The notes beneath the pieces are model-generated. The model ran no database searches and was not told where the DNA came from. It was given only the letters and a program-made list of their open reading frames with translations. DNA of 64,000 bases from an uncultured Candidatus Saccharibacteria bacterium (GTDB lineage: Bacteria; Patescibacteriota; Minisyncoccia; Phycocordibacterales; Zambryskibacteraceae), in the NCBI GenBank assembly GCA_964608585.1, contig CAZSOL010000001.1, positions 168,290-232,289 of the forward strand, given 5' to 3'. This document shows positions 1 to 64,000 of this stretch, one piece after another. The number at the start of each line of letters is the position of its first letter. Positions within the stretch are counted from its first letter, which is position 1. Position numbers and translations under genes: made by a program.

Positions 1-496
1 CCGAGATCATCCCGGCGTAGAACTGCTCCATAGAGGAGATAGTGGACTTAAGATCTCTGTCCTGACCACCCTCACTCTTAAGCGAGTCCGGCATCACCAC
101 CTCAAAGAGAGTCATGTTGAGGGCTCGGTACATAGGTCCGCTCTCCTTCACATCTCTTATCCTTAAACCTTGGCGCACGAGATCTACTAAGTGATCGTGG
201 AAGTCGTCCTCGTGCTTCCAATCTAGAAGCTTCTCTGCGACAGACAGAGCATGGAAGACTCCCTTCGTCCTTGTGACCTGTATCATCTTGTCTAGTTGGG
301 CATCTACAGGGGCACTAGCCACATTAGCCAGAGTATCCTTAACCTCCACTGTTTGCCTCATTGGTGCGGGCAGGGCTCGGTGGGTCTCTAGTATCGCTTG
401 CTTCACCGCTTCCGGCTTCTCGCTATAAGACTCAACTCTTGAGCGAAGATACGCTAGCTCCTCCTCCACACTATTAAAGCGTATTGCTTCTGACAT
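1..496 (-). CDS. hypothetical protein, N-terminal part (gene continues beyond the window's left edge)
   Basis: Minus-strand ATG at 496-494 opens a frame (MSEAIRFNSVEEELAYLRS...) that stays open to position 1 when read by eye. It lies 12 nt downstream of the preceding minus-strand gene. No domain recognised. Confidence 0.4.
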   Translation of the reverse strand, partial: MSEAIRFNSVEEELAYLRSRVESYSEKPEAVKQAILETHRALPAPMRQTVEVKDTLANVASAPVDAQLDKMIQVTRTKGVFHALSVAEKLLDWKHEDDFHDHLVDLVRQGLRIRDVKESGPMYRALNMTLFEVVMPDSLKSEGGQDRDLKSTISSMEQFYAGMIS

Positions 497-508
497 GAGA
501 AAATTATA

Positions 509-1414
509 TCACGCTGTATTTGCCTCTCTCTCCATCTCCTCTCTCCAGTGTTTTAGGAAATCCATTATTCCTTCATGCACAAAATCCTTACTAATTATTT
601 TAGATGTTTCTCGAGCTATATCTTTCTTCCCTTCTAGAATATCTCTAACTATAATCAACCTATCTCTATACAAGCGAGCTATCTCGTCTTGGCCGTTGAG
701 TTCGGCAAATCTTGCAAAGGTCTCCATCTGTTCCTCCATCTGATTAAGAATCATTATTTGGATTCTGTGTATCGCTAGCTCCTTATTTTTCTTAAATTGC
801 CAAAGTTCAGCCAACTCAAGTACTGTCTGCTTGCTGGCTCCGATAACCACTTCAGGAATTTTGTTTAACCTACCGTGGAAATATCCATCACTCGAATGAA
901 AATATTTCACTTGTGGCAATCTACCTTTGAGTATCCCTGTCTTGAGCCGGTCAAACTTCTTAGAAGTATCAGCACTAAACGAAACATCAGCAGCCAAGCC
1001 CAAGAAGGATGCAGAACCAGACATCCCGCTTTTAAACTCTATAACCGCATCAACACCATTCTCATAATCATCATACTTGGATGTTTTGTGAGTAATAGCG
1101 TTAGGACCAAACCAATCACTAAGCTCACCATGCTCAAGGATCAAAGCTTCAAAGATGTCTGCAACCTCCTTCTGCTCCCTAGAATACTCACTCATCTCCT
1201 GCTCAAAATTCCTCTCATACCTCCTCACTGTCTCCAAGTCTCTATCTATCGTCTCTTGACCATATGGGTTCACGAAGTCAGACTCCTTGATTCTGGCCTT
1301 ATCCATAACCCTTTCTGCCTTGCTATGAATAATGCCGATATCCTCCTTCTCAAGTCCTTCGGGCTCAAACTTCTCAAAATTCATTATGTAATCAATTATA
1401 CACACCTTACGCAC
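509..1414 (-). CDS. hypothetical protein (301 aa), no recognisable domain
   Basis: Long intact ORF, divergent from dnaB. A GGGGAG Shine-Dalgarno-like motif sits about 5 nt upstream of the GTG at 1414 (alternative ATG at Met11). Confidence 0.5.
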   Translation of the reverse strand: MRKVCIIDYIMNFEKFEPEGLEKEDIGIIHSKAERVMDKARIKESDFVNPYGQETIDRDLETVRRYERNFEQEMSEYSREQKEVADIFEALILEHGELSDWFGPNAITHKTSKYDDYENGVDAVIEFKSGMSGSASFLGLAADVSFSADTSKKFDRLKTGILKGRLPQVKYFHSSDGYFHGRLNKIPEVVIGASKQTVLELAELWQFKKNKELAIHRIQIMILNQMEEQMETFARFAELNGQDEIARLYRDRLIIVRDILEGKKDIARETSKIISKDFVHEGIMDFLKHWREEMEREANTA

Positions 1415-1469
1415 TTACTCTCCCCTTTTGTAAACTTGCTCCACTTTCCTCTAAGGGTAAAATGAGGCT

Positions 1470-2885
1470 ATGAAGGAAGCCCCTCTAGCCAGTCTCAAGA
1501 TACGTGTCCCCCCAAACAACCTAGAAGCAGAGATGGCTCTCTTGGGATCCATAATGCTTCGTCCAGATGCTATATATGAGGTGATGGACACTGTCACTCC
1601 TGAGTCCTTCTACTTTGAGAAGCACAGGAACATCTTTGAGGCGATGCTGGAGCTCTTCGCAAAGCGTGAGCCCATAGACATCCTCTCCCTCTCCTCACGT
1701 CTTAAGGAGAAGAACTTGCTAGAGCGTATCGGTGGGAGCTCGCTCCTTACAGAACTCACCACCACCGTCCCCTCTTCCGCCAATGTGAAGCATTATGCCG
1801 AGATAGTCAGGAAGAAATTTATGATGCGCGAGCTTATCAATGCCTCCGAGCATATCTCGCATCTGGGCTTCAACGAAGCCGGAGAGTTGGAGGAGATACT
1901 AGACCAAGCGGAGAAGAAGATCTTTGACATCACTCAACACTTCTCCGCCACAGAGAACTTCAAAGACCTCACTCCACTCCTCAAGGAAGCCTTTGAGCGC
2001 TTTGACAAGCTCTCCTCTGCCGAGCACGAGTTGAGAGGCGTTAAGACTGGCTTCAAGTCTCTAGACGACATCCTTGGAGGCTTCCAGAAGTCGGATCTCA
2101 TTATCTTAGCTGCCAGACCTTCTGTCGGTAAGACCGCCTTGGCTCTTGATATTGCCAGAAGGACTGCAAGTGAGAACCAGACCTCTGTTGGCATCTTCTC
2201 TCTTGAGATGTCCTCCGACCAACTTGTAGACCGTATCGTGGCAGCACAGTCCAAGGTAGATGCTTCCGTCATCAGGAAGGGAGTAAGAACACAACAAGGA
2301 GCTTGGCGAGACGACATCTTCAAGAACATCTCTACCGCGCTAGACGACCTCTCTAGAACTCCTATATACATAGACGACCAGGCTGGCAACACCATTATGC
2401 GTATGCGCTCCGCCGCAAGGAAGCTCAAGATTGAGAAGGGGCTACAACTTCTTATCGTAGACTACCTCCAACTCATGGCTCCAACCAACGCCCGTGCCGG
2501 AGACAACATGGTCCAACAAGTTACGGAGATCTCAAGAGGCCTTAAGCATATGGCCCGCGAACTCCAGATCCCCGTCCTTGCCCTCTCCCAGCTCTCTCGT
2601 GCTGTTGAGAGTCGTGGTGGCAAGCCCAAACTATCTGACCTCCGTGACTCCGGTTCCATAGAGCAAGACGCAGACTTGGTGATGTTTATCCACGCTGATG
2701 AAGACGGTATCAGGGATGAGTCCGGCAAGATGAAGGAGATTCAGAGGAAGAGCCTGATTATTGCAAAACATAGAAATGGTCCTTTGGGAGAAGTGGTCTT
2801 GGACTACCACACACGCCACAACACCTTCGTGGAGATAGATTACAGCAACTACGGCAAGGCTGAAGAAGAGTTCAAGAGCTTCTAA
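1470..2885 (+). CDS. dnaB: replicative DNA helicase DnaB
   Basis: N-terminal PPNNLEAEMALLGS motif, Walker A ARPSVGKT and RecA-like C-terminal domain (H-motif, QLSR region); 471 aa. Confidence 0.9.
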   Translation: MKEAPLASLKIRVPPNNLEAEMALLGSIMLRPDAIYEVMDTVTPESFYFEKHRNIFEAMLELFAKREPIDILSLSSRLKEKNLLERIGGSSLLTELTTTVPSSANVKHYAEIVRKKFMMRELINASEHISHLGFNEAGELEEILDQAEKKIFDITQHFSATENFKDLTPLLKEAFERFDKLSSAEHELRGVKTGFKSLDDILGGFQKSDLIILAARPSVGKTALALDIARRTASENQTSVGIFSLEMSSDQLVDRIVAAQSKVDASVIRKGVRTQQGAWRDDIFKNISTALDDLSRTPIYIDDQAGNTIMRMRSAARKLKIEKGLQLLIVDYLQLMAPTNARAGDNMVQQVTEISRGLKHMARELQIPVLALSQLSRAVESRGGKPKLSDLRDSGSIEQDADLVMFIHADEDGIRDESGKMKEIQRKSLIIAKHRNGPLGEVVLDYHTRHNTFVEIDYSNYGKAEEEFKSF

Positions 2886-2900
2886 TGATAAAATAGCTGG

Positions 2901-3506
2901 ATGAACAGTATTGACACTCTCGCGGAGATATTTGCCCACTTCCCCGGTATTGGCCCAAGACAAGCCAAGCGCTTTGTGTACCACTTACTTTCCAAGGATA
3001 AGAATGCTGTGGACGCTTTCGTAAGAGCTATAGAGCGACTTAAGGAAGAGACTCTTCAGTGCACAGAGTGTAAGCGCTTCTTTGCTAAGAACGGAAGCGT
3101 CAAAGCAGTTTGCCACACCTGCTCCGATGTCCATCGCGACAAGTCACTCCTTATGATAGTGCCCAGAGACGCCGACTATGATGCTATAGAGAAGAGTGGT
3201 GGGTACAAGGGCTACTACTTCGTCCTTGGTGGTTCCTTACCTATTTTAGAAAAAGAACCAGAGAAGAGGATAAGGATCAAAGAGCTAGAAAAGAAAATAG
3301 TTAATAACAAAAAAGATTTGAAGGAGGTCATCCTAGCGATGAACGCCAATGCCGAGGGGGAGAACACCGCTTACTTCATTAAGGAGACCTTCAAGGATAC
3401 TGGGCTCACCTTCTCCGAGCTTGGCCGAGGACTCTCTACCGGTAGCGAGCTTGAGTACGCCGACCCCGATACACTGAAGAATGCTCTCCTCCACAGAACA
3501 AACTAA
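2901..3506 (+). CDS. recR: recombination protein RecR
   Basis: HhH motif FPGIGPRQAKR, C4 zinc finger CTECKRF...CHTC and Toprim domain; 201 aa. Confidence 0.9.
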   Translation: MNSIDTLAEIFAHFPGIGPRQAKRFVYHLLSKDKNAVDAFVRAIERLKEETLQCTECKRFFAKNGSVKAVCHTCSDVHRDKSLLMIVPRDADYDAIEKSGGYKGYYFVLGGSLPILEKEPEKRIRIKELEKKIVNNKKDLKEVILAMNANAEGENTAYFIKETFKDTGLTFSELGRGLSTGSELEYADPDTLKNALLHRTN

Positions 3507-3529
3507 AATCCCGCTAAAGCGGGATTTTA
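3505..3529. terminator. bidirectional rho-independent terminator between convergent recR and rplU
   Basis: Hairpin AAATCCCGC-TAAA-GCGGGATTT flanked by A and T runs, sitting between the two convergent stop codons. Confidence 0.55.
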
Positions 3530-3531
3530 GT

Positions 3532-3978
3532 TTACTTTATTGAGTCTATGCGGACTTCAAAGTATGGCTGACGGTGTCCGTATTTCTTGAAGTACTTGGA
3601 CTTCTGCTTGTAGTGGATAACATCCACAGTCTTGTATCTTGAGATCTTGGTGATAGTTGAGGTTACGGTAGAACCAGATACAGAAGGAGTGCCAATAGTG
3701 GCGTTGTCTCCGTCTGCCTTGAGTAGAACCTCTCTAAAGACAAGTGTATCCCCCTCCTTGTGGTCACCCAAGACCTTCTCAATCTTGAGGTTCTGACCCT
3801 CGTGGACTCGGTACTGCTTGCCTCCAGTAGTGATAACAGCAAAGACGTCCTTATTTGAGGATTTTGAGGCTTTAGGAGCTTTTACAGCCTTAGGAGCGAC
3901 CTTCTTAGATTGTTCGGCAACCTCGGCTTTTGGGGCCTTCTTTGGGGCTGATTTCTTTGCTTTTGTAGCTTCTGCCAT
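3532..3978 (-). CDS. rplU: 50S ribosomal protein bL21 with ~45-aa Lys/Ala/Pro-rich N-terminal extension
   Basis: Core FAVITTGGKQYRVHEGQNLKIEKV matches bL21. The N-terminus MAEATKAKKSAPKKAPKAEVAEQSKKVAPKAVKAPKASK is histone-H1-like low complexity. Confidence 0.85.
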   Translation of the reverse strand: MAEATKAKKSAPKKAPKAEVAEQSKKVAPKAVKAPKASKSSNKDVFAVITTGGKQYRVHEGQNLKIEKVLGDHKEGDTLVFREVLLKADGDNATIGTPSVSGSTVTSTITKISRYKTVDVIHYKQKSKYFKKYGHRQPYFEVRIDSIK

Positions 3979-3985
3979 AGGGGGT

Positions 3986-4993
3986 CTATTCTACATTAGG
4001 ACGGTCCAAAGTCAATGTATCCACCCCCGCCCCAGAGCCGGTTATACGAAGGACGTCCTTGTCTATCTTGTTTAGTTCCTTATAGCCTGTGTTGTAGTGG
4101 TTTACCACCGTACCTAGAGAGTTACCTAGCTTTTTGTAGTACTCATCATAGGTCTTGATGTGCCGGCCTAGGTCCTCCACCTTTTTTATAATCTCCTGTG
4201 CCTTCTCCTCAATTTGCAAAGCCTTAAGACCTTGAAGAACTGTCTGTAAGTATGCGAGGAAGGATGTTGGAGAGACGATGATCACTTTGTACTTGGAGGC
4301 AGCGCGCTGGACCAGAGACTCAGTCTCCTCTTGGAGAGCTCCAATCTTGTTTACGATAAGGTCGTAGTAGATAGCCTCGTGTGGGATAAACATAAAGGCG
4401 AAGTCCATAGTCCCCTTCTCTGGCCTGATGTACTTGGAGGTCTCTTGGATGCGCATCTTAAGGTCACTCACAAATAACTTTTCTAGTTTTGCTTTTTCTA
4501 CTGGGTCCTTCTCCTCCACAAGACGGTTATAGTTCTCAAGAGAGAATTTGGAGTCCACTGGTATTATCTTCTCCTTCACGAAGACGACTGCATCTGGCAC
4601 CAGTCTCGCACCATCGTCGTCTACTCCAAGCTCAAATTGCATTTCATACGACCCCGGTGGCATCACATTCTTAAGCAAGGTCTCCAAGTAGTACTCTCCG
4701 AGTACCCCTCTTTGCTTCGGGTTCTTCAAGATGTCTTGGAGGCTCTCAAGTTGCTCTGCGAAGCCAACCATCTGCTTACCTGTCTCGTCTACTCTTGTGA
4801 CCTTCTCAATAATCTCCTTGATGTTGGTGTTGACCGAACGAGAGAGCTCTTGCATCTGGTTTTGTATAAGTAGCATACCCTGCCCATCATCCTGCTTCTC
4901 CTCCTTTTTACTAAGAAGCTTGAAGAAGAGTCCGATATTTATGGCCAAAATAGCTACCAAGAGGACAATTATCCAATTCATTGGTATCATCAT
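3986..4993 (-). CDS. rmuC: DNA recombination protein RmuC
   Basis: N-terminal TM helix plus coiled coil, then GEYYLETLL, FMFIPHEAIYY and VSPTSFLAYL motifs typical of the RmuC family. Confidence 0.8.
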   Translation of the reverse strand: MMIPMNWIIVLLVAILAINIGLFFKLLSKKEEKQDDGQGMLLIQNQMQELSRSVNTNIKEIIEKVTRVDETGKQMVGFAEQLESLQDILKNPKQRGVLGEYYLETLLKNVMPPGSYEMQFELGVDDDGARLVPDAVVFVKEKIIPVDSKFSLENYNRLVEEKDPVEKAKLEKLFVSDLKMRIQETSKYIRPEKGTMDFAFMFIPHEAIYYDLIVNKIGALQEETESLVQRAASKYKVIIVSPTSFLAYLQTVLQGLKALQIEEKAQEIIKKVEDLGRHIKTYDEYYKKLGNSLGTVVNHYNTGYKELNKIDKDVLRITGSGAGVDTLTLDRPNVE

Positions 4994-4996
4994 AAC

Positions 4997-5452
4997 ATGT
5001 CACTACAAACAGATATAAAAGCCCAAGTTATTGAGGCTATGAAGGCCAAGGACAGCATTAAAGTTTCTGTCCTTCGCGGACTTTCGGCTGCCTTTACCAA
5101 CGAGCTGGTTGCCAAGAAGATGAAGCCCGATGGCGAACTTACAGATGAGGATGCTCTCGCTGTCATAAGCAAGGAGGCCCGCAAGCGTAAGGATTCTATA
5201 GAGCAGTTTGAGAAGGGTGGACGCCCAGAGCTTGCGGAAGATGAGAGAGCCGAGCTCGCCATACTTGAGACCTTCCTCCCTGAGCAGATGAGCTACGAGG
5301 CAGTACTAGAGTTCGTGAAGGCCAAACAAGCTGAGATGGGCGCCACCGACAAGTCTAAGGCAGGCCAGTTTATGGGAGCTGTCATGAAGGACCTTAAGGG
5401 CAAGGCCGATGGCCAGGTGGTCAAACAAGCCATAGACTCCCTCTTCGCTTAA
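4997..5452 (+). CDS. GatB/YqeY domain protein
   Basis: 151-aa all-helical protein whose sequence pattern is typical of the YqeY/GatB C-terminal domain family. Confidence 0.75.
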   Translation: MSLQTDIKAQVIEAMKAKDSIKVSVLRGLSAAFTNELVAKKMKPDGELTDEDALAVISKEARKRKDSIEQFEKGGRPELAEDERAELAILETFLPEQMSYEAVLEFVKAKQAEMGATDKSKAGQFMGAVMKDLKGKADGQVVKQAIDSLFA

Positions 5453-5580
5453 GTTATCCACAGATTTTCTCCAAGGGGAGGGCTTGGTGGAAGGTTTTGA
5501 GCTTGACTTTTGGTATTGTTTATGATAGGATTAGAAACCAGAAAGTACCTAACTCCATTTACATCCTTCCGGGAGGATAT

Positions 5581-5781
5581 ATGAAAGTTTCTGATGCTGA
5601 AGCAGATGCGTTGTTTCGTGAGAGACTCCTGCGTCTCAACGGTGGCAAGGACATCATCGTGCACAAGAGAGGTAAGGTGTTAGTCGCGATCATGTCTAAT
5701 ACTGAGAAGCCGACAGAAGAAACTGCACAAGAACAGTTTGACCGGCATGAGCTACAGCTTCCCAGAGGTGATCGTGAGTAA
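5581..5781 (+). CDS. small hypothetical protein (66 aa), weak Phd/YefM-antitoxin-like pattern
   Basis: GGAGG lies 7 nt upstream of ATG 5581, so the longer track ORF start is discounted. DIIVHKRGKVLVAIMS resembles the Phd/YefM core, but no toxin partner is adjacent. Confidence 0.35.
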   Translation: MKVSDAEADALFRERLLRLNGGKDIIVHKRGKVLVAIMSNTEKPTEETAQEQFDRHELQLPRGDRE

Positions 5782-5785
5782 CAAA

Positions 5786-5831
5786 GGGCGGATTCCGAGA
5801 CATCGGAGTCCGCCCTGAATTTTTATTTCAA
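5786..5831. terminator. bidirectional rho-independent terminator
   Basis: GGGCGGATTCCGA-GACA-TCGGAGTCCGCCC hairpin followed by a TTTTTATTT run. It lies between the convergent stops at 5781 and 5823. Confidence 0.5.
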
Positions 5832-6074
5832 AAAACCTTCTTTGATTAACAAGTGTCTTTTTTGTCCTTGGAGTCCGTTGTAACCACCCACTCTTCCATC
5901 ACTTCGTATCACTCGGTGGCACGGCACCTTTTTGTCTACATTCTTGTTCAAAATGTTCCCCACCGCTCTGAAGGCTAGAGGTCTCCCCGCCTTCCTTGCT
6001 ACCTCCTTATAGGTCATAACCTTCCCTCTTGGTATCTTCCTCACTACTTCGTAGACCTTATCTTTAAAATTCAT
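5823..6074 (-). CDS. MGMT-family DNA-binding domain protein (methylated-DNA-protein-cysteine methyltransferase C-terminal domain, stand-alone)
   Basis: 83 aa carrying the PCHRV active-site motif and an HTH; the N-terminal Ada/Ogt domain is absent. Confidence 0.75.
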   Translation of the reverse strand: MNFKDKVYEVVRKIPRGKVMTYKEVARKAGRPLAFRAVGNILNKNVDKKVPCHRVIRSDGRVGGYNGLQGQKRHLLIKEGFLK

Positions 6075-6103
6075 TTTGTGATTATAACAAAAACCGCGAG
6101 CTA

Positions 6104-6442
6104 CTAGCTCGCGGTTGTAACACTTGGTCGACGCTTGGGCTTCATTCGCTCAAGATGAGCCTTGAGCTTGTGTACGTTGCCAAGCTTACTTCCGACCCTG
6201 TCCTTACCCATGTCACGAATGATCCGTCCATCACCCATCAACTTGTAGACGCAGATCTTCATAGCAGGGTTGTTACGAAGGAGACTCACGAACTCCTTGT
6301 CGCACTCCCAGACGGGTCTGTGCTTACCATCTGCACAACGGATCTCAGTCATGGACAGAGAGTGGTCGAGCATCTCGGAGATCCGCTGGTTGGTGATCGG
6401 GTTAAGGGGGTACACGAACCAGCTAACGACGCGTTTCGACAT
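6104..6442 (-). CDS. hypothetical protein (112 aa)
   Basis: Start placed at MSKRVV because GAGGAG lies 4 nt upstream; the track ORF extends 14 codons further, over the promoter-like TGTTATAAT. Confidence 0.45.
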   Translation of the reverse strand: MSKRVVSWFVYPLNPITNQRISEMLDHSLSMTEIRCADGKHRPVWECDKEFVSLLRNNPAMKICVYKLMGDGRIIRDMGKDRVGSKLGNVHKLKAHLERMKPKRRPSVTTAS

Positions 6443-6472
6443 CTGCTCCTCGGGGTTCAGGGTTCTCCCAGC

Positions 6473-6481
6473 ATTATAACA
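6473..6481 (-). promoter_or_regulatory. extended -10 box TGTTATAAT upstream of the 6104..6442 gene
   Basis: Exact TGnTATAAT on the minus strand about 30 nt upstream of the preferred ATG. Confidence 0.35.
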
Positions 6482-6534
6482 CATTAATTCATATTTGAGA
6501 AATTTTGATAATCCTGTTATTATTTCTCTCCTAA

Positions 6535-6606
6535 GGCCCTATCGTCTATCGGCTAGGACACATCCTTCTCAAGGATGGAAGCAGGGTTCGACTCCCTGTA
6601 GGGTCA
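6535..6606 (+). tRNA. tRNA-Glu (anticodon CTC)
   Basis: Cloverleaf read by hand: 7-bp acceptor GGCCCTA/TAGGGTC, D-arm GTCT..GGAC, anticodon stem CATCC/GGATG with loop TTCTCAA, T-arm CAGGG-TTCGACT-CCCTG, discriminator A; CCA not encoded. Confidence 0.85.
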
Positions 6607-6630
6607 CAAATTGGTTGGTATACTATTGTT

Positions 6631-7083
6631 ATGCACCACGGCAATTCGTATCGAAATTTATTCGCTATGGCTCTCTTATCCTTCGGAGCAATGTTTGTGC
6701 TTATGTATGTGATGGTAAACACGTTTAGCAATGTGCTTATTAATCTAAACCAATTATATATGGCAGGACTCATGACAATGCCAATGATACTTATAGAAAT
6801 GTGGTTGATGAGAGACATGTATCCGAACCACCAATTAAACTCATTGATTATACTTTTCAGTTTGATTATGGGATTGTTATTCTGGTCTGGTATCAGAAAC
6901 CAGATAGGAATAAACAACCAAGAGTTTCTGAAATCGATGATCCCCCATCATGCTGGAGCCATACTTATGTGTGAGAAAGCTTCTTTAACAGATCCAGAAA
7001 TATTAGATCTCTGTAAAAATATAATTTCTGGTCAGCAAGCGGAAATAGATTTTATGAGAAATAAGCTAAATTCAGTAAAATGA
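6631..7083 (+). CDS. DUF305-like membrane protein
   Basis: 3-4 TM helices followed by the MIPHHAGAILMCE motif characteristic of DUF305. The stop overlaps the next start in an ATGA. Confidence 0.5.
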   Translation: MHHGNSYRNLFAMALLSFGAMFVLMYVMVNTFSNVLINLNQLYMAGLMTMPMILIEMWLMRDMYPNHQLNSLIILFSLIMGLLFWSGIRNQIGINNQEFLKSMIPHHAGAILMCEKASLTDPEILDLCKNIISGQQAEIDFMRNKLNSVK

Positions 7084-7259
7084 CATATCAAGAATTTGTT
7101 AAAAAGTTAATAGAGAGATTCGGAGAAGAGCAAGGAGTGATAATGGCTCTAAGGGCAGAAGTTGGATTTCTCCGTAAATTCATAGAAAAACAAAACCTCC
7201 CCAACTTCAAAGAGGAGCAGGAGGAAATGATAGATGACTTCCTCAAAAGACACTTATGA
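7080..7259 (+). CDS. small hypothetical protein (59 aa), translationally coupled
   Basis: ATGA overlaps with both neighbours (7080-7083 and 7256-7259). Too short to appear in the ORF track; sequence MTYQEFVKKLIERFGEEQG... Confidence 0.4.
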   Translation: MTYQEFVKKLIERFGEEQGVIMALRAEVGFLRKFIEKQNLPNFKEEQEEMIDDFLKRHL

Positions 7260-7672
7260 AAACTTTTATACCTCTCATCCTAATTCTTTTCGCGATAGTC
7301 GGTGGTATCTCCCTAACAAAATATAACCAATCCACTGACCCAGAGATTATCTCAACCAAAGGCATACACTGGCATCCAGAACTCAAAATCTTCGTTGACG
7401 GAGTTGAAATGGTTATACCAGAAAATATTGGTCTCATTGATGAACATAGCCCAATACATACTCATGATGATCTACCGATTATTCATCTAGAATTTAATGG
7501 TATCGTGAGAAGAGAGGATACTAAGCTAAAGAACTTCTTTATGGTATGGCAAAAAGATATAAGAGACTTTGGAGATAATGTATCAATGACGGTAAATGGG
7601 GTACCCAATCAAGAACTTGGAGAGTACGAGATGAAGCATGAGGACAAAATTGTTTTGAACTACTCAAAGTAA
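7256..7672 (+). CDS. secreted or membrane-anchored His-rich protein (138 aa), possible metal-binding
   Basis: N-terminal signal/TM helix, then HWHP, HSPIHTHDD and IIH motifs. Third gene of the DUF305 operon. Confidence 0.5.
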   Translation: MKTFIPLILILFAIVGGISLTKYNQSTDPEIISTKGIHWHPELKIFVDGVEMVIPENIGLIDEHSPIHTHDDLPIIHLEFNGIVRREDTKLKNFFMVWQKDIRDFGDNVSMTVNGVPNQELGEYEMKHEDKIVLNYSK

Positions 7673-7696
7673 CATTTTGGGTATAGAATTGTATCC

Positions 7697-7828
7697 ATGA
7701 TGGGATATGGATATAACGGCAGTTGGATGTTTGGGGGAAGCGGTCTATGGTCTATTACCTGTATTGTAATAACTATTGACCTTATCCTTCTTGGCATCTG
7801 GCTTTGGAAGCAAATTAAGAAGAGTTAA
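7697..7828 (+). CDS. candidate small membrane peptide (43 aa)
   Basis: MMGYGYNGSWMFGGSGLWSITCIVITIDLILLGIWLWKQIKKS has a Gly-rich N-terminus and one TM helix. No obvious Shine-Dalgarno, so the call is speculative. Confidence 0.25.
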   Translation: MMGYGYNGSWMFGGSGLWSITCIVITIDLILLGIWLWKQIKKS

Positions 7829-7847
7829 ATCTTTTAATTTCTTCAAT

Positions 7848-8159
7848 ATGAAAAGATTTTTATTAGTATTTGTATTTCTTGTTGCCACACTAGCAGTTTA
7901 TATTGGGTGGTATAAAGTAGAACCTCCACACCAATTAGGCAAACTTATGCCTGTGGAGGTTTATGTGTCTCAAAACATTTCCGAACTCTCGCCAGAGAAG
8001 GAGGTCCTGGGTGGCAAGTTCTATATCACCAACATCCAAGTGGCAGACGGCAAAGGAGTGGTGTCATACGAGGACGGACATGTGGCCTTCACAGCTGACT
8101 TCACCTACACCTCTGACGACCGCACTGGTCACACCATCACATCTTTTGTAGTAAGATAA
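7848..8159 (+). CDS. hypothetical secreted protein
   Basis: Start moved to MKRFLLVFVFLVATLA (signal/TM); the track ORF begins at an upstream TTG. Beta-rich C-terminus, no domain recognised. Confidence 0.45.
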   Translation: MKRFLLVFVFLVATLAVYIGWYKVEPPHQLGKLMPVEVYVSQNISELSPEKEVLGGKFYITNIQVADGKGVVSYEDGHVAFTADFTYTSDDRTGHTITSFVVR

Positions 8160-8164
8160 TATCT

Positions 8165-8572
8165 ATGCAAAATTTAGAAAAATATTCACCAACCGTATTA
8201 AGAGTTGGTATTGCGTTAGTCATTATTTGGTTTGGGTTGGAACAAATGAAGGACTTTGAGGCTTGGTCTGGCATCATCCCAAGTTGGGCAACGAGCCTCA
8301 CAGGACTCTCGGCTGTAACTATTGTGAAGATCAATGCTTGGTCGGAAGTTGTCTTCGGCCTAGCACATCTCTTGGGTATCTATACAAGGATAACTGGTCT
8401 CATACTTACCCTACACATGGCAACCATCACCTTCATAGTTGGCTACAACCCAACAGGAGTTAGAGACTTCGGAGTTACTATAGGAGCACTGGCAAGCTTT
8501 ATGCACGGAGTGAGCCCACTAAGCTTAGACGCTTGGAGACTCCGAAGGAAGAGTACTCCGGTACAAAATTAA
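8165..8572 (+). CDS. DoxX family membrane protein
   Basis: 135 aa with 4 TM helices in the DoxX-like pattern. Confidence 0.6.
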   Translation: MQNLEKYSPTVLRVGIALVIIWFGLEQMKDFEAWSGIIPSWATSLTGLSAVTIVKINAWSEVVFGLAHLLGIYTRITGLILTLHMATITFIVGYNPTGVRDFGVTIGALASFMHGVSPLSLDAWRLRRKSTPVQN

Positions 8573-9882
8573 ACTCTACTCCTCCACTCCTCGTCCTGAC
8601 GGACGAGGAGTTTCTCTTTCTTCTCTGGGTTTGCCATAAGCTCCTCAACACATCTCTCCATACGCACACCTTGAGATCCTTTGACCAAAATGATATCCCC
8701 TTCCTTTATCAAGTCCTTCATAAACTTCCCTGCTTCTACAGAGTCGTCAAATTGGAAAATCTTACTCTCATGCATACCAGAGCTTAGAGCTTCTTCGGCG
8801 GTTAGTCTAGATCTTACCCCAACAGTAGCGAGGATGGAGGATGCCTTGCTAGCCAACTTGCCGGTCTCTCTATGAGCCTCAGCGGTGAATCTCCCAAGCT
8901 CAAGCATATCTCCTAATATCGCTATCCTCCTCGCGCTCCTAGATGGCAACTTTATAGACTTTAAGCTCTTTAAGGCCTCAGCCACAGCAACCGGAGATGA
9001 GTTGTACGTGTCGTCAATCAAGGTTGAACCTTTAATACCTGACAAGATACGCATACGACCAGAGGTTGGATCTTCGTTTTGGAAGACCTTGCTTGCAATC
9101 CTAATATCAAAGCCTAGATGCTTTACAAGAAGAAGAGAGGCCAAAATGTGGTAGCTGTGTTGCTCACCCAAAGTATCCTTAAGAACGATCGGTAAAGACT
9201 CAGTAGTCTCTGGAGAGACTACCTCAAACATAACTCCTCTTACCTTCTTCTCCTCATCATAAACAAGCCCATAATTGGTTGCGGACAAATCTGCTCCAGA
9301 GGAGTTCCCGAAGAGAAGCACCTTACCCCCACTTAGGTTTTTATATCGCAAGACATCCTTATCGTCTGCATTGAGCATCAATGTACCATCGGGCTTCAAG
9401 GCCTTGACCAAGTTGCCCTTTTCCTCAAAGAGTTCTTCCGGAGAGACGAAGGCCTCTACGTGGACAGGCACCTTAGAGAGTTTGGTAACGATAACAATGT
9501 CCGGTTTTAACCACTCTGTTATTTCCTTGATATCCCCCGGCCTATCGGTACCGACCTCAAGTACTAACCAGTTTGGATAATGGTGGGGTAAAAGGATAAG
9601 GATAACCCCTTCCAACAAAACCTTGAACCACCCCAATATGTTGTTGCTAGGATTCTTAGTCCCCAAAATTGTAAGAGGTATCCCAAGCTCGCTATTGAAG
9701 CTCTTGTAGCTCTTTCTAACACTCTCAAAACGAGAAAGAGTAGCGTAGACCGCATCCTTGGTTGAGGTCTTGCCCACCGTGCCTGTAATAGCAATAATCT
9801 TTGGTTGGTACTTATCAAGAACTCTCTTAGAGAGCTTGTGGAGTACTTTTATAAAAATGGGCTTCAAAACGTCCTTGATCAT
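8569..9882 (-). CDS. murF: UDP-N-acetylmuramoyl-tripeptide--D-alanyl-D-alanine ligase MurF
   Basis: ITGTVGKTSTKD P-loop and DDTYNSSP motif; the Mur ligase three-domain pattern is recognisable. Confidence 0.9.
   Translation of the reverse strand: MIKDVLKPIFIKVLHKLSKRVLDKYQPKIIAITGTVGKTSTKDAVYATLSRFESVRKSYKSFNSELGIPLTILGTKNPSNNILGWFKVLLEGVILILLPHHYPNWLVLEVGTDRPGDIKEITEWLKPDIVIVTKLSKVPVHVEAFVSPEELFEEKGNLVKALKPDGTLMLNADDKDVLRYKNLSGGKVLLFGNSSGADLSATNYGLVYDEEKKVRGVMFEVVSPETTESLPIVLKDTLGEQHSYHILASLLLVKHLGFDIRIASKVFQNEDPTSGRMRILSGIKGSTLIDDTYNSSPVAVAEALKSLKSIKLPSRSARRIAILGDMLELGRFTAEAHRETGKLASKASSILATVGVRSRLTAEEALSSGMHESKIFQFDDSVEAGKFMKDLIKEGDIILVKGSQGVRMERCVEELMANPEKKEKLLVRQDEEWRSRV
8587..8622 (+). 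terminator. rho-independent terminator of the doxX gene, embedded in the 3' coding end of convergent murF
   Basis: Perfect 10-bp stem CTCCTCGTCC-TGAC-GGACGAGGAG followed by TTTCTCTTTCTT. On the other strand the same bases encode murF residues ...LLVRQDEEWRS. Confidence 0.5.
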
Positions 9883-11630
9883 AGAGCGGCAGTGGCTGGA
9901 GGCGGTGCCTCTCTATCTGGAGCGATGTTGTAATAGTTAATAATAAATCTAGTTAAACTCATAAAGCTATCTGTTAGGGTCTCTGAAGCATATTGTACCT
10001 CAAGTGGGTGGAAGGTATAGAGGAAGATAAGGAAGCGCGCATCATAAGACGGGAAGTAGCCAAAGAACGAGTGTAGATACTGATCTGCATAGTATCCTCC
10101 TCCACTTGGATTAGCTACCTGAGCAGTGCCTGTCTTTGCTGCTACAGAATACTTAGGAAGTCTTACAGAACCATTCTTAAGAGCATAATCCACAACCTCG
10201 GTAAGCATTCTTGATATCTCTTCGCTTGTGCCATCCTTGAAGATCTTCTCACCAACCTTAAAGTCTGTGTCCTTCCCAACACCAATCTTGTACTCAATCC
10301 TCTTAGCTAAATGTGGAGTGACAAGATACCCCCCATTGGCCAAAGACGACAAAGCTCTTACCATCTGCATTGGGGTAAAGGCCACTCCTTGCCCGAACGA
10401 AGCCTGTGCATACTCAAGCTCTCTTGTGGAAGAGAGGTTGGCTACAAGCCCTAGCCCCTCACTAGGCAAATCTATACCAGTCCTCTCGTTTAGCCCATAG
10501 GCGTACATATAGTCTTTGAAGACATCGGTACCCATCTCCTTCACCACATGAGCCACACCTGTGTTTAAAGACTTGCTAAGTACCAACTGCATTGGCACTC
10601 TGGTGCCATGAGACTTTTTGTCAAAGTTGCAGAAGGTCTTCTTGTCTAAAGTCTCACATCCTAAGTCGTTATAGACACTCTTCCTTGTGACAGCTCCAGA
10701 GTCTAGCCCAGCTGCCATGGTTAAAGCCTTCACAATAGAACCCATCTCATATCTGTCCTCTATAAGCTTGTTAGAGAAGACATCAGCAGAGCTTGCCGAC
10801 TGTGGAGTATTTGGGTCAAAGGTTGGCTCAATCGCCATAGCCAGTATCTCCCCATTTCTAGGATCAATAACAACTCCTCCCGAGAACTCCGACCCATACT
10901 TACTCTGGATACTAGAGAGTTCATCTTCAAGAGCTGCTTGGATAGATGGCTCTATGGTAGTTACTACATCCCCCTCCAAACTCTCCTTAGGACTTAAGGT
11001 CTTCTTGATATCTGAGAAAACCTCTGCAAAGAAGTTCACAAAGGCCTTATCCCCCGTCCTCTTGAGTACACCTTCATAAAAGCGTTCTAAACCGTATCGC
11101 CCAGCTACTTCCTTACCATCCTCCCCACCAAAACCAAGTAACCCAATAGCATGGGCAGCCATACTCTCTCCAGGGTAAACCCGCCAATCCTTTTTGTAGA
11201 CAGACACTCCTCTTATACCTAAGGCTTGAATCTTCTCCGCTGTCTCCTTAGGGAGTCTATCGGCTAGCTCTTCATATGGATCATAATCTCTAGAAACCTT
11301 GGTGTCCCAAATACTTTTATCTATTGGGTAAATGTTGTTTAACCTTTCGTAGACAGAGTCTTTGTCTGTAGACTCTATCCGAAAGAGTTGCGGATCAATA
11401 GATAGAATGAAGCCACTCTTAACAGAAGCGGCTGGCACCAAATTCCCCTCCTTGGTAGTAAAGAAGATAGACCCTCTATCAAAAAAATTAGTCACACCTA
11501 TATACTGGTGATCAGCCTTAGCGCGATAGGCATCACCGTTTAAGATCTGAACATAATAAAGTCTAGAAATAAGCAGAAGGGCAAAAGCGAGAGAAGCAAA
11601 AGTTAAAAATCTTAGTCTCCCTTGATACAT
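9879..11630 (-). CDS. ftsI: peptidoglycan D,D-transpeptidase FtsI (class B PBP)
   Basis: N-terminal TM helix, SxxK (GSIVK), SxN and KTGTAQ motifs, and a position between ftsL and murF. Confidence 0.85.
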   Translation of the reverse strand: MYQGRLRFLTFASLAFALLLISRLYYVQILNGDAYRAKADHQYIGVTNFFDRGSIFFTTKEGNLVPAASVKSGFILSIDPQLFRIESTDKDSVYERLNNIYPIDKSIWDTKVSRDYDPYEELADRLPKETAEKIQALGIRGVSVYKKDWRVYPGESMAAHAIGLLGFGGEDGKEVAGRYGLERFYEGVLKRTGDKAFVNFFAEVFSDIKKTLSPKESLEGDVVTTIEPSIQAALEDELSSIQSKYGSEFSGGVVIDPRNGEILAMAIEPTFDPNTPQSASSADVFSNKLIEDRYEMGSIVKALTMAAGLDSGAVTRKSVYNDLGCETLDKKTFCNFDKKSHGTRVPMQLVLSKSLNTGVAHVVKEMGTDVFKDYMYAYGLNERTGIDLPSEGLGLVANLSSTRELEYAQASFGQGVAFTPMQMVRALSSLANGGYLVTPHLAKRIEYKIGVGKDTDFKVGEKIFKDGTSEEISRMLTEVVDYALKNGSVRLPKYSVAAKTGTAQVANPSGGGYYADQYLHSFFGYFPSYDARFLIFLYTFHPLEVQYASETLTDSFMSLTRFIINYYNIAPDREAPPPATAAL

Positions 11631-11666
11631 ATACTAATATTCTAACTTTGTTTTCTTACTTTTGTA

Positions 11667-11984
11667 CTAATTTTTGATATTTAAAGTAAGAGTAGACTCT
11701 GTACGAGATATATAAATAGGGTTCCTCACTTCGACAAAGCCATAACCCAGTGCCTTCTCAAGGTTTACACTATTTTTCAAAGCAATCTTTCTAAACTCAA
11801 GCTCACTGACTCTCTCTGTCAAAGACTCTCCCTGTAGAGCTAACCTCTCACGAAGTACGGTGTGATGCACAGTAGCCAATACGGAGTATACATACACCCC
11901 CAAAGAAAGCATCATCACAAAGGACAATGTCCAAAACATTCTGGCTCGGTTATCTATTGAAAGTATTTTGGTTACAAAGCTCAT
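11667..11984 (-). CDS. ftsL: cell division protein FtsL-like
   Basis: 105 aa with a single TM helix and a coiled coil, in the canonical slot between rsmH and ftsI. Confidence 0.55.
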   Translation of the reverse strand: MSFVTKILSIDNRARMFWTLSFVMMLSLGVYVYSVLATVHHTVLRERLALQGESLTERVSELEFRKIALKNSVNLEKALGYGFVEVRNPIYISRTESTLTLNIKN

Positions 11985-12841
11985 TTCTTTTCTAAAACTC
12001 TTAGCTTGGCACTTCGTGAGCGAGGGTTGCTCTTCACCTCCTCATCACTTGGTACTACGGGTTTCTTGGTGATGAGTATTGCCTTCTCCCCCTTCGCCTT
12101 CTCTCTCATAAAGTTCTTCACTATCCTGTCCTCAAGACTGTGGAAGGAAATGACAGCGAGTCGTCCATGAGGAGTGAGAGAGTTGAAGGCCTTCTCCAAG
12201 CCATCTTCTAGGGCTTGGAGCTCTTCGTTGACTGCTATCCTAATCGCTTGGAAGGTCTTTGTGGCGGGGTGGATCTTACCTATGCGCTTGCCAACCACTT
12301 CTACAAGATCCTGCGTGGTCTTGAAGGGCTTTGTCTCCCTCCTCTCCACTATGGCTCTGGCAATCTGTCTTGAGCGCTTCTCCTCACCAAATCCTCGGAG
12401 GACAAGCTCAATGGCATGCTCATCCCAGGAGTTAAGAATTTGGCTAGCGGTTAAGCCTTCCCTAGACATCCGCATATCAAGCGGTTCGTCCCGAAGGAAG
12501 GAGAAGCCTCTACCAGAGTCATCTATCTGCTCACTTGAGATCCCAAGGTCAAGAAGAATAGCGTTTACCCCACTTACTCCAAGCTCCTTCAAAACATTGT
12601 CCATGTTTCTAAAGCTCTCGAGTCTAAGGTAGGTGCTGTGAGTGAGCTCGCGGAGTCTCTCCTCACTACGCTTCAAGGCCTCTGGGTCTCTGTCTATCCC
12701 AATGATTTCTACACCGTCCCCAAACTTCTCTGCGACGAGTAAGCTGTGTCCGGCACTGCCTAAAGTGCCGTCGAGGAAGATGTCGCCATCCTTGAGATTC
12801 AGACCTTCTATTGCTTCGTGTAAAAGTACAGGTTTATGCAT
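11981..12841 (-). CDS. rsmH: 16S rRNA (cytosine1402-N4)-methyltransferase RsmH
   Basis: MHKPVLLHEAIEGL start (shorter than the track ORF) and GTLGSAGHS SAM motif. Confidence 0.9.
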   Translation of the reverse strand: MHKPVLLHEAIEGLNLKDGDIFLDGTLGSAGHSLLVAEKFGDGVEIIGIDRDPEALKRSEERLRELTHSTYLRLESFRNMDNVLKELGVSGVNAILLDLGISSEQIDDSGRGFSFLRDEPLDMRMSREGLTASQILNSWDEHAIELVLRGFGEEKRSRQIARAIVERRETKPFKTTQDLVEVVGKRIGKIHPATKTFQAIRIAVNEELQALEDGLEKAFNSLTPHGRLAVISFHSLEDRIVKNFMREKAKGEKAILITKKPVVPSDEEVKSNPRSRSAKLRVLEKK

Positions 12842-13229
12842 ATTCCGACTCGAGCTTCTTCCTATAAGCATCCCAACGTTTGTCGTTCCAGATCTCCACT
12901 TTGTCGTGGACTCCGGTGACAACCACTGAGTTCTTGAGCTCTGCGAACTCTCTCAAGAACTCGGGTATAAGGATCCTGCCTATAGAATCAATCTCAATCT
13001 CGGCTGCACCAGCGAAAGTGAATCGCTCATATTGGTGGTCGTTTTGTACGTGACCAAGCTTCTTCACCTCCTTGGAGATGTCTTGCCAAGTCTTGAATGG
13101 ATAGAGAGATAAACAACGGTCCTTACCGCGAGTGATGACCACCTTCTTGCCAAGCTCTTTCCTAAACTTGGCTGGAAGTGAGAAGCGTTTCTTCTCATCT
13201 ACTGTGTGTGTATACTCGCCGATGAACAT
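12834..13229 (-). CDS. mraZ: transcriptional regulator MraZ
   Basis: MFIGEYTHTVDEKKRFSLPAKFR... shows the duplicated DxxxR MraZ fold. Start chosen at the conserved MF(I/L)GEY rather than the track ORF start. Confidence 0.85.
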   Translation of the reverse strand: MFIGEYTHTVDEKKRFSLPAKFRKELGKKVVITRGKDRCLSLYPFKTWQDISKEVKKLGHVQNDHQYERFTFAGAAEIEIDSIGRILIPEFLREFAELKNSVVVTGVHDKVEIWNDKRWDAYRKKLESEYA

Positions 13230-13326
13230 TGTTTGTAACTTTACCACACTTTCCCACCTAGACACCATTCTATCCCACCACACTCCACTCACCTACCATT
13301 CTTATCCACACCTCCTTTTTGGTACG

Positions 13327-13357
13327 AAAAAGGCGTGAGTTCCTAAGAACTCACGCC
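13327..13357 (-). terminator. rho-independent terminator of the 13363..13974 gene
   Basis: 11-bp perfect stem GGCGTGAGTTC-CTAA-GAACTCACGCC lying 5 nt beyond the stop codon, followed on the minus strand by TTTTT. Confidence 0.55.
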
Positions 13358-13362
13358 TTGTA

Positions 13363-13974
13363 CTACTTACCTCGGAGGACCATCTGGATCCCCACAGCAC
13401 TGTTGCTGCTCTTAGCCTCGTTGTCCACCATGAAGGGCGACCACCACACCTCAAGAGGAACTTGCTTGAAAAGCCTCATGAGGAACCTTGGCCCAGTACC
13501 CATCCCAGTCTGCGAATAGATACCGAAACTAAAGCCCTGCACCGGCTTGCAAAGCAAGTCAGCAGAGTACCAGTCGCTCTCCTTGTCTTCTCCGGTCTCG
13601 TAATATCCTTCAAGAGTGCATGGAGCATCTCCGAAGAGTAGTAGAGATCCAGCAACACGAGGCAGAGTCTCCTCCGTACCAACTCTCTCAGCTCCAGCCG
13701 CAAGGCCAAGCTCAAACCAGTTGGTAAAGTCGAAGAAAACTCCAAGCACTCCAGAGACGTAGTCTCTCTCGTGATAGACAAAGCCCCAGAGTCCCCACCT
13801 CTCGCCAACAGATACCCAGCCGTTTAGCTGGTTATTGGTATAGAGGGTGTCCCTCCCAGACTCTGTCTGTGTGGAAAGTCGCTGATGTTGGAAGCTGAGC
13901 TCGTGGCTCTGAGCGACCAAGTCAGCAGGAGTCAACCAAAAGAGGATGACCAGAAGCCAGTACTTGGAACGCAT
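13363..13974 (-). CDS. secreted beta-rich protein of unknown function (signal peptide; possible beta-barrel)
   Basis: Signal peptide MRSKYWLLVILFWLTPADLVAQ, then ~180 aa rich in alternating aromatic/Gly stretches (GWVSVGERWGLWGFVY). The gene has its own promoter and terminator, and its GC content appears above the neighbouring genes. Confidence 0.5.
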   Translation of the reverse strand: MRSKYWLLVILFWLTPADLVAQSHELSFQHQRLSTQTESGRDTLYTNNQLNGWVSVGERWGLWGFVYHERDYVSGVLGVFFDFTNWFELGLAAGAERVGTEETLPRVAGSLLLFGDAPCTLEGYYETGEDKESDWYSADLLCKPVQGFSFGIYSQTGMGTGPRFLMRLFKQVPLEVWWSPFMVDNEAKSSNSAVGIQMVLRGK

Positions 13975-14020
13975 CGCTTGCTCCCTGATGTTTGGTGTTA
14001 GAGTGCTTAGTTCTACCCTA

Positions 14021-14049
14021 ATACTATCACAAATCTACCTAATAGTCAA
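14021..14049 (-). promoter_or_regulatory. sigma70-like promoter of the 13363..13974 gene
   Basis: Minus strand reads TTGACT, a 17-nt spacer, then TAGTAT. GGGAG lies 7 nt upstream of the ATG at 13974. Confidence 0.4.
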
Positions 14050-14056
14050 GCTGTAT

Positions 14057-15409
14057 TTAGTCCCTATTTTTAGGCTTAAGAGTTGGGAAGAGGATTACTT
14101 CCTTAATGTTGGTGACGTTGGTGAGGAGCATCACAAGGCGGTCTATACCGATACCGATACCACCATTAGGAGGCATGCCGTACTCCATTGCTTCAAGATA
14201 CTCCATATCTGATGGTGAGATGTCTTTGTCCCCTTTCTTCCCCTTCTTATCTTCTTCTAAGTATCTCTCACGCTGGTCTATTGGGTTGTTTAATTCGGAA
14301 AAGGCGTTAACCAACTCTGCACCACACATCACAAGTTGGAAGCGATCTATAAGCTCTGGATTGTCATCCTTACGCTTAGCAAAAGGATTCGCAGAGACTG
14401 GGTAGTCTATAAGGAAGGTCGGTTGTATAAGACTCGGACGCAAGGTCTTCTTGTACTCCTCATCTGTCATATCGGGGAACTTCATCACCTTGAAGTCAGG
14501 TTCAAGGTCAACCATCTCGCCTTGATACTCAAACTGAAGCTTGCCAAAGACCCCCTTAACCACATACCTAAACAAATCTTGGATAAAATCTCTCTGCATC
14601 TTGGCATCCTCGTAAGCAGAGTTGGACTCAAGCATAGTGAACTCGGGGTTGTGTGTAGAGTCTATCCCCTCGTTTCTAAACCTCTTACCAATCTCAAAGA
14701 CCTTTGGCATTCCACCTCCCAAGAGCTCCTTAAGATACAGCTCCTGAGCAATAGGAAGATAAAAGTCCATATCAAGCGCGTTGTGATGCGTGGTAAAGGG
14801 CGCTGCAGTGGCTCCGCCTGCTAGAGGTTGAAGGTTAGGAAGATCTACTTCTACATAACCGGCCTTCAGATAAAACTCTCTGATGAGAGAGACTATCTTT
14901 GATCGAGTTAGGAAGCGAGCCTTAACCTCAGGACTTGAGAGAAGGTCCAAGTATCGCTTACGAAACCTCTCCTCAATATCGGTAAGCCCTGCCCACTTCT
15001 CGGGTAAGGGTCTCAGTGACTTAGCCAACATCTTTAAGTCTTCAACGAGTAAGGTCTTCTCATTTTGCTTAGTAAGGAAGAGCTCACCCTTGATCTCAAT
15101 AAAGTCTCCAATGTCAAAAAACTCATTGAACAACTCAAAACTTTCTTCCTTAGTTGGGTCCCCTTTCTTAAGCAGGGCTTGGAACTTCCCTGTACCGTCG
15201 TCTATATCAAAAAAGATTACTTTGCCTTGTCCACGAATGGCCATTATTCTTCCAACCAACTGGAGTCTCTCTCCACTGACAAAAGTTGCTGACGCATCTG
15301 CCAGAGTTTTGTCAAAATGAGAAGTAGTTGGATAAGGGTTTATCCCACGAGCGATGAGAGCTTCAAGCTTCTTTATGCGAGTGTCGCGTATTTCGTCTAT
15401 AGATGCCAC
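14057..15409 (-). CDS. lysS: lysine--tRNA ligase (class II)
   Basis: N-terminal OB anticodon-binding domain followed by class II motifs 1-3; 450 aa. Confidence 0.9.
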
Positions 15410-15413
15410 AAGT

Positions 15414-15866
15414 CTATTCTATATCAACCACCTTATAGGTCATAGTGCCAGATGGGGTTGAGAAGGAGAAGGACTCTCCCTTTTTCTTACCCATAGCAGC
15501 CACACCAAGAGGAGACTTCATAGAGATCTTGCCACTAGCAGCGTCTGACTCTTCTGACCCAACAATAGTAAAGACTTTCTTGGTCCCATCATCCTTCTTT
15601 AAGGTTATGACGGTGCCTACAGAGACGGCGTTCGTGTCGTGGCCATTGACGATAGAGGCGGACTTGAGTAAGTGCTCAAGATGTATGATGCGGTCCTCAA
15701 GAACTGCTTGGGCATTGCGAGCTTCGTGATACTCAGCGTTCTCCGAGAGGTCACCCAGACTCTTGGCATACTCTAACTGCTTAGCTATCTCTGTGCGCTT
15801 GGTGGTCTTTAGCTCCTCCAACTCCTTCTTGAACTCGTCGTACTTCGCTTGGGTTAAGTATTCCAT
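15414..15866 (-). CDS. greA: transcription elongation factor GreA
   Basis: Start at [19 protein letters not shown]. Coiled-coil N-domain with GDLSENAEY and a C-terminal FKBP-like domain. Confidence 0.85.
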
Positions 15867-15907
15867 ATGGGTAAAATTATCCCGAAGATGATACCAGAAA
15901 ATAGGGC

Positions 15908-17617
15908 CTATTTCAAGTACTCTGGGGTGTTCTCCACCATCCACTCAAGAACCTGACGCATCACATATACTCCTCCAATAGTGTTTGTCGCTGGCCCCCT
16001 CTCCATAATGATCGCAAAAGCGTATCTCGGACTCTCATAAGGGAAGAACCCTACTATCCAAGAGTTGACGTTCTCCTTCCTTGAGCCAAGCTCTGCTGTA
16101 CCAGTCTTGGCTGCCACTCTCACCCCTTGAAGAGACAATCCTGAAGCGGTACCAGCTGTAACAGCTTGGCGCATGCCCTCGCGCACTATTTCGTAATACT
16201 CTTCGTTTATATCTATATCTCTGGCTACTCGTGAGGCCTCCGAGCGACTGTTGAGCAAAATAGTTGGGGTCAGAAGTTTACCACTACTTGCAATAGCAGA
16301 GATAGCTCTCGCCATAGAAAGAGGTGTCGTCTGTGTACCATATTGGCCTATAGAAGTGTGGTACGTGTTCCCCACACGCCAGTCAGGATCATCTGGGAAG
16401 TTCTCTGCCTTCCATGTCGGAGTAGCTATATAACTCTCTACCTCTCCTGGTAAGTCTATGCCAGTCATCTCAGCCATACCAAAGAGCGAAAAGTAGTCAT
16501 CAAGCTTGGTAATACCCAAACCTTTTTGGTTGCCAAATCCTCCTCCAACCTCATAAAAGTAGACATCGGATGAGACAGCTATAGCCTCTCTCATATCCAC
16601 AAACCCGTGCGCCTTCCAATCTCTAAAGACCGACGGGCTGTCTGGGTTATATGGATTTGGGAGAGTAAGAGCTCCAGTAGAGAAGATCTCCTTCTCCGGA
16701 GCTATCACACCCTCGTTTAAAGCCCCTATGGCCACGATGGGTTTAACAACAGACCCCGGAGTATAAAGTCCAGATATAGCTCTGTTAAGAAAAGGGGTGT
16801 ATCTGTTCTTTAGGAGTCTCTCTATCTCCACACTATCCTCACCTTCTGTTACAACACTTTGGTCATACTCTGGATAGCTTGTCATAGCCAAGACCTCTCC
16901 GGTCAAGACATCCATAATGACTCCCGCTCCTCCTGTAAAGCCTCTCTCAGAAGCTGTTCTACTAATAGCCTCATACAACTTCTCAGTAAGCAAGGCATCT
17001 AGAGACAAATACATATCCTTACCTTTTTTGGGCGACTCAACCAAGGACTCTGAAGTAATGTTCCCCAAAGCGTCCATCTCTATAAGCTTGCTACCATTTG
17101 TACCAGCAAGTATCTCATCATAAGATCTCTCAACTCCAGATTGGCCATGATACAACTCGTCATAATAACGATTAGATTTGTCCTTCTGAGGATATTTCAC
17201 ATAACCTACAACCGTTGATAAGCCTTGTATATCTGCATACTCTCGCTTGGCGAAATCTGCCTGCCCTTCCCGAGCTGAATTGAAAGCGAGAGGTACCCCA
17301 TTTCTATCGTAAATAACTCCCCTGTCAGAGAATATAATGAGTCGAGATAAACGGTTATCCTCGCTTATGTCCTTATAACTACTGCCGTTAACGATCTGCA
17401 AATCCAAGAGCTTCCAACCAAGAAAAATAAATATGAAAAGAATAAAAATCTTTGAGAAGAGGAAGGTCTTGTCGCCTATTGGCCTCTCTATTCTTCCTTC
17501 TAAGCGATCACGATCAAGCCCAGGAAGATTGGCTGAGTCTAAGAATATGTCTTCAGGGTTTATCTCCCTACTTGTATTACCAAACCTCTTCTTAAGTTTT
17601 CTTATAAATCTATACAT
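15908..17617 (-). CDS. mrdA: penicillin-binding protein 2 (elongasome transpeptidase)
   Basis: TM anchor, SVVKP (SxxK), SSD (SxN) and KTGTAE motifs; clustered with mreBCD. Confidence 0.85.
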   Translation of the reverse strand: MYRFIRKLKKRFGNTSREINPEDIFLDSANLPGLDRDRLEGRIERPIGDKTFLFSKIFILFIFIFLGWKLLDLQIVNGSSYKDISEDNRLSRLIIFSDRGVIYDRNGVPLAFNSAREGQADFAKREYADIQGLSTVVGYVKYPQKDKSNRYYDELYHGQSGVERSYDEILAGTNGSKLIEMDALGNITSESLVESPKKGKDMYLSLDALLTEKLYEAISRTASERGFTGGAGVIMDVLTGEVLAMTSYPEYDQSVVTEGEDSVEIERLLKNRYTPFLNRAISGLYTPGSVVKPIVAIGALNEGVIAPEKEIFSTGALTLPNPYNPDSPSVFRDWKAHGFVDMREAIAVSSDVYFYEVGGGFGNQKGLGITKLDDYFSLFGMAEMTGIDLPGEVESYIATPTWKAENFPDDPDWRVGNTYHTSIGQYGTQTTPLSMARAISAIASSGKLLTPTILLNSRSEASRVARDIDINEEYYEIVREGMRQAVTAGTASGLSLQGVRVAAKTGTAELGSRKENVNSWIVGFFPYESPRYAFAIIMERGPATNTIGGVYVMRQVLEWMVENTPEYLK

Positions 17618-17861
17618 TGAATCTCAAGTGTTCTCTAAACGGCACAACAAAATATACAAGCAAGGTAGCTATCATAGCGAAAACGAATCCGAACAAAAAT
17701 CCTTCGCCAGAGCCATAAAGAGTATCTATAAGAAAACCGAAGAAGATGGCCTCAACATACAAAGGGAAAAGCACTATACCGACTAATATTACTGGCAGAT
17801 AAATCCAGTATGGAGTCAGAGTAATAAGCAAAACAGCAAAAATAGAAAAAAGGGTTCTCAT
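17610..17861 (-). CDS. mreD: rod shape-determining protein MreD-like (short, 83 aa)
   Basis: Polytopic small membrane protein in the slot between mreC and the PBP2 gene. Confidence 0.45.
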   Translation of the reverse strand: MRTLFSIFAVLLITLTPYWIYLPVILVGIVLFPLYVEAIFFGFLIDTLYGSGEGFLFGFVFAMIATLLVYFVVPFREHLRFNV

Positions 17862-17863
17862 AA

Positions 17864-18646
17864 TTATTTTATAACCTCAACAAAACGTATACTACTTATA
17901 TTGCTCACTCCACTAGCTATGATTGTCTTCTGCGGATCGGTCGGCTCCACATGCACCTCTTCTACCACAGCCACAAGCTCCGAATATATACCAGGGAGAA
18001 ATATTCTGTCCCCCACCTCAACCACCGCATCACGAGGCAGATCAGACACGAAGATCCCTCCTCCGCTACCAACCAACTTCAACAGCAAATCATCTCTCTC
18101 AAGATAAGCTTCTGTTTCCAGTCCATTACTTGTATAAAGCAAAACCTTAGACTCCCTCTCACCAAGCTCGCTTATAAGACCCAAGGCTCCTCCGTGTGGG
18201 GATGAAACCTTATCTCCCACACTTACTCCGTCTCTCCTACCAAGATCTATTACCAAGATATCATATGGCACCCTAGGAGGATGAGCCAAAACACCTGCAG
18301 AAACAAACTCTCTCTCTTCGGTCCTACCAAAGAGCGAGAGCATATCCTCTTGAGTGTCCTCAAGAACACGAATACCTCTCTCAAGGATATCTACCTCAAC
18401 CAATTTACTCTTGAGTTCCGTATTCTCCCTTATCAAAGATTGCTTACTCCTAAAGGCGTCAAAAAAGTTTCCAATTCCTTGAGCAATAACATTTTCTCCC
18501 TGCCAGATTGGGGCAAAGACAGAGACTACCACTCCTCTAAAAGAGGAGAAAAATAAAACCCCAAGGAGAAAAGCACCAAAGACAATGGTTAGCCTTCTTC
18601 GCTTGATTGTGTTAGAGCTAAGCCTTCTGTGGAAGTTCGTCTTCAT
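17864..18646 (-). CDS. mreC: rod shape-determining protein MreC
   Basis: TM helix, coiled coil (ENTELKSKLVEVDILERG) and a beta-rich C-terminal domain, immediately downstream of mreB. Confidence 0.65.
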   Translation of the reverse strand: MKTNFHRRLSSNTIKRRRLTIVFGAFLLGVLFFSSFRGVVVSVFAPIWQGENVIAQGIGNFFDAFRSKQSLIRENTELKSKLVEVDILERGIRVLEDTQEDMLSLFGRTEEREFVSAGVLAHPPRVPYDILVIDLGRRDGVSVGDKVSSPHGGALGLISELGERESKVLLYTSNGLETEAYLERDDLLLKLVGSGGGIFVSDLPRDAVVEVGDRIFLPGIYSELVAVVEEVHVEPTDPQKTIIASGVSNISSIRFVEVIK

Positions 18647-19679
18647 TTTCTAATAAGATATCAGCATACTTATCAATATTCTCAAGTATAACCCCAGCTC
18701 CTCTAGCCACCGCCGAGAGAGGATCAGAGGCAACGTGGATCCTTATCCCAAGCTCCGACTCAAGTACTTCCGGAAGCCCACGAAGGAGGGCCCCACCACC
18801 AGAGAGGAAGATACCTCTCTCTATGATGTCTGCCAGAACTTCTGGCGGAGTTGTTTCTAGCACCTCCTTTATAGACAAGACAAGAGCTTCAATTGATCCG
18901 CCCAAAGCCTCTCTCAGGTCTGTGTCTGTAATAATAACTTCGCGAGGAAGGCCGGTAACAAGATCTCTACCCTTAACCTTGGCTTCAAGTGGAGCTTCCA
19001 ACTGGACCAAGGCTGTAGCAGAGAACTTCACTGCCTCGGCTGTCTTCTCTCCAATAAGAATCTTAAATTGGTTTCTAATATAAGAAATAATGTCTTGGTT
19101 GAAACGATCTCCAGCAATACGTAAGTTCTTAGACCTAACCATCCCGCCCAAAGAGATAACAGCGATGTCCGATGTGCCTCCACCAACATCTACAACCATA
19201 CTACCTACTGGATCATATATTGGTAAGCGCATCCCAATAGCGGCAGCCATTGGCTCCTCTACGACATAAACCGCACCAGCTCCAGCGTTCTTAGCAGCAT
19301 CCCTCACCGCCCTTATCTCAACCGACGTAATCCCAGAGGGGACCCCAACAATAACTCTCGGAGACATAATCTTCCTTGAGTTCTCTTGGGCCTTACTCAA
19401 GAGATAAGCAAGCATCTCTTCTGTAACCTCAAAGTCAGAGATCACTCCATCTACAAGAGGTCTGACTGCCTGTATGTGAGCCGGAGTACGACCAAGCATC
19501 GCCTTGGCCTCTGCTCCCACTGCTACCACCTGCCCCGTCTTCTCATTTACTGCTACGACAGATGGCTCGTTGATGACGATACCTCTACCACGAAGATACA
19601 CCAGAGTGTTTGCAGTACCAAGATCCACTCCAATGTCGTGGCTTAAGACGCGTCTTATCTTCTCCTTTACTCTCTTCAT
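18618..19679 (-). CDS. mreB: rod shape-determining protein MreB
   Basis: Actin fold with HDIGVDLGTANTLVY phosphate-1 and DVGGGTSD motifs. Confidence 0.9.
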   Translation of the reverse strand: MKRVKEKIRRVLSHDIGVDLGTANTLVYLRGRGIVINEPSVVAVNEKTGQVVAVGAEAKAMLGRTPAHIQAVRPLVDGVISDFEVTEEMLAYLLSKAQENSRKIMSPRVIVGVPSGITSVEIRAVRDAAKNAGAGAVYVVEEPMAAAIGMRLPIYDPVGSMVVDVGGGTSDIAVISLGGMVRSKNLRIAGDRFNQDIISYIRNQFKILIGEKTAEAVKFSATALVQLEAPLEAKVKGRDLVTGLPREVIITDTDLREALGGSIEALVLSIKEVLETTPPEVLADIIERGIFLSGGGALLRGLPEVLESELGIRIHVASDPLSAVARGAGVILENIDKYADILLENEDELPQKA

Positions 19680-19684
19680 AATGT

Positions 19685-20893
19685 TTAGTTCTTTAAGAGC
19701 CCTACCAAGGCCTTCTCATCCATCTCACTCCTCTCGCCAGTCTTTCTATCCTTAATCTCAAACTTACCTCCCTCCACACTCTTCTTGCCTACAATAATCT
19801 GAGTAGGAATACCCAAAAGATCTGCCTCAGCAAACTTCTCACCAGCACTTACCTCTCTATCATCAAGGAGCACCTCCACCCCATCTCTTACTAACTTATC
19901 ATAAAGTTCCTTAGCCTTCTCATCTTGTCCAATAGAGAGTATATGGGCACGGAATGGAGCAATGGATACAGGCCAGATTATGCCCTTATCGTCCGAAAGT
20001 ACTTCTGCTATCGTACCCATAACACGAGCTGGACCGATACCGTATGAACCCATAAAGACTGGCTTACTATCACCATTTTCATCCTTATAGGTTAGGTGTG
20101 GGTCAGAGAACTTGGTCCCAAGAGTAAAGATGTTGCCCACCTCTACTGCCTTGGCTTCCCTGCCTTCTCCACCAATTTCTTTGTTTACCGCTTCCTTCTT
20201 ATCCTCATCAGTTATATAGATAGTGTCTTCACCAGCTTCAGTAATAGTTTGAAACTCGTGCGAAAACTTGGAGAAGCTCCCCCCAGAAGCTGTGGTTAAG
20301 TACGTCCTATCGCCTAAGCCAACTCTTTCAAAGATTTTTATATATGACTTCTTGGCTCTCTCATAAAACTCTTGATGCTCTGCTTCATCTTTAGAAAACG
20401 AGTATAAGTCCTTCATCACGAACTCTCTCGTGCGCATGATACCGCTCTTGGCCCGAGCTTCGTTCCTAAACTTTGTTTGGAATTGGTAGACAGAAAAAGG
20501 TAGGTTCTTATACGAAGAGACAAATTGCTCAAGCATGTTTGAAATGGGTTCCTCGTGGGTAAAGGCGAGACCTACCTCTCCTCCATCCTTAAGATTTGTC
20601 TTAAACCAGTTGTCTACTACGTCGTCACTCCATCTACCGCTCCTCTCCCAGAGCTCCTTCCTTTGCAAAGAGGACATGAAGATCTCTTGTCCTCCTAAAG
20701 CATTCATCTCCTCACGGATGATCCCTATGATCTTATTTAACACCCGAAGGCCTAGAGGCAAGAAGTTGTAGACCCCTGCCATCTCCTTGTTGATATACCC
20801 TGCACGTATCAATAATTCAGCATTCTTGGAAACCTCATCCTTAGGGGCCTCCTTACGAGTCTTGGTAAAAAGATGGCTCTGTAACATGGCCAT
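19685..20893 (-). CDS. proS: proline--tRNA ligase, short form lacking INS editing insertion
   Basis: N-terminus MAMLQSHLFTKTRKEAPKDEVSKNAELLIRAGYI is a typical bacterial ProRS start. Class II core plus anticodon-binding domain in only 402 aa. Confidence 0.8.
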   Translation of the reverse strand: MAMLQSHLFTKTRKEAPKDEVSKNAELLIRAGYINKEMAGVYNFLPLGLRVLNKIIGIIREEMNALGGQEIFMSSLQRKELWERSGRWSDDVVDNWFKTNLKDGGEVGLAFTHEEPISNMLEQFVSSYKNLPFSVYQFQTKFRNEARAKSGIMRTREFVMKDLYSFSKDEAEHQEFYERAKKSYIKIFERVGLGDRTYLTTASGGSFSKFSHEFQTITEAGEDTIYITDEDKKEAVNKEIGGEGREAKAVEVGNIFTLGTKFSDPHLTYKDENGDSKPVFMGSYGIGPARVMGTIAEVLSDDKGIIWPVSIAPFRAHILSIGQDEKAKELYDKLVRDGVEVLLDDREVSAGEKFAEADLLGIPTQIIVGKKSVEGGKFEIKDRKTGERSEMDEKALVGLLKN

Positions 20894-20919
20894 ATCTTAC
20901 CTGAAAAGTAGGCTCAAAA

Positions 20920-21216
20920 CTAGGCCGCCTTTTTCTTCCTTTTTTCTAATTCTGACATGAAGAAATCTATACTCTTGTCCTTCTCATCATCCTCGTCTCT
21001 ATCCCACTTGTCTAAATATTCACTATCAAGTCTAAGAACTTCATCAAGTATCTCGTGAAAATCTAATGCATTCTCATTTATCCAATCTATAAAACAATTC
21101 TCTCCATCATCTGGAGAACAAACGAGACTCATGATCTGTGTCTGTATCTCATTAGAAACACGAAGCTTCTTAGCTTCCATAGATTCAGCACCACTTTCTG
21201 GACGTTCGAAATTCAT
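20920..21216 (-). CDS. small acidic hypothetical protein (98 aa)
   Basis: Intact ORF between rseP-like and proS. Very acidic C-terminal half (DRDEDDEKDKSIDFF); no known domain. Confidence 0.45.
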   Translation of the reverse strand: MNFERPESGAESMEAKKLRVSNEIQTQIMSLVCSPDDGENCFIDWINENALDFHEILDEVLRLDSEYLDKWDRDEDDEKDKSIDFFMSELEKRKKKAA

Positions 21217-21223
21217 GCAAATA

Positions 21224-22009
21224 TTATACCAACTGTCCTACATCACGGATAGTGATAAGTACCATAAGCAGTATCAGTAGGACGAAGCTCACGGTATTCA
21301 TCATATTGAAGGTCTTAGGCTCTATAGCCTTCCCTCTTACCCACTCTATAAGGATGATAAATATCCTACCTCCGTCTAAGGCTGGTATAGGCACCAAGTT
21401 TATTATGGCCAAGTTAACCGATATAAGAGCCGTGAAGTAGAGTAGATAGACGAAGCCCGCCTCACTCACAGTCCCCACTAACCCCACTAACCCCACCGGC
21501 CCCACTACCCCCGTAAGGTCTGCTGTACCAACGAAAGCCCCATAGATAAGTTGCCATATAGCCTCAATAGTTAGCCAAGTTATCATCCCTGTAGTAAGTA
21601 GTCCGTGCCAAATAGAGCCAAAGAAGCCCCGCTTCACAAAACCGTCCTGACTCTCTATGCCGATCATCTGGATGAGCGAGAAGAGGACCCATGCCAAAAT
21701 AAAGTTAGCCATAACCCCTGCTGCAAGTACAAAAATCTTCCTACCCCGACTCTTAGCTCCAAAGCTGTCACTCGTAACCTCCTCACCTTCTTCTGGGTTC
21801 TCCCCCTTGATACGGACATAGCCACCAAAGGGCAGTGAGTTGAGGAAGAAGTCGGTCCCCCGCCATGTAAAGAGTTTCTTGATCTTTGGTGGAAAACCGA
21901 GGCCAAACTCATCTACTCGTATACCTCCACCCTTCGCAGCAAAAAGGTGCCCTGCTTCATGCACAATAACCAAAACCGACAAGATTATAAGAAAGATTAT
22001 TATAGACAT
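21224..22009 (-). CDS. rseP: site-2 protease, M50 family (RseP-like, PDZ-less)
   Basis: HEAGH in TM1, GGYVRIKGE loop and NLVPIPALDGG motif in the third TM. Only 261 aa, with no PDZ between TM2 and TM3. Confidence 0.75.
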   Translation of the reverse strand: MSIIIFLIILSVLVIVHEAGHLFAAKGGGIRVDEFGLGFPPKIKKLFTWRGTDFFLNSLPFGGYVRIKGENPEEGEEVTSDSFGAKSRGRKIFVLAAGVMANFILAWVLFSLIQMIGIESQDGFVKRGFFGSIWHGLLTTGMITWLTIEAIWQLIYGAFVGTADLTGVVGPVGLVGLVGTVSEAGFVYLLYFTALISVNLAIINLVPIPALDGGRIFIILIEWVRGKAIEPKTFNMMNTVSFVLLILLMVLITIRDVGQLV

Positions 22010-22011
22010 TA

Positions 22012-22563
22012 TTATTCGGAGATCTCCTTCTCTTTTTTGTTAAACATATCCTCAAGACTCTTGTTGGCCTCATCTACAAGCTTCTGTAGATCTTGCTTAG
22101 TACGAAAGGCATCGTCCTTGCCCATCTTAGCGTCCTTCTCTTGTCTTTCCACATCGCTATGGATCTTCTCGCGCTCGTTCCTCACCCTTACTCTAGCCTC
22201 TTCAAGCTTTTGCTTGGCCACCTTGGTAAGCTCTGTCCTCCTCTCACCTGTAAGTTGTGGGAAGTTTACTCTTAACCCCTTGTCATCAACAGAAACAGAT
22301 AACCCAAGGCTTGATTGCTGTATTGCACTCTCAATAGACTTGGTAACGGTTGCATCCCAAGGGGTAATACGTACAGACTGAGAACCCTCAAGACTAATGT
22401 TGGCTACTTGGTTTATGGGCATCTTAGAGCCGTACGCATCAACCAAAACCCCATCAAGTATAGTTGGAGCAGCCTTACCAGTACGAAGTCCTGCGTACTC
22501 CTTACGCAACCACTCTAGTGCCCCCTCTGCTCCCTGCTTAAATTGTGAGAAATTGTATGCCAT
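22012..22563 (-). CDS. frr: ribosome recycling factor
   Basis: 183 aa; the conserved Frr sequence is recognisable throughout (..RTGKAAP..LDGV.VDAYG...). Confidence 0.9.
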   Translation of the reverse strand: MAYNFSQFKQGAEGALEWLRKEYAGLRTGKAAPTILDGVLVDAYGSKMPINQVANISLEGSQSVRITPWDATVTKSIESAIQQSSLGLSVSVDDKGLRVNFPQLTGERRTELTKVAKQKLEEARVRVRNEREKIHSDVERQEKDAKMGKDDAFRTKQDLQKLVDEANKSLEDMFNKKEKEISE

Positions 22564-22579
22564 GAGGCTATTGTACTTT

Positions 22580-23203
22580 CTATGGCAAGACTAAAGCAAG
22601 GTGTTCAAGGACAAGACGAGGCATCACTGCAGTATCTCTAGCATAAGAGCGCATCTTTAAAACCTTCTTAAGCACCCCAAGATCCATGCCCGAATCTCGA
22701 AGAGTAACAATTAGTGAGTCTAGAAACTCTGCTAGTGCTCCCGCCCCTCTCTTCTCCTTCTCATCTGCAAACTTCTTGGCGAAGTCTATCCTCTGCTTTA
22801 AGGTTTTCTTCAAGAACTTCTTGACCTCACTCTCTTCCTTTACACCACCCGAGACAACCTCTATATAAAGTCGCGAGACTACCGTCGGGAGGAAAACTCC
22901 AGTCTCTCTGGCAGACAAGACAAAATGAGTATTAGGCACAGGATCTTCCAAAGTCTTAAGAAGAGCGTTTTGCGCTTCACGAGTAAACTTCTCTGCTTTG
23001 ATAACAAAGAACTTCTTCTCCCCAAAAGCCTTCTCAACAGATCTCTCACTCAGGCTCCTAGCATCATCCACAGAGAAGACGTCTGTCTCTATAAGAAAGA
23101 CGTCTGGGTTCCCCACTATTTTTGTCCCTAATTCAGCAAACAAACTCTCAATACGAGAGTTTGTTTGCTCCTTCTCGCCGATGTATAGAACGGCGTGATG
23201 CAT
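22580..23203 (-). CDS. holB: DNA polymerase III delta-prime subunit-like (short, 207 aa)
   Basis: Clamp-loader AAA+ remnants: FTREAQNALLKTLEDP (sensor-1 / SRC region) and ...LPTVVSRL. Confidence 0.6.
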   Translation of the reverse strand: MHHAVLYIGEKEQTNSRIESLFAELGTKIVGNPDVFLIETDVFSVDDARSLSERSVEKAFGEKKFFVIKAEKFTREAQNALLKTLEDPVPNTHFVLSARETGVFLPTVVSRLYIEVVSGGVKEESEVKKFLKKTLKQRIDFAKKFADEKEKRGAGALAEFLDSLIVTLRDSGMDLGVLKKVLKMRSYARDTAVMPRLVLEHLALVLP

Positions 23204-23207
23204 AAGA

Positions 23208-23675
23208 CTAGTTTAGAGGCTTCTCTACTCCAAGAAGCTCAACCTCAAAGATAAGGACTGAGTTGGCTGGTATCGGACCAACGGCTCTGTCTCCATAACC
23301 AAAGTCTGGAGCAATAATAAGTCGTCTTGTGCCTCCAACTCTCATACCAGCTACACCCTCGTCCCAACCACGGATAACCTCTCTCCCCCCAAGGTTGAAG
23401 GTGAAGGGGGCTCCTCTGTCGCGTGAGCTGTCAAAAACTTTGCCATCAACCAAAGTACCTACATAATGAACCGTAACCACATCGCCAGAAGAAGCTACCT
23501 CTCCAGTACCAACTACTAACTCTTCCTTCTCTACTCCTGTAGTAATGTTTGTGTTCATGTTGTTTTCGTTTGATGTTGGGTTAAAGAGATTGGTAAAGGC
23601 ATGCCCATAAAAAAGGACTACCAAGACCAAAAGCGCTGCAGAAACCCCTATAACCTTGTTTAATGTTTTGTTCAT
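23208..23675 (-). CDS. FKBP-type peptidyl-prolyl cis-trans isomerase, membrane-anchored
   Basis: N-terminal TM helix plus an FKBP domain (GDVVTVHYVGTLVDGKVFDSS...GWDEGVAGMRVGG...LIFEVELL). Confidence 0.8.
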   Translation of the reverse strand: MNKTLNKVIGVSAALLVLVVLFYGHAFTNLFNPTSNENNMNTNITTGVEKEELVVGTGEVASSGDVVTVHYVGTLVDGKVFDSSRDRGAPFTFNLGGREVIRGWDEGVAGMRVGGTRRLIIAPDFGYGDRAVGPIPANSVLIFEVELLGVEKPLN

Positions 23676-23710
23676 AATATTACTTTTATGTATATGATAT
23701 TATAGCCCTT

Positions 23711-24409
23711 ATGCCAAAAGAACAAAACACCCCACACAACCACACCAAAGAAGACATAGAGAAGGTTGCCAAAATAAGGACAGAGAGGATAGCAAACGAG
23801 TTTGCAGAAGGCTTTAAGTTCTTAGAAGATTACCAAAAAACTGTAACCTTCTTTGGCTCTTCCTTAATGAGAGAGGACAACCTCTATTGTCGATCTGCTA
23901 GAGAACTCGCTGGAAGAATCGTGAAGGAGCTAAATTATGCAGTACTTACTGGAGGAGGACCGGGCATAATGGAGGCCGCCAATAGAGGTGCTTACGAAAA
24001 CGGAGGCGCCTCTCTAGCCCTAACTATCCGCCTCCCTCACCCACAGATAGTAAACGACTACATAACCAAACAAGTTGACCCCAACTACTTCTTCGTCAGA
24101 AAGATGATGCTCTCCTTCCAAGCAGCGGCCTTCATCTTCTACCCTGGTGGGTATGGCACCTTAGACGAATTCTTTGAAATCCTAACTCTTGTACAAACAC
24201 AGAAGCTCACCGGTACCCCTATTATATGCGTTGGAGCAGATTACTGGAACGCCCTTAAGAAGTTTATTGAGGAAGAGCTTCTTTCTCGAGAGACTATTAT
24301 CCCAAGCAATTTGGACCTGTTCACAATTACAGACAACCACGACGAGATAATGAACCTCATCAAGAAGGCTCCTGTAAGAGACAACCTAGATATAGTTCTG
24401 GAAAAATAA
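23711..24409 (+). CDS. LOG family protein (TIGR00730 Rossmann-fold; cytokinin riboside 5'-monophosphate phosphoribohydrolase-like)
   Basis: GGGPGIMEAANRGA and PGGYGTLDEFFE motifs. Confidence 0.8.
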   Translation: MPKEQNTPHNHTKEDIEKVAKIRTERIANEFAEGFKFLEDYQKTVTFFGSSLMREDNLYCRSARELAGRIVKELNYAVLTGGGPGIMEAANRGAYENGGASLALTIRLPHPQIVNDYITKQVDPNYFFVRKMMLSFQAAAFIFYPGGYGTLDEFFEILTLVQTQKLTGTPIICVGADYWNALKKFIEEELLSRETIIPSNLDLFTITDNHDEIMNLIKKAPVRDNLDIVLEK

Positions 24410-24796
24410 TTACTTAAGCAAAACCGGCACTACAAACGACTCATCTCTAATTGGGTCTCCAGATGGATTGTCCTTCATAAAGACGACCTCCGCCTCACCC
24501 TTGTAGTCAGTCTCGTAAGAAAGGCTACCAACAAAATCTACAAACTCCTCTGTCATCCACTCACCTTGGGCTGTGACGTAACTCTGGGCTAACAGATTGC
24601 CATCTTTATCAAGGAGTTTAACAGGGGCTGAAGCCTCAAAGTACCAAGGACCACGGGCCTTACCCCTAAGCTCTATGGGAGAGGATACTTCTGCGTTCTT
24701 CTTCGGAAGATCTACCGAAATTTTGGAATCGTCTAAAGACTTAAAGACAAATACAGAGATAGCGACTATTACAAATAGATAAAACAGTTTTTTCAT
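24410..24796 (-). CDS. Gmad2 immunoglobulin-like domain protein, secreted
   Basis: Start at MKKLFYLFVIVAIS (ATG); the track ORF starts at an upstream TTG. GKARGPWYFEASAPVKLLDKDGN...AQGEWMTEEF matches the Gmad2 pattern. Confidence 0.55.
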   Translation of the reverse strand: MKKLFYLFVIVAISVFVFKSLDDSKISVDLPKKNAEVSSPIELRGKARGPWYFEASAPVKLLDKDGNLLAQSYVTAQGEWMTEEFVDFVGSLSYETDYKGEAEVVFMKDNPSGDPIRDESFVVPVLLK

Positions 24797-24819
24797 ACTT
24801 TTGATATAATAGCTCAACT

Positions 24820-25467
24820 ATGAAGAAAGGCATAATTCTACTGGTGGTGCTAATTGGGCTGGGTGGACTTATCTACAACAAAAATCTAGAAACCAATAAC
24901 CTGAAGCTTAACGCTTGGGCAGTCTTTGAAACCTATCTAGATGTTGTTAAGAACCACGACCTAGATGGTCTTAAGATTTTGTCATACCAATTATCCGAAG
25001 ACTGCTTGGATGAAGGTAAGTTTGATAAATGTAAGGAGAGGATGAACAATGCCTACTTCTTTGGTCAGTCACTTAAGCTTGAAGACATAACCGAGGTGTC
25101 TTATGACAAGAAGCAGATCATTCTTGCCACCGACTACACCAAAACTATAGAAGCCACCTCAACTGGTATGATCCGTGGACTTGTCTACTTTGTGAGAGAT
25201 GAAGAGGAGATCAAGTTCCTCTCCTTGGAGCCTTTTGATGGAGTGGTAACGCTAAGAAGCACAGAGTCTACCTCAACCGTAGAAGCTAGACTAGAAGAGC
25301 TAACCAAAGACTCTGATGGTGACTATTTACCAGACAATGAGGAGACTTGTAGCGATTTGAATGTCTTAGCTTCTTGCACAAAGACAAACCCCAAGAAGAG
25401 AGACACCAACGGTGATGGCTTCTGGGATTCTACGGAAGCTCTATTCTATAAAGGCTCTACTCAATAA
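24820..25467 (+). CDS. secreted protein with thrombospondin-type-3-like calcium-binding repeats
   Basis: Signal/TM N-terminus; C-terminal DSDGDYLPDNEE and DTNGDGFWD Asp-rich Ca-binding loops. Confidence 0.45.
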   Translation: MKKGIILLVVLIGLGGLIYNKNLETNNLKLNAWAVFETYLDVVKNHDLDGLKILSYQLSEDCLDEGKFDKCKERMNNAYFFGQSLKLEDITEVSYDKKQIILATDYTKTIEATSTGMIRGLVYFVRDEEEIKFLSLEPFDGVVTLRSTESTSTVEARLEELTKDSDGDYLPDNEETCSDLNVLASCTKTNPKKRDTNGDGFWDSTEALFYKGSTQ

Positions 25468-26626
25468 AGGTCAGGGCCTTACCCTTCTTCTCTGCTCTAC
25501 CAGTACGCCCTATGCGATGGACATAGTCCTCATAAGTAGCTGGCAGGTCAAAGTTGATGACGTGTGATACATCAGCGATATCTAACCCTCTAGCAGCTAC
25601 ATCGGTAGCAATGAGAGCTTGAATCCTGTTATCCTTAAACTCCTTTAGAGCTCTCTGTCTTGCAGACTGTTGCTTATCACCATGTATAGCATCGGCCTTA
25701 ATACCTGAACTTATAAGAAACTTAGAGAGTCTGTCTGCCCCACCCTTAGTACGAGTAAAGACAATAACCTTACCGAAGCCTTCTTGTCTCAAGAGATCCA
25801 AAAGAACTTCTGGCTTCGTCTTGCCCTTGATGCGGATAACGTCTTGGTCAATATTTTGAGAGGTGTCGCGAGTCTTTACGGAGATACGTGCAGGAGTCTT
25901 GAGAAACTCGTGTATCAAACCTTCAATCTCTCTTGAGAGAGTCGCAGAGAAGAAGATAGTCTGTCTATCCTTAGGCATCTTGCCCAACATAAAGCGCATA
26001 TCGTTTATAAAGCCCATATCAAGCATCCTATCGGCCTCATCTAGCACAACTGTTTTAAAGCGAGAGAGATCTAAACGTCTAGCATCTATATGGTCCTTAA
26101 GCCTCCCTGGAGTACCAATGACAAAGTGATGCTCATGACGAAGCTCGGTTATCTGCTTGCCTATACCTGCCCCGCCAATACATATCACAGAGTAGAGCCC
26201 TGATCCTTTAGCAAAAACTCTAAGCTCCTCGTCTATCTGATGAGCCAACTCTCTTGTAGGCACGACGACTAGGACCTTCTCTCTAGGGTTCTTGAGAAGT
26301 TTGTCTATAAGAGGTATAAGGAAGGCTGCTGTCTTGCCTGTACCAGTGTTGGCAATCCCTACAACATCCTCACCACGAAGTATATGAGGTATAGCTCTAT
26401 CTTGGATAGGAGTCGGTAACAGGTAATTCTTAGAAGCAATGTTTGACTTCAAAAGTTCTCCAACAGGAAAGTCAGAGAACTTGTGCTCTGGTACAAACTC
26501 CACTACCTCCTCTGTGATAACAGCTTTGTTAACAAACTTAGAGACATCTGAGAAGAGTTTCTGTGGGCGCTTATTTGACCTAAATGTGTGTGGCAGACGA
26601 CGTGGTCCGCGGTTTCTTGAATACAT
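25457..26626 (-). CDS. DEAD-box ATP-dependent RNA helicase
   Basis: Q motif, GTGKTAAF (motif I), DEAD, SAT and HRIGRTGR. Confidence 0.9.
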   Translation of the reverse strand: MYSRNRGPRRLPHTFRSNKRPQKLFSDVSKFVNKAVITEEVVEFVPEHKFSDFPVGELLKSNIASKNYLLPTPIQDRAIPHILRGEDVVGIANTGTGKTAAFLIPLIDKLLKNPREKVLVVVPTRELAHQIDEELRVFAKGSGLYSVICIGGAGIGKQITELRHEHHFVIGTPGRLKDHIDARRLDLSRFKTVVLDEADRMLDMGFINDMRFMLGKMPKDRQTIFFSATLSREIEGLIHEFLKTPARISVKTRDTSQNIDQDVIRIKGKTKPEVLLDLLRQEGFGKVIVFTRTKGGADRLSKFLISSGIKADAIHGDKQQSARQRALKEFKDNRIQALIATDVAARGLDIADVSHVINFDLPATYEDYVHRIGRTGRAEKKGKALTFIE

Positions 26627-26735
26627 AACAATAAACCTTGGCTCTTAGGTTTATTGCTTTGTGGGAGCGGGCGTTAGAGAGTTCTCAAACGAAACCTGTG
26701 AGTGTTAGTTACCTATTAAGTATAGACCACTCGAA

Positions 26736-27350
26736 CTATCTTGTCAAGAGTCTGGCCAACCAGCCAAATAGGCTAAAGTTACCTTCGTTATCCTCTATGA
26801 ACTTCTGTAGTCTCTCTCTTTCAGTCTCAAGAGTCACTATCTCAGCTCTTATCGTCTCCTGCTCAAAGGGGATGAGCTTCTCAACCTCTCTACCGAGTGA
26901 GGCTATCCTTGCATCCATCTTTACAAGCTCACTTCTTATCATTCCAAGGTTTTTGTAATCAGTACCAATCAAGAAAGTCTTGAACTCATTCCTCTCCTCT
27001 ACCCTCTCCACAGCTCGAGCTATGTCTTCGGAAGAGCTGGCTTGCTCACGAGCTATCTTCCTTATCTCCTCACCGATACCACCGTTCCTGTCAGCGATGT
27101 ATAAAAGTCTCTCTACAGCTTCGGCAACCTCACTTCTATGCTCTGTGCCTCTGCCTCTGGTCTCAGTTTCTACCTCAACTTCAAGCTCAGGCTCGTCCGC
27201 TTCTTCTTCCTGCTCTGTCCTTACTTCTTGTCTTACTTCTTGGAAGACCTCACGTCCACGAAGCTCACCTCCTTGAGCAAAAACGTCAGAAGCAATAAAG
27301 AACAAGGCCAAAGATAGAGACAAGACCCAAATAGAATTATGCTTTTTCAT
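26736..27350 (-). CDS. secreted coiled-coil protein of unknown function
   Basis: Signal peptide, an E/R-rich low-complexity stretch, then helical repeats. Confidence 0.45.
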   Translation of the reverse strand: MKKHNSIWVLSLSLALFFIASDVFAQGGELRGREVFQEVRQEVRTEQEEEADEPELEVEVETETRGRGTEHRSEVAEAVERLLYIADRNGGIGEEIRKIAREQASSSEDIARAVERVEERNEFKTFLIGTDYKNLGMIRSELVKMDARIASLGREVEKLIPFEQETIRAEIVTLETERERLQKFIEDNEGNFSLFGWLARLLTR

Positions 27351-27391
27351 GATTAAGAAATTTGTTAACGCCTAACTCTTCAATTATACCA

Positions 27392-28207
27392 CTACCTTAA
27401 ACCTGTATCACAAAAGACTATGACCTCTGTGTACTCGTTTATCTCAACGGGGATAAGGCCATTCTGCCCACACTCTGTCTTGCCATTAACCTTTTGGGCC
27501 GAGTTGATCATATACTCTCCAGGAGACGCTGTTATGCTAAAGCTCCCATCTGACTTAGAAGAGAAGCGTTTTATCACCGCAAGACTTTTGAAGTCTATAA
27601 GTAGGAGCTCTGTCTGATACAACTTATCTGCACAGGCGGGATCGTCTCTCTCTGTCTTTCCTTCACAAGTTGGACCGAGCCTCACTACCCCCTTAATACC
27701 ACCAGTAGCAAATTTGAGTGTCTTAAGAATTTTGGCCAAGTCTTTCCTTATGACATCCTCTTTCGTTATATAAGTTACAGAAATATGGATAATGGAGTTG
27801 TTGTAAGAGTAAACATAGTTATCGGAAACATAAAGTCCATCAGCTGTGTAGAAAATTCCATCCATATCTCCGAGCTCCACACCCTTATACCCATCCATCC
27901 TTAGGTCATAGTTTGAGACTGGATTAGACTTAGCCCAAGTTTGAGGGGTGGCCGTCTGCCCTTTGTAAAAAACAAGGTTAATAGCTGTAGGACCTTCAGA
28001 ATTCTCTACAACAGCAGTGTCTTCTATTAGAGTTAGCACCTTCTGCCCACTCCCCTCGTCTCTCTCTGTAAGAGTGTATTTGTCAGGATAGCTAAAGCTT
28101 ATGCCTAGCTCGCTAGAGTCATACTTCTTCATTGGACCAGCAGAGCTAAGTACCCAAATGAGAGCAATGGTACCGACAACTCCTAATATTGTTATAAATT
28201 TGTTCAT
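27392..28207 (-). CDS. secreted hypothetical protein with C-terminal Cys-containing domain
   Basis: Signal/TM N-terminus, 271 aa, no recognisable domain. Confidence 0.45.
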   Translation of the reverse strand: MNKFITILGVVGTIALIWVLSSAGPMKKYDSSELGISFSYPDKYTLTERDEGSGQKVLTLIEDTAVVENSEGPTAINLVFYKGQTATPQTWAKSNPVSNYDLRMDGYKGVELGDMDGIFYTADGLYVSDNYVYSYNNSIIHISVTYITKEDVIRKDLAKILKTLKFATGGIKGVVRLGPTCEGKTERDDPACADKLYQTELLLIDFKSLAVIKRFSSKSDGSFSITASPGEYMINSAQKVNGKTECGQNGLIPVEINEYTEVIVFCDTGLR

Positions 28208-28818
28208 TCTATTAACTTTCTTAACTCTGGTCTTACTCTATCGGCTATAAGCTTATAGCCGGAGTCGTTGGGATGTATCGTATCATACATAAGATCTGGC
28301 TGACCAAAGACTCCATCTAAAACATCTGGTACGTACGCAGTGCCAAACTCTTCTGCCAAACGCTTGAACTCCCTGTCATGCCTGTTGCTCAGTACCCCAC
28401 TCCTCACACCAAGTAGTAGCACTACTGCTCCACGTCTCTGCACTTCTTGGATAATTTGCGAGAGATTGGAGAAGGTCTCTGTCTCCGGCACCTTCCTTAG
28501 GAAGTCGTTACCGCCGAGAAGGACTATAACCACCTTCGGATCATAAGCATCAAGCTCTTCTATACGGGCCAAGGCATCTCTTGTGGTGTTGCCACTCACT
28601 CCTAGGTTTATAACTCTCTCACCCAAGAGATCTACAAAACCACCACTGTTTGAGCCTACTCCAGCCACTAGACTATCACCAAAGGCGATAATATCTCTAC
28701 CTTGTGATGGGTAGTTAGTTATCTCCCTTTCGCCCCAAGCTAAAAGTAGCAACCCTAAGACAAGGGCTGTGACTACTATAACTAGAAGTGTTTTTTTATG
28801 AGAGGTGCTTACCAACAA
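28204..28818 (-). CDS. SGNH/GDSL hydrolase family protein, secreted
   Basis: Signal/TM, IIAFGDSLVAGVGS (block I with catalytic Ser), GGNDFL (block III) and a DxxH C-terminal block. Confidence 0.7.
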   Translation of the reverse strand: MLVSTSHKKTLLVIVVTALVLGLLLLAWGEREITNYPSQGRDIIAFGDSLVAGVGSNSGGFVDLLGERVINLGVSGNTTRDALARIEELDAYDPKVVIVLLGGNDFLRKVPETETFSNLSQIIQEVQRRGAVVLLLGVRSGVLSNRHDREFKRLAEEFGTAYVPDVLDGVFGQPDLMYDTIHPNDSGYKLIADRVRPELRKLIE

Positions 28819-29140
28819 GTTTAGTCATGTCAAACATAGAGACAGTCTTCTTGCCTCCGAAGACTACCTTTAGCTTATCATCTGCATTGATGTTCCTTCT
28901 GTTCTTTTGGTCTTGGAGCTTATTCTTCTTTATATAAGCCCAGAGCTTCTTTGTTACCTCTGTTCTTGGCATAGGACCCTTACCTATAACAAGTCCGAGA
29001 TCTGCACTTATCTTCATCGGCTTCATGAAGGCTGGATTCGCCTTTCTAACTTTCTTTTTTGTCTTAGTAACTTTTTTTGCAACTTTCTTCACGGCTTTCT
29101 TCATCACCTTCTTTGCTGTCTTTTTTGCTTTCTTTGCCAT
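28796..29140 (-). CDS. SWIB/MDM2 domain protein with Lys-rich histone H1-like N-terminal tail
   Basis: First 30 aa MAKKAKKTAKKVMKKAVKKVAKKVTKTKKKVRK. The C-terminal ~80 aa match the SWIB pattern (P..L..VIG.....R.EV.KKLW.YIK...LQD..N.R.I..D..L..VFG). Confidence 0.65.
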   Translation of the reverse strand: MAKKAKKTAKKVMKKAVKKVAKKVTKTKKKVRKANPAFMKPMKISADLGLVIGKGPMPRTEVTKKLWAYIKKNKLQDQKNRRNINADDKLKVVFGGKKTVSMFDMTKLVGKHLS

Positions 29141-29185
29141 CTTAATTATTTAACTTCTATGGCCTTTAGTATAACAGAAGAAAAG

Positions 29186-29875
29186 TTACTTCCAGTTGTT
29201 CTTCTTCAAAGCATCTCTTGCGGCCTCTTGCTCGGCGTCTTGCTTGCTCTTACCCTCACCTACTCCCATCTTCTCATCTCCAACGAAGACTCCAACGGTA
29301 AAGTATTTGTCGTGGTCTGGCCCAGATTCGCTAAGAGTTTTGTACATTGGAGTCTGGCTCAAAACTTCTTGAGCCTTAGACTGGAAGAGACTCTTCGCAT
29401 CTATCCAAGAACCACTCTCTACTATGTCATCTGCTAACGGAGTAATGTTCTTCAAGATAAACTTCTCTGCTTCGGCAAAGCCTTGGTCCAAATGTATGGC
29501 TCCGATGATAGCCTCAAGAGTATTGGCCAAGATGTACTGTCTAGCACGTCCCACGTCTTTGGACTCCCCTTTTGATAAAAGCAGGTAATCATTGACCCCA
29601 AGCTTTTGTGCCACGGAGCTACAGGTATCAGCATTGACCAAGGCTGATCGGACGGCAGTAAGCTCACCCTCGTCCATGTTGGGGAACTTTTTGAAAAGGA
29701 AGTTTGTAGTTACAAGCTGAAGCACAGCATCACCCAAGTACTCCAAGCGCTCGTTATGAGACATACCGGAGGACCTGTTCTCGTTTATATATGACCTATG
29801 GGTGAAGGCCTGCTTAAAGAGGTTCTTGTTCTTAAAGTTTAGGCCTAGAGCCTCTTCAAATTTATTGAAATCCAT
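29186..29875 (-). CDS. rnc: ribonuclease III
   Basis: ERLEYLGDAVL signature plus a C-terminal dsRBD. Confidence 0.9.
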   Translation of the reverse strand: MDFNKFEEALGLNFKNKNLFKQAFTHRSYINENRSSGMSHNERLEYLGDAVLQLVTTNFLFKKFPNMDEGELTAVRSALVNADTCSSVAQKLGVNDYLLLSKGESKDVGRARQYILANTLEAIIGAIHLDQGFAEAEKFILKNITPLADDIVESGSWIDAKSLFQSKAQEVLSQTPMYKTLSESGPDHDKYFTVGVFVGDEKMGVGEGKSKQDAEQEAARDALKKNNWK

Positions 29876-29884
29876 ATCTTAGAG

Positions 29885-30811
29885 TTAACCAGTTTGAGCC
29901 AACTTTTGCAAAGCCTTAGTAACGATGGGTAAGATGTCGTCGTAGAAGTTGAGGTCAAGGATGTCAGCTAGTCTAAACCACCTCACATCGTCCAAGCCCC
30001 CCTTCTCCTCCTTCTTCTCAAGAGTTAACTCTTGGTAAGGCGCCTCAGCGAGAAAGTAAGTAACCTGCTTCTTGATCTTGCCCTTCTCTGGATGGAAGGT
30101 GGTGTAGGCGTTCTCTCCCAACTTCTCCTTTATTTGTATAGGCACACCAAGCTCCTCCTCTGCTTCGCGAACAAGGCACTCCTCCTCCGTCTCCTTACCC
30201 TCAAGTTTGCCCTTAGTTAGGGTCCAGTGGCCGAAGATGTCATGGACCAGAGCAAGATACGTCTCTCCATTATCGTGTGCATAAACCACCGCGCCAGCCA
30301 ACCTCTCTAAAGGAAGCTCGGAGTCAGGGACGTTGCCGTACTTCTTCTTCGGCTTTGGTTGGTCGTCCTTACCCGGCTCACCCATTTCTCGGTACACAGC
30401 TCCAAGAACCCCGTTTACAAATCTCCCGCTAGTCTCACCACCGAAGGACTTTGCTAGCTCTATAGCTTCGTTAATAGCAACCTTAGGAGGCACCTCCTTC
30501 CTGTCAGCAAAGAGGAGCTCGGCTAGCCCCATACGCAAAATGTTTCTGTCTACTATAGATATCTTCTCTATCGGCCAGTCTGGGGCCGCCTTCTCTATGA
30601 TATTGTCTAGGTCTGTCTTCTTGTCTACTACGTTTTTGAGCAAATGCTCCATGAAGGGCTTATCTTTCGTCTCTGGAGCAAACTCCTTAGCAGTTCTATG
30701 AAAAATTTCTAAAACATCTATATCGCTCTTCGCCTTGCCAGAAGACAAGTCGAAGTCCCATTCGAAAAGCGTCTGCAATACAACGGAGCGCGAAAGATGT
30801 CTGTGTGACAT
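29885..30811 (-). CDS. nusB: NusB antitermination factor fused to a C-terminal NUDIX hydrolase domain
   Basis: Residues 1-140 are NusB-like (RSVVLQTLFEWDF...RFVNGVLGAV). Residues ~175-300 carry a Nudix box GKLEGKETEEECLVREAEEELGV. Confidence 0.7.
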   Translation of the reverse strand: MSHRHLSRSVVLQTLFEWDFDLSSGKAKSDIDVLEIFHRTAKEFAPETKDKPFMEHLLKNVVDKKTDLDNIIEKAAPDWPIEKISIVDRNILRMGLAELLFADRKEVPPKVAINEAIELAKSFGGETSGRFVNGVLGAVYREMGEPGKDDQPKPKKKYGNVPDSELPLERLAGAVVYAHDNGETYLALVHDIFGHWTLTKGKLEGKETEEECLVREAEEELGVPIQIKEKLGENAYTTFHPEKGKIKKQVTYFLAEAPYQELTLEKKEEKGGLDDVRWFRLADILDLNFYDDILPIVTKALQKLAQTG

Positions 30812-30830
30812 AGGTTAAAGAACTGTTGAT

Positions 30831-30989
30831 CTAGACCTTACGGCCTCGATACTCACCCGTCTTAGGGTGTGCGCGGTGACGCAAACGTGTCGCACCGCTT
30901 TTGTCCACGGTCAAAGCTGGCTTCTCTAGTGCATGATGAGAGCGCCTGTTTGCTGTATGCGCCCTTGTGTGTCTCATTCGTACAACCAT
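30831..30989 (-). CDS. rpmF: 50S ribosomal protein bL32
   Basis: 52-aa ORF, too short to appear in the track. MVVRMRHTRAHTANRRSHHALEKPALTVDKSGATRLRHRAHPKTGEYRGRKV matches bL32 (RRSH.AL..P.L..D...G...L.H......G.YRGRKV). Confidence 0.75.
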   Translation of the reverse strand: MVVRMRHTRAHTANRRSHHALEKPALTVDKSGATRLRHRAHPKTGEYRGRKV

Positions 30990-30999
30990 GTAGCCATAT

Positions 31000-31069
31000 T
31001 ACCAGCTTTTTAAGAAAAAGAAAGCCCCGCTACCCTAAGGGGAGCAGAGCTCTCTTAAGGTAGCGGGGC
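31000..31069 (-). terminator. putative terminator of the NUDIX gene (long-loop hairpin plus T-rich tract)
   Basis: 11-bp stem GCCCCGCTACC...GGTAGCGGGGC (31024..31069) with a 24-nt loop, 3 nt after the stop codon. On the minus strand it is followed by TTCTTTTTCTT. Confidence 0.45.
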
Positions 31070-31072
31070 ACG

Positions 31073-31540
31073 TTATTCCGGCACGTTCTCATGCAGAAGC
31101 TTGCCAGCCTCAAGCAGAGGAGCTTGATGTGTTGGATAGAGACGATGGCAAGCAGTCTCGAAGTCAACCCAATACGGAGGTGACATCCAGTCCCCATCAA
31201 TCGTCTTCTCAACCAGACGAAGTTCCCCCAGAAGCACGAAGGATGGGATGAGGAAGAAGTTCTTGGTGTGCCCAGGGATTTCCTTGATCCAGATCACTTC
31301 CGGAACGTACTCCTCAGGCAACCTGAGGTCTGTCTCCTCAGTGAGTTCACGACGTAGAGTGCCAAGCATGTCTCGATCCTCCTCCGCGTGACCTTCTTCC
31401 GTACCACCGATGAACTTCGTCTGCATCGGCTTGTGTGTGTACTTCGGATGCAGAGACTTCGTGTCGATGACAAGAAGTTCAACCATCCCATCGAACTCGT
31501 TCTCGCGATATATGATCGCGCCTGCATAACGCTCAGCCAC
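31073..31540 (-). CDS. NUDIX hydrolase
   Basis: Nudix box GGTEEGHAEEDRDMLGTLRRELTEETDL. GC content appears higher than the surrounding genes. Confidence 0.7.
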   Translation of the reverse strand: MAERYAGAIIYRENEFDGMVELLVIDTKSLHPKYTHKPMQTKFIGGTEEGHAEEDRDMLGTLRRELTEETDLRLPEEYVPEVIWIKEIPGHTKNFFLIPSFVLLGELRLVEKTIDGDWMSPPYWVDFETACHRLYPTHQAPLLEAGKLLHENVPE

Positions 31541-31600
31541 AAGGCCTCCTCGATTAAAAATGTGCGAGCAGGCAAAATGCCTTCTCTACCCTTAATTATA

Positions 31601-32200
31601 CTATACTTTACTCCCCTTTGTCAAGTTCTTAAGAAAGCTTCTTCGGTGTGAGCCTACTAAGCCGTATTTCTTGATAGCCTCTCTATGCACCAAGGTCCCG
31701 TACCCCTTATGTACCTCAAACTTGTACTCTGGGTGCTTCTCCCCAAGCTTCTTCATATACTTGTCTCGCATAACCTTCGCACATATGGAGGCGAGTGAGA
31801 TTATAGGTATCTTCTCATCTCCCTTAACCACAGTGAGTTGGTGCTTGAACTCCTCTCCCGCCTTGATCCCACCGTCTAGAAATATCTGCGAGTCAGTCGT
31901 TGAGACCTCAAGTCTCTCAAGCACACGCTTAATGCCGAGTCTTATAGCATAAGCAATCCCGTGCCTGTCTATCACCCTCTCCGACACAAGAGCCACGTGA
32001 TAGTTGAGCTCGCCTCTCTTCTTCCCCTCCTTAGCTAAGGCAAACCACAAGTCTCTCTCTGACTCACTTAACTTCTTGGAGTCTTGTATCCCCCTCCAAA
32101 ACTTCTTCTCAAAGCCTTCCTCCACTCTTACCCCACCGATAGCCACAGGCCCTGCTAGTGGTCCTCTCCCCGCCTCGTCTATGCCTACAATATGAGTCAT
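31601..32200 (-). CDS. rnhB: ribonuclease HII
   Basis: VGIDEAGRGPLAGPV N-terminal motif and the RNase HII fold pattern. Confidence 0.9.
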   Translation of the reverse strand: MTHIVGIDEAGRGPLAGPVAIGGVRVEEGFEKKFWRGIQDSKKLSESERDLWFALAKEGKKRGELNYHVALVSERVIDRHGIAYAIRLGIKRVLERLEVSTTDSQIFLDGGIKAGEEFKHQLTVVKGDEKIPIISLASICAKVMRDKYMKKLGEKHPEYKFEVHKGYGTLVHREAIKKYGLVGSHRRSFLKNLTKGSKV

Positions 32201-32236
32201 TAGTTAGTCGTGTACCACTATATTATACTTATAGAA

Positions 32237-35200
32237 ATGAGTAAGTTTACCCACCTACATACCCACTCCCATTACTCTCTCCTTGAGGCCCTACCCAAGA
32301 TCCCCGACTTAGTAGCCAGAGCCAAGAAGCACGGTATGGAAGCCCTTGCACTCACCGACTCAGGCAACTTATACGGTGCTATAGAGTTCTACAAAGAGTG
32401 TAAGGACGCTGATATCAAGCCCATCATCGGCGTGGATGCATACATTGCTCCAAGGACACGCCACGACAAGGAGGCGCGAGTAGATGCCTCTCGTACTCGC
32501 TTGGTCCTCTTAGTAGAGAACATGCAGGGTTATAAAAATCTTTTGAAGTTGGTGTCCCTCTCCTACCTTGAGGGCTTCTACTACAAGCCAAGGATGGATA
32601 AAGAAATACTAGGAAAGTACAAGGAAGGTCTCATCGCTATTCTCCCTTCCTTCAACAACACCGACCTTGAGGAGCAAGCTCTCTGGTACAAGCAAACCTT
32701 CAAGGACAAGTTCTTCCTTGAGATCACTCACCACGAGGAGATAGCCAACCATGAGGACAAGCAGAGAGAGCGTATAGCCCTAGCCAAGAAGATCGGAGTG
32801 CCAATAGTTGCAGGACACGACGTCTACTACCTCTCACCCGACGACAGACCGGCTCGTGAGACAGTACTCTCTATACAATCGCACCTAGGCATCGGTCGAG
32901 GGAGAGGCTTTAACGACGAGGAGGACGACTTCTCCTTCATCTCGCCTCAAGATGCAGAGAAGAAGTTCAAGAATACTCCCGAAGCAATAGAAAATGTGGA
33001 GAAGATTGTGGAGATGTGTAACCTAGAGCTCAAACTTGGTGAGTGGGTCTTCCCCAACCTTGAGATCCCTAGTGGCAAAACTGCTGAAGAGGCTCTGCGT
33101 GAGATTGTGGAAGCAGGCCTTCTAAGAAGAAAATTGGAGAAGACAAAGGAGGTGGAAGACAGGATAGAGTATGAGCTCAAAGTCATAAACGATAAGGGTT
33201 ACCCCAAGTACTTCCTTGTAGTGTCGGACCTCCTACGCTTCGCCCACGAGAACGGAATACTAACAAACATCAGAGGTTCTGTGGCGGGCTCACTCGTCAC
33301 CTACCTTGCTGGGATTACTAACGTGAACCCTCTAGAGTACAAGCTCCCCTTTGAGCGCTTCCTTAACCCAGACCGCCCCTCCGCACCAGATATAGATATG
33401 GACTTCGCCGACAACAGGAGAGACGAGGTTATTGAGTATGCTAGACAGAAGTATGGCCGAGACCACGTCGCACAAATAGGTACCTTCGGTACCATGATGG
33501 CTCGTGGCGCAGTGAGAGACGTCACTCGCGCGATGGGCTTACCCGTCTCACTCGGCGATAAGATAGCGAAGCTCATACCAATGGGAGCGCAAGGCTTCCC
33601 GATGACTATCAAGCGCGCTAAGAAGGAGAGTCCCGACTTCAAAAAACTTTATGATTCCGATCCCGAAGTCAAAAGAGTTGTAGACATGGCCGAGAAGATA
33701 GAGGGCAACGCCCGCCACATCTCGGTCCACGCTGCAGGGGTCGTCATCTCCCCCACTCCTCTCACCGACTACACAGCACTCCAGTACGACACCAAGGGAG
33801 AGCAGAAGGTCATCACTCAGTATGATATGTACTCTATAGAGGAAGCAGGTCTACTCAAATTTGACTTCCTCGGGATAAGGAACCTCTCTATCATCGCCGA
33901 TGCTATAGCTCGTATAAAAAAGATTGAGGGAGTAGATATAGATGTGGAAGAGATACCAATAGATGATAAGTTGACCTTTGAGATGCTTGCTCGTGGAGAG
34001 ACGGAGGGCACCTTCCAGATGAACGGTCAGGGTATGACGAAGGCCTTAATGGAGTTGAAGCCCACTGTCATCCACGACATCAACGTCATGGTGGCTCTCT
34101 ACCGCCCAGGGCCGATGGATAACATCCAAGAGTACATCCTAAGGAAACATGGCAAGCGACCTGTCACCTTCCTTCATCCAAAGATGAAGGACTTCTTAGA
34201 CACCACTTACGGTGTGCTCGTCTACCAAGACGACCTCCTCATGACCGCTATAGAAGTAGCTGGTTACTCGTGGGGCGAGGTGGACAAGTTCCGTAAAGCC
34301 GTGGGCAAGAAGATCCCCGAGGAAATGAAGAAGCAACACGTAATGTTTGTGGAAGGATGTCAGAAGCATGGAGGTATGAGCAAGGATAAGGCTGAGGCAC
34401 TCTGGGAGCTCTTCGTCCCCTTCCAAGGATACGGATTCAACAAGGCGCATGCCGCAAGCTACGGACATGTGGCCTACATCACCGCATACCTCAAGGCCAA
34501 CTATCCTGCTATATATATGTCAGCAGTACTTACAGCAGAAAGTGGAGATGTAGAGACTATCGGAGTAATGGTTAGGGAGTGCAAGAGGATGGGTATAGAT
34601 GTACTTCCTCCATCGGTTAACGAAAGCTTCTCACAATTTACTGTACCCCCAAGAGGAAACAAGAGTGAGAAGTATAAGATCCGCTTCGGACTTGTAACTA
34701 TCAAGAACTTCGGCCAAGGTGTCGCTACATCCATCATTGAGGAGAGGAAGAAGAATGGACCCTTCAAGTCTTTGCTAGATTTCCTAGAGAGAGTAAAGGA
34801 TAAAAATTTGAACAAAAAGTCTCTAGAGTCTCTCATCAAGGCCGGTGCCTTAGACGAGTTTGAAGACCGAGGCAAGATGCTTGCTAACCTAGACAAACTC
34901 CTCGCTTATCACAAGGAGGCAAGCTCTAAGGCGGAGCACCAAGACTCACTCTTCGGCATCTTTGAGGACAAGAGTGCCTTACCAACACTAAAGCTCGATG
35001 AGTCAGAACCTATAAAGGAGAAGGAGAAGCTCTTCTGGGAGAAGGAGCTCCTCGGCCTCTACATCTCAGGTCACCCACTTATGGAGCACCAAGAGAAGCT
35101 CTCAAAGGCCAAGGTAACGAGTGCCAACTTCAAAGACACGCCGGAGGGAGCAGAGATCATCCTTGCAGGCATCGTTGGCGAGGTTAGAAACAACATGACC

Positions 35201-35392
35201 AAGAGTGGAGAGATGATGGCCTTCGTGAAGCTTGAGGACTTAAACGGGAGCGTGGATATGGTCGTCTTCCCCCGAGTCTATGAGGAGTACAAAGAGTTCC
35301 TCCAAGGAGACCAGTGTATAGCGGTGAAGGGCAGAGTGAACAAGAGGAACGGCGAGCTCAGCTTCGTTGTGGAGAAGATAAAGTCATTATAG
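32237..35392 (+). CDS. dnaE: DNA polymerase III alpha subunit DnaE
   Basis: PHP domain FTHLHTHSHYSLLEA, then polymerase core, HhH and OB domains. The start may instead be the upstream ATG at 32210. Confidence 0.9.
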   Translation: MSKFTHLHTHSHYSLLEALPKIPDLVARAKKHGMEALALTDSGNLYGAIEFYKECKDADIKPIIGVDAYIAPRTRHDKEARVDASRTRLVLLVENMQGYKNLLKLVSLSYLEGFYYKPRMDKEILGKYKEGLIAILPSFNNTDLEEQALWYKQTFKDKFFLEITHHEEIANHEDKQRERIALAKKIGVPIVAGHDVYYLSPDDRPARETVLSIQSHLGIGRGRGFNDEEDDFSFISPQDAEKKFKNTPEAIENVEKIVEMCNLELKLGEWVFPNLEIPSGKTAEEALREIVEAGLLRRKLEKTKEVEDRIEYELKVINDKGYPKYFLVVSDLLRFAHENGILTNIRGSVAGSLVTYLAGITNVNPLEYKLPFERFLNPDRPSAPDIDMDFADNRRDEVIEYARQKYGRDHVAQIGTFGTMMARGAVRDVTRAMGLPVSLGDKIAKLIPMGAQGFPMTIKRAKKESPDFKKLYDSDPEVKRVVDMAEKIEGNARHISVHAAGVVISPTPLTDYTALQYDTKGEQKVITQYDMYSIEEAGLLKFDFLGIRNLSIIADAIARIKKIEGVDIDVEEIPIDDKLTFEMLARGETEGTFQMNGQGMTKALMELKPTVIHDINVMVALYRPGPMDNIQEYILRKHGKRPVTFLHPKMKDFLDTTYGVLVYQDDLLMTAIEVAGYSWGEVDKFRKAVGKKIPEEMKKQHVMFVEGCQKHGGMSKDKAEALWELFVPFQGYGFNKAHAASYGHVAYITAYLKANYPAIYMSAVLTAESGDVETIGVMVRECKRMGIDVLPPSVNESFSQFTVPPRGNKSEKYKIRFGLVTIKNFGQGVATSIIEERKKNGPFKSLLDFLERVKDKNLNKKSLESLIKAGALDEFEDRGKMLANLDKLLAYHKEASSKAEHQDSLFGIFEDKSALPTLKLDESEPIKEKEKLFWEKELLGLYISGHPLMEHQEKLSKAKVTSANFKDTPEGAEIILAGIVGEVRNNMTKSGEMMAFVKLEDLNGSVDMVVFPRVYEEYKEFLQGDQCIAVKGRVNKRNGELSFVVEKIKSL

Positions 35393-35401
35393 GATATACA
35401 A

Positions 35402-36640
35402 ATGTCAGACCAAAACACACAAGACCGAGATCACAAGAAGTTGGGTAAGGAGCTAGAGCTCTTCACCTTCTCCGACGCTATAGGCAAAGGTCTTCCCCTT
35501 TGGCTTCCTAAAGGGGCCACTGTTCGTCGTGAGCTTGAGCGCTTCATAGTAGATGAGGAGATAAAGCGAGGGTACCTACACGTTCGAACCCCAGATATCG
35601 CCAAACTTGACCTGTACAAGAAGTCTGGGCACTACCCAATGTATAAAGACAAAATGTATGCGCCAATTGTCATAGATGATGAAGAGTTTATGCTCCGACC
35701 AATGACCTGCCCTCACCACTTCGAGCTTTATCTCTCAAAGCCAAGAAGCTACCGAGACCTACCTATGCGTATAGCTGAGCTTGCTCAGCTCTACCGCTAT
35801 GAGCAATCAGGAGAGCTTATGGGGCTATTAAGAGTGAGAGCTTTCTGTCTCTCTGACGCTCATATTATTTGTAAGGATGAGGAGCAAGCGGTGGAAGAAA
35901 TCAGTAAAGCTTTGGACCTAATTGAATACGTAAACAGCGTTTTTAGTCTGGAAATGGGTAAAGATTACTGGTACGTACTTTCAATGGGCGACCGAGGTAA
36001 TACTGAGAAGTATTACAAAGATGATGCAGGTTGGGAGAAGGCGGAAGATCTATTACGCAATGCAATGAAGAAGCGTGGAGTGAAGTTTGAAGAAGTTAAG
36101 GATGATGCCGCCTTTTACGGACCTAAGATTGATGTGAATATGAAGAACGCAAACGGAAAGGAGGATACAGCATTTACTGTTCAGTATGATCTCTCTTCCC
36201 CTCACAGGTTTGATCTCAAATATACTGGAGAAGATGGTAAGGACCACTCAGCCTTTGTGGTACATCGCTCATCTATTGGTGCTGTAGAGCGTATCATGGC
36301 ATTCCTTATTGAGAAGTATGCTGGGGCCTTCCCTCTCTGGCTCTCACCTGTGCAAGTTAAGGTCTTGCCTATCGGTGAAGCGCATTTTGAGTACGCTAAG
36401 AAAGTCTTTGCAGAACTTAAGGAAGCTGGTATCCGCGCAGAACTCGATGAGTCCAATGAGAGCTTGGGCAAGAAGATAAGGAACGCCAAGACGGAAAAGG
36501 TCTTCTACACCCTAGTCATAGGCGACAAGGAGGTCGCAGACAACCAAGTGACTGTGGAAGGTCGCGAGGAAAAACTCGGCACAATGTCAGTCGACGAATT
36601 TATATCAAAAGTTAAGGAGGAAGTTAAACGTCGAGTGTAG
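35402..36640 (+). CDS. thrS: threonine--tRNA ligase, catalytic core plus anticodon-binding domain only (no TGS or editing domains)
   Basis: Begins RDHKKLGKELELFTF, equivalent to the catalytic-domain start of canonical ThrRS. Class II motifs and the C-terminal anticodon-binding domain are present. 412 aa versus ~640 canonical. Confidence 0.85.
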   Translation: MSDQNTQDRDHKKLGKELELFTFSDAIGKGLPLWLPKGATVRRELERFIVDEEIKRGYLHVRTPDIAKLDLYKKSGHYPMYKDKMYAPIVIDDEEFMLRPMTCPHHFELYLSKPRSYRDLPMRIAELAQLYRYEQSGELMGLLRVRAFCLSDAHIICKDEEQAVEEISKALDLIEYVNSVFSLEMGKDYWYVLSMGDRGNTEKYYKDDAGWEKAEDLLRNAMKKRGVKFEEVKDDAAFYGPKIDVNMKNANGKEDTAFTVQYDLSSPHRFDLKYTGEDGKDHSAFVVHRSSIGAVERIMAFLIEKYAGAFPLWLSPVQVKVLPIGEAHFEYAKKVFAELKEAGIRAELDESNESLGKKIRNAKTEKVFYTLVIGDKEVADNQVTVEGREEKLGTMSVDEFISKVKEEVKRRV

Positions 36641-38705
36641 CTTTCTTGGCGTTGGATTGGATGAAGGACTTCCTAGATGGAACGTCGGTGCCCATGAGGA
36701 TATCAAAGACCTTGTCGGCCTCTCGAGCATCCTCTACATTGACCTGCTTTAATATCCTCGCTTTAGGATCCATAGTAGTCTCCCAGAGCTCTTCGGCGTT
36801 CATCTCTCCGAGACCTTTGTAGCGTTGTAGAGATATCTTTGCTGTCTTCTTGCTCTTCACATCTTGCTCATCATCACCTGACTCTTCTTCCTTTATCTCC
36901 GCGTTCTCCTCTATCACGTCTTCTACATTGATGTCCTTGCCGACAATCTTGTTCTTCTCCTCGTCTGTATATGCATAGTGGACCTCCTTACCCTTCTTTA
37001 TCTTATAGAGTGGTGGTTGAGCAATGTAGACGAAGCCTCCATCTATCACAGGTCTGAAGTGTCTGTAGAGCAAAGTAAGAAGGAGTGTGCGGATGTGTGC
37101 ACCATCAACGTCGGCATCTGTGGCAAGGATTATTTTGTGGTAGCGAAGCTTCTCTATATCAAAGGTATCTCCTATTGCAGTACCCAAGGCAACCACAAGG
37201 TTCTTGATCTGCTCACTCGCGAGCATCCTGTCTAAGCGAGCTCTCTCAATGTTCAGGATCTTACCTCTTAGTGGGAGTATTGCTTGAGTCCTCCTGTCGC
37301 GACCCATCTTGGCCGTACCACCGGCAGAGTCTCCCTCTACGATAAATATCTCACTCTCCTCAGCAGACTTACTCTGGCAGTCAGCAAGCTTACCTGGGAG
37401 AGTCATACCCTCTAGAGCTCCCTTACGAAGTACCGAGTCCTTGGCGGCCTTGGCAGCCTTACGGGCCTTAAGAGCAAGGACAACCTTATTTATAATGGCC
37501 TTGGCGTCATCGGGGTTCTCCTCCAAGAAGGCGGAGAAGGCCTCACCAAAGACAGTAGTTACAGAAGCCTGTGCCTCCACGGACCCAAGCTTACCCTTAG
37601 TCTGACCCTCAAACTGTATCTCGCGAAGCTTGACCGAGATAACTGCAGTGAGCCCCTCAAGCACATCCTCTCCAGTGAAGTTGTCTTCACTCTCTTTGAC
37701 CAAGTTGTTCTTCTTCGCATAAGTGTTGAGTGTCCTTGTGAGAGCGGTCTTAAATCCTGTGACATGCGTACCTCCCTCGGCGTTATAGATATTGTTGGCA
37801 AACGGGAGGATACGCGAGGAGATGTCGTCTACGTACTGGAGAGCTATCTCCACCGTCTCATAGTCGTTGCCGTTGGGTGCTTTGTCTACGTAGAAGATAT
37901 TCTTGTGTACTGGCTTCTGGATCTCGTTCTCAAACTTCACTAGTGACATAAGTCCTCCCTCAAAGTAGAAGGCCATAGATGGCACGTCGAGCCCAAGATC
38001 ACGGATGTAGAAGGCGTCCTCTGACTCCACCATTGCCTCCTCTCGAGCGTCTATAACAGTAATACGCAAGCCCTTCACAAGGTAGGCCTGCTGGCGAAGG
38101 TGGTTCACCACTCTTTTGAAGTCAAAGTTGGTATCTGGGAAGATGGTTGGGTCAGGACGGAAGGTGATGATCGTTCCATTATTTTTGGTAGAGCCTACCT
38201 TCTTCACCGCGGCCTTACGCTTACCAGCGTTGTACTCCTGCATGTAGACACTACCGTCCTTGTGTACCTGTGCAATGGTGTGAGTTGAGAGAGCGTTCAC
38301 CACCGAGGCACCCACACCGTGGAGTCCTCCGGAGACCTTGTAACCGTCACCGCCGAACTTTCCTCCTGCGTGGAGAGTGGTCATGATGGTCTCAAGTGCT
38401 GAGACCTTCGTCTGCTTGTGTACATCAATAGGGATACCTCGACCGTTGTCTACCACTCTTATGTAATTACCAGGAAGAAGTGAGACCTCAATATCGTTGG
38501 CAAAGCCTCCCATCGCCTCGTCACGAGAGTTATCAAAGATCTCCCAAATGAGGTGGTGTAAACCGTCAGGGCCGGTTGTACCGATGTACATACCTGGTCT
38601 CTTTCTGACCGGATCGAGCCCCTCAAGAACGGTAATAGATTCGGCAGTGTAGTGATGCCCACTACCTTTTGTTTTAGGGTTATTTTTAGCCTTTTTTTCT
38701 GCCAT
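36624..38705 (-). CDS. gyrB: DNA gyrase subunit B
   Basis: GHKL ATPase N-terminal region, Toprim with the EGDSAGG motif and PLRGKILN. 693 aa, lacking the E. coli insert. The 3' end overlaps thrS by 17 nt, convergently. Confidence 0.88.
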   Translation of the reverse strand: MAEKKAKNNPKTKGSGHHYTAESITVLEGLDPVRKRPGMYIGTTGPDGLHHLIWEIFDNSRDEAMGGFANDIEVSLLPGNYIRVVDNGRGIPIDVHKQTKVSALETIMTTLHAGGKFGGDGYKVSGGLHGVGASVVNALSTHTIAQVHKDGSVYMQEYNAGKRKAAVKKVGSTKNNGTIITFRPDPTIFPDTNFDFKRVVNHLRQQAYLVKGLRITVIDAREEAMVESEDAFYIRDLGLDVPSMAFYFEGGLMSLVKFENEIQKPVHKNIFYVDKAPNGNDYETVEIALQYVDDISSRILPFANNIYNAEGGTHVTGFKTALTRTLNTYAKKNNLVKESEDNFTGEDVLEGLTAVISVKLREIQFEGQTKGKLGSVEAQASVTTVFGEAFSAFLEENPDDAKAIINKVVLALKARKAAKAAKDSVLRKGALEGMTLPGKLADCQSKSAEESEIFIVEGDSAGGTAKMGRDRRTQAILPLRGKILNIERARLDRMLASEQIKNLVVALGTAIGDTFDIEKLRYHKIILATDADVDGAHIRTLLLTLLYRHFRPVIDGGFVYIAQPPLYKIKKGKEVHYAYTDEEKNKIVGKDINVEDVIEENAEIKEEESGDDEQDVKSKKTAKISLQRYKGLGEMNAEELWETTMDPKARILKQVNVEDAREADKVFDILMGTDVPSRKSFIQSNAKKATLDV

Positions 38706-38729
38706 TGGTATACCTAATTATAGCAGATT

Positions 38730-39302
38730 TTATCCTATAAAGATAGCGTATTTACGCCAGTATTTGAGGAATTCCTCTCCTGATATCTCTACCCCTTCTT
38801 TTGGACTAATGTTGCTTGGATCGTGTATAAGGAAACCATTATCACTATGCCCCACAACCACAACCATATGTGAGTCAGAGACAGAACCAAATCCAGGTAA
38901 GAAAGATACAATTACTGGGACATTATTATCTAGAGACTTTTTTATTCTCTTTAAGCCCTCATCTCTTAAAGCATCACTCCAAATACTTGGAGTAGTCTCC
39001 CCTGTTTCAATATTTATAGTATCACTCCTAAATTCTTCCTTATATGCTGGCACACCATGGTTATGAGCGAGCCACACAAGAGCATCGTGCTTCCAACCAT
39101 TTTGAGGATTATACAAGCCACCACTCATCGCTAAGGCCTCTGTAAGCAGATCTGAGGCACTAGGCATGTCTACAGAATTATTTTTTCCATAAAAATCTAA
39201 GCACATCTTCAAACAAACAATCGCACAAGATCTCTCTCGCCAATCTTCTGGAACCGATGAATCACTTTGGGGAACAAATTTTACTAAAAGCTTTTTATTC
39301 AT
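38730..39302 (-). CDS. peptidase C39-like cysteine peptidase domain protein
   Basis: ERSCAIVCLKMCLDFYG resembles the C39 catalytic-Cys block, HMVVVVGH the His block and IHDP the Asp block. Confidence 0.5.
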   Translation of the reverse strand: MNKKLLVKFVPQSDSSVPEDWRERSCAIVCLKMCLDFYGKNNSVDMPSASDLLTEALAMSGGLYNPQNGWKHDALVWLAHNHGVPAYKEEFRSDTINIETGETTPSIWSDALRDEGLKRIKKSLDNNVPVIVSFLPGFGSVSDSHMVVVVGHSDNGFLIHDPSNISPKEGVEISGEEFLKYWRKYAIFIG

Positions 39303-39876
39303 GTTTAATCCAATTTATTAGACTTTCAGCACTGCGTAAATCCGGCCGGTCTTCTGGCACCTCAATAACATATCTCTCGTCTTCATTGAGGATAAAACGC
39401 TTATAACCCATAAACCCGGTTGGATAATATTTAGAATCAACAATCTTCTCTCTAACAACCTTACCGTAGCCCATACTTACACCACCGGCATGTATCATCT
39501 CTCCGTTGCCAATATACAAACCATTATGACCCATCTTATCTTCCGAGATATCTGTACGGTTACTCTTGAAGAAGACTATATCGCCCGGCTTAGCATCTAC
39601 TTCAGAGACAATCTCACCAGAACGATACTGGTCATCACAAATTCTTGGTATAGCTATACCAGCCTCCACGTGTAAATAAGCCGTAAGAGAAGAGCAGTCA
39701 AAAGAATTAGGACTATCACGCAAAACACTTGAACCAAACTTATACGGCACACCAATCAAGCTTTCAGCCAAGGAAACAACTCTTTCTCTGGGCTTCACTT
39801 TTCTCCAACTCAAACCACGACTATTCAGTTCTTCCTCGCTTACATCATTAACTGATAGGCCGACTCTGTAGATCAT
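39295..39876 (-). CDS. NlpC/P60 family cell-wall peptidase
   Basis: Catalytic Cys in FDCSSL and His in GHNGLYIGNGEMIHA. Overlaps the C39-like gene by 8 nt. Confidence 0.75.
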   Translation of the reverse strand: MIYRVGLSVNDVSEEELNSRGLSWRKVKPRERVVSLAESLIGVPYKFGSSVLRDSPNSFDCSSLTAYLHVEAGIAIPRICDDQYRSGEIVSEVDAKPGDIVFFKSNRTDISEDKMGHNGLYIGNGEMIHAGGVSMGYGKVVREKIVDSKYYPTGFMGYKRFILNEDERYVIEVPEDRPDLRSAESLINWIKHE

Positions 39877-41024
39877 GAGACTCTTATGGTTCCTTGGTAA
39901 TCCTTAACTGTCATCTCCTCAACCTTTTTGTGGAGCTCGTTCACCTCCTCGTTTGTCAAAGTCTTGTTTAAGTCTCTGTAGGTAATCCTCCAAGTGTAGC
40001 TCATCTTACCCTCACCGAACTTTTGCGCATTCTCGTACTTATCTATTAACGCCACCTCCTCCACGTTCTCCCCACCGATGTCGCGGATAGCATCAAAGTA
40101 GTCGTTCAACACGAAGCTCTCTTTATCCACGACGAAGGAGATGTCGCGTACCACAGGTGGAAACTTACTAACCTCCTTATACTTGTTGCCAAGGACAAGT
40201 TGCTTCTTCACCCTCTCATCCTCTGACCAAAGGAGTCTAATGTCTGGGAGCTCCATAGAGACGATAGCCAACCTCTCAAGCCCAAAGCCAAAGGCCCAAC
40301 CCGTCCACTTGGTACTATCAATTCCAAACTTCTCCAAAACACTTCCCTTCACCACCCCACTGCCTAATATCTCAACCCACTTACCATCCTTGTCTACTTC
40401 CATCTCAAGAGATGGATGAGTGTATGGGAAGGTATCTGGATTAAAGCGGGTAACGACATTCTCACCGAAGACCGCCTTAGCAATAGCAGACAGAACATTC
40501 TTTAGCTCTTCCTCCCCAATAGTCTCCTTTTCTTTTGGAGCTAAGTACCAACCATCAAGTTGATGGAAGACGTTCATATGGTTCCTGTCTATCTCGTCCT
40601 TCCTATATACCTTGCCATGAGAGAAGCACCCAACCGCTTCGCCTCTTGCCATCCTCTCCTTCACATCCTTCTCTTGCAGATAGTAATACCACATCACCGT
40701 GGTATGCGTACGCAAAATATTTTTGTCATCTACATAGTAAGTATCAGACTTACTCCTTGCTGGATGGTCAGCCGGGAAGTCGAAGAGATCAAAGCTGACA
40801 TCGGCTGGCACTATCTCAGGTGTCTCTATGACATCAAAATTTTTGAAATCATCTTGAGCAAGTATTCTCTTGACCATCTCACTCAATGGACTTCCATCAG
40901 TTCTTGATAGATCCTTCATAGCGAGATACCTCTTAATCCTGAACGCCTCAGAGTCTGTTCTGGACTCAAGGTATTTTAGTAACTTTTCCTGCTCATCTAG
41001 AGCTACTTTATAGGTTTTTTGCAT
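39873..41024 (-). CDS. pheS: phenylalanine--tRNA ligase alpha-type catalytic domain fused to a C-terminal FDX-ACB anticodon-binding domain (single-chain, mitochondrial-type architecture)
   Basis: FDFPADHPARSKSDTYY (motif 2 region) and GFGLERLAIV (motif 3). The C-terminal ~95 aa (ISFVVDKE...GEGKMSYTWRITYRDLNKTLTNEEVNEL) match the FDX-ACB domain normally found at the PheT C-terminus. No long N-terminal coiled coil. Confidence 0.75.
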   Translation of the reverse strand: MQKTYKVALDEQEKLLKYLESRTDSEAFRIKRYLAMKDLSRTDGSPLSEMVKRILAQDDFKNFDVIETPEIVPADVSFDLFDFPADHPARSKSDTYYVDDKNILRTHTTVMWYYYLQEKDVKERMARGEAVGCFSHGKVYRKDEIDRNHMNVFHQLDGWYLAPKEKETIGEEELKNVLSAIAKAVFGENVVTRFNPDTFPYTHPSLEMEVDKDGKWVEILGSGVVKGSVLEKFGIDSTKWTGWAFGFGLERLAIVSMELPDIRLLWSEDERVKKQLVLGNKYKEVSKFPPVVRDISFVVDKESFVLNDYFDAIRDIGGENVEEVALIDKYENAQKFGEGKMSYTWRITYRDLNKTLTNEEVNELHKKVEEMTVKDYQGTIRVS

Positions 41025-41089
41025 AAGTCTTTTGTGGCTTTTTGGCCTTTGGCATAAGCCGTATTATACGATATAATGCGAATGTTTCC

Positions 41090-42340
41090 ATGACTATCTA
41101 CGACATCATTATGTATGTCTGGCTCTTCGTCTCGCTCTTCTTCGAGGTCTTTTTGCTTATAACCTACTTTGAGATAAGAGAGGAGCTAAAGAGAGAGAGG
41201 GCTCTCTTAGACTCCGGTCCAAAGAGTTTCCCCTCGGTAACAGTTATCGTCCCTTGCTACAACGAAGAGAGCACTGTGATAAAAACAGTAGAGTCCCTCC
41301 TGTCTCTTGATTACCCCAAAGACAAGTTGCAGATACTTATTGTTAACGATGGGTCTACAGACAACACCTTAGACATCGTCTTAAGTCGGTTTAAGAACCA
41401 CGAGCAAATAAAGATCCACCATAAGGAAAACGGTGGCAAGCACTCTGCTCTCAACTTCGCCATAAGTCATGCAGAGACCGAGCTTATAAGCTGTCTAGAT
41501 GCAGATTCCTTTGTGGAGAAGGAGACTCTAAAGAGGATGATCCCCTTCTTTGAAAACAGAGAGACGATGGCCGTCATCCCTTCGGTAAAGATATGGGAGC
41601 CTAAGAGCATACTCCAACATATACAGAAGGTTGAGTATAGCTGGGGGATCTTCCTAAGACGCCTACTCTCCTCTCTCAATGCCCTTTATGTGACCCCAGG
41701 GCCCTTCTCAATCTTTAGGACCAAGGTCTTCAAAGAGCTTGGTGGTTACAAACACGCCCACCATACCGAAGATATGGAGATGGCAATGAGGATGCAGAAA
41801 AATGGATACAAGATTGTTAATTCTCACAGCGCCTTCGTCTACACTGTTGGTCCAGAAAAGCTCAAAGGCTTGTATAAACAAAGAGTCAGATGGACGTACG
41901 GTTTCCTCAATAACGTCATAGACTACAAAGATATGTTCTTCAACAAGAAGTTTGGCAACATTGGCCTACTGATCTTACCTGTAGCTACAGTCTCTGTCTT
42001 TGCCATTATCTATATGTCTATCATGGGAGTGTTAGAAGTGTTCAACAGGATTGGAGAAGAATATCTAAGGTACGAGGCTGTCGGCTTCACATACTCACTT
42101 CCAAGTTTTGGCTCTATAAACTGGTTTACCATAAACCTTGGAGCACTCTTCTTCATCTCTCTGACGATCCTCTCTCTAACCATGTTCATAATCTATCTAT
42201 CACTCAGGCTCTCTGATGGTAAGTTCAAGTTTACTCGCGGGATCCTCTACTACTTCCTCGTTTATATCTTTATTGTCCCTCTCTGGCTTACCAAGGCCAC
42301 TTATAGTACTATCTCGAGGCAAAGCATTACTTGGAGATGA
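41090..42340 (+). CDS. family 2 glycosyltransferase, processive (cellulose/chitin/PNAG-synthase-like)
   Basis: DGSTDNT, DAD and QRVRWTYG (QxxRW) motifs, with TM helices at both ends. Start chosen at ATG 41090; the track ORF starts at a TTG. Confidence 0.75.
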   Translation: MTIYDIIMYVWLFVSLFFEVFLLITYFEIREELKRERALLDSGPKSFPSVTVIVPCYNEESTVIKTVESLLSLDYPKDKLQILIVNDGSTDNTLDIVLSRFKNHEQIKIHHKENGGKHSALNFAISHAETELISCLDADSFVEKETLKRMIPFFENRETMAVIPSVKIWEPKSILQHIQKVEYSWGIFLRRLLSSLNALYVTPGPFSIFRTKVFKELGGYKHAHHTEDMEMAMRMQKNGYKIVNSHSAFVYTVGPEKLKGLYKQRVRWTYGFLNNVIDYKDMFFNKKFGNIGLLILPVATVSVFAIIYMSIMGVLEVFNRIGEEYLRYEAVGFTYSLPSFGSINWFTINLGALFFISLTILSLTMFIIYLSLRLSDGKFKFTRGILYYFLVYIFIVPLWLTKATYSTISRQSITWR

Positions 42341-43032
42341 TAGACAACAAGAAATACCTATTTGCCTTCCTAATAACTGCCTTTATCTTTGGGACAGCGG
42401 TCTTTATATCTAACTCTATATCAAACAAGAGGCTCCAAGCCATCAAAGACATCCAAGACCAGCTATCCTTAGACATCTTGGCCTCAGAGACTCAGTCGGC
42501 ATTACTTGAAGAGACTTCTTGCAAACAGCTAAATGGTAACGTACCAGTATCCAAAGCTCTTGCTGAGATAGCCGAGAGACTTGAGGCTGCAGAAGAGCAA
42601 AGAGGAGGAGGTGACGAAGACTTACAAGCTCTAAAGAAGCAGTACTTCTTACTTGAGATACAAGACTACTTGTTTATGAAAAGGGTGGCGGAGAAGTGTG
42701 GTATATACAGCACCTTCATACTCTACTTCTACTCAAGCGAGGAGGAGTGTAGAGACTGTACAAAAATGGGTTACGTCCTAACCTCACTTAGAGAGATCTA
42801 TCCAGATCTTCGTATATACTCCTTTGACTACAACATGGACTTAGAAGCTTTACATACTCTAAGATCCATATATAACCTAGAGGAGACCCTGCCAGCCCTT
42901 GTGATAAATGGTGACCCATACTACGGCTTCAGGTCTATGGAGGAGCTTGTAGAGTCCGTCCCTGCCCTCTCCCGCCTAACAAAGAAGGAGGACACCCCCT
43001 CTTCCACTTCAACCAATTCTCAAGTAAGATAG
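42337..43032 (+). CDS. membrane-anchored protein with CxxC motif (possible thioredoxin-like fold)
   Basis: ATGA overlap with the GT2 stop, an N-terminal TM helix, and EECRDCTKMGY. Function unknown. Confidence 0.45.
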   Translation: MIDNKKYLFAFLITAFIFGTAVFISNSISNKRLQAIKDIQDQLSLDILASETQSALLEETSCKQLNGNVPVSKALAEIAERLEAAEEQRGGGDEDLQALKKQYFLLEIQDYLFMKRVAEKCGIYSTFILYFYSSEEECRDCTKMGYVLTSLREIYPDLRIYSFDYNMDLEALHTLRSIYNLEETLPALVINGDPYYGFRSMEELVESVPALSRLTKKEDTPSSTSTNSQVR

Positions 43033-43039
43033 GTTTCGC

Positions 43040-43115
43040 GCCACCTTAGCTCAGTTGGTAGAGCAACGCTTTTGTAAAGCGAAGGTCCTCGGTTCAAGTC
43101 CGAGAGGTGGCTCCA
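43040..43115 (+). tRNA. tRNA-Thr (anticodon TGT), CCA encoded
   Basis: Acceptor GCCACCT/AGGTGGC, D-arm GCTC-AGTTGGTA-GAGC, anticodon loop TTTGTAA, T-arm CTCGG-TTCAAGT-CCGAG, discriminator T followed by CCA. Confidence 0.85.
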
Positions 43116-43116
43116 A

Positions 43117-43524
43117 TTATTTAGAATCCTGATTCTCCTCTAGGACTTCGTCTATCCTTCCTTCCCCCTGTTTTTCCGAAATGTTTTTAAAGTATTCGGA
43201 GAGACCGTCTTTCTTCTTCAGGAACTTTGACCCTCTGATGTCCCCCACATGTCTTTGGAGTCGCTCCTTAAGCAAGGCAGTAACTTTGTTTAAAAGATTC
43301 TTACTCCTCAGTGGAAGCTGGTTTGTTAAGTAGATATGCCCTCTTTCCTTCCACTCAGAGTACTTGTGGGCAAAGTCTAGAGTAGCGTTCCTCACTCTTT
43401 CATCACCCAAAGACACTAGCTTTAGAAATAGGGGCTTCCTCTTCTTACTATCCTCAATCATCTTGGCACCAACAAGAGCTACGATGATCAACCCAGATAT
43501 TACAAAAGTAATAGGTAGAAACAT
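43117..43524 (-). CDS. hypothetical membrane protein (135 aa)
   Basis: One N-terminal TM helix and a basic cytoplasmic domain; no recognisable domain. Confidence 0.4.
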   Translation of the reverse strand: MFLPITFVISGLIIVALVGAKMIEDSKKRKPLFLKLVSLGDERVRNATLDFAHKYSEWKERGHIYLTNQLPLRSKNLLNKVTALLKERLQRHVGDIRGSKFLKKKDGLSEYFKNISEKQGEGRIDEVLEENQDSK

Positions 43525-43547
43525 TTTATTTATATCGTTTCAACAAG

Positions 43548-44009
43548 TTATTCCGAAACAGAGAAGCGAGTGAAGCGTCTAACCTCTGTACGCTCACCAA
43601 ACTTCTGTATCGCACCATTAATCATATCCTTAATAGTCTTATCTGGCGACTTGATAAATGGTTGCTCTAAGAGCTCCACAACGTCAGCTGGGTTCATGGC
43701 AGCGACATGCATAGCGATATCGTAAGCTAAAGCCTTAAACTCCTCGTTCTTAGCCACGAAGTCTGTCTCACAAGATAGCTCAAGTAATACCCCAGAAATT
43801 CCTCCATTATGGATATAAGACGTCACAATACCGGCACCGAGAGCTCTGTCGCCCTTCTTGGCCGCTATCTCAACACTTCTATTCTTAAGAAATTCCAAAG
43901 CCTTAACCCTGTCTCCTCCCGACTCAGAGAGAGCGTTCCTCACCTCAGCAATAGATAGACCTGTCTCGTCACGAAGCGCTTTAATATCAGCAGTTGTTAT
44001 CTCTGTCAT
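43548..44009 (-). CDS. tsf: elongation factor Ts (short form)
   Basis: N-terminal UBA-like LRDETGLSIAEVRNAL and C-terminal ...GERTEVRRFTRFSV; 153 aa. Confidence 0.75.
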   Translation of the reverse strand: MTEITTADIKALRDETGLSIAEVRNALSESGGDRVKALEFLKNRSVEIAAKKGDRALGAGIVTSYIHNGGISGVLLELSCETDFVAKNEEFKALAYDIAMHVAAMNPADVVELLEQPFIKSPDKTIKDMINGAIQKFGERTEVRRFTRFSVSE

Positions 44010-44037
44010 TGTTATAGAACTAAATTATTTATTTAAA

Positions 44038-44748
44038 TTACTCCTTCTTCGCACCAACCCCTGCCTTGTATGCCTCAACAATCTTAGAAATTATAAGAGC
44101 AATAGAAGCTCTGGAAGAATCGTTGGCAGGTATCGCATAGTCCACGTCATACAAGTTTGTGTCAGAACCAGCTATGGCCACTACTGGGATCCTCATCCTC
44201 TTGGCCTCAGCCACGGCAATATGCTCCTTCTTAGGATCTACTACTACCAAAAGCTTTGGTAGTCCCTTCATGTTAGCAAGACCACCAAAGTAGACGGTGA
44301 GCTTGTCTATCTCTCTATCAATGAGAAGGCGCTCCTTCTTTGTGTAGTGACCAAGCTCACCCTTCTCCTTCTGGAGAGTGAGGTTGGCTAACTTGTCTAT
44401 CCTTCTCTTGATCTCTGTCCAGTTGGTAAGAGTACCACCAATCCAACGTCCAAATACGTATGGCTGTGAGAGTTCAGTGCCTGCCTTAACAATTGCCTCT
44501 CTCGCCTCTGACTTGCCTCCAACGAAGAGTACGGATGCCCCCTCCTTACCCTTATCCTCTACAAACTTAAGAGCTTTAAGTAGTTCTTCAGAAGTCTTCT
44601 CAAGATCAAATATCTCAAGCTTGTTCTTGGAACCGAAGATGAAAGGCTTAGCAGATGGGTGTCTCCTTGCCTTTACAAAGCCGAAATGAGCCCCTGCTTC
44701 GAAGAGCTCATCTATCAAATTTCCTCCGTTTTGTGTCTTAGTTGTCAT
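44038..44748 (-). CDS. rpsB: 30S ribosomal protein uS2
   Basis: LFEAGAHFGF, VLFVGGK and GGTLTNW motifs. Confidence 0.9.
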   Translation of the reverse strand: MTTKTQNGGNLIDELFEAGAHFGFVKARRHPSAKPFIFGSKNKLEIFDLEKTSEELLKALKFVEDKGKEGASVLFVGGKSEAREAIVKAGTELSQPYVFGRWIGGTLTNWTEIKRRIDKLANLTLQKEKGELGHYTKKERLLIDREIDKLTVYFGGLANMKGLPKLLVVVDPKKEHIAVAEAKRMRIPVVAIAGSDTNLYDVDYAIPANDSSRASIALIISKIVEAYKAGVGAKKE

Positions 44749-44790
44749 TTATTAGTGCGTTCAATACTCTATCAGAGTCTTATAGCATTT

Positions 44791-45759
44791 TCAAGCCCCA
44801 CTATTGTTGTTCTCACTTGCCTCCAAAGCCTCAAAAATTGGCTCCATATAGCCTTGGAATATCTTCTGGATGTTATGCCAGCTTACATTTATACGGTGGT
44901 CGGTTATGCGGTCTTGGAGGATATTGTAGGTACGTATCTTCTCTGACCTGTCGGCGGTACCTATCTGGCTCTTCCTCTCCCCTGCATATTTCGCATCTTC
45001 CTCTTCTTTGGCCTTGGCCTCAAGCTTGGCTATAAGGATAGACATGGCCATCTCCTTGTTCTTGAGCTGGTTACGTTGGCTGGTGGATCGGACGTCTATA
45101 CCAGTGGGCTTGTGTATTATGCGCACAGCGGTCTCAACCTTGTTCACGTTCTGCCCACCCGCCCCACCAGAGCGTGAGGTCTCAATCTCTAGGTCTGTAG
45201 GTTTTATCTCTATCTTAGTCTTCTTCCTCACAGGAAGTACGGCTACCGAAGCAGTAGAAGTGTGTACTCTGCCAGTCTTCTCGGTATCTGGAACACGCTG
45301 GATACGGTGTACCCCTGTCTCATATCTAAGCTTTTTATAAACCCCAACTCCCCTAACTTCAAAAGACGCTTCCTTGTACCCATCAAGGCTTGAAAGCGAC
45401 TCATCTATTGATGCTACTCCCCATCCAACAAGTTTGGCATAAGCTATGTACATATCGGCAAGCTCCTTAGCAAAGAGTGCTGCCTCCTCCCCACCGGCCC
45501 CGGCCCTAACTTCTAATATGATTTCGTTGGGGAACTCCTCTTCCTTTTCTTCAGCCTTCACTATCTCTTCCATCTGTTTTAGAAGCTCTGACTTCTGCAA
45601 CTCAATATTTTTTAATTCCTCTTCCGCAAGCTTCTGCATTTCTGCATCTGTGCCAGCCATTGCTCTTGTCTCCTCCTCTTCTTTAAGCAAACGCTCAAAA
45701 GACAAAGCTAAATACTCTGTCTTGGGATTATCTTTATATTTTTGTATATTTGTTTCCAT
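44791..45759 (-). CDS. prfA: peptide chain release factor 1
   Basis: GGQ motif ([11 protein letters not shown]) and a PxT-type tripeptide (PDT) in [14 protein letters not shown], as in RF1 rather than the SPF of RF2. Confidence 0.85.
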
Positions 45760-45801
45760 AGCAAAAGCCTCGAAGTATATTGTACCCCGAGGCTTTAAAA
45801 C

Positions 45802-46056
45802 TTACTTCTTCGCCTTTGCCTGCTTTTGTTTGAAGCGCTCTACGCGACCTGCGGAGTCTAGGACCTTCTCCTGACCGGTGTAGAAGGGATGAGAAGCAGA
45901 AGATATTTCCACACGAAAGAGTGGATAGGTCTTACCATCCTTAGCCTTAGCCTCCTCAGTAGTCTCAACAGTTGAGGAGATGATATATTCCGCCCCATTA
46001 CCATTGTCCTTAAAGAGGACTGGGCGATAAACCTTTGCGTGTATATCCTTCTTCAT
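45802..46056 (-). CDS. rpmE: 50S ribosomal protein bL31 (type B, no zinc ribbon Cys)
   Basis: [17 protein letters not shown]...[20 protein letters not shown]. Confidence 0.85.
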
Positions 46057-46079
46057 AAGGGTATCAATCTAACAATATT

Positions 46080-47447
46080 TTAGACATCTTGCAATAGGTC
46101 AATATTGCTCTGGATTGCGCTGGTTTTGGACATTACGCTATTGCCGTAAGAAAGCCCGGTATTAGCTCTACCTGTTGTGGAGTAGCAAGTCCTGCCAGAG
46201 TAATACCTGCAGGCTGCTGTGCGTTCGTCTATATATCTATCCCCTGTCGTACCCATAATATCGCTTAAGTATATGGCCATGGCTGTTATAGCATCATAAG
46301 GGTTCCATGGATCTGGAGTGGTCTTGTTTAAGGCATTAGAGATCTTACTCTTCATAAGGTTCCACGTAGATGGGATGAACTGGGCTGGCCCCATAGCTCC
46401 TCCATATCCTATAGAAAGTGGACAAGAGACCTTTGTCGTCAGCGGATCTCTACCAAGACTCCCCAGCAAGCTCTGAAGCGCTGGGAGGTCACGAGTTGGG
46501 TGTATGCCGTTAGCAAATATTCTACCGCTATTCACATTCCTAGTCTGTCCAGAGGAGAGGTCGGTTATGAGACATGTGCCCACATTCTTACCCAAGTTTG
46601 ACTCCTGTTGGAGTATGCCAAGTATAAAGGCTGCTCTAACCCCAGTCTTCTTGCTAGCTTCCTCGGCATACTGGAGAGCTGTACCGAAGGGTATAGCCTC
46701 TGCATCACGAAGACCGAAGAGGGCTGTACGTATAGCTGAGGCCTTAGCCTGCTTCTCAGCCACAAGAGTAGAGTAGGCCTTCTCTTGGTTTTGGCTCTGA
46801 GCAAGGAGAGTCTTTTGAGTCTTTTGGTCTGCTTCAACACTCCTCTTATTGGCTTCTATTATAGCCCTAGCCCTATCTTCTGCATCTCTTTGTTTGGCAA
46901 GTTCTGACTTATGACCCTCTGTCTCACTCTTTATTCCGCGCAAATTGTCTAGCAGGCCCTTCAAAGCTGTACGGGTTGCAGCATAAGCATCCACATCTAC
47001 GAAGAAGGATGAGAAGTCCTTCTCCGAGAGGACGGCTTCCGTAATAGAGTAAGAGTCGATCTCATTCGTCTTTCTGACGAGGTCAGCTATGTAATCAATG
47101 TTCAAATCTATTTGGTTCTCAAGCTTGTTTATCTCGTTCTCCTTCTTAACGATATTGGAATTTAGGTTGGCAATAGCTATAGTCTTTGACTTTATAGTAG
47201 CTTGAGCTGCGTTGATCTTGGCATTAAGCTTCGCCACCTCTGTTGCATAAGATGCAGTGTTCTTCTTGGTATTATTCAAAACTTCAGTCCACTTCTCTAT
47301 CTCGGCATTACAAGCCTCAAGGTCTCGCTCAAGCTCAGCATTGCTCTTGCCGGTGATATTTGTATTACAAGGGTCTGTCTGCGCATATATTGGAAGCGCA
47401 GAAGATAAGAAAACTATAGTTACAAACAATGTTCGAAAAAAGTGCAT
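46080..47447 (-). CDS. secreted coiled-coil protein with C-terminal lytic-transglycosylase-like (lysozyme-fold) domain
   Basis: Signal peptide, ~230 aa of coiled coil, then LGILQQESNLG (catalytic Glu block) and YGGAMGPAQFIPSTW (resembling the GLMQ block) of family-1 LTs. Confidence 0.6.
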   Translation of the reverse strand: MHFFRTLFVTIVFLSSALPIYAQTDPCNTNITGKSNAELERDLEACNAEIEKWTEVLNNTKKNTASYATEVAKLNAKINAAQATIKSKTIAIANLNSNIVKKENEINKLENQIDLNIDYIADLVRKTNEIDSYSITEAVLSEKDFSSFFVDVDAYAATRTALKGLLDNLRGIKSETEGHKSELAKQRDAEDRARAIIEANKRSVEADQKTQKTLLAQSQNQEKAYSTLVAEKQAKASAIRTALFGLRDAEAIPFGTALQYAEEASKKTGVRAAFILGILQQESNLGKNVGTCLITDLSSGQTRNVNSGRIFANGIHPTRDLPALQSLLGSLGRDPLTTKVSCPLSIGYGGAMGPAQFIPSTWNLMKSKISNALNKTTPDPWNPYDAITAMAIYLSDIMGTTGDRYIDERTAACRYYSGRTCYSTTGRANTGLSYGNSVMSKTSAIQSNIDLLQDV

Positions 47448-47472
47448 AATCTGATCCCGACAAGTCGGAATA

Positions 47473-48129
47473 TTACTCTGCTTTGTCGCCCTCAGTAGCC
47501 TCTGCTTCTGTTTCCTCCTTACCCTTCTTTTCTACCTCTATAGCAGAGAGATCTATTGGGGCACTCTCCTCCTCCTTCTCCTCACGAGGAGCGGAGACGA
47601 GAGCCACGACCTCCTCATCATTCTCTACAAGAGTCACTCCAGCAGGCATAACCAAATCTTTGGCCAAGATCTGACTATCAAAGCTGCTCAAGCTTGAGAT
47701 ATCAACCTCAATGCTGTGTGGTAAGTCCTTAGGCATTGCTTCAATATTCACAGCGTGTAGCACCTTGACCAAAACACCGCCGAGATCCTTCACCGCTGGA
47801 GCAACTCCCACGAACTCAAGAGGAACATCAACTTCAACCTTATGTCCTGCTTCAAAGACGTAGAAGTCTGCATGACGAGGTGCTCCCGTAACGGGGTCAA
47901 AATCTACATCGTGTATAAGACTATCTTTAGCTCCTTCTGAAGTCTCAAGAGTTATGACAGAAGACTCACCGGCTGACTGCCAAGCCTTTAAAAAGTCCAC
48001 TTTAGCGATAGTGATAGGAGTACTTGCCTCCTTCTTGCCATAAAAGACAGCTGGGATCTTACCTGCCTTTCTTAGAGCATCGAGCTTCTCGCTCTTATCT
48101 CGCATTTCTACCTTCAGTTTCATCATCAT
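47473..48129 (-). CDS. rplY: 50S ribosomal protein bL25 (Ctc-type, acidic C-terminal extension)
   Basis: N-terminal beta-barrel LKVEMRDKSEKLDALRKAGKIPAVFYGK plus the Ctc C-domain and an E/K-rich tail. Confidence 0.8.
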   Translation of the reverse strand: MMMKLKVEMRDKSEKLDALRKAGKIPAVFYGKKEASTPITIAKVDFLKAWQSAGESSVITLETSEGAKDSLIHDVDFDPVTGAPRHADFYVFEAGHKVEVDVPLEFVGVAPAVKDLGGVLVKVLHAVNIEAMPKDLPHSIEVDISSLSSFDSQILAKDLVMPAGVTLVENDEEVVALVSAPREEKEEESAPIDLSAIEVEKKGKEETEAEATEGDKAE

Positions 48130-48166
48130 CCCCTATTTTACCCAAATTATAGACAAAATCAACCCC

Positions 48167-49789
48167 CTATTCTGTCGCTATATGCCTCGCCAAATACTCT
48201 ATAGTTCCACCAACCTTCTTCCTTGGATTGAAGATATTTGATGGGTCAAAGATGTCCTTAGTCTGTTTAAAGAGTTTCAGAATTTCTGGTGAGTACATCT
48301 TGTGCAGATATGGCGTGCGGACAATACCGTCATTGTGCTCAGCTGTTATAGAACCTTTGTATTTGGCAACAAGACTAAAGAACTTATCAGCTACTACAGG
48401 GATCTTCTTCCTCTCCACTTCTTTAGTCAGATCCATAAGTGGAATAATATGGAAGTTACCGTTGCCTGCATGTCCAGCAATGTTGGCCTCTATCCCCGAC
48501 TCTTTAAGTATCTTAAGTGCTTGAGGCAAGAACTCTGGGACCTTCTCCGTTGGTATACAAAAGTCATCAACGAAAGGAGCTGTCCTCTTACCCTTCACAT
48601 GTTGACGAAGAAGGTTGAAGGACTCTCTTCGCATTACCCAAAACTTCTCCTCCTCGCTATCCTTCTCAACAACCCTAGACCAAACTTTAAAGGGCCTTAT
48701 CGCTTCTACAACTTGCTTGACCTTTGCTTTGACCAGATCCTCGCTCTCCTCAGAAACCTCAACTAAGATAATAAGCTTTGGAAGTCCAAGCATCCTCATG
48801 CCGATAAACACCTCTGGCAAGAACTTTAGTGCAAATTTGACCAAGCTTGTGTGTACCTTCTTAGCAATCTCCGGCATAAACTTGAGTCCAAGCTTCAGAG
48901 TATCTTCATCAAAGGTCTCAAGTGACTCTGGCTCGTGAGGGAGTATGGCATTCACCACTTTGGGCATATCATCCCAAGACTTGAAGAAGATTGCGACCAT
49001 ATCGTGATACTTCTTTTCTTTTGTAAGTTTAAGCTTCATCTCCGTCACGATACCTAAGGTGCCTTGAGAGCCAACCAAGAGCTTATTTAGGTCAAAAGTC
49101 TCTCCATCCCAAACATTCCAAAGGAAGTAGCCAGCCGAGTTCTTGGATACGTTCGGCTTTGCTTCTTTTATTATTTCCTTATTACTTTCTATCGAATCAA
49201 AGATGTTTTTGTATAAGTCACCCTCAAAGTCTCCTTGCTTCATCTTCGCTTCAAGTTCTAACTTATTTAGTGGTTTTACCAGATACTCATTACCATCAGA
49301 AAAGATAACCTTAGACTCCAAGATGAAGTTCTCCATTTGCCCATAGCGCAGGGTTCTCTCGCCAGCGGAATTGTTGCCAAACATCCCACCCAATGCGTTT
49401 AGACCCTTAGAAGCTGTATAACAAGGTAGAATTAGACCCTTCTCCAAAGTAAACTTTTCAAAATCTCTATAAAACATCCCCGGCTCCACTCTTACCTCGT
49501 TATTCTCTATTCCATATTCCTTATTCATATACCTCATCACATCAACGATAATAGACTCGCCAAGTGGTCCTCCTGTCATGTCAGATCCAGCTGCACGCAC
49601 TGTAATATTGTGCTCTGAGTGCTCTCCAACCCACTTCACTAGATTTTTTATATCTTCTGAGTCCTTTGGGAAAACTACCAGCTTCGGCTTAACCACAAAG
49701 AGACTTGCATCCTTGGAGTACTTCTTAAGAGTCTCCTCACTATCATCAACATCTCCCTTAAAAAACTTTTGTATCTCTTCCTTAGACAT
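48167..49789 (-). CDS. FAD-binding oxidoreductase (PCMH/GlcD-D-lactate dehydrogenase family)
   Basis: N-terminal FAD-binding PCMH pattern (VVFPKDSEDIKNLVKWVGEH...ITVRAAGSDMTGG) with the substrate-binding half C-terminal; 540 aa. Confidence 0.65.
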   Translation of the reverse strand: MSKEEIQKFFKGDVDDSEETLKKYSKDASLFVVKPKLVVFPKDSEDIKNLVKWVGEHSEHNITVRAAGSDMTGGPLGESIIVDVMRYMNKEYGIENNEVRVEPGMFYRDFEKFTLEKGLILPCYTASKGLNALGGMFGNNSAGERTLRYGQMENFILESKVIFSDGNEYLVKPLNKLELEAKMKQGDFEGDLYKNIFDSIESNKEIIKEAKPNVSKNSAGYFLWNVWDGETFDLNKLLVGSQGTLGIVTEMKLKLTKEKKYHDMVAIFFKSWDDMPKVVNAILPHEPESLETFDEDTLKLGLKFMPEIAKKVHTSLVKFALKFLPEVFIGMRMLGLPKLIILVEVSEESEDLVKAKVKQVVEAIRPFKVWSRVVEKDSEEEKFWVMRRESFNLLRQHVKGKRTAPFVDDFCIPTEKVPEFLPQALKILKESGIEANIAGHAGNGNFHIIPLMDLTKEVERKKIPVVADKFFSLVAKYKGSITAEHNDGIVRTPYLHKMYSPEILKLFKQTKDIFDPSNIFNPRKKVGGTIEYLARHIATE

Positions 49790-50642
49790 CCATCTTGTTG
49801 AAAACTTTTAATTTCTCTATCACAAGCTTCTTCATCTCTTCTACTCCTTCGGCTAGGAACTTATATGGTGCAAGCTCGTCTGTGCTCATCCCCTTCTCTA
49901 TACCCTTCTTGTAAGCTTGACGAAGCTCGGTGTTGATGTGGACTATACGGATGCCTGCGTCTATTGCATTCAGAACCTCCTCATCAGTGTTCCCCGATGC
50001 TCCATGGAGCACTAGAGGGATCTTCACAGCCTTGGCAATCTCCTTTATCCTCTTGATGTTTAGCTCGGGCTCACCACTCTTGATAAGTCCATGGATATTA
50101 CCGACCGATGGAGCAAAGAGATCTACTTGTGTCTCTTCTACAAACTTCTTTGCATCCTCAACCGTTGTTTGAGTTTCAACCGACACCCCTTCAGGTATCT
50201 CGTCCCTTAGCATGGAGCCAGAACCGATGAAGCCGAGCTCTCCCTCAACGAGCATCCCTTCGTGATGCTCTCTCGCATACTGTACTACCTCTTTGGTCAT
50301 CATCACGTTCTCAAAGAAGGGCTTCTCTGCTCCGTCTATGATGACTGCATCAAACTTATTATCTACCGCCTCCTTTGAGGCTTCCACCGAGTAAGTATGA
50401 TCAGCATTAAGATACACAGGTAATCCCTTGTCCTTCTCTACTTGCACAAGTGCTCTTATCTCAGCAACTCCGAGGAAACTCCTCTCCTTCTCAGATACTC
50501 CTATAATCACAGGGACATCAAGCTCCTTAGCAGCTCCAACAACTGCATTAAACCCTACCGAATCCGAAACGTTGAAGTGCCCTATGGCCACACCCTTCTC
50601 CTCTGCCCACACGATCCACTCTTTTAGTGTTTTGTTTGTCAT
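49782..50642 (-). CDS. fba: class II fructose-/ketose-bisphosphate aldolase
   Basis: Start at MTNKTLKEWIVWAEEKGVAIGHFNV, because the track ORF's extra N-terminus collides with the divergent kinase. VLHGASG and metal-binding His blocks present. Confidence 0.8.
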   Translation of the reverse strand: MTNKTLKEWIVWAEEKGVAIGHFNVSDSVGFNAVVGAAKELDVPVIIGVSEKERSFLGVAEIRALVQVEKDKGLPVYLNADHTYSVEASKEAVDNKFDAVIIDGAEKPFFENVMMTKEVVQYAREHHEGMLVEGELGFIGSGSMLRDEIPEGVSVETQTTVEDAKKFVEETQVDLFAPSVGNIHGLIKSGEPELNIKRIKEIAKAVKIPLVLHGASGNTDEEVLNAIDAGIRIVHINTELRQAYKKGIEKGMSTDELAPYKFLAEGVEEMKKLVIEKLKVFNKMDV

Positions 50643-50663
50643 ATTGATTGCTATAATTGTAGC

Positions 50664-51644
50664 ATGCATGATTTTATCGCTGTGGGAGACATTGTGAAGG
50701 ACACCTTTATCCGTCTTAAGGAGGCCGAAGTCAAGGAGACAGACAGCGAGCATAGCACTCTCTGTATGGCCTTCGGGGAGAAGATCCCCTTTGAGTCCGC
50801 TACTGTGGTCCACGCTGTAGGCAACAGCCCAAACGCCTCTGTATCAGCAGCTCGCCTTGGTCTCTCCTCTGCTCTTATCACCAACTTAGGTAGCGACGCA
50901 GATGGCGAAGAGAGTATAGCTGCTCTAGAAGCTCAAGGAGTGGACACAAGTCTAGTAACAGCACACAAAGGCAAGACGACGAATAGTCACTATGTCCTTT
51001 GGTACAAAGATGATCGCACCATACTTGTGAAGCATGAGGAGTATGACTACAAGTTCCCCGAGCCCAAGCCACCGAAGTGGCTCTACCTCTCCTCACTTGG
51101 CGAGAGTACCCTTGATTACCATAAGGAGCTGAACGCTTACTTGGTAATGAACCCTTCGGTATCCCTCGCCTTCCAACCAGGAACCTTCCAAATGAAGCTT
51201 GGTACTACAGAGCTTAAGGATATATACAAGAAGACGACTATCTTCTTCTGTAACATCGCCGAAGCCGAGAGGATCTTGGGAGTAGATACTCTAGGGGTTA
51301 AGGAGCTTATAAAGAGAATGCATGATCTAGGGCCCAAAATAGTAGTTCTCACAGATGGACACAACGGTACCTATGCCTATGCTGGAGAGGAGGTCATCTT
51401 CCAACCCATATATCCAGACGATAAGCCTCCCTACGAGCGTACTGGAGCAGGAGATGCCTTTGCCTCTACAACAGTAAGTGCGCTTGCACTAGGCAAGGAC
51501 CTTGAGACGGCTCTTAAGTGGGGCTCTATCAACTCTCAGTCAGTGGTGCAACAAATAGGTGCACAAAGAGGCTTACTTACAAGAAAAGAGATAGAAGAGA
51601 AGCTCAAGTCTGCTCCTATCGAGTTTGCATCAAAGACTTTATAG
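50664..51644 (+). CDS. pfkB: PfkB-family carbohydrate kinase (ribokinase/phosphofructokinase-B type)
   Basis: N-terminal GG-type motif and the C-terminal TGAGDAF anion hole. Divergent from fba with only 21 bp between start codons. Confidence 0.8.
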   Translation: MHDFIAVGDIVKDTFIRLKEAEVKETDSEHSTLCMAFGEKIPFESATVVHAVGNSPNASVSAARLGLSSALITNLGSDADGEESIAALEAQGVDTSLVTAHKGKTTNSHYVLWYKDDRTILVKHEEYDYKFPEPKPPKWLYLSSLGESTLDYHKELNAYLVMNPSVSLAFQPGTFQMKLGTTELKDIYKKTTIFFCNIAEAERILGVDTLGVKELIKRMHDLGPKIVVLTDGHNGTYAYAGEEVIFQPIYPDDKPPYERTGAGDAFASTTVSALALGKDLETALKWGSINSQSVVQQIGAQRGLLTRKEIEEKLKSAPIEFASKTL

Positions 51645-52602
51645 CTTCTACAATCGCCGACTTCCCCATTCCATAGTGCTCAATTAGCTCATCAGGGGTA
51701 CCAGATTGGCCGAAGTCATCCTGTACTCCAATAAACTTCATAGGTACAGGGAAGTTGGCTGCCAAACACTCGGCTACAGCACTACCCATACCACCGTGCA
51801 CTTGGTGCTCTTCTACCGTAACTATCTTCCCTGCTTTCTTGGCTAAAGCTATCACTGCCTTCTCATCTAGTGGCTTTATGGTAGAGAGGTTCATCACTTC
51901 TACTTCTACCTTACCCTCAAGTTCTTTAGCCGCTTCAAGTGCCTTATATAAGAGGGCTCCTGTAGCAATGATACCTACTGCGGGTTTTTTAGACTCCCAA
52001 ACTATCTGGGCCTTGCCTATTTGGAAGGAGGTGCTCTCGGTCGTCATTACTGGAGTCTTCTCCCTTGCAAGCCTTATGTATACAGGAGTCTTAGTCTTCG
52101 CTGCTTCTATAGTTGCCTTCTTGGCTTCTATAGCATCACAAGGAGATATAACTACCATGCGAGGGATGACACGAGTAATAGCAATATCTTCTATAGCTTG
52201 ATGCGTTCCTCCGTCAGGACCAACAGATATCCCCGCGTGAGAACCAGCTATCACAACTTTTTGGTTGTTGTAAGCGATAGTAGTGCGTATCTGCTCCCAA
52301 TTTCTCCCCGGACTAAACATTGCATACGAGGTGATAAAGGGGACCTTGCCCATCGCCGCCATACCCGAGGCGACAGAGGCTAAGTTCTGCTCTGCTACAC
52401 CAATCTCCACAAACCTGTTTGGAAACTTCTCTTTAAACAAATGTGTTTGAGAGGACTCTGTCAGATCTGCACAGAGAGCCACTACTTGTGGATCTGCCTC
52501 CCCTGCCTTCACAAGTCCCTCGCCAAAGCCCTTCCTTATCGGCACCTGCTCAATATCTTTATTAAATATCTTCGTATTTAGTTTTAAATCTTTGTTCAAC
52601 AT
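51616..52602 (-). CDS. tkt: transketolase, C-terminal (pyrimidine-binding and C-domain) subunit
   Basis: Start at MLNKDLKLNTK, 1 nt after the stop of the N-terminal subunit gene. Split-tkt arrangement. Confidence 0.85.
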   Translation of the reverse strand: MLNKDLKLNTKIFNKDIEQVPIRKGFGEGLVKAGEADPQVVALCADLTESSQTHLFKEKFPNRFVEIGVAEQNLASVASGMAAMGKVPFITSYAMFSPGRNWEQIRTTIAYNNQKVVIAGSHAGISVGPDGGTHQAIEDIAITRVIPRMVVISPCDAIEAKKATIEAAKTKTPVYIRLAREKTPVMTTESTSFQIGKAQIVWESKKPAVGIIATGALLYKALEAAKELEGKVEVEVMNLSTIKPLDEKAVIALAKKAGKIVTVEEHQVHGGMGSAVAECLAANFPVPMKFIGVQDDFGQSGTPDELIEHYGMGKSAIVEAIKSLMQTR

Positions 52603-52603
52603 A

Positions 52604-53467
52604 CTATTGGTGTTCACTAGAAATTTTCCCACCCAAGGTACGAAGTTCTTGTAGTGCCATCTTAGCTTCATCCTTGTTTGGTGGTTTGCCGTGCCAGCGA
52701 TAATCTCTCTCAAACTCCTTCACCCCCTTACCAGGGATAGTGTGAGCTATGATAACTGTAGGCTTTTCATATATAGCCTTCGCCTTCTCAAAGGCATCTG
52801 CAATCTCTTCTATATTGTGGCCATCAATCTCAATTACAAACCAGTTGAAGGCTCGCCATTTATCCGACAAGCTCTCTAAAGGCATGACCTCTTCTGTGTA
52901 TCCGTCTATTTGGATATTGTTCCTGTCTACCACAGCTACAAGGTTGTTTAGCCTGTTCTTACCGGCAAGCATTATAGCCTCCCAGTTTTGCCCTTCGTCT
53001 AACTCCCCGTCTCCAAGGAAGCAATATATCCTCCTCTCACCTTCCTTATGGTCCATCTTGTCGGCTATGGCCATACCCACTGCTTGCGAAAGTCCAGAGC
53101 CAAGAGGCCCTGAAGATGTCTCAAGAGCGGGCAAGAAGTCTCTATGTGGGTGACCCTGAAGTCTTGTGCCAAATTTACGCAAAGTCTTAAGCTCCTCCAC
53201 CTTAAAGTACCCAACATGTGCCATGGTGGCGTAGAGTACTGGACAAATGTGACCATTACTCAAAACTACTCTATCCCTCTCTGGCCACTTGGGGTCCTTG
53301 GGTTTATGTTTAAGTGAGTGGAAGTAGAGCGTGGTGAAGACATCTGTCATACCAAGAGGTCCTGCGGTATGCCCACTCCCCGCAGCAAGTAACATATCAA
53401 TAATAGAGATGCGGATGTTGTTCGCAGTCTCTCGTAGCTCTATTATTCTTTCGTCAGTGAGTTCCAT
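52604..53467 (-). CDS. tkt: transketolase, N-terminal (TPP-binding) subunit
   Basis: GSGHTAGPLGMTD, the GDGELDEGQNWE TPP motif and HTIPGKG. Confidence 0.85.
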   Translation of the reverse strand: MELTDERIIELRETANNIRISIIDMLLAAGSGHTAGPLGMTDVFTTLYFHSLKHKPKDPKWPERDRVVLSNGHICPVLYATMAHVGYFKVEELKTLRKFGTRLQGHPHRDFLPALETSSGPLGSGLSQAVGMAIADKMDHKEGERRIYCFLGDGELDEGQNWEAIMLAGKNRLNNLVAVVDRNNIQIDGYTEEVMPLESLSDKWRAFNWFVIEIDGHNIEEIADAFEKAKAIYEKPTVIIAHTIPGKGVKEFERDYRWHGKPPNKDEAKMALQELRTLGGKISSEHQ

Positions 53468-54030
53468 AATTCTTTAAAGTGCGACCCTACTATAAGTCTC
53501 GACACCCCCATCTCTCGTAAGATTTGATAATTCTCCAGACTCACTCCACCATCAACAGTGATCAACTTATCTGGAAACTTGTTTCTAACCTCTCTTATTC
53601 TATCAAATACTTTCTCATCAAAGGGGTGGCCCTGCTCTCCTATCTCTGCAATAGACATCATTTGTACAAAATCTGCCTGATATATATCTTGGAATACCTC
53701 CTCAAGTGGTACATGCATCTCAACAGCCAAACCAAGCTCTGCCTTGCTTCTTGCCTCAAGAATTTTGTTTCCAAGCTTATGAACTACTATCCTTCTTGCT
53801 CCACGATCTATCCACCTATCTACAAACTCTTCTGGGAAGTCCACCATAAGATGCACTTCAAAGTCCTTGCTCACTGGAGCCCACACATCGCTCTCAAGCA
53901 CATCAAGATGAAAGATAGGCACCTCTTGAGGTAGTTCCAAAACCTTGTCCACTAAATCTTGTGCATCTTTGGGTAAGACTGCTGGGATAATGGTGTCACT
54001 GGTCATGGGTAACTCTGTCGAACTTAGCAA
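53443..54030 (-). CDS. rpe: ribulose-phosphate 3-epimerase-like protein
   Basis: HLDVLESD, VHLMV and ITVDGGV blocks align with the Rpe TIM-barrel motifs. Divergent in sequence and short (195 aa). Confidence 0.55.
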   Translation of the reverse strand: MLSSTELPMTSDTIIPAVLPKDAQDLVDKVLELPQEVPIFHLDVLESDVWAPVSKDFEVHLMVDFPEEFVDRWIDRGARRIVVHKLGNKILEARSKAELGLAVEMHVPLEEVFQDIYQADFVQMMSIAEIGEQGHPFDEKVFDRIREVRNKFPDKLITVDGGVSLENYQILREMGVSRLIVGSHFKELWNSLTKE

Positions 54031-54475
54031 TACGTCTCACATGTCTCTCGTCATTTGAGAAGGGGGTCTCAAGCCACTCATGAGCAGCCTTCATCGCATC
54101 ATCTTCAGTAACAAATCTAGCCCCAATAGAAAGGACGTTGCCGTTGTTATGATCTCGAGAAAGTTTGATGATTGAGTCATTCTCCTCTACCAAAGATTTA
54201 CCACCACCATAGTAGACAGTGGCCCGAACATTCTTGAACCTATTAGCTAGCATTGCTTCTCCTTGACCAGACCCACCCATAATGATCCCTCTAGCATTAT
54301 TTGGGTTCATTGAGATCTCACGTGCCACCTGTGAGATGAAGTCTGGGAAGTCGTCTTGCTCATCATACTCAAAGGCCCCCTTATCCACTACCTCATGCCC
54401 CAAACTCTGCAGAAACGGTATAAGCTTCTGCTTAAGTCCAAATCCGGCGTGATCTGATCCTACAAATATTTTCAT
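53996..54475 (-). CDS. rpiB: ribose-5-phosphate isomerase B
   Basis: MKIFVGSDHAGFGLKQKL and GIIMGGSGQGEAMLANR. Confidence 0.85.
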   Translation of the reverse strand: MKIFVGSDHAGFGLKQKLIPFLQSLGHEVVDKGAFEYDEQDDFPDFISQVAREISMNPNNARGIIMGGSGQGEAMLANRFKNVRATVYYGGGKSLVEENDSIIKLSRDHNNGNVLSIGARFVTEDDAMKAAHEWLETPFSNDERHVRRIAKFDRVTHDQ

Positions 54476-54476
54476 A

Positions 54477-55508
54477 CTATTTTATAGCGCCCCCAGTCTT
54501 TACTACATGATCTACTAGTGTGTGGGTGTACCCCATCTCGTTGTCGTACCACGCCATTACCTTGACCAAGTTCCCTCCTATGACCCTAGTCAGTGGTAAG
54601 TCCACTATTGATGCATGAGCTGAGTCGCGGATATCAGAGGATACAATTGGTTCATCTGTAACCTCAAAGATATCCTTCCATCTATCGGTCTTACTAGCTT
54701 CTGTAAGAATCTTGTTCACCTCCTCCACACTCGTGTCACGCTTCGCAATAAAGGTGATGTCGGCTATAGAACCAACCACCGTGGGGACTCTTATAGAGAG
54801 TCCATCAAACTTGTTCTCAAGTTGTGGCAAGGCCTTAGCAACTGCGATTGCGGCTCCAGTTGAGGATGGAACCATGTTCTGTGCTGCTGCACGACCATCT
54901 CGCCAGTCACGCTTGTTTGGTCCATCTACCAAGTTTTGACTTGCGGTGTATGAGTGCACAGTGTTTAAGACCGCCTTATCTATGCCTATGGCCTCATCCA
55001 AGATGGCTATAACGGGACTAGCGGCGTTTGTCGTGCAAGATGCATTGGAGGAAATCTGGCAAGTAGCAAGCTTGTCCTCGTTTACTCCCATAAGTACTGT
55101 AGCCCCCTCAACCCCAGGGACTGGGTCATCCTTCATAGGAGCTGTTACCACTACCCTCTTGGCTCCTGCATCAAGATGGACCTTGGCCTTCTCGTAACTC
55201 GTGTATAGACCTGTAGACTCAACCACTACATCAATGTCCAAATCTTTCCAAGGAAGCTCGTGTGCTTCTTTAATAGAAAGGAATCTAACTTCGTTACCAT
55301 CTATAATAAGGGCTGAGTTGTCTTCCTTGACCTCAACTTTAAACTTACTCTGTCCGTAGACCGTGTCGTACTTAAGAAGATAAGCAATGTTGTGGACATC
55401 GCCCAAGTCATTCATCGCGACAACCTCTATCTTCTTATTCTCTCTGGCTAACTTATAAAATGCTCTGCCGATACGGCCGGCTCCGTTGATTGCTACTCTT
55501 ATTTTCAT
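54477..55508 (-). CDS. gap: glyceraldehyde-3-phosphate dehydrogenase
   Basis: INGAGRIGR NAD motif and the SNASCTTNA active site. Confidence 0.9.
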   Translation of the reverse strand: MKIRVAINGAGRIGRAFYKLARENKKIEVVAMNDLGDVHNIAYLLKYDTVYGQSKFKVEVKEDNSALIIDGNEVRFLSIKEAHELPWKDLDIDVVVESTGLYTSYEKAKVHLDAGAKRVVVTAPMKDDPVPGVEGATVLMGVNEDKLATCQISSNASCTTNAASPVIAILDEAIGIDKAVLNTVHSYTASQNLVDGPNKRDWRDGRAAAQNMVPSSTGAAIAVAKALPQLENKFDGLSIRVPTVVGSIADITFIAKRDTSVEEVNKILTEASKTDRWKDIFEVTDEPIVSSDIRDSAHASIVDLPLTRVIGGNLVKVMAWYDNEMGYTHTLVDHVVKTGGAIK

Positions 55509-55528
55509 ACCTAATATTGTACCACCGG

Positions 55529-56569
55529 TTACCCACTTGCTTCGACTCCTTTTTCCTCTATATTTTGGGCAGATACAGCAGGTTTTTTAACATTAGCTGA
55601 GTGGCCATCCACCTCATATGAAGTATTTTGAGCTTCAAAGAAGTTGACTAGTTCATACACATCGGTTGCTGTAGACATCCACTTTGCTGGATTCGTAACA
55701 TTGTAGTGCTTTGGAAGACCTAACTCCTCCATCCTTCTGTCGGCTACGTACTGTACATACTGGTTCACATACTCAGCATTTAGACCCAAAATTCCTTGAG
55801 GGAAGAGGTCTTTGTTGTAAGTTGTCTCCAAGTTAACTCCTTCAATAATAATGTCTCTAATTTCATTAGCGAAGTCTTCTGTAAGAAGTTCTGGGTTCTC
55901 CTCTAATATGTTGTGTACCAAATTCATACCAAACTTTAGATGCAAAGACTCGTCTCTTAGAACCCAATTGATCATGGATCCAAAGTTTCGGAGCTGGTTC
56001 CTCTGTCTAAAGGAGAGAGCCACCATAAAGCCAGAGTAGAACCACACTCCCTCCATCACTATGTTTGTCGCCACCAAGTTCCTTAAGAAATCCTTTTTAC
56101 CTTCAACAGTCTCTATATTAAGAGTATCCTCAGTCATCCTCTTCATGTATCTGTTGATGTAAGCTTCCTTAGCTGTCATTGAAGGCACAGACAGATGAAG
56201 GTTGAAGATATTCTCTCTATCAAAGGGGAAGGTCTCGAGTACGTACTCAAAGGCCACACAATGGTTCGCCTCCTCCCACATTTGCTTAGCAAGATACAAG
56301 TGACACTCTGGACTCTTAAGATAAGGGTATATACCAAGAGCGATGGAGCGGTTCACTATGAGCTCAGCAGGGTTGAAGAAGGCCATCAGGAACTTCACCG
56401 CATGTCTCTCATCCTCAGTCATCTTAGCCCAATCCTCCAGGTCCTCCTTAAGAGCAATCTCGTGTGGGAACCAAGTGTTTCTAACTGCTTGGTTATAAAG
56501 ATCATACGCCCAAGGGTAGCGTATTGGGTGTAAATTCATGTCGTCTGGAGACGCTTTTCCTACTAGCAT
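55529..56569 (-). CDS. nrdB: ribonucleoside-diphosphate reductase beta subunit (class I R2)
   Basis: Ferritin-like di-iron ligand pattern (E...EANH, E..H); 346 aa. Confidence 0.85.
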   Translation of the reverse strand: MLVGKASPDDMNLHPIRYPWAYDLYNQAVRNTWFPHEIALKEDLEDWAKMTEDERHAVKFLMAFFNPAELIVNRSIALGIYPYLKSPECHLYLAKQMWEEANHCVAFEYVLETFPFDRENIFNLHLSVPSMTAKEAYINRYMKRMTEDTLNIETVEGKKDFLRNLVATNIVMEGVWFYSGFMVALSFRQRNQLRNFGSMINWVLRDESLHLKFGMNLVHNILEENPELLTEDFANEIRDIIIEGVNLETTYNKDLFPQGILGLNAEYVNQYVQYVADRRMEELGLPKHYNVTNPAKWMSTATDVYELVNFFEAQNTSYEVDGHSANVKKPAVSAQNIEEKGVEASG

Positions 56570-56595
56570 ATTGGTTTAGTTTACTCTTTTAATAC

Positions 56596-59217
56596 CTACT
56601 GACAATCATCACAAATATTTGCATTGGCTGGATCTTCCGGACCATGGATAGTTAATTTTGGCTTAAGCATAACTCTCTCTGGCTCTGGGGTACTTACAGT
56701 TACCATCTGCCCTGACTCAACAGGAGTTGTGATCTCCTTCTTGCCCTCATCCGACACAATAAGCTTTGGCTGAACGGCTGGCTTATCCCAAGTTGGCATC
56801 TTAGGAAGACTTGCTTCTGGGGCTTTGTTTTCCATAGACACGGCCCCGAAGCCCTTCTTACCAAGAGCTGCCCCCTTGTTTACCGATACGGTTGACTGCT
56901 CAGCGGTGTGTCTTGGCTTCATATGGAGATAATAAGTAGTCTTAACTCCTTTCTCCCAAGCCATCTCATAAATCTTCATTGTCTCTTCTATATCTCTTGT
57001 CTCGAGATACATGTTACGAGAGAGAGCTTGGTCTACCCACTTCTGTGCACGAGCAGCTACTTCTATATAAGCATATGGCGAAGTAGTGAAAGAAGTTTTA
57101 TAGATAGCCTTGATGTGATCTGGTATCTCAGGTATGCGAGAGATGTCCCCCTGATACTCAATAATCCTACCCTTCACCTTCTCCCAAAGATCCATGTTCT
57201 TAAGGTCTCTCACAAGATTATGATTTATATCCAAGTACTTGCCGGAAATCTTGTTTCTAGAAAAAACTTGTGAGAAGCGAGCATCAATACCCGGCACAGT
57301 ACCCACAACAAGACCAATGTTTGCGTTTGGTGCGACTGCCATAAGAGTTGCATTCCTCATCCCATTCTTAACCTTCTCTCTCAAAATATCCCAGTTCAAC
57401 CCTCTGTGATGACTGGTCTTGTCTACAGTAAGAGGCTTACCTCTCCTCTCTTCCAAAACCTCAAGAGTATCTATTGGCACCATACCTTTAGACCAGCGAG
57501 AGCCATCAAAATTCTTATAGCTACCTCTCTCTCGCGCAAGATTTGCCGACTCATCTATGGCCATATAGGAGACAAACTCAAATATCCTGTCAGTGAAGTT
57601 GTATGCATGCTCTGAGTCATAAGCAAGACCCAACCTCTCAAAGACATCAGCCAGACCCATAACCCCGAGACCAATAGCTCTGTTCTCATGATCCGACTTA
57701 ACAGCCTCTGGCACAGGGAGCTTGTTTATATCTATAAGGTTATCAAGTTGTCTAACCGCCAAGCGCACAGACTCCTCAAGCTTCTGCCAGTTGACCTCTT
57801 TCTCCCTCACGTGAGCAGCCAAGTTAAGAGATGCAAGGTTACATACAGCGATGTTGTCCTTGTCTTGTGGAAGGCATATCTCAGTACAAAGGTTGGACAT
57901 ATGTATCGTGCCGGTATTGTTGTTCAAAGCCCTCAGGTTTATAGGGTCCTTCCAAGTTATCCAAGGATGAGCTGTGGTCTGGAGAGACACCAGTATCTTC
58001 CTCCAAAGCTCTGTAGCCGGCATCTTCTTAAAGCGCTTAAGCTCCCCTCTCTCAGCCATCTCTATATACTCGGCATACCTCTTAGAGAAGACCTTGCCAT
58101 ATATCTCATTTAAGTCCGGTGTATCAGCTGGATCAAACAAGTACCACTCTTGCCCACCTTGGACCCTCTTCATAAACTCGTCAGATATAAAGGCAGCAGT
58201 GTTTGCCGTCCTCATCCTTAGATAATCGTCACCAGCGTTGTGCTTCCAGTCCAAAAAGTCAGGGAAGTCTAAGTGCCAAGTCTCCATATAGAAGGCTAGT
58301 GCCCCTTTTTTCTTGCCTCCTCTTTGGATAGCTCTAATAGCTGTATCAATAATCTTGGCAAAAGTAGTAGGTCCAGTAGACACTCCACCGAAGTTGCTCT
58401 TGAGTGGTGAGCCAGCTGCGCGAAGTTTTGTTACCGAAGCTCCTATACCACCAGACCCCTTGGAGAGAAGCATCACGTCGGAGACAGACTTGGCGATGTG
58501 CTCCATGTTGTCATGAATCTCAAGTAAGAAACAGTTGGACAAAGCTGACCTCACCGTCCCAGCACCGAGGTTTGTTGAGCCTCCAGCTATATACTCGTGT
58601 CTGCTCATCTTGTCATAGAAACGAATAGCCCAAGCTGTTGGATCATCTTCGTTATATGAGAGACCCATTGCTACACGCATAAAGATGTATTGAGGAGTCT
58701 CGAGAGGTTTTTGGTCAATATCTTTCATCCCATAACGATTCAACAATCCATCCAAGCCTGCATATAAAAAGAGTTCGTCTCTCTCAAGCTTCAAAGCTTT
58801 GGACAAACGCTCAAGATCAAACTTCTGAACCATATCAGGATGAAGTCGTCCATTAGCTACACCCTCTTCTATAAATTTTATAAACATCCGCGCATGCTGT
58901 GTCCTCAACCCCTCCTTATCGTCAGACTGATACCAACCAATAACCTTCTTGTACACAGTCTTGAGCAGAAGTCTTGTCGCTATCTTGTCGAAATCAGAGT
59001 CTTCCTTAATATTTTGTATCGCTGCATTGATGGTAGCTTGGTCCATCTCGTCTGTAGTAATGCCATCATATACAGTAAGCCTGGTGTCGTTGGCTATTTG
59101 GATAACTTTGGCTATTGGATCAGAGAGTCCTTTAGTCTCTCTTTCTATTGAGCGGTTGATGTAATCCGCATTCCACGGCTCTCTCGTACCATCTCGTTTT
59201 GTGACGTGAATAACCAT
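56596..59217 (-). CDS. nrdA: ribonucleoside-diphosphate reductase alpha subunit (class I R1) with ATP-cone and long low-complexity C-terminal arm ending CDDC
   Basis: N-terminal ATP-cone (VTKRDGTREPWNADYI), RNR barrel (NLCTEI) and a ~110-aa Pro/Lys/Thr-rich tail ending NICDDCQ. Confidence 0.9.
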   Translation of the reverse strand: MVIHVTKRDGTREPWNADYINRSIERETKGLSDPIAKVIQIANDTRLTVYDGITTDEMDQATINAAIQNIKEDSDFDKIATRLLLKTVYKKVIGWYQSDDKEGLRTQHARMFIKFIEEGVANGRLHPDMVQKFDLERLSKALKLERDELFLYAGLDGLLNRYGMKDIDQKPLETPQYIFMRVAMGLSYNEDDPTAWAIRFYDKMSRHEYIAGGSTNLGAGTVRSALSNCFLLEIHDNMEHIAKSVSDVMLLSKGSGGIGASVTKLRAAGSPLKSNFGGVSTGPTTFAKIIDTAIRAIQRGGKKKGALAFYMETWHLDFPDFLDWKHNAGDDYLRMRTANTAAFISDEFMKRVQGGQEWYLFDPADTPDLNEIYGKVFSKRYAEYIEMAERGELKRFKKMPATELWRKILVSLQTTAHPWITWKDPINLRALNNNTGTIHMSNLCTEICLPQDKDNIAVCNLASLNLAAHVREKEVNWQKLEESVRLAVRQLDNLIDINKLPVPEAVKSDHENRAIGLGVMGLADVFERLGLAYDSEHAYNFTDRIFEFVSYMAIDESANLARERGSYKNFDGSRWSKGMVPIDTLEVLEERRGKPLTVDKTSHHRGLNWDILREKVKNGMRNATLMAVAPNANIGLVVGTVPGIDARFSQVFSRNKISGKYLDINHNLVRDLKNMDLWEKVKGRIIEYQGDISRIPEIPDHIKAIYKTSFTTSPYAYIEVAARAQKWVDQALSRNMYLETRDIEETMKIYEMAWEKGVKTTYYLHMKPRHTAEQSTVSVNKGAALGKKGFGAVSMENKAPEASLPKMPTWDKPAVQPKLIVSDEGKKEITTPVESGQMVTVSTPEPERVMLKPKLTIHGPEDPANANICDDCQ

Positions 59218-59380
59218 AGATAATTGTTCAGGATTTCACATAATTCTAGGCAAATAAGAGGAATAAATCCTGTGGATAACCCAGTCTTTTCATACTACAA
59301 AGAATTACCCAGAGACTTTCAAGACCATGGCCAAAAGATGACTATAAATAGAAGCCAAATAGGCTCTTTGGTAAGACTTT

Positions 59381-59815
59381 TTACTCTCCTACTAACATGC
59401 TTTGACCCACTTTAATATTTGTGGTGTCGGAAAATGTTGCCGGTACCTCAAGGGCGTATAGTATCTCGCTTGGTGGGTAGAAGACTGTGGGAAAGGAGCT
59501 GGGAGACACGCCTCTCTCTACCCCCAAAACCTTTTTGTCCTCTCCAATCCATATTATGTCTATTGCAAAGTTCATATCCTTCATCCAAAAACCATAAATC
59601 CCAGGATTTTCAAAGACAAAGAGCATCCCCTCTCCATCTTCCAAAACATTTTTGCCAGATAAACCCCGATTTCTTTCCTCTGGAGTATCCACTACATCAA
59701 CTCTGACACTTGTCTCTCCTATTTTTATATTTATTTTTTCATTATCTAAAGACTTCAACCAAACAAAAGTTGTAAGAGCTAGAAAAAAACATAGTAATAC
59801 AAAAATGTGTCTCAT
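59381..59815 (-). CDS. DUF192 domain protein, secreted
   Basis: Signal peptide plus the GMLFVFENPGIYGFWMKDMNFAIDIIW block typical of DUF192. Confidence 0.65.
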   Translation of the reverse strand: MRHIFVLLCFFLALTTFVWLKSLDNEKINIKIGETSVRVDVVDTPEERNRGLSGKNVLEDGEGMLFVFENPGIYGFWMKDMNFAIDIIWIGEDKKVLGVERGVSPSSFPTVFYPPSEILYALEVPATFSDTTNIKVGQSMLVGE

Positions 59816-59834
59816 GTATTTGTCTCAGTATAAC

Positions 59835-59860
59835 AAAAAAGCCCCTTGCGGGGCTTTTTT
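59835..59860. terminator. rho-independent terminator downstream of the RRM gene (hairpin flanked by A and T runs)
   Basis: AAAAAA-GCCCC-TTGC-GGGGC-TTTTTT, located 20 nt after the RRM gene stop on the minus strand. Confidence 0.6.
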
Positions 59861-59880
59861 GTATAATTCCCTTGCGGGTC

Positions 59881-60165
59881 TTACATCGGACGGCGGTTCA
59901 TGCCTGGAGCGCGAGGCTCTAGTGGACGAGCTACATTAACTGTAAGCTTGCGACCTTCGAAGTCCTGACCATTCCACATGTTGATAGCGGCGTTGGCCAT
60001 CTCCTCATTTTCCATCTCGACGAAACCGAATCCCTTTGAGCGACCAGTCATACGATCAATGATGATCGAAGCTGAGATAACTGCTCCTGCCTTTGAGAAG
60101 GCATCCTTAAGATCCTGTTCAGTCGAAGTGTAAGGAATACCTCCGACGTAAAGCTTTGTTGACAT
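59881..60165 (-). CDS. RRM-type RNA-binding protein (glycine-rich/cold-shock-type Rbp)
   Basis: RNP-2 LYVGGI and RNP-1 KGFGFVEM; 94 aa. Confidence 0.85.
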   Translation of the reverse strand: MSTKLYVGGIPYTSTEQDLKDAFSKAGAVISASIIIDRMTGRSKGFGFVEMENEEMANAAINMWNGQDFEGRKLTVNVARPLEPRAPGMNRRPM

Positions 60166-60267
60166 CTACTTTGTTGCTGACCTAAATATTAATCATGTAA
60201 GCGTCAGCGATTCTCTACTCGTTCACAGGCGAACCTAGAAACCTTTGGAGAAACTTACACTAATACC

Positions 60268-60296
60268 ATTATAGCACAATCCTATTCTTTTTGCAA
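60268..60296 (-). promoter_or_regulatory. strong sigma70-like promoter of the RRM gene (TTGCAA, 17-nt spacer, TGcTATAAT)
   Basis: Minus strand reads TTGCAA, a 17-nt spacer, then TATAAT preceded by TG (extended -10). Implies a ~95-nt 5' UTR before the ATG at 60165; the -35 overlaps the last codons of msrB. Confidence 0.45.
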
Positions 60297-60650
60297 GTCT
60301 AGGCAAATTGAGTTTATGCAGTAGCGCTTACCTGTATTTGTCGGACCATCATCAAAGACGTGCCCTAAGTGAGCCCCACACTTAGCACACTTAACCTCAG
60401 TCCTGTGCATGTTGTGAGAGTTGTCTTCTTCCAAGATGACGTTCTCTGTATTTGCTGAATTATCAAAGGAAGGCCATCCTGTACCAGAGTCAAACTTCGC
60501 TTCTGAGGAAAAGAGTTCAGACCCGCAATTCTTGCATACATACCTCCCCCTTTCTTTAGTATTCACAAACTCTCCAGAGAAGGGGGCTTCCGTCCCCTTC
60601 TCAAACATTACCTGCTTCTCTTCTTCTGTAAGTTTAGGGTTTTTTTGCAT
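60282..60650 (-). CDS. msrB: peptide-methionine (R)-S-oxide reductase MsrB
   Basis: Two CxxC zinc pairs and the catalytic CGAHLGHVFDDGP block. Confidence 0.9.
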   Translation of the reverse strand: MQKNPKLTEEEKQVMFEKGTEAPFSGEFVNTKERGRYVCKNCGSELFSSEAKFDSGTGWPSFDNSANTENVILEEDNSHNMHRTEVKCAKCGAHLGHVFDDGPTNTGKRYCINSICLDLQKE

Positions 60651-60654
60651 ATTT

Positions 60655-61581
60655 CTACTCCATATCTTCCTCCATCTTCTTGACCTTGCTATGAACTATA
60701 GCCTCTGCATCACGAAGATTTTGCTTCAACTTCTTCATTACTTCACTTTCTTCATCGGTTAAACTCCTTCTTTTTTTAGTCCGTTCAAGAACACGTATAC
60801 TATCCTCAACATCTTCTTGAAGCAGGTCAAAGGCTCTGTCTATAACTCGCTCAATATCTCTCAACTCATTTATAAACTTCTTATTCGTCAGTCTAACTTT
60901 GTGGAAGCCGTGCATAACCCCCAAAATAATCACAAGCGTCAGGACAAACAATGGAACCGCGATCGCCACGAAGGTTAGTATAGAAGAGCTAACCGGTCTA
61001 ACTATGGTTGTATCTATTATTGGAGTTTCTGGTTGAGTCTCAACTATAGGAGCAACAGTTGTGGGTGCGGTTGGTGCCCCCTCTTCAACCACAGGTGCTT
61101 CTACGAGAGAGTAGCTTGCCGGTGGAGTGGTGGTCAAAAGATCTGTACCGTTACCATCATTAGCAAGAACCGCTCCACTAGCAAAGGTTATCTCAGCATT
61201 ACCCGACTTCAAAACCCTAAAGGTGACAGATACAACAAGTCCTCCCTCACCTTGATAGCCAGGGTTGGGCACCACTCCTTCAAAACTAATTCGTCCAGCG
61301 TTGTTATTGATGAGTGGGTCCTGAACCCAAAGGGTTAAGATGGAGCCAGCTTTTGACACAGAAGTGGCTTGAAGCTTGTCACTCGGGAAACTTATTGCTC
61401 CAGAGACAGCATTTATCGCTTGTGGGCTTGATACTCTAACTCTTATAGAGAAGGTCTTACCAACACTATAAGAACCAACTTCTGGAGAAACAAAAAGGGA
61501 GGCCGCATTAGTTACAAACGGCGCAACAAAAAGTGAGAGTACAAGTGTTAACGAAAATATTTTCTTGAAAGAAGTGTACAT
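60655..61581 (-). CDS. membrane-anchored surface protein with N-terminal cohesin-like domain and cytoplasmic coiled-coil tail
   Basis: Signal peptide, a ~125-aa beta-sandwich with cohesin-like pattern (GSYSVGKTFSIRVRV...AGRISFEGVV...VTFRVLKSGNAEITF), a Pro/Thr linker, a TM helix and a charged coiled coil. Confidence 0.5.
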   Translation of the reverse strand: MYTSFKKIFSLTLVLSLFVAPFVTNAASLFVSPEVGSYSVGKTFSIRVRVSSPQAINAVSGAISFPSDKLQATSVSKAGSILTLWVQDPLINNNAGRISFEGVVPNPGYQGEGGLVVSVTFRVLKSGNAEITFASGAVLANDGNGTDLLTTTPPASYSLVEAPVVEEGAPTAPTTVAPIVETQPETPIIDTTIVRPVSSSILTFVAIAVPLFVLTLVIILGVMHGFHKVRLTNKKFINELRDIERVIDRAFDLLQEDVEDSIRVLERTKKRRSLTDEESEVMKKLKQNLRDAEAIVHSKVKKMEEDME

Positions 61582-62294
61582 ACTGCTAATACAATTATAG
61601 CAAGAATTGATAAAACATAGACCCTGTTGGGGAGAGCCTTACTTGAGACCACGTAATTACCTTCCATATCAACGGCTTTGACATAAACCTTTTTTATAAG
61701 GAGTTTATCTCCTATTTCATAAGGGCTTTGTGCTTCTTGCCATTCATTGTTGCTTGGTCTAAAGACAAGTGTCTCGGCGACCTCATATCTTGCTACTCCA
61801 CTCCCCTTATCTTGAGTAGCAAATGAGACAAACTTCTTACCAGCAAAGATGTCTGGGGAGCTACTAATGTATAGGTCAAACGACTCCGGAGCTATGAAAT
61901 CTTCCGAAACCTCCACACTCATCGCCTTAAGAGACGTCGGTACCTCTGTACCCTCACCGTCATTCCTAAGTGCAATTATTTTGCCGAAAGATATCTCGGA
62001 AGGAAGCACTCCTCCTTCTATGACAAAGAGCTCTCTCTTGCCGCTAAACCCGCCAGGGGTAATACCTGAGAAGCGAATAACTCCCGTTTCGGAGTCAAAG
62101 GTTGGGCTCTCTACCCAAATCAATACAGAAGAACCGCCTATAAGAATATCCCCTACATCACCACTCTCTACAAAGACTGACCCCTCAATGGCGTTTATAC
62201 TCTCTCCAAGGGTATCAACTTCGACAAGAACGTGCGTCGCCGAAACAAACATAGGGAGAGCAAACAAAATAGTTATAAGTAATTTCTTCATCAT
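61548..62294 (-). CDS. membrane-anchored surface protein with cohesin-like N-terminal domain
   Basis: Signal peptide, VEVDTLGESINAIEGSVFVESGDVGD...IRFSGITPGGFSG (cohesin-like), a second beta domain and a C-terminal TM anchor. ATGA overlap with the upstream gene. Confidence 0.45.
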   Translation of the reverse strand: MMKKLLITILFALPMFVSATHVLVEVDTLGESINAIEGSVFVESGDVGDILIGGSSVLIWVESPTFDSETGVIRFSGITPGGFSGKRELFVIEGGVLPSEISFGKIIALRNDGEGTEVPTSLKAMSVEVSEDFIAPESFDLYISSSPDIFAGKKFVSFATQDKGSGVARYEVAETLVFRPSNNEWQEAQSPYEIGDKLLIKKVYVKAVDMEGNYVVSSKALPNRVYVLSILAIIVLAVCTLLSRKYFR

Positions 62295-63598
62295 CCGGTC
62301 CAGTTAAAGGCTAGTATTGAGAAGTCCACAAGATCAACCTTACCATCTCCATTCAAGTCTACATTTAACGGAAGGTTGGACCTTTTATACCAATACGCTA
62401 CGACAGAGAAGTCTACTAGGTTAACCTTACAATCCTTGTTCACATCTCCTTTCCTGCTACAAGCTCCAAGCGTAGCTAAAACATTTTGCGTTCCCACCTT
62501 GAAGGCCACCGCTTGGCTAAACGAGCTTATCTCACCATCCTTAGCACTCTTAGACTTAGCAGTATGATCACCATACTCTACAAGTGAGGAGTCAAAGTTG
62601 TATAGGTAAGCTCCAGCTCCATCGGTGTTTATCTTAGCGAAGACAGGCTCATCGGAGTTAACTTGTATCGTCACCTCACTTTGGATAGCAGATTGACCAA
62701 AGATAGCTATGTTGTCCCCTCTTCTTACTTCCAACTTGTCCACAGCGATAGTTGGAGCCAAATAGACTCCACTCACATTTGTTACAGTCCCATTGGTTAC
62801 CCCTATGGGGAAGGTGAGTAAGCTTGATCTATTGCCTCTGCTATCCTCACTATATATAGAGAAGAAGTAGTTCCCCCCAGAGAGCCCACCGACATTAGCA
62901 CTGAAGTTGGCTGTTGCATCTGCTACAGTACTACCTACAACCTGAGCGTCCTTAAGTATTGTGACGACACTTCTGGGGTATGCTCTGCCAGAGAAGTTCA
63001 CCATAGCCGAGCCAAAAGAGTTACCCCCACTACTGCTTCCTCCCCCACCTCCACCTCCGCCTCCACCGCCACTTGGGGCTGATGTGGGTGTAGCACTAAC
63101 CTCAGTTGAAGTAGCCACGACATTCCCTTCTGCATCAAGGACTCTCACTACAAAGTAGTAAGGGGTCCCGGAAGTCAAGCCGGTCCTAGTAGAACTTGGA
63201 GTACTACCAACGTTCGTGTAAGAGTAACTACTCCCAGAAGTTGTGGACTGTCCGACCTCATAAGCTCCGACTGACCAACCCAAGACTCCATCAGCGGCTG
63301 TCCATGAGAGAGATACCTGACCACTCCCCGCTGTAGCTGATACAGCTGGCGTAGTAATGTATGGGAAGAAAAGAAATCCAGCAAAAACTTGGCTCAGGTT
63401 CCCCGCCGTGGTTGAGGTGCCAATACCTAACTCTGTTAAAGCACTACTAAGAGAATAGCTTGTGGAAGTAGAGTATCCTCCGGGCCCTATGGTCTGATCC
63501 AATATTTGAAAGTTAGTAGACGAAGAGTACTGAGCCAACGCCGGCCAAGCGAGGAAAACCAAACAAACCAAAATAATTTGTCTCAAAGGAAGCGCCAT
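62291..63598 (-). CDS. secreted FN3-domain protein with poly-Gly linker and C-terminal type I dockerin
   Basis: FN3 (VSLSWTAADG...GTPYYFVVRVLDAEGN), an 11-Gly linker, then two canonical dockerin Ca-binding segments DVNKDCKVNLVDFSVV and DLNGDGKVDLVDFSILA. Start set at MALPLRQIILVCLVFLAWPALA (signal); the track ORF begins 8 codons upstream. Confidence 0.65.
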   Translation of the reverse strand: MALPLRQIILVCLVFLAWPALAQYSSSTNFQILDQTIGPGGYSTSTSYSLSSALTELGIGTSTTAGNLSQVFAGFLFFPYITTPAVSATAGSGQVSLSWTAADGVLGWSVGAYEVGQSTTSGSSYSYTNVGSTPSSTRTGLTSGTPYYFVVRVLDAEGNVVATSTEVSATPTSAPSGGGGGGGGGGGSSSGGNSFGSAMVNFSGRAYPRSVVTILKDAQVVGSTVADATANFSANVGGLSGGNYFFSIYSEDSRGNRSSLLTFPIGVTNGTVTNVSGVYLAPTIAVDKLEVRRGDNIAIFGQSAIQSEVTIQVNSDEPVFAKINTDGAGAYLYNFDSSLVEYGDHTAKSKSAKDGEISSFSQAVAFKVGTQNVLATLGACSRKGDVNKDCKVNLVDFSVVAYWYKRSNLPLNVDLNGDGKVDLVDFSILAFNWTG

Positions 63599-64000
63599 GT
63601 TTGCATAATAGGCGCGAACCACTCACCAAAGCCCTTAAAGGTTGTTATCTCATAAAGATGCCCATTGTGGATAAACCAAACCTCTCTGGTCTCACCTAGA
63701 AAGTCGTCTTGACTGTTGAAGGTCACAGCAGGTATGCGCTTCTCCCCCAAAGTCGTTGGTCTTATGTTGTAACGAATGCCAGAAGGTATGTCTCGATAAA
63801 ACCTATCCTCAGTAATAACATCTTTGTCGTATGGCACAATAAATATCTGAAGACCTCTTAAGCTTTGCTCGTTCTCCTGCACGACCGTCACAGCTCCTCC
63901 TCCTTCATCATACTCGGTAATCTTGGCTTGGGGTGAGTGATAATAGGAGAAGCCGTAGCGCTCGTTCTCATACTTAATATAATCAGATGGAGGCTCTGTT
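63583..64000 (-). CDS. hypothetical protein, C-terminal part (gene starts beyond the right edge of the window)
   Basis: The frame is open from the window edge to the stop at 63583. The track ORF starts at an internal GTG, but upstream codons (..TEPPSDYIKYENERYGFSYYHSPQ..) continue without a stop. Confidence 0.4.
   Translation of the reverse strand, partial: TEPPSDYIKYENERYGFSYYHSPQAKITEYDEGGGAVTVVQENEQSLRGLQIFIVPYDKDVITEDRFYRDIPSGIRYNIRPTTLGEKRIPAVTFNSQDDFLGETREVWFIHNGHLYEITTFKGFGEWFAPIMQTWRFL

Follow-up and report, generated by a model that had tools for sequence, protein, structure and literature searches.

An accessory gene cassette beside tRNA-Glu(CTC) in a largely conserved yqeY–murF interval

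Results

Genes and signals between yqeY and murF

A run of small genes surrounds tRNA-Glu(CTC) between yqeY and murF in the window (the whole 64,000-nucleotide stretch that was analysed; Table 1). The genes listed there by the first-pass annotation, namely YqeY, MGMT, the 112-aa gene, tRNA-Glu(CTC), the DUF305, small and His-rich genes, sec103 and DoxX, lie in the sequence as it described them. The break that it noted in a minus-strand-dominated layout is also seen, since genes from ~8.5 kb on are mostly on the minus strand and the yqeY–murF block has only one ORF of at least 140 aa.

Table 1. Features of the yqeY–murF interval (positions within the window)
Feature	Position	Strand	Remarks
yqeY (GatB/YqeY-domain protein)	4997..5452	+	PF09424, E 3.7e-41; conserved left anchor
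Intergenic segment, conserved	5453..5550	+	hairpin 3′ of yqeY, then promoter-like site
Promoter-like site ahead of orf66	5503-5531	+	TTGACT-17-TAGGAT (promoter scan)
orf66	5581..5781	+	66 aa from ATG 5581; ORF list had 94 aa from TTG 5497
G+C-rich hairpin, 14 pairs, terminator-like	5785..5816	.	between convergent orf66 and MGMT genes
MGMT/Ogt C-terminal domain protein, stand-alone, 83 aa	5823..6074	-	PF01035 and TIGR00589
unk112, small protein, 112 aa	6104..6442	-	own promoter 6501..6473, terminator 6116-6092
tRNA promoter, conserved	6495-6523	+	TTGAGA-17-TATTAT (promoter scan); segment 6474..6607
tRNA-Glu(CTC)	6535-6607	+	ARAGORN and Rfam
Leader between tRNA and DUF305	6608..6630	+	orthologous to L008 tRNA-to-sec103 leader
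DUF305/CopM-like membrane-anchored protein, 150 aa	6631..7083	+	PF03713; cassette gene 1
small59, 59 aa	7080..7259	+	cassette gene 2
His138, 138 aa, N-terminally anchored secreted protein	7256..7672	+	cassette gene 3
pep43, candidate 43-aa ORF	7697..7828	+	ORF list; Gly-rich N-terminus, then one hydrophobic helix
sec103, secreted, 103 aa	7848..8159	+	backbone gene adjoining murF
DoxX-family membrane protein	8165..8572	+	PF07681; second presence/absence segment
murF	8569..9882	-	Pfam Mur_ligase_M/C; conserved right anchor, end of dcw cluster
Hairpin, 11 pairs, then T-run	8586..8611	+	within last murF codons (LLVRQDEE)

The orf66 start codon has GGAGG 6 nt on its 5′ side. The N and C termini of its product align with proteins of 130 aa (L007) and 134 aa (L108) at the same position, and orf66 is an internally deleted member of this ~130-aa family. 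It had been described as a Phd/YefM-like orphan; the Phd/YefM assignment was abandoned because no Pfam match was obtained even at E ≤ 10 and the PDB hits included no antitoxin, and the gene is no orphan, given its relatives at the same place in both loci.

The MGMT protein matches PF01035 (E 6.9e-29) and TIGR00589 (E 3e-22), carries the PCHRV motif, and is 84–86% identical in L007 and L008, with an 83-aa PF01035 gene in the same slot of L108. The extended −10 promoter claimed for the 112-aa gene was found (TG-extended, TTCTCA-17-TATAAT), as was a terminator hairpin. The unk112 protein has the motif W-F-x-E-P-L-D-x-x-T-N ... C-A-D-G-K-x-R-x-L-W-x-C and a basic tail. Its representative homologs number 38 with E ≤ 1e-3, of which two have E ≤ 1e-10, and it has no match in Pfam, PHROG or PADLOC. 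Its AlphaFold2 model (pLDDT 83) has no fold match in the PDB. The proteins in the same slot of L007, L108 and L008 align to it with hhalign probabilities of 91%, 60% and 23%, respectively, and in L007 and L108 the hhalign identity is 19–20%, as against ~85% for the neighbouring genes. By these profile comparisons, the slot in relatives holds very divergent, fast-diverging members of the same family.

Hairpins do lie close to where bounding terminators had been placed, but the second is inside the murF coding sequence. The stem of the first is kept in L007 and L008, while a perfect stem at the second occurs only in the DoxX-bearing loci (this window, L007 and L009); the latter hairpin may be regarded as terminator-like for the convergent plus-strand unit.

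Conserved backbone and accessory segments

The window was compared with six related Parcubacteria loci whose MurF proteins are 63–95% identical. The order yqeY, ~130-aa family gene, MGMT, unk112-family gene, tRNA-Glu(CTC), sec103, murF is common to L007, L008 and L108. YqeY identity is 97% for L007 and 91% for L008, and L108 has the gene as well; blastn blocks across the segment that follows extend to 5549/5551 in L007 and L008, and its conservation is also seen in a three-way alignment. In L007 and L008 the tRNA sequence does not differ from that of the window (100% identity). The sec103 family is present in 83 metagenome or genome loci, with identities of 89% (L007), 76% (L008) and 61% (L005). 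Judged by this shared gene order, most of the 3-kb block, which had been proposed as variable in its entirety, is conserved backbone down to 64% MurF identity; the part of that proposal that stands concerns two truly accessory segments, a cassette at ~6631–7847 and DoxX.

Gene content between yqeY and murF differs between relatives, as the annotation had suggested a comparison might reveal. The four-gene block behind the tRNA was found in this genome alone among the loci compared. L008 and L108 have an empty slot, with 22 nt from tRNA to sec103; L101, whose contig ends inside the tRNA, has 57 nt and, as far as that truncated contig reaches, no cassette. At this point the sister lineage L007/L009 carries another cassette, of three genes; the L007 copy is 1409 bp long, its genes are unrelated to those of the window, and its GC is 0.40 compared with 0.474 for the L007 locus. 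DoxX (PF07681, 34.7 bits, cutoff 23.6) is present in three of eight loci, those of the window, L007 (83%) and L009 (80%), and absent from L008, L010, L101, L108 and L005.

The L007 cassette lies between the two copies of a 21-nt direct repeat (20/21), which shares 7 nt with the 3′ end of the tRNA. The repeat's local-alignment score of 37 was reached in none of 300 shuffles (18.5 +/- 2.2), and L009 (sister of L007, MurF 95%), an independent assembly, has the same 23-mer, without mismatch, before sec103. The att-like repeat sought on the basis of the annotation exists in the sister lineage but not in the window, where no second copy of the tRNA 3′-end 21-mer was found within 3 mismatches and the best local match to the tRNA 3′ end was equalled by 41 of 300 shuffles. 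No integrase was found either: no gene in the block exceeds 151 aa, so none is large enough, and no integrase Pfam family is recorded for the called genes ~11–13 kb on either side. The tRNA 3′ 30-mer was found in no viral contig, and the viral matches to the 18-mer are unrelated.

Composition and content of the cassette

The cassette consists of the DUF305/CopM-like gene, the 59-aa gene, the 43-aa ORF and the gene for a secreted protein with a His cluster. Over 6608–7847 the GC is 0.360, compared with a mean of 0.455 for the window; this places the stretch among the lowest 0.2% when the 64 kb is scanned in 1240-bp windows, and the scan minimum of 0.355 falls inside it. Blastn homology with relatives breaks off at 6608/6633 and restarts at 7937. 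The leader lies on the conserved side of the break: the block shared with L008 continues to 6633, and the leader was the best of 113 start-upstream segments when compared with the L008 leader. Within it, 6 nt 5′ of the DUF305 ATG, is TGgTATACT, possibly an extended −10 that would give DUF305 a leaderless start. The DUF305, small59 and His138 genes are joined by ATGA stop/start overlaps.

The DUF305 protein scores 43.1 bits with PF03713 (cutoff 27) and 44.5 bits with the NCBIfam CopM model (cutoff 90). Its 2492 homologs reach 65% identity, and homologs of 50–56% identity occur on 395 plasmids; both of the plasmid contexts inspected (n=2) are copper or heavy-metal clusters. The small59 protein matches no family and shows no evident signal peptide. 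His138 has 588 homologs (best 59%); in this family His38/40/68/70/77 and Glu79 are invariant and His64 nearly so. Its AlphaFold2 model (pLDDT 89.6) has no significant match among solved structures, the nearest folds being beta-grasp-like but weak. The neighbours of one His138 homolog are MauE and ZIP, and those of another DsbD, a redoxin and an HMA P-type ATPase. The 43-aa transmembrane peptide of the annotation is present as an ORF with a hydrophobic helix, but no homolog is detectable in any fetched locus and it stays a candidate; region 7660–7860 folds better than its own shuffles (z −3.3).

The module recurs in L104/L105, where homologs of small59 (81%), His138 (43%) and DUF305 (63%) are adjacent in a low-GC block that begins directly after tRNA-Gln. 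The end of tRNA-Gln is not repeated in L104. At just 59–65% identity, the closest cargo homologs neither identify a donor nor give any sign that transfer was recent.

Discussion

Entry of the cassette

The observations to be explained are the presence and absence of the cassette among relatives, its anomalous composition, the recurrence of the module in another genome and the att-like repeat around a different cassette at this site in the sister lineage. A tRNA-adjacent insertion hotspot had been proposed for the whole block; it is real but ordinary and narrower than that, being confined to the 3′ side of the tRNA and having no integrase. In the account we favour, the yqeY–murF interval is a backbone conserved in a Parcubacteria lineage, with a recurrent insertion point on the 3′ side of tRNA-Glu(CTC). 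A foreign segment of ~1.2 kb would have entered behind the tRNA and its short leader, ahead of the resident sec103, bringing the DUF305/CopM-like gene, small59, His138 and possibly pep43, and these genes would have taken over the resident leader and −10 box. The foreign origin is indicated by the low GC, by the break in homology and by a left leader orthologous to that of the empty site. Cassette, sec103 and DoxX most likely form one plus-strand transcript that ends at the murF-internal hairpin. Insertion may have occurred by site-specific recombination at the tRNA end, in which case the recombinase would be encoded elsewhere or since lost, and the distal repeat would have decayed in this genome. 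Horizontal gain at a recurrent tRNA-side site, taken alone, can be held with good confidence; the full combination of such gain, shared transcription and metal-handling cargo is favoured with less assurance, and the site-specific mechanism is put forward tentatively, at somewhat under even chances.

The most serious competitor, though still an unlikely one, is allelic replacement, in which homologous recombination through conserved flanks (the tRNA and its promoter, sec103/murF, and MGMT) swaps the variable segments without site-specific machinery. Each variable segment does lie between highly conserved blocks, including the identical tRNA and conserved promoter and terminator signals; the low identity in the unk112 slot beside well-conserved neighbours fits such swapping, as does a window with neither integrase nor repeat. 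However, it accounts neither for the 21-nt duplication that brackets the L007 cassette (tRNA end, leader and start codon) nor for the first entry of a cassette into an empty site. Differential loss, with cassette and DoxX ancestral and lost separately by L008, L108, L101 and further relatives, is less probable still. Reduced CPR genomes readily lose small non-essential genes, a single loss in L008 could explain the patchiness of DoxX, and the window has no att scar. Yet the cassette is missing from L008 and from the outgroups L101 and L108, an unrelated cassette occupies the same point in L007/L009, GC in the window is lowest at the cassette, and direct repeats such as those flanking the L007 cassette are typical of insertion. 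It is very improbable that the island is a chimeric junction of two unrelated contigs joined at a tRNA shared by community members. It is true that Logan contigs of the same sample (SRR15237806) break at ~6562, inside the tRNA, where one ends and a second begins, and that L009, L010 and L101 break at or near the same point, but identity of the tRNA between strains suffices to explain such graph breaks. Moreover, three independent assemblies (L007, L008 and L108) span MGMT, tRNA-Glu, sec103 and murF in the same order, the cassette shares a Logan contig with sec103, DoxX and murF, and the MurF, DUF305 and His138 proteins of the window are all encoded on one NCBI contig of 238 kb.

Relation to known mobile systems

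Insertion beside the tRNA resembles that of tRNA-targeting islands and islets in the position of accessory DNA directly 3′ of a tRNA gene, in its low GC, in presence or absence and differing cargo among relatives, and in the L007 repeat that overlaps the tRNA 3′ end. In contrast to these, the present inserts are very small (1.2–1.4 kb), no integrase or mobility gene lies in or near the insert, this genome has no repeat, and the L007 repeat takes just 7 nt of the tRNA and then runs through the leader and the next gene's start codon. Integron cassettes are similar in being short, apparently promoter-less inserts that immediately follow a promoter and leader of the host, whose signals then drive each newcomer, and in that different strains carry different cassettes at one site. 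However, there is no IntI gene here, the L007 cassette end has no attC-like folded element (z −0.25), and a single multi-gene insert, not a cassette array, is present in each genome.

A possible role in metal handling

The four-gene cargo is probably concerned with copper or similar metal handling, and would most likely bind or buffer the metal at the cell envelope; we place a metal function slightly above even chances. The link is drawn from the DUF305 domain, which is that of CopM, a copper-binding protein in Synechocystis (PMC4335983), from the plasmid metal-gene neighbours, from the invariant His cluster and from the ZIP and HMA-ATPase neighbours. Domain family and gene neighbourhood are the whole basis of the assignment. 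The first cassette gene has a DUF305 domain above the Pfam cutoff, but only the C-terminal half of the domain matches (profile 100–149 of 151), behind a hydrophobic N-terminal region, and the NCBIfam CopM score is under its cutoff. Full-length plasmid homologs (50–56%) lie among genes for CopC/CopD, P-type ATPases and CusA-type RND efflux, whereas the cassette DUF305 gene has no efflux pump or regulator beside it. Unlike in CopM systems, its partners His138 and small59 come from families that lack annotation and in which every named member is from CPR bacteria, those of His138 being Parcubacteria, Kaiserbacteria and Paceibacterota.

A tRNA-adjacent insertion hotspot

The 3' side of tRNA-Glu(CTC) is a real tRNA-adjacent insertion hotspot that holds a horizontally acquired mini-cassette, whose cargo is probably metal-related. 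The hotspot is narrower than first claimed, and mobility machinery and an att scar are absent from the window genome. The first-pass annotation had described the whole ~3 kb between yqeY and murF as a variable region; locus comparison retains this for the tRNA-side cassette and for DoxX, which are accessory, whereas most of the other items listed are backbone, common to relatives. Nearly every listed feature was itself found again by ORF, tRNA and family scans, the tRNA being the sole Rfam match. The block also breaks a minus-strand layout as described, minus-strand genes dominating the window from ~8.5 kb onward. Both hairpins proposed as its boundaries exist (5785-5816 and 8586-8611), but the second sits within the last codons of murF. 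Proteins of the window are also encoded by an NCBI contig of 238 kb and by two Logan contigs of sample SRR15237806. MurF homologs bear names such as Parcubacteria and Minisyncoccota, and the window is therefore from a CPR (candidate phyla radiation) genome.

Features of the yqeY-murF interval, in window coordinates
Feature	Position	Strand	Remarks
YqeY	4997-5452	+	Pfam YqeY
Small ORF (orf94/orf66)	5497/5581-5781	+	No family match
MGMT C-terminal domain protein	5823-6074	-	83 aa; PF01035 E 6.9e-29; PCHRV intact
unk112 (112 aa)	6104-6442	-	TG-extended -10 promoter 6501..6473; hairpin terminator 6116-6092
tRNA-Glu(CTC)	6535-6607	+	ARAGORN, Rfam; own promoter 6495-6523
DUF305 gene	6631-7083	+	First of three genes with ATGA overlaps
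small59 gene	7080-7259	+	Second of three genes with ATGA overlaps
His138 gene	7256-7672	+	Third of three genes with ATGA overlaps
pep43 (43-aa ORF)	7697-7828	+	ORF only
sec103 (secreted 103-aa protein)	7848-8159	+	Conserved across relatives
DoxX	8165-8572	+	PF07681
murF	8569-9882	-	Mur ligase domains

Conserved backbone and variable slot

The comparison drew on seven related loci. Of these, L007 and L009 form a sister pair (MurF 95%), and the window, L008 and the L007/L009 pair are roughly equidistant from one another (~83%). The whole interval is spanned by L007, L008 and L108, which share the order yqeY, a gene of ~100-134 aa, MGMT, a small gene, tRNA-Glu(CTC), sec103 and murF; from murF to mraZ, five genes are colinear between the window and L008. 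Conserved blocks in blastn cover 4992-5550, 5755/5810-6095, 6474-6608 (to 6633 in L008), 7937-8166 and 8575 onward. The tRNA-Glu sequence is identical in the window, L007 and L008, and identity to the L007 and L008 counterparts is 84-86% for MGMT and 76-89% for sec103. Presence and absence do vary among relatives, as the hot-spot proposal had predicted: the loci differ in the content of the cassette slot and in DoxX, a family member (PF07681, 34.7 bits against a gathering score of 23.6) that among these loci is confined to the window and the two sisters.

State of the tRNA-Glu site in the window and in seven related loci
Locus	MurF identity to window	tRNA-Glu to sec103	DoxX
Window	100%	Four-gene cassette	Present
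L009	84%	Contig begins 91 nt before the 23-mer preceding sec103	Present
L008	83%	22 nt, empty	Absent
L007	82%	Another cassette, of three genes	Present
L101	66%	57 nt; inverted tRNA, in which the contig ends	Absent
L108	64%	22 nt, empty	Absent
L010	63%	Contig begins within sec103	Absent
L005	63%	No tRNA found in locus	Absent

At the contig end of L101 (9700-9729) the tRNA-Glu is reversed, with its 5' end toward sec103, which implies a local inversion of the tRNA. In L005 a 139-aa ORF occupies the expected DoxX position, and past sec111, on the side away from murF, the contig ends within the gene of a KAP-family P-loop NTPase (12518-14674), 718 aa or longer.

The window cassette begins 24 nt past tRNA-Glu. 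L008 and L108 have nothing at this site, and apparently neither has L101. The 23-nt leader at 6608-6630 is orthologous to that of L008, against which it scores best among 113 start-upstream segments, and this places the foreign DNA at about 6631-7847. The GC content of the cassette is 0.360 against a window mean of 0.455. Among 1,240-bp windows across the 64 kb it falls in the lowest 0.2%, and the GC scan reaches its minimum (0.355) inside the cassette. None of the DUF305, small59, His138 and pep43 proteins has a homolog among the 84 loci retrieved via MurF or sec103; pep43, a predicted ORF, has no detectable homolog in any fetched locus. A comparison of the cassette with plasmids gave no DNA-level match.

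Genes on the 5' side of the tRNA

The small ORF after yqeY had been labelled an orphan Phd/YefM-like gene, and neither part of the label survives. It matches no Pfam family at E <= 10, no NCBIfam and no PADLOC entry, its PDB matches include no antitoxin, its neighbour is the convergent MGMT gene, and its homologs are ~130-aa proteins without assigned function; the antitoxin assignment was dropped. Counterparts of ~130 aa are present in L007 and L108. Conservation with L007 covers its promoter and Shine-Dalgarno sequence, the first ~17 and last ~12 codons and the terminator, and the alignment shows orf66 to be a 66-aa, internally deleted version of the L007/L108 protein. The MGMT protein scores 100 bits with PF01035 and 78.4 with TIGR00589 (cutoff 46.4), and its active-site stretch reads VPCHRVIRSDG, keeping the PCHR cysteine. 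The N-terminal domain of full-length Ogt is absent, and full-length equivalogs score below their cutoffs.

The unk112 gene is real. It has 38 homologs among cluster representatives. Members of this unannotated family are 85-130 aa long and share the motif W-F-x-E-P-L-D-x-x-T-N ... C-A-D-G-K-x-R-x-L-W-x-C and a Lys/Arg-rich basic tail; one tryptophan is invariant and two cysteines are nearly so. A plus-strand ORF of 110 aa (6155-6487) in the Logan annotation was set aside because the minus-strand unk112 has homologs, a promoter and a terminator. There was no Pfam, PHROG or PADLOC match, and a confident structural model (pLDDT 83) had no significant match among solved structures. The proteins in the same slot of the relatives are very divergent members of this family (hhalign probability 91% for L007, 60% for L108 and 23% for L008); in L007 and L108 their identity by hhalign is 19-20%, against ~85% for the genes around them. 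The slot therefore either evolves quickly or exchanges its occupants with remote members of the family; unrelated insertions do not account for it.

An att-like repeat in the sister lineage

The first-pass annotation had suggested a direct repeat of the tRNA 3' end as an att site. In the window the 21-mer at that end occurs once, even when three mismatches are allowed. Comparison of the tRNA and its flank with the following 1.35 kb gave as best local match a 13-mer (12/13) at 6610-6622 and 7902-7914, which is at chance level (41/300 shuffles reach its score) and has a geometry unfit for insertion. The right junction is no recognisable copy of the leader; considered as a decayed leader duplicate, it ranks 14/113, which is not significant.

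The repeat is found instead in L007, where a 1409-bp cassette of GC 0.40, against 0.474 for its locus, occupies the same point. Its cargo is one secreted protein of 148 aa, one that weakly resembles a nucleoside deoxyribosyltransferase and one of 128 aa without assigned function. A 21-nt direct repeat (20/21), GGGTCAC-AGGCTTT-ATGAAAA, flanks the cassette, made up of the last 7 nt of the tRNA, a 7-nt leader and the start codon with the four next bases; its local alignment scores 37, where shuffles give 18.5 +/- 2.2 and 0/300 reach that value. In L009, an independent assembly of the sister, the exact 23-mer TAGGGTCACAGGCTTTATGAAAA stands directly before sec103, with non-tRNA sequence upstream. 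A decayed tRNA 3' portion upstream of the right repeat in L007 and L009 was considered and was not significant. Given the different cassettes in the window and L007 and the L007 repeat, the tRNA-Glu 3' site has received different cargo on at least two occasions, one of which left an att-like scar. The proposal of an integration hot-spot thus holds for the 3' side of the tRNA, where a cassette is present or absent and two different cargos are seen.

The window resembles a tRNA-targeting island in having accessory DNA on the tRNA 3' side that relatives lack and a deviant GC content; it differs in having neither flanking direct repeats nor an integrase, the repeat occurring only in L007 and as the L009 remnant. 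Among the genes called over about 11-13 kb to each side, none has an integrase Pfam family on record, and no gene of the block is large enough to encode one (5453-8572 has a single ORF of at least 140 aa, the largest, at 150 aa). No IMG/VR viral contig carries the tRNA 3' 30-mer as an attP; nine 18-mer matches in viral contigs were discounted, since all come from a single family of phage sequences that is unrelated. PHROG gave no match for the cargo proteins, the sole match of the block being that of the backbone MGMT to a DNA methyltransferase family, and PADLOC found no defence or toxin-antitoxin role in the block. An integron cassette array differs in its IntI, absent here; no ORF of fitting size or family lies beside the tRNA. 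In a check for attC-like structure, the end of the L007 cassette was no more strongly folded than its shuffles (z -0.25). Window 7660-7860 does fold better than shuffles (z -3.3), as several short hairpins overlapping the pep43 ORF.

Alternative histories of the site

Differential loss, with the cassette and DoxX ancestral and deleted in the relatives, we consider improbable in view of the empty outgroups, the unrelated cassette of L007 and the anomalous composition of the window cassette. Swapping of variable segments by homologous recombination between conserved flanks deserves somewhat more weight, though it too is unlikely as the main process: it fits the unk112 slot and may contribute at the cassette site, but it leaves the L007 duplication unexplained.

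That the window is a chimeric assembly joined at the tRNA is barely credible. The two Logan contigs of SRR15237806 do end and begin at window ~6562, inside the tRNA, but three independent assemblies have the same order and the cassette lies on one contig with murF. A tRNA that is 100% identical amid flanks of ~75-87% would by itself be expected to create graph branches, and strain heterogeneity could also break assemblies there. Likewise, L009 and L010 start, and L101 ends, in or beside tRNA-Glu or the sec103 N-terminus.

Cargo of the cassette

The DUF305 protein scores 43.1 with Pfam (cutoff 27), matching only profile positions 100-149, and 44.5 with NCBIfam CopM, below the cutoff of 90. Its family gave 2492 matches, the best 65% identical and one at 62% labelled Chthoniobacterales. 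Full-length homologs (50-56%) occur on 395 plasmids; the homolog on Xanthomonas pLM159.1 is surrounded by genes for CopC, CopD, a heavy-metal P-type ATPase and a CusA/CzcA pump, and that on a Caulobacter plasmid adjoins an RND efflux set. CopM, the founding DUF305 protein, binds copper (PMC4335983).

His138 belongs to an unannotated family of 588 matches (best identity 59%) whose named members are all CPR bacteria, and has no match in phages. His38, 40, 68, 70, 77 and Glu79 are invariant and His64 nearly so. The nearest solved folds to its confident model (pLDDT 89.6) are beta-grasp-like, none of them significant. Homologs neighbour MauE and a ZIP transporter at one locus, with DsbD, a redoxin and an HMA P-type ATPase close by at another.

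Homologs of small59 (81%), His138 (43%) and DUF305 (63%) are adjacent, in another order, in a Minisyncoccota genome (L104/L105). The block there (L104 4068-6800) is of low GC (0.35-0.39), begins right after tRNA-Gln(TTG) and includes two 165-aa genes; no repeat of the tRNA-Gln end was found. The identity of small59 (window 7080-7259; L104 5323-5508) exceeds that of its neighbours and is unusually strong for a tiny protein without assigned function. Because of the family and neighbourhood evidence, we infer that the cargo is an envelope metal-handling module, most likely for copper.

A possible cassette-capture site, and the significance of the hotspot

It is conceivable, though decidedly improbable, that the tRNA-Glu 3' side in this Parcubacteria clade is a cassette-capture site, taking up promoter-less packages by a recombinase acting in trans, with the module moving between tRNA sites. 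Insertion would duplicate the tRNA end, leader and start codon (21 nt in L007), so that each newcomer would inherit the resident expression signals, and the same metal-handling module would pass between tRNA-adjacent sites, tRNA-Glu here and tRNA-Gln in L104. Such a site would resemble an integron attI, minus IntI and attC.

Gene gain at a defined hotspot is here documented in a reduced, uncultured CPR genome, with conserved backbone separated from true accessory DNA and several first-pass labels corrected. His138 and small59, the latter likewise of an unannotated family with all named members in CPR, are tied to DUF305 as a recurring module, so that a role in handling copper or metals at the envelope can be put to the test for hundreds of 'hypothetical' proteins. 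In the sister lineage, the att-like repeat is a concrete site from which to seek the responsible recombinase. The hotspot findings leave current understanding standing.

Expression signals and neighbouring genes

TG-extended -10 boxes without a Shine-Dalgarno sequence precede MGMT and DUF305 (6075-6089 and 6616-6630). The DUF305 box reads TGgTATACT and the MGMT box TGtTATAAT, each 6 nt upstream of its ATG, which suggests leaderless or near-leaderless starts for both genes in this organism. On the plus strand no terminator-like site occurs from the tRNA to DoxX, the next being the hairpin at 8586-8611. This hairpin, in the last murF codons (LLVRQDEE), is a perfect 11-pair palindrome followed by an opposite-strand T-run, at the end of the convergent DoxX unit. 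The perfect stem is retained only in the DoxX-bearing window, L007 and L009; L008, L005, L010 and L101 have a broken stem even though most of the terminal peptide is conserved.

Elsewhere in the window, ribosomal protein L21 (3532-3978, minus strand, 148 aa) has a Lys/Ala/Pro-rich N-terminal extension of ~45 residues. At the window start (1-500 and upstream, L003 2834-5500), genes for an 888-aa DUF87/T4SS-DNA-transfer/TraG-like ATPase and a 301-aa protein adjoin dnaB, and this pair is also retained in L108.

Follow-up and report, generated by a model that had tools for sequence, protein, structure and literature searches.

To our knowledge, NusB and the rRNA antitermination complex belong to the core, near-universal machinery of bacteria, and they are understood almost entirely from Escherichia coli. 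One subunit of this complex, SuhB, has an enzyme fold (PMC6614797, PMC6614801), and its role in growth is independent of its action as a phosphatase (PMC4807359). Nudix enzymes are known to act on RNA 5' ends: the NpnN caps found on bacterial RNA are removed by the Nudix protein RppH (PMC7044304, PMC8833179), and the Ap4A hydrolase NUDT2 trims PPP-RNA to P-RNA (PMC8616924).

The gene analysed here, nusB::nudix, encodes a NusB extended by a Nudix domain (Table 1). A search of the literature found no paper describing a NusB-Nudix fusion, only incidental co-occurrences. The protein can be likened to several known systems, in part by analogy only. Like SuhB in the E. coli complex rrnTAC, which is functionally coupled to RNase III processing and in which catalysis by SuhB is apparently dispensable, it would place an enzyme fold in a NusB-containing rRNA complex; but there is no homology between the two (inositol monophosphatase fold versus Nudix), and SuhB is a separate dimer that is not fused to NusB. 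The functional analogy with the regulators NrtR and AraR is that a degenerate Nudix fold serves as the ligand-binding module of a transcription factor, although those are winged-helix DNA-binding repressors acting at promoters, whereas the partner of the Nudix domain here is an RNA-binding elongation factor. RsmB/Sun is a precedent for a NusB-type RNA-binding domain joined to an enzyme acting on rRNA; in RsmB, however, the cell's NusB is a different protein, of which the NusB-like domain is a paralogue, the enzyme is a methyltransferase, and RsmB models score far below their cut-offs here (54 bits versus 319).

A NusB protein with a C-terminal Nudix domain

The gene lies in a 64-kb window, by which we mean the whole stretch of DNA that was analysed. 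Its N-terminal part matches the Pfam NusB family over residues 7-141 (PF01029, 117.5 bits against a cut-off of 23.1) and the NCBIfam equivalog TIGR01951 (124.8 bits, cut-off 88.35). In the AlphaFold2 (AF2) model, helices span residues 2-143, with TM-scores in Foldseek of 0.87-0.88 to Aquifex NusB in the NusB-NusE-BoxA complexes 3r2c/3r2d and of 0.80-0.84 to 1tzv/1tzt. A phmmer search matched all solved NusB proteins, including chains of the E. coli antitermination complexes. It has the same all-helical fold as the E. coli and Aquifex proteins of NusB-NusE-BoxA complexes, and the N-terminal R-x-x-x-R ... LQxLF/YxW motif is conserved. RsmB/Sun was considered and rejected, as its models reach 20-54 bits against cut-offs of 269-540 and the match covers the NusB part only. 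Judged by these profile matches, the N-terminal part is a bona fide NusB, probably that of the organism, and from its family membership it would be expected to bind BoxA and S10 (NusE). Within the 64-kb window neither a second NusB-like sequence nor an rRNA operon or BoxA was found.

The fusion adds ca. 165 C-terminal residues, linker and Nudix domain together, which none of the matched solved NusB proteins has. Residues 174-289 match the Pfam NUDIX family (PF00293, 54.3 bits, cut-off 21.1), and the model shows a beta-grasp with helices at 168-307, to which many Nudix structures were matched at a Foldseek probability of 1.00. The original prediction of a NusB part, a linker and a complete Nudix domain with an intact box is thus borne out by Pfam and TIGR01951 and by the positions of GEPGKDDQPKPKKKYGNVPDSELP and GKLEGKETEEECLVREAEEELGV. 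The linker begins with a fairly conserved GEPGK, while in the family alignment its remainder is Lys-rich and variable in length. As the pLDDT of linker residues 145-159 is below 50 and the pTM of the whole model is 0.50, the two domains are, as modelled, independent and flexibly tethered. The Nudix domain is acidic (computed pI 4.96), which counts against extensive contact with the body of an RNA. The exact protein (P0001) is present in both NCBI and Logan and lies on a contig of 238 kb. Public annotation at NCBI names the fused proteins plain "NusB", so that the extra domain is hidden.

Table 1. Features of the nusB::nudix locus, with positions given in the window
Feature	Position	Strand	Evidence
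nusB::nudix fused CDS, 308 aa + stop	29885..30811	-	Single uninterrupted ORF; Pfam NusB and NUDIX both above cut-off
NusB domain, aa 1-143, all-helical	30383..30811	-	TIGR01951, AF2 helices, Foldseek, phmmer
Flexible linker, aa 144-167, GEPGKDDQPKPKKKYGNVPDSELP	30311..30382	-	Translation and low pLDDT
Nudix-fold domain, aa 168-308, Ap4A/ApnA-hydrolase-like	29888..30310	-	Pfam, family profile, Foldseek
Nudix box GX5EX7REUXEEXGU, aa 201-223, intact, GKLEGKETEEECLVREAEEELGV	30143..30211	-	Translation
Variable block, ca. aa 195-235, REAxEE versus RKVPLE	30107..30229	-	Sliding-window identity between sister genomes
rpmF (bL32)	30831..30989	-	Directly upstream of the fusion, 19-bp gap; Pfam and TIGR01031, 38.8 bits
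rnc (RNase III)	29186..29875	-	Directly downstream of the fusion, 9-bp gap; Pfam Ribonucleas_3_3, Ribonuclease_3, dsrm
Second, divergent Nudix-family gene, 155 aa	31073..31540	-	Pfam NUDIX 17.2 bits, below the cut-off of 21.1
Perfect sigma-70 consensus promoter TTGACA-18-TATAAT before the second Nudix gene	31595..31624	-	12/12 matches
Terminator-like hairpin between the second Nudix gene and rpmF, 16-bp stem and U-run	31011..31069	-	Folding energy

Distribution of the fusion and conserved gene order

The fused architecture was present in all of the 120 closest proteins (NCBI, JGI, ENA and Logan) and in the 80 species-representative loci inspected (80/80), it is encoded by at least 597 species-representative genomes of the ultra-small Parcubacteria/Paceibacterota, and it is kept down to ca. 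32% identity. Two entries, P0233 (on a 695-bp contig) and P0250 (which begins inside the linker), were left out as fragments. The coupling had been called unusual, and relative to model bacteria it is; but, as these sequences indicate, the fused form is the normal state of nusB throughout a class-level lineage and not a quirk of one genome, and its conservation in relatives, proposed as a check, was found in both sets. Standalone NusB proteins occur in other lineages (P0199 and P0201, the neighbours of P0201 being unrelated), and a standalone copy of the Nudix domain (P0258) was found in the context of a mobile element. A Rosetta-stone search of other lineages for adjacent but split nusB and nudix genes found none.

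The gene for bL32 lies directly upstream of the fusion on the same strand in 79/80 loci, and rnc directly downstream, also on the same strand, in 78/80. The order rpmF, nusB::nudix, rnc persists at 36% identity together with a degenerate box (locus L092). This conserved order may partly reflect a general conservation of synteny in small genomes. In E. coli, by contrast, nusB follows ribE (ribH). The original prediction placed rpmF and a second Nudix gene downstream of the fusion; rpmF does adjoin it, but the genes are on the minus strand, and both therefore lie upstream in the direction of transcription. No strand had been given, and the conserved downstream partner, rnc, had been missed.

Assignment of the Nudix domain

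A profile of the family matched the Ap4A hydrolase aq_158 (3i7u) from end to end with an E-value of 6.4e-24, followed by CT771 (4.8e-16), Ndx1 (1.1e-15), NUDT2 (6.7e-14) and the C. elegans Ap4A hydrolase (1kt9, 9e-14), the Dcp2 decapping enzymes coming later, at about 1e-11 to 1e-12. In Foldseek the top match was again 3i7u (TM 0.84-0.85), and the Nudix regulators NrtR and AraR were also matched (TM 0.41-0.63). The best profile and fold matches are therefore Ap4A/ApnA hydrolases (aq_158, NUDT2, the C. elegans enzyme, CT771, Thermus Ndx1 and mycobacterial MutT1/Rv2985), and it is with these, as indicated by profile and predicted fold, that the Nudix domain belongs, and not with RppH or NudC. 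This departs from the candidates that had been put forward for a subfamily check, namely RppH/NudC-like decapping enzymes or ADP-ribose/8-oxo-dGTP types.

The domain shares with Ap4A hydrolases a W-x-x-(P/S)-K-G start of the box, an aromatic residue ca. 13 positions past the box and a second aromatic in the region of the C-terminal helix. WTLTKG at 196-201 aligns with WSFPKG, HWGFPKG, WVFPKG and HWTPPKG of these enzymes, with P replaced by S or T, and Y236 and Y290 align with Y/Y in aq_158 and with Y/F in NUDT2. From the structures of the C. elegans and human Ap4A hydrolases, we take the Lys of WxxPKG to be phosphate-binding and the two aromatics to sandwich the base. These roles of Tyr and Lys in the fusion are assigned by alignment and from the literature on Ap4A hydrolases, and not from a ligand-bound structure. 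The family differs from Ap4A hydrolases in being fused to NusB, in its invariant HDxFG and GGLDD and in that about two thirds of its members are without at least one catalytic glutamate. The motifs that are conserved in the family outside the box and absent from Ap4A hydrolases are HDxFG (190-194), GGLDD (271-275) and the LNFYDDILP region.

Other subfamilies were tried and rejected. The Nudix enzymes RppH and NudC have RNA 5' ends as substrates (ppp, Np4 and NAD caps), but their curated models are far below cut-off here: the RppH models (NF001936, PRK00714) score 18.7-20.8 bits against 118, and the NudC model (NF001299) scores 15.9 against 158, the 308-aa protein having neither the zinc ribbon nor the N-terminal domain of NudC. 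All curated models of the MutT and ADP-ribose subfamilies are likewise far below their cut-offs. The protein is also not of the NrtR/AraR type, as the winged-helix DNA-binding domain is missing and NusB is the only other domain.

Decay of the catalytic box and conservation of binding positions

Conservation was computed over 137 diverse fused proteins. The three glutamates of REx2EE, all present in the window protein (GKLEGKETEEECLVREAEEELGV), are not generally kept across the family: 45/137 proteins have the full triad, 92/137 are missing at least one glutamate, and 40/137 keep one or none. By residue, retention is 39% for E216, 72% for R215 and E219, 74% for E207 and 88% for E220. Unexpectedly, conservation within the Nudix domain is thus lowest in the catalytic box. 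Parsimony requires at least 24 changes. Two proteins (P0240 and P0228) have no recognisable box at all and nevertheless keep the fusion, and where visible the gene order too. Some Nudix enzymes tolerate non-canonical boxes, and boxes with a single substitution (e.g. RK..EE) may keep some activity.

By contrast, W196, K200, Y236, W278 and Y290 are 91-96% conserved in the same 137 proteins (K200 96%, Y236 91%, Y290 95%), and positions in this range correspond, in the alignment, to the WxxPKG motif and to the two aromatics of Ap4A hydrolases. Because the catalytic box decays while the residues aligned to substrate-binding positions stay at least 91% conserved, the Nudix domain probably acts across the family as a binding or scaffolding element at the complex of rRNA antitermination and RNase III. 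Since only about one third of the family keeps the full glutamate triad, the fusion cannot have been conserved for the sake of hydrolysis. In the subgroup to which the window protein belongs the situation is different, as E216, E219 and E220 are kept in 83/83 canonical sequences; this complete conservation argues that catalysis is retained in the window protein, and hydrolysis is probably a property of its lineage. A transcription factor coupled to a pyrophosphohydrolase, as originally described, thus agrees with the intact box found here, but is too simple a description of the family.

Possible role of the Nudix domain

The explanation that we favour, and to which we would give slightly less than an even chance, is that the protein is a NusB with a tethered Ap4A/ApnA-type Nudix module whose conserved job is binding, hydrolysis being optional. 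The fusion would be expressed from the conserved rpmF-nusB::nudix-rnc string, and its NusB part, together with S10, would dock on BoxA in the pre-rRNA leader. The disordered linker of ca. 25 residues could then hold the Nudix module close to RNA polymerase, to the 5' leader and to the site of RNase III processing, where the module may bind a purine nucleoside polyphosphate; candidate ligands are a free ApnA/NpnN-type molecule and the 5' end of the nascent leader, carrying ppp or an Np4 cap. The complex might in addition gain stability from such binding, as it does in E. coli from SuhB, itself of an enzyme fold, and antitermination or RNase III processing may be affected too. Hydrolysis would be an optional extra, probably kept where the box is intact, as in the lineage of the window, and lost or remodelled in most others.

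It can also be the case, although we consider it unlikely, that the domain is an obligate tethered enzyme and that the variant boxes are active. NusB would then bring an RppH-like or decapping pyrophosphohydrolase to the nascent pre-rRNA leader, whose ppp- or Np4-capped 5' end the enzyme would convert to a monophosphate; once released by RNase III, the leader would thereby be degraded and NusB recycled. The intact box and the invariant glutamates of the 83 canonical subgroup sequences agree with this explanation, as do the relatives of the domain (Ap4A hydrolases first, then Dcp2), the action of NUDT2 and RppH on RNA 5' ends (PMC8616924, PMC8833179), the conservation of rnc immediately downstream and the precedent of RsmB, in which a NusB-like domain delivers an enzyme to rRNA and whose models weakly match the NusB part. 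Nevertheless, one or more of the three metal-binding glutamates are missing from 92/137 proteins, and two or all three from 40, P0240 and P0228 remain fused, with their gene order where visible, after losing any recognisable box, RppH models stay at 18-21 bits against a cut-off of 118, and the Nudix domain is acidic.

A low probability is likewise assigned to a pure scaffold analogous to SuhB, in which the Nudix fold would be a docking surface that stabilises the assembly of NusB, S10, NusA, NusG and RNA polymerase, with a vestigial pocket and neither ligand nor RNA end. The precedent of SuhB, the repeated decay of the box in a domain that is retained, and the family-specific surface motifs outside the box (HDxFG, GGLDD and the LNFYDDILP region), which are conserved here and not in Ap4A hydrolases, would all be in agreement with it. 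A vestigial pocket would, however, be expected to drift, but the positions aligned to the phosphate-binding Lys and the base-stacking aromatics (K200, Y236, Y290) are among the most conserved, and canonical boxes are clearly constrained in some clades.

It is very unlikely that the fusion is incidental, a house-cleaning Ap4A/NTP pyrophosphatase gene having joined the neighbouring nusB in some compact ancestral genome, with two halves that work independently. The flexible linker and the lack of a predicted inter-domain interface (pTM 0.50) would be expected from such an event, and both the standalone NusB proteins of other lineages and the domain copy on a mobile element are compatible with it; but the fusion is kept in at least 597 species and down to ca. 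32% identity, it has been retained after a decay of the catalytic motif that a house-cleaning enzyme would not survive, a conserved GEPGK opens the linker, and no split adjacent arrangement of nusB and nudix was found. As for a sequencing or assembly frameshift joining two genes, the event that would have undone the original prediction, nothing was found in its favour and its probability is practically nil, the same architecture having been recovered from four independent data sources in 120/120 closest proteins and in 80/80 loci.

The favoured explanation, binding with optional hydrolysis, bears on a very large uncultivated lineage in which an Ap4A-hydrolase-type module has become a permanent part of NusB and has stayed beside RNase III. 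Were the module to bind dinucleoside polyphosphates or RNA 5' ends, alarmone or 5'-cap status would be linked directly to ribosome synthesis, and SuhB would be joined by a second, independent case of an enzyme fold taken up into the antitermination complex as an accessory subunit. Moreover, with glutamates lost repeatedly and binding residues kept, the family provides a natural series in which to follow how an enzyme becomes a pseudoenzyme.

Two forms of the catalytic block

Sister genomes differ in carrying either the canonical REAxEE or a conserved degenerate RKVPLE. Among the relatives of the window protein, the close P0051 is of the RKVPLE type, and P0171 is a deep member with a degenerate box. 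A sliding-window comparison of two pairs (L084/L085 and L089/L091) showed that identity drops, to 0.33-0.6, only in the block of ca. aa 195-235, and the history of this cassette is incongruent with dnaE, rnc and rnhB. A single origin of RKVPLE was rejected, as the genomes of both pairs are sisters by independent markers and differ in type. Recombination versus in-situ convergence was addressed by comparing 4-fold synonymous sites, which are near saturation: in one pair the counts were 2/11 inside the block versus 45/96 outside, and in the other 6/14 versus 34/83. Tree-based counts on this question lose weight because sequences outside the block are so highly conserved.

A broader reading, which we regard as improbable as a whole, would take the Nudix module for a hitherto unrecognised, lineage-specific subunit of the rRNA machinery that reads the nucleotide-polyphosphate state (alarmones of the ApnA/NpnN type in free form, or whether the nascent rRNA carries ppp or an Np4 cap at its 5' end) and couples it both to the transcription of rRNA and to its processing by RNase III, in organisms from which SuhB may be absent. 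The block of ca. 40 residues would then exist in two long-lived forms, a hydrolytic REAxEE and a non-hydrolytic RKVPLE, exchanged or re-evolved repeatedly between sister species. If this were true, the two forms would constitute a natural on/off polymorphism of catalysis in an essential transcription factor.

The second Nudix gene

The gene upstream of rpmF had been described as an independent second Nudix gene. Its independence is supported by a promoter of its own, which is the sole promoter-like site in 28000-32400, and by a terminator-like hairpin (minimum free energy -42 kcal/mol, z = -4.81, 0/200 shuffles equally stable). Its product scores below the Pfam NUDIX cut-off (Table 1) and, on sequence comparison, is a Nudix relative only via homology to better-scoring orthologues, with 25-40% identity to genes that occupy this slot in other genomes and score 29-52 bits. 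An initial tblastn search detected the gene in 4/80 loci, and the use of a family HMM raised this to 10/77. It is present in 5/35 loci with an intact triad and in 5/42 with a degenerate one (Fisher p = 1.0), and a function as partner of the fusion, or as a stand-in for lost catalysis, was rejected on these counts. Its occurrence in 10/77 loci, the lack of a link to the state of the box and the separate promoter and terminator show that the second Nudix gene is a patchy, fast-evolving unit of its own and no conserved partner of the fusion.

Extent of the fusion

As originally predicted, a NusB and a Nudix domain are encoded by one ORF: in Pfam searches of the fused ORF both lie far over their gathering scores, NusB with 117.5 bits over aa 7-141 and NUDIX with 54.3 bits over aa 174-289, and the protein scores 124.8 bits against the NCBIfam nusB equivalog TIGR01951 (cut-off 88.35). 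The linker and the Nudix box quoted in that prediction are found in the translation letter for letter. The motif at the linker start (E-M/L-G-E-P-G-K, aa 142-148) is 65-88% conserved across fused proteins and absent from three standalone NusB proteins of related lineages (P0199, P0201 and P0244); judged from these alignments, it may be a fusion-specific hinge or contact motif.

PF01029 and PF00293 occurred together in all of the 120 best matches from a collection of 5.8 billion proteins (drawn from NCBI, JGI, ENA and Logan assemblies; identity 72-100%, length 287-331 aa), which the source annotation, where it gave a name, called only "transcription antitermination factor NusB". When each GTDB species was scanned through one genome, at least 597 fusion loci were confirmed. 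The best 80 all align over residues 1 to ~305, at 54-79% identity, and among their names are Parcubacteria, Paceibacterota, and Zambryski-, Nomura-, Kaiser-, Lloyd- and Vogelbacteria. A library clustered at 50% identity yielded 138 representatives at E <= 1e-30, ~60 of them full-length fusions with identity as low as ~32%. The fusion is therefore conserved in related genomes, and its presence in the 120 best matches and in these loci rules out the frameshift artefact by which it was to be refuted. Many metagenome-assembled TPA genomes titled 'uncultured Candidatus Saccharibacteria bacterium' carry the locus (L003-L007 and many others); among the matches listed, all informatively named records with it are Parcubacteria/Paceibacterota, and the label Saccharibacteria may be unspecific or mistaken here.

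Both halves belong to well-known families, and public domain annotations already show the architecture; a full-text literature search found no paper describing or discussing a NusB-Nudix fusion. Its interest lies in its breadth, in its place in the machinery of rRNA transcription and processing, and in an enzyme-to-pseudoenzyme pattern that opens a binding or regulatory role to direct test.

Gene neighbourhood

Along the direction of transcription, the window cluster reads rnhB, a small divergent Nudix gene, rpmF, nusB::nudix, rnc, a SWIB-domain gene and a GDSL hydrolase gene, with dnaE upstream in divergent orientation. The rpmF gene and the second Nudix gene had been described as lying downstream of the fusion, but the fusion is transcribed from the minus strand, so that both are upstream; its true downstream neighbour, overlooked at first, is rnc. 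Of 80 loci, 79 have bL32 next to the fusion on its upstream side and 78 have RNase III next to it on its downstream side, both on the same strand as the fusion; the remaining loci are truncated at contig ends. Longer loci share a wider order: gyrB, an aminoacyl-tRNA synthetase gene, dnaE(-), rnhB, a variable slot, rpmF, the fusion, rnc, smc, RNase R, rpsP, a KH protein gene and trmD. The rpmF-fusion-rnc-smc order is kept even in L092, a locus whose fusion is 36% identical and has a degenerate Nudix box.

Features of the fusion locus in the window
Feature	Position	Strand	Remarks
dnaE ORF as listed	32210-35392	+	GTG start giving MYHYIILIEMSKFTHLH
rnhB	32200..31601	-	first in transcription order of the cluster
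rnhB-rpmF slot	31073-31624	-	variable region
second, small divergent Nudix gene	31540..31073	-	Pfam NUDIX 17.2 bits, under cut-off
rpmF/bL32	30989..30831	-	directly 5' of nusB::nudix
nusB::nudix	30811..29885	-	single unbroken 308-aa ORF, ATG start
linker-start motif	30368-30388	-
rnc/RNase III	29875..29186	-	start 9 bp past fusion stop
SWIB/MDM2-domain gene	28796-29140	-	directly past rnc; Pfam SWIB, 100 bits
GDSL-type hydrolase ORF	28204-28818	-	TTG start; 23-nt overlap with 3' end of SWIB gene
ORF with signal-peptide-like N-terminus	26736-27350	-	extremely Glu-rich repeats (EVRQEVRTEQEEEADEPELEVEVETE)

Structure and subfamily

In an AF2 model of the fused protein (mean pLDDT 81), residues 2-143 form an all-helical NusB domain and residues 168-307 a Nudix domain of alpha/beta/alpha type, whereas pLDDT stays <50 in the linker (145-159). 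A pTM of 0.50 indicates that the two domains have no fixed arrangement. In Foldseek searches the NusB part superposes on Aquifex NusB of NusB-NusE-BoxA complexes (TM 0.87-0.88), and its sequence matches all solved NusB proteins, including chains of E. coli antitermination complexes. The top Foldseek match of the Nudix part was Aquifex aq_158 (TM 0.84-0.85); next came C. elegans Ap4A hydrolase, mycobacterial MutT1/Rv2985, Ndx1, CT771 and NUDT2. Consistently, a profile built from 36 diverse domains of the family matched aq_158 end to end (E 6.4e-24), then CT771 (5e-16), Ndx1 (1e-15), NUDT2 (7e-14) and C. elegans Ap4A hydrolase (9e-14), and Dcp2 and MutT1 near 1e-11 to 1e-12. Every model of the RppH, NudC, MutT and ADP-ribose subfamilies fell well under its curated cut-off. 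The fused domain is of the Ap4A-hydrolase type, Ap4A/ApnA hydrolases being closest by both profile and fold, and not of the RppH/NudC type with decapping function that had been put forward as a candidate.

Catalytic box and nucleotide pocket

Within the fused Nudix domain, conservation is lowest in the catalytic box. Among 137 diverse fused proteins, conservation in the box is 39% for E216, 72% for R215 and E219, 74% for E207, 76% for G222 and 88% for E220, and reaches 91-96% at G173, D191, F193, W196, T197, K200, Y236, W278 and Y290. Three REx2EE glutamates are kept in 45 of these proteins, two in 52, one in 33 and none in 7, and at least 24 parsimony changes in box state are required on a tree made without the box columns. 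The canonical RE[AV]xEELG box is present in 83 of the 120 close homologues, and ~35 carry RKVP[LIM]E[IL]G, which is itself conserved and lacks two of the three glutamates; deep members such as P0228 and P0240 are still fused and have no recognisable Nudix box. W196/K200/G201, Y236 and Y290 align to the WxxPKG motif and two aromatic positions of Ap4A hydrolases, which, in the C. elegans and human structures, we take to bind the phosphate chain and to sandwich the adenine.

What the family conserves thus looks, from its alignments, like a nucleotide-binding pocket and surface motifs specific to the family (HDxFG, GGLDD, LNFYDD), and does not resemble conserved catalytic chemistry. Since the pocket residues are conserved and the catalytic glutamates are not, we favour a putative binding module as the primary role of the domain, with hydrolysis varying between lineages. 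Two points count against it: the domain is acidic (pI 4.96), and single-substitution box variants may keep some activity. All 83 sequences of the canonical subgroup to which the window protein belongs have the three glutamates, so that catalysis has probably been kept in this lineage.

Some lineages (L010-L013, L015, L019, L024, L032, L034 and L060) have a 5-residue insertion in the GX5E loop (e.g. GKIGDSPEIANET...REIKEE) and keep REx2EE. P0258 (L081, 4001-4453) is a standalone 150-aa Nudix copy, 47% identical to the window domain, with a canonical REAQEELG box; its neighbours, a phage-type integrase, a DNA methylase and a Phage_rep_O-like gene, suggest that it lies on a mobile element or prophage.

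Box types in sister genomes

On NusB-domain trees, canonical and degenerate types resemble shuffled labels (29 changes versus a shuffled mean of 31.5), and tree signal for box type is confined to the segment adjoining the box. These trees are weak, as the regions outside the divergent block are too conserved, and flanking genes were therefore taken as independent markers. L084 (degenerate) and L085 (canonical) belong to sister genomes (dnaE 84%, rnhB 77% identical) whose fusions are 94% identical outside the block and only 55% inside aa 199-251; likewise, those of the sisters L089 (degenerate) and L091 (canonical; dnaE 86%, rnc 91%) are 89% identical outside and 62% inside. The block has sharp limits, ~aa 195-235, and degenerate blocks of unrelated genomes show 72-75% mutual identity. 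In the test of block exchange by recombination against repeated in-situ change, synonymous sites were near saturation.

Proposed role

Together with S10, NusB would bind the BoxA of the pre-rRNA leader and seed assembly of the rRNA antitermination complex, and the ~25-residue disordered linker would hold the Nudix module near RNA polymerase, the 5' end of the leader and the RNase III site. The module would chiefly bind, hydrolysis being a lineage-variable extra; its ligand would be a purine nucleoside polyphosphate, either a free ApnA/NpnN-type nucleotide or the ppp-/Np4-capped 5' end of the leader, and binding may add to the stability of the complex. Catalytically degenerate Nudix domains serve as ligand sensors in the transcription regulators NrtR and AraR, both among the Foldseek matches of the fused domain, and provide a precedent for such a binding module. 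A precedent for an enzyme fold serving in the rRNA antitermination complex is SuhB, a subunit of that of E. coli whose growth phenotype does not depend on its phosphatase activity (PMC4807359; PMC6614797, PMC6614801). The E. coli complex is functionally coupled to RNase III processing, which offers a reason for nusB lying beside rnc.

Bacterial RNAs are capped by dinucleoside polyphosphates, which are taken off by the Nudix enzyme RppH (PMC7044304, PMC8833179), and NUDT2, an Ap4A hydrolase, trims PPP-RNA (PMC8616924); both are further precedents for elements of the proposed role. Alternatively, the fused domain could be an obligate tethered 5'-end hydrolase, which we consider unlikely in view of the lost glutamates. 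A pure protein scaffold with a vestigial pocket, to which the members devoid of a box would conform, is doubtful to a similar degree, the pocket residues being conserved. An incidental fusion is very improbable for so widespread an architecture.

Second Nudix gene and other features of the locus

The small Nudix gene had been regarded as an independent second NUDIX gene. Nudix homology holds through same-slot genes elsewhere, which are 25-40% identical and score 29-52 bits; its own Pfam score does not reach the cut-off. It has a perfect sigma-70 consensus promoter of its own and ends in a strong terminator (hairpin and U-run, -42 kcal/mol, z = -4.8). Of 77 loci searched with a family HMM, only 10 have the gene, and its presence is not associated with the box state of the fused domain (Fisher p = 1.0). 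The gene is patchily distributed and evolves fast, and it is no conserved partner of the fusion.

The slot was compared in L001, L011, L026, L047, L053, L084, L086, L088, L089 and L091. Some genomes have a standalone Nudix gene there, of a family that evolves fast (25-40% identical from genome to genome) and whose window copy has a loop insertion and a G->D change in its box; in L085, L087 and L090 the slot holds unrelated genes of ~200 and 317 aa without a Pfam match. The SWIB domain is more familiar from eukaryotic chromatin remodellers and Chlamydiae; the window protein has a very Lys-rich N-terminal tail, and in L084 and L086-L091 smc occupies its place directly past rnc. Finally, the conserved PHP-domain start MSKFTHLHTHS points to an internal ATG 9 codons downstream as the likely true start of dnaE, which would lengthen the divergent intergenic region shared with rnhB.

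Follow-up and report, generated by a model that had tools for sequence, protein, structure and literature searches.

The threonyl-tRNA synthetase (ThrRS) encoded in the window, by which we mean the whole 64-kb stretch of DNA that was analysed, consists of a catalytic core and an anticodon-binding domain only, and both N-terminal domains of the canonical enzyme, N1 (TGS) and the editing domain N2, are wholly absent. We propose that this thrS gene encodes the housekeeping, naturally minimal ThrRS of a member of the Patescibacteria/CPR (Paceibacteria, Zambryskibacteria-like group), and that ThrRS editing has been lost in this organism without a dedicated trans factor, a reading to which we assign a probability of roughly 0.6. 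Under this proposal, tRNA-Thr would be charged normally, Ser-tRNA-Thr would not be deacylated in cis, and any serine misactivated at the zinc site would either reach the tRNA and be tolerated or, in part, be disposed of as Ser-AMP in the synthetic site. The most likely consequence is a higher rate of Ser-for-Thr errors, kept in check only by how selective the zinc site is and possibly by Ser-AMP hydrolysis, with no dedicated trans-editing protein involved.

Domain content and 5' boundary of the window ThrRS

The enzyme and its upstream boundary are defined by the following features:

32210-35392, plus strand: dnaE (DNA polymerase III alpha), 1060 aa, intact, which sets the upstream boundary of thrS
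35390-35401, plus strand: dnaE/thrS junction, in which the dnaE stop TAG (35390-35392) overlaps an AGGA Shine-Dalgarno-like site (35391-35394)
35402-36640, plus strand: thrS, ATG start, encoding a 412-aa ThrRS made up of catalytic core and anticodon-binding domain only
35402-36319, plus strand: class II catalytic domain, approximately residues 1-306 (Pfam tRNA-synt_2b at residues 93-306)
36353-36622, plus strand: HGTP anticodon-binding domain, residues 318-407 (PF03129, E 1.1e-24)

The protein is a true threonine--tRNA ligase of class IIa. It scored 506 bits against the NCBIfam thrS equivalog TIGR00418 (cutoff 383.65; E 1.6e-151), with a match that spans model positions 166-564 of 565 only, and it aligned to residues 238-640 of the 645 residues of S. 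aureus ThrRS (E 1e-125, 423 bits). Its residues 9-411 aligned with chain residues 1-394 of the 401-aa E. coli deltaN-ThrRS 1EVK, and in a multiple alignment its N-terminus fell at the RDHRKIG motif of the E. coli enzyme, at about residue 241. The Pfam content was tRNA-synt_2b plus HGTP_anticodon and nothing else, with no match to TGS (PF02824) or tRNA_SAD (PF07973) in the 412 residues. The window ThrRS does not fit the canonical N1-N2-core-ABD architecture, and the Pfam, TIGR00418, structure and multiple alignments all bear out the preliminary description of a 412-aa ThrRS without N1 (TGS) and N2. The motif given there as the start of the protein, RDHKKLGKELELF, was also essentially right and occupies residues 9-21.

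The thrS ATG lies 7 nt after the AGGA and 9 nt after the dnaE stop, so that an N-terminal extension has no room; the distance of 10 nt that had been described was correct to within one nucleotide. When this boundary was checked against the upstream sequence, as the preliminary description had advised, the dnaE stop was found at 35390-35392, and an HMM profile built from 117 N-terminal regions detected no N1/N2-like sequence in the six frames of the 64-kb window (best E 0.22). The end of dnaE 9 nt away and the lack of N1/N2 similarity in any of the six frames rule out a mis-called start or a hidden upstream exon. The TAGGAT at the dnaE/thrS junction was kept in relatives. A DnaE-ThrRS readthrough fusion, which might be imagined from the two genes being in frame across the TAG, was rejected as a coincidence, as the spacer varies in length (9 nt in the window, 12 nt in L011, 5 nt in L020, and 10 nt in L017). 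Translation of thrS is probably coupled to that of dnaE, and the two genes are probably co-transcribed. No leader RNA or T-box was detected 5' of thrS, the Rfam matches being two tRNAs only.

Two further synthetases in the window are stripped down

Two other aminoacyl-tRNA synthetases encoded in the window are also reduced:

19685-20893, minus strand: ProRS of the bacterial type, 402 aa, with ~10 residues in place of the ~170-aa INS editing domain
39873-41024, minus strand: single-chain PheRS, 383 aa, with an alpha catalytic core and an FDX-ACB domain and with no beta subunit or B3/4 domain

The genes for all three reduced enzymes, ThrRS lacking N2, ProRS lacking INS, and PheRS lacking the beta subunit and B3/4, are found in a span of 22 kb. 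The window ProRS aligned to two stretches, 1-227 and 397-553, of an S. aureus-type bacterial ProRS of 567 aa, and because this alignment skips the 227-397 stretch, the INS is absent; six relatives likewise encode a ProRS without INS. The best solved match of the window PheRS was human mitochondrial PheRS (3CMQ), at 207 bits versus 127 bits for bacterial alpha subunits. No pheT adjoins its gene, and the protein stayed under the NCBIfam cutoffs of both pheS_mito (239 versus 258) and the 'PheS-related ligase SrmL' (257 versus 300).

Different combinations were found among the relatives. L004 has the same truncated ThrRS, yet it carries a canonical pheS-pheT pair with a strong B3/4 domain, which shows that editing loss is not uniform across the synthetases of the clade. 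L022, in turn, has a single-chain PheRS but an N2-bearing ThrRS. The combinations in L004 and L022 suggest that each reduction arose separately, in a lineage with a propensity for such events. The presence of a ProRS without INS and a single-chain PheRS in the same window makes editing loss the best reading for ThrRS too, whose domain loss would belong to a broader trend in this genome towards dropping the editing modules of its synthetases. Moreover, since the ThrRS domain loss is fixed in the clade and two stripped-down synthetases lie nearby, this organism probably translates its messages with reduced quality control.

Such a state may well be tolerable. In E. coli, a ThrRS that cannot edit hardly impairs growth, and Ser in place of Thr is a mild change (PMC10057733). 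Editing loss is also described as common in host-restricted bacteria with reduced genomes (PMC7373986; PMC10057733, citing Melnikov 2018). The mild E. coli phenotype and the frequent loss in host-dependent bacteria with reduced genomes make tolerance of mischarging plausible.

Search for a replacement editing function and the fate of N2

One alternative to editing loss is that Ser-tRNA-Thr is cleared in trans by a free-standing deacylase whose gene lies in another part of the genome, as ThrRS-ed does for the crenarchaeal ThrRS-cat. The candidates would be an AlaX-type tRNA_SAD protein, an archaeal-type ThrRS-ed (DTD-like fold), or a member of the ProXp/YbaK family. The crenarchaeal precedent is real (PMC7373986), the window is about a quarter of a 238-kb contig and a smaller share of the genome, and the truncated state has been stable over long evolutionary time, during which fidelity could have been secured otherwise. 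We regard this alternative as unlikely, though deserving of serious weight, on the grounds of the searches and comparisons that follow.

Among the ~70 ORFs of the window, no Pfam match to tRNA_SAD, tRNA-Thr_ED, YbaK-type, D-Tyr-deacylase, or TGS domains was obtained, nor was any of these editing-factor families or TGS matched in the ten ORFs that flank thrS in relatives. A locus survey, in which each GTDB species was represented by a single genome, yielded 18 loci. When the N1/N2 HMM was run over 301 kb around thrS in these 18 species, it recovered only the two full-length genes, and no other sequence of the editing-factor families or of N1/N2 was found within 10 kb of thrS in them. We also queried the database with the closest two N2 domains from CPR, those of P0122 and L012, which matched many short tRNA_SAD proteins. 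All five of the apparently free-standing N2 proteins that were inspected on longer contigs turned out to sit directly upstream of a ThrRS core ORF and were rejected as trans factors. Frameshift-split or damaged full-length thrS genes, from low-coverage or error-prone assemblies, were found in L002, L003, L022, L023, and L024, with ThrRS cores ~40-42% identical to the window enzyme. The two queries gave only fragments and frameshifted full-length genes of this kind and no stand-alone N2 away from a ThrRS core.

The longer relatives of the window ThrRS bear on the same question. When 1.84 billion cluster representatives were searched exhaustively with HMMER, the nearest longer relatives were enzymes of ~600 aa whose match to the window ThrRS begins near residue 190. 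Five of them (P0122, P0123, P0125, P0129, and L012) have a tRNA_SAD domain with intact HxxxH and CxxxH motifs and no TGS; in P0127 and P0128, one or both motifs of N2 are mutated; and in P0124 (526 aa), an internal deletion has removed the central part of N2. A neighbour-joining tree placed the window clade inside an N2-bearing CPR group. The N2-bearing thrS genes of L012 and L022 lie at the same dnaE-thrS-gyrB locus, and this shared position indicates that the window thrS is their positional orthologue, whose 5' part would have been lost in place. The existence of relatives with an intact, mutated, or partly deleted N2, still fused to the core, points to stepwise decay of N2 rather than its relocation, which is unlike the fission of a domain into a trans factor. 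The course suggested by these forms is one of reductive evolution, in which TGS would have been lost first, N2 would then have decayed, and its deletion would have followed.

Active site and tRNA substrate

The preliminary description had posed an either/or, namely that editing is lost or is supplied in trans. Both outcomes fit all of the findings, but the pair is incomplete, as it omits the pre-transfer hydrolysis of Ser-AMP known from the yeast mitochondrial ThrRS. The core of the window enzyme might thus compensate for the missing N2 by itself, either through Ser-AMP hydrolysis of this MST1-like kind or through a tighter site, a possibility that is compatible with the loss of post-transfer editing proposed here. 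MST1, which is composed of the same two domains, performs both tRNA-independent and tRNA-dependent pre-transfer editing, and the yeast mitochondrial PheRS and human mitochondrial LeuRS offset their lost editing by tighter selection (PMC4267643).

The residues of the window enzyme do not favour such compensation. The zinc ligands C103, H154, and H288, the motif-2 R132 and motif-3 R297, and the threonine/ATP contacts D152, Y239, K242, T259, Q261, and W211 are kept in the window ThrRS and in 42/42 truncated homologues, so that the ligands of Zn, Thr, and ATP are all ordinary. The residues compared correspond to functional ones of the E. coli ThrRS structure, whose zinc site is formed by C334, H385, and H511. 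The clade departs from the otherwise conserved residue in just three columns (R245K, G457D, and R609E in E. coli numbering), none of them among the substrate-binding positions checked. At the known substrate-binding residues of the 42 truncated homologues, there was no active-site signature of compensation or of relaxed or tightened specificity. Furthermore, the window ThrRS is not specially related to MST1, which represents an independent loss: 3UGQ scored 202 bits, far below the bacterial enzyme of S. aureus (423 bits) and the cytosolic one (282 bits). The E. coli deltaN enzyme, which has the same boundaries, reportedly releases Ser-tRNA-Thr (Dock-Bregeon et al. 2000). Taken together, these points make compensation by the core rather improbable.

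The substrate of the enzyme is also encoded in the window, 6.4 kb downstream of thrS:

43040-43115, plus strand: tRNA-Thr(UGU), the ThrRS substrate, with G1-C72, C2-G71, and an encoded CCA

The two ORFs beside this tRNA gene, 42331-43032 and 43117-43524, were considered and rejected as not deacylase-like. Their translations, read by eye, are small and have a hydrophobic N-terminal stretch that is likely a membrane anchor. Overall, the alignments and domain searches show that the predicted enzyme has all that is needed for the synthesis of Thr-tRNA-Thr and nothing known for the hydrolysis of Ser-tRNA-Thr.

The truncated ThrRS is fixed across a large clade

The 120 best homologues of the window ThrRS, from 5.8 billion proteins searched, were all 387-426 aa long, showed 76-100% identity, and had the same two Pfam domains. 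The names among them were Zambryskibacteria, Parcubacteria, Patescibacteria, or Minisyncoccota, and the named Zambryskibacteria ThrRS in the top matches were all ~410 aa. The public databases already hold these truncated proteins, annotated simply as threonine--tRNA ligase. In the locus survey, the truncated thrS was present at 16/18 GTDB species loci, where the frame is closed no more than ~50 codons ahead of the equivalent start; among them, L018 begins with 60 nonsense residues, probably because its start is placed wrongly. The two non-truncated loci belonged to a Lysinibacillus and to L012, which encodes a 602-aa CPR enzyme. The rnhB-dnaE-thrS synteny was kept at nearly all 18 loci. These data show that the truncated ThrRS is fixed across a large clade. 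Apart from the window clade, ~10 further truncated ThrRS lineages were found among the 150 nearest clusters in the neighbour-joining tree, one of them being the 413-aa ThrRS of the mollicute Ca. Hepatoplasma.

This distribution bears on whether the window thrS could be an auxiliary or resistance paralogue, with a full-length thrS elsewhere in the genome carrying out housekeeping aminoacylation and editing. Duplicated ThrRS genes are generally known to occur in bacteria, and the catalytic domain of this enzyme has clearly been exchanged horizontally (see below), as is often the case for synthetases that are antibiotic targets. However, the gene occupies a conserved rnhB-dnaE-thrS(-gyrB) position that is held by the N2-bearing thrS in the distant L012 and L022, its product scores well over the thrS equivalog cutoff, and every named Zambryskibacteria ThrRS in the top matches is of the short form. 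We therefore consider a paralogue very unlikely. An artefact could take the form of a start called in the wrong place, a 5' part concealed by a frameshift or a break in the assembly, or a pseudogene. Frameshift-split thrS genes are indeed seen where assemblies of related bacteria are error-prone (L002, L003, and L022-L024), but the chance of an artefact here is negligible given an intact dnaE ending 9 nt upstream, N2-like sequence in no frame, a boundary that recurs across 120 homologues and 16 independent genomes, and the retention of every catalytic residue.

Catalytic and anticodon-binding domains have different histories

A number of genomes match L005 in their closeness to the window organism, yet their truncated thrS is only 45-50% identical overall to that of the window. 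L016, for instance, shares 75% identity in dnaE (by tblastn), 87% in gyrB, and 78% in PheRS with the window, and the divergent truncated thrS of these genomes lies at the same dnaE junction. Comparison with the window enzyme domain by domain gave the following identities:

L015-L021: catalytic domain 37-44%, anticodon-binding domain 68-72%
L013, a third catalytic type: catalytic domain 44%, anticodon-binding domain 73%
L012, P0122, and P0123, distant enzymes with a window-type catalytic domain: catalytic domain 66-70%, anticodon-binding domain 38-50%

The anticodon-binding domain of the window enzyme is thus of a lineage-specific type, common to relatives whose catalytic domains are only ~40% identical. 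Bootstrapped neighbour-joining trees (200 replicates) of the two partitions disagreed in the same way. With the catalytic partition, the two catalytic-type groups were recovered in 200/200 and 194/200 replicates and the lineage group in none, whereas with the anticodon-domain partition, the catalytic-type groups were recovered in 0/200 and the Zambryskibacteria-like enzymes were united in 116/200. These discordant phylogenies suggest swapping of the catalytic domain in situ. On these distance methods, the most economical account is at least two replacements of the catalytic domain in situ, during which the lineage retained its own anticodon-binding domain and the N2-less boundary.

A broader statement can be put forward tentatively, with less than even odds: that this is a Paceibacteria lineage devoid of post-transfer clearance of Ser-tRNA-Thr in cis or in trans, of INS, and of B3/4, in which the N2-less state may have been kept through at least two catalytic swaps by in-situ recombination, with the lineage-specific anticodon-binding domain staying constant.

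Discussion

The closest counterpart of the window ThrRS is the E. coli deltaN-ThrRS (residues 242-642; 1EVK/1EVL/1FYF/1KOG), which has an identical domain content, a practically identical N-terminal boundary at RDH+K, and the same zinc ligands. The deltaN enzyme is a laboratory truncation, whereas the window enzyme is natural and clade-wide, and the two are ~40% identical. E. coli deltaN-ThrRS is reported to aminoacylate normally but to mischarge serine (Dock-Bregeon et al. 2000). The 'minimalist' yeast mitochondrial ThrRS, MST1 (3UGQ), has the two-domain architecture in common with the window ThrRS (PMC4267643). MST1, however, is organellar, also reads the unusual tRNA-Thr1, and has a pre-transfer editing activity shown experimentally. 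The crenarchaeal ThrRS-cat is likewise the aminoacylating ThrRS of its cell and lacks an editing domain (PMC7373986), but that system is defined by its ThrRS-ed partner with a DTD-like fold, none of which was found in the window or beside thrS of the relatives. For this reason, namely that the defining partner was not found in the window or in the thrS flanks, we do not file the window ThrRS under the split ThrRS-cat/ThrRS-ed type.

In terms of evolutionary setting, the nearest comparison is with the editing-deficient synthetases reportedly found in host-restricted bacteria (Mycoplasma and others; Li et al. 2011, Melnikov et al. 2018). These bacteria likewise have a reduced genome and several synthetases without editing modules, as is the case here for ThrRS, ProRS, and PheRS. 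In the host-restricted cases, the editing domains are point-mutated, whereas in the Patescibacteria/CPR described here, whole domains are deleted. The companion enzymes also have known parallels: the R. palustris-type ProRS (2I4L) is INS-less like that of the window, and human mitochondrial PheRS (3CMQ) has the same alpha-core plus FDX-ACB architecture as the window PheRS. Among the papers covered by a full-text literature search, none dealt with the loss of synthetase editing or with mistranslation in CPR/Patescibacteria, and none with a minimal bacterial ThrRS or a single-chain bacterial PheRS. Both the architecture and the evolutionary setting match known cases, and the finding is solid, clade-wide, experimentally tractable, and conceptually anticipated.

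Accounts of bacterial ThrRS usually treat its proofreading as universal (PMC4267643). Here, the only visible ThrRS of an entire environmental lineage is without its editing domain, next to a ProRS and a PheRS that are also without theirs. That the two domains still present differ in their history suggests a cassette-like exchange of synthetase domains within an essential gene whose chromosomal position stays fixed. The window enzyme also offers a ready natural deltaN-ThrRS with which to test how far serine can be excluded by the synthetic site alone. If no trans factor exists, CPR bacteria would join mitochondria and mollicutes in having relaxed quality control of aminoacylation, which would matter for how low translation fidelity can fall in symbionts with small genomes and for the interpretation of their predicted proteomes. 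If the broader statement made above is true, abundant environmental bacteria would constitute a natural, non-organellar, and non-mollicute example of a 'statistical proteome'.

Domain mosaicism of ThrRS

We compared the catalytic and anticodon-binding domains of the window ThrRS with those encoded by thrS at the same locus in close relatives (L013 and L015-L021). The results showed 37-44% identity to the window protein in the catalytic domain and 68-73% identity in the anticodon-binding domain, and bootstrapped NJ trees built for each domain separately were in strong conflict. Together, these domain identities and the conflicting trees suggest that the catalytic-domain cassette of thrS was replaced in situ.

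The relationship between the N2 editing domain and the core was also examined. For L012 (a 602-aa N2-bearing CPR ThrRS, 9440..11248) versus the L022 locus (2816..4557), and for P0122 (an N2-bearing protein-cluster relative of the window ThrRS) versus the L003 locus (3211..5011), N2 identity was 65-66%, while that of the catalytic cores was 43-45%, which is the opposite direction to most other compared pairs. N2 was also closer than the core between the E. coli and Lysinibacillus ThrRS, but the effect was weaker. This pattern is consistent with either core swapping or strong rate differences between core types.

In addition, the window clade carries Glu at ThrRS residue E386 (window 36557..36559), where E. 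coli has R609, an anticodon-binding-domain position at which Arg is kept in 91% of N2-bearing ThrRS. Besides R609E, the only clade-fixed changes in otherwise conserved ThrRS columns were R245K and G457D.

The dnaE-thrS junction and split thrS genes

In the window, dnaE and thrS share a reading frame (32210..35404), with TAG plus 9 nt between them. A dnaE-thrS readthrough fusion was considered and rejected, because the spacer differs among relatives (5, 10 or 12 nt) and the shared frame is therefore coincidental. The TAGGAT stop/ribosome-binding-site junction between the two genes is conserved, and in the close relative L005 this normally tight junction is interrupted by an insertion:

L005 3644..4897, minus strand: IS110-family transposase-like ORF, between dnaE and thrS

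Several publicly available assemblies from related CPR bacteria carry thrS genes that frameshifts have divided into separate N2 and core ORFs (L003 3211..5011, L022 2816..4557, L023, L024 and L002); in L003, for example, the frameshift lies within an A-rich run at 3x coverage. The neighbouring dnaE is likewise fragmented in L022 and L023. Such frameshift-split thrS entries look like free-standing editing domains in protein databases.

Other ORFs of the window

19685..20893, minus strand: bacterial-type ProRS, 402 aa, INS editing domain replaced
28796..29140, minus strand: SWIB/MDM2-domain protein, 114 aa (domain score 100 bits)
29885..30811, minus strand: fused 308-aa ORF, NusB domain with C-terminal NUDIX hydrolase domain

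In the ProRS, about 10 residues stand in place of the INS domain (~170 aa), and ProRS genes as short as this one were found in six related genomes (L006, L011, L013, L017, L020 and L021). SWIB/MDM2 is a chromatin-associated, mainly eukaryotic domain that is uncommon among bacteria. Near the NusB-NUDIX ORF, a stand-alone ORF (31073..31540) shows a NUDIX-box-like motif by eye and has no Pfam match.

Two forms of PheRS

39873..41024, minus strand: single-chain PheRS, 383 aa, Pfam tRNA-synt_2d alpha catalytic core fused to FDX-ACB anticodon-binding domain
39295..39876, minus strand: stand-alone NlpC/P60 ORF, directly downstream of the single-chain PheRS
L004 15934..19044, minus strand: pheS-pheT region of a relative with a truncated ThrRS like that of the window

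Among solved structures, human mitochondrial PheRS was the top match to the window PheRS (207 bits; bacterial alpha subunits, 127 bits), and the window protein scores slightly under the NCBIfam cutoffs of both pheS_mito and 'PheS-related mystery ligase SrmL'. The window presents a mitochondrial-type form in a bacterial genome. No pheT was found adjoining the single-chain gene, and three related loci (L016, L019 and L022) also carry this form. L004 encodes a canonical pheS (255 aa) and pheT (780 aa), the latter with an NlpC/P60 peptidase domain inserted between B3/4 and B5. The window NlpC/P60 ORF is 40% identical to this insert, a resemblance which hints that the two PheRS forms may be connected through a past rearrangement.
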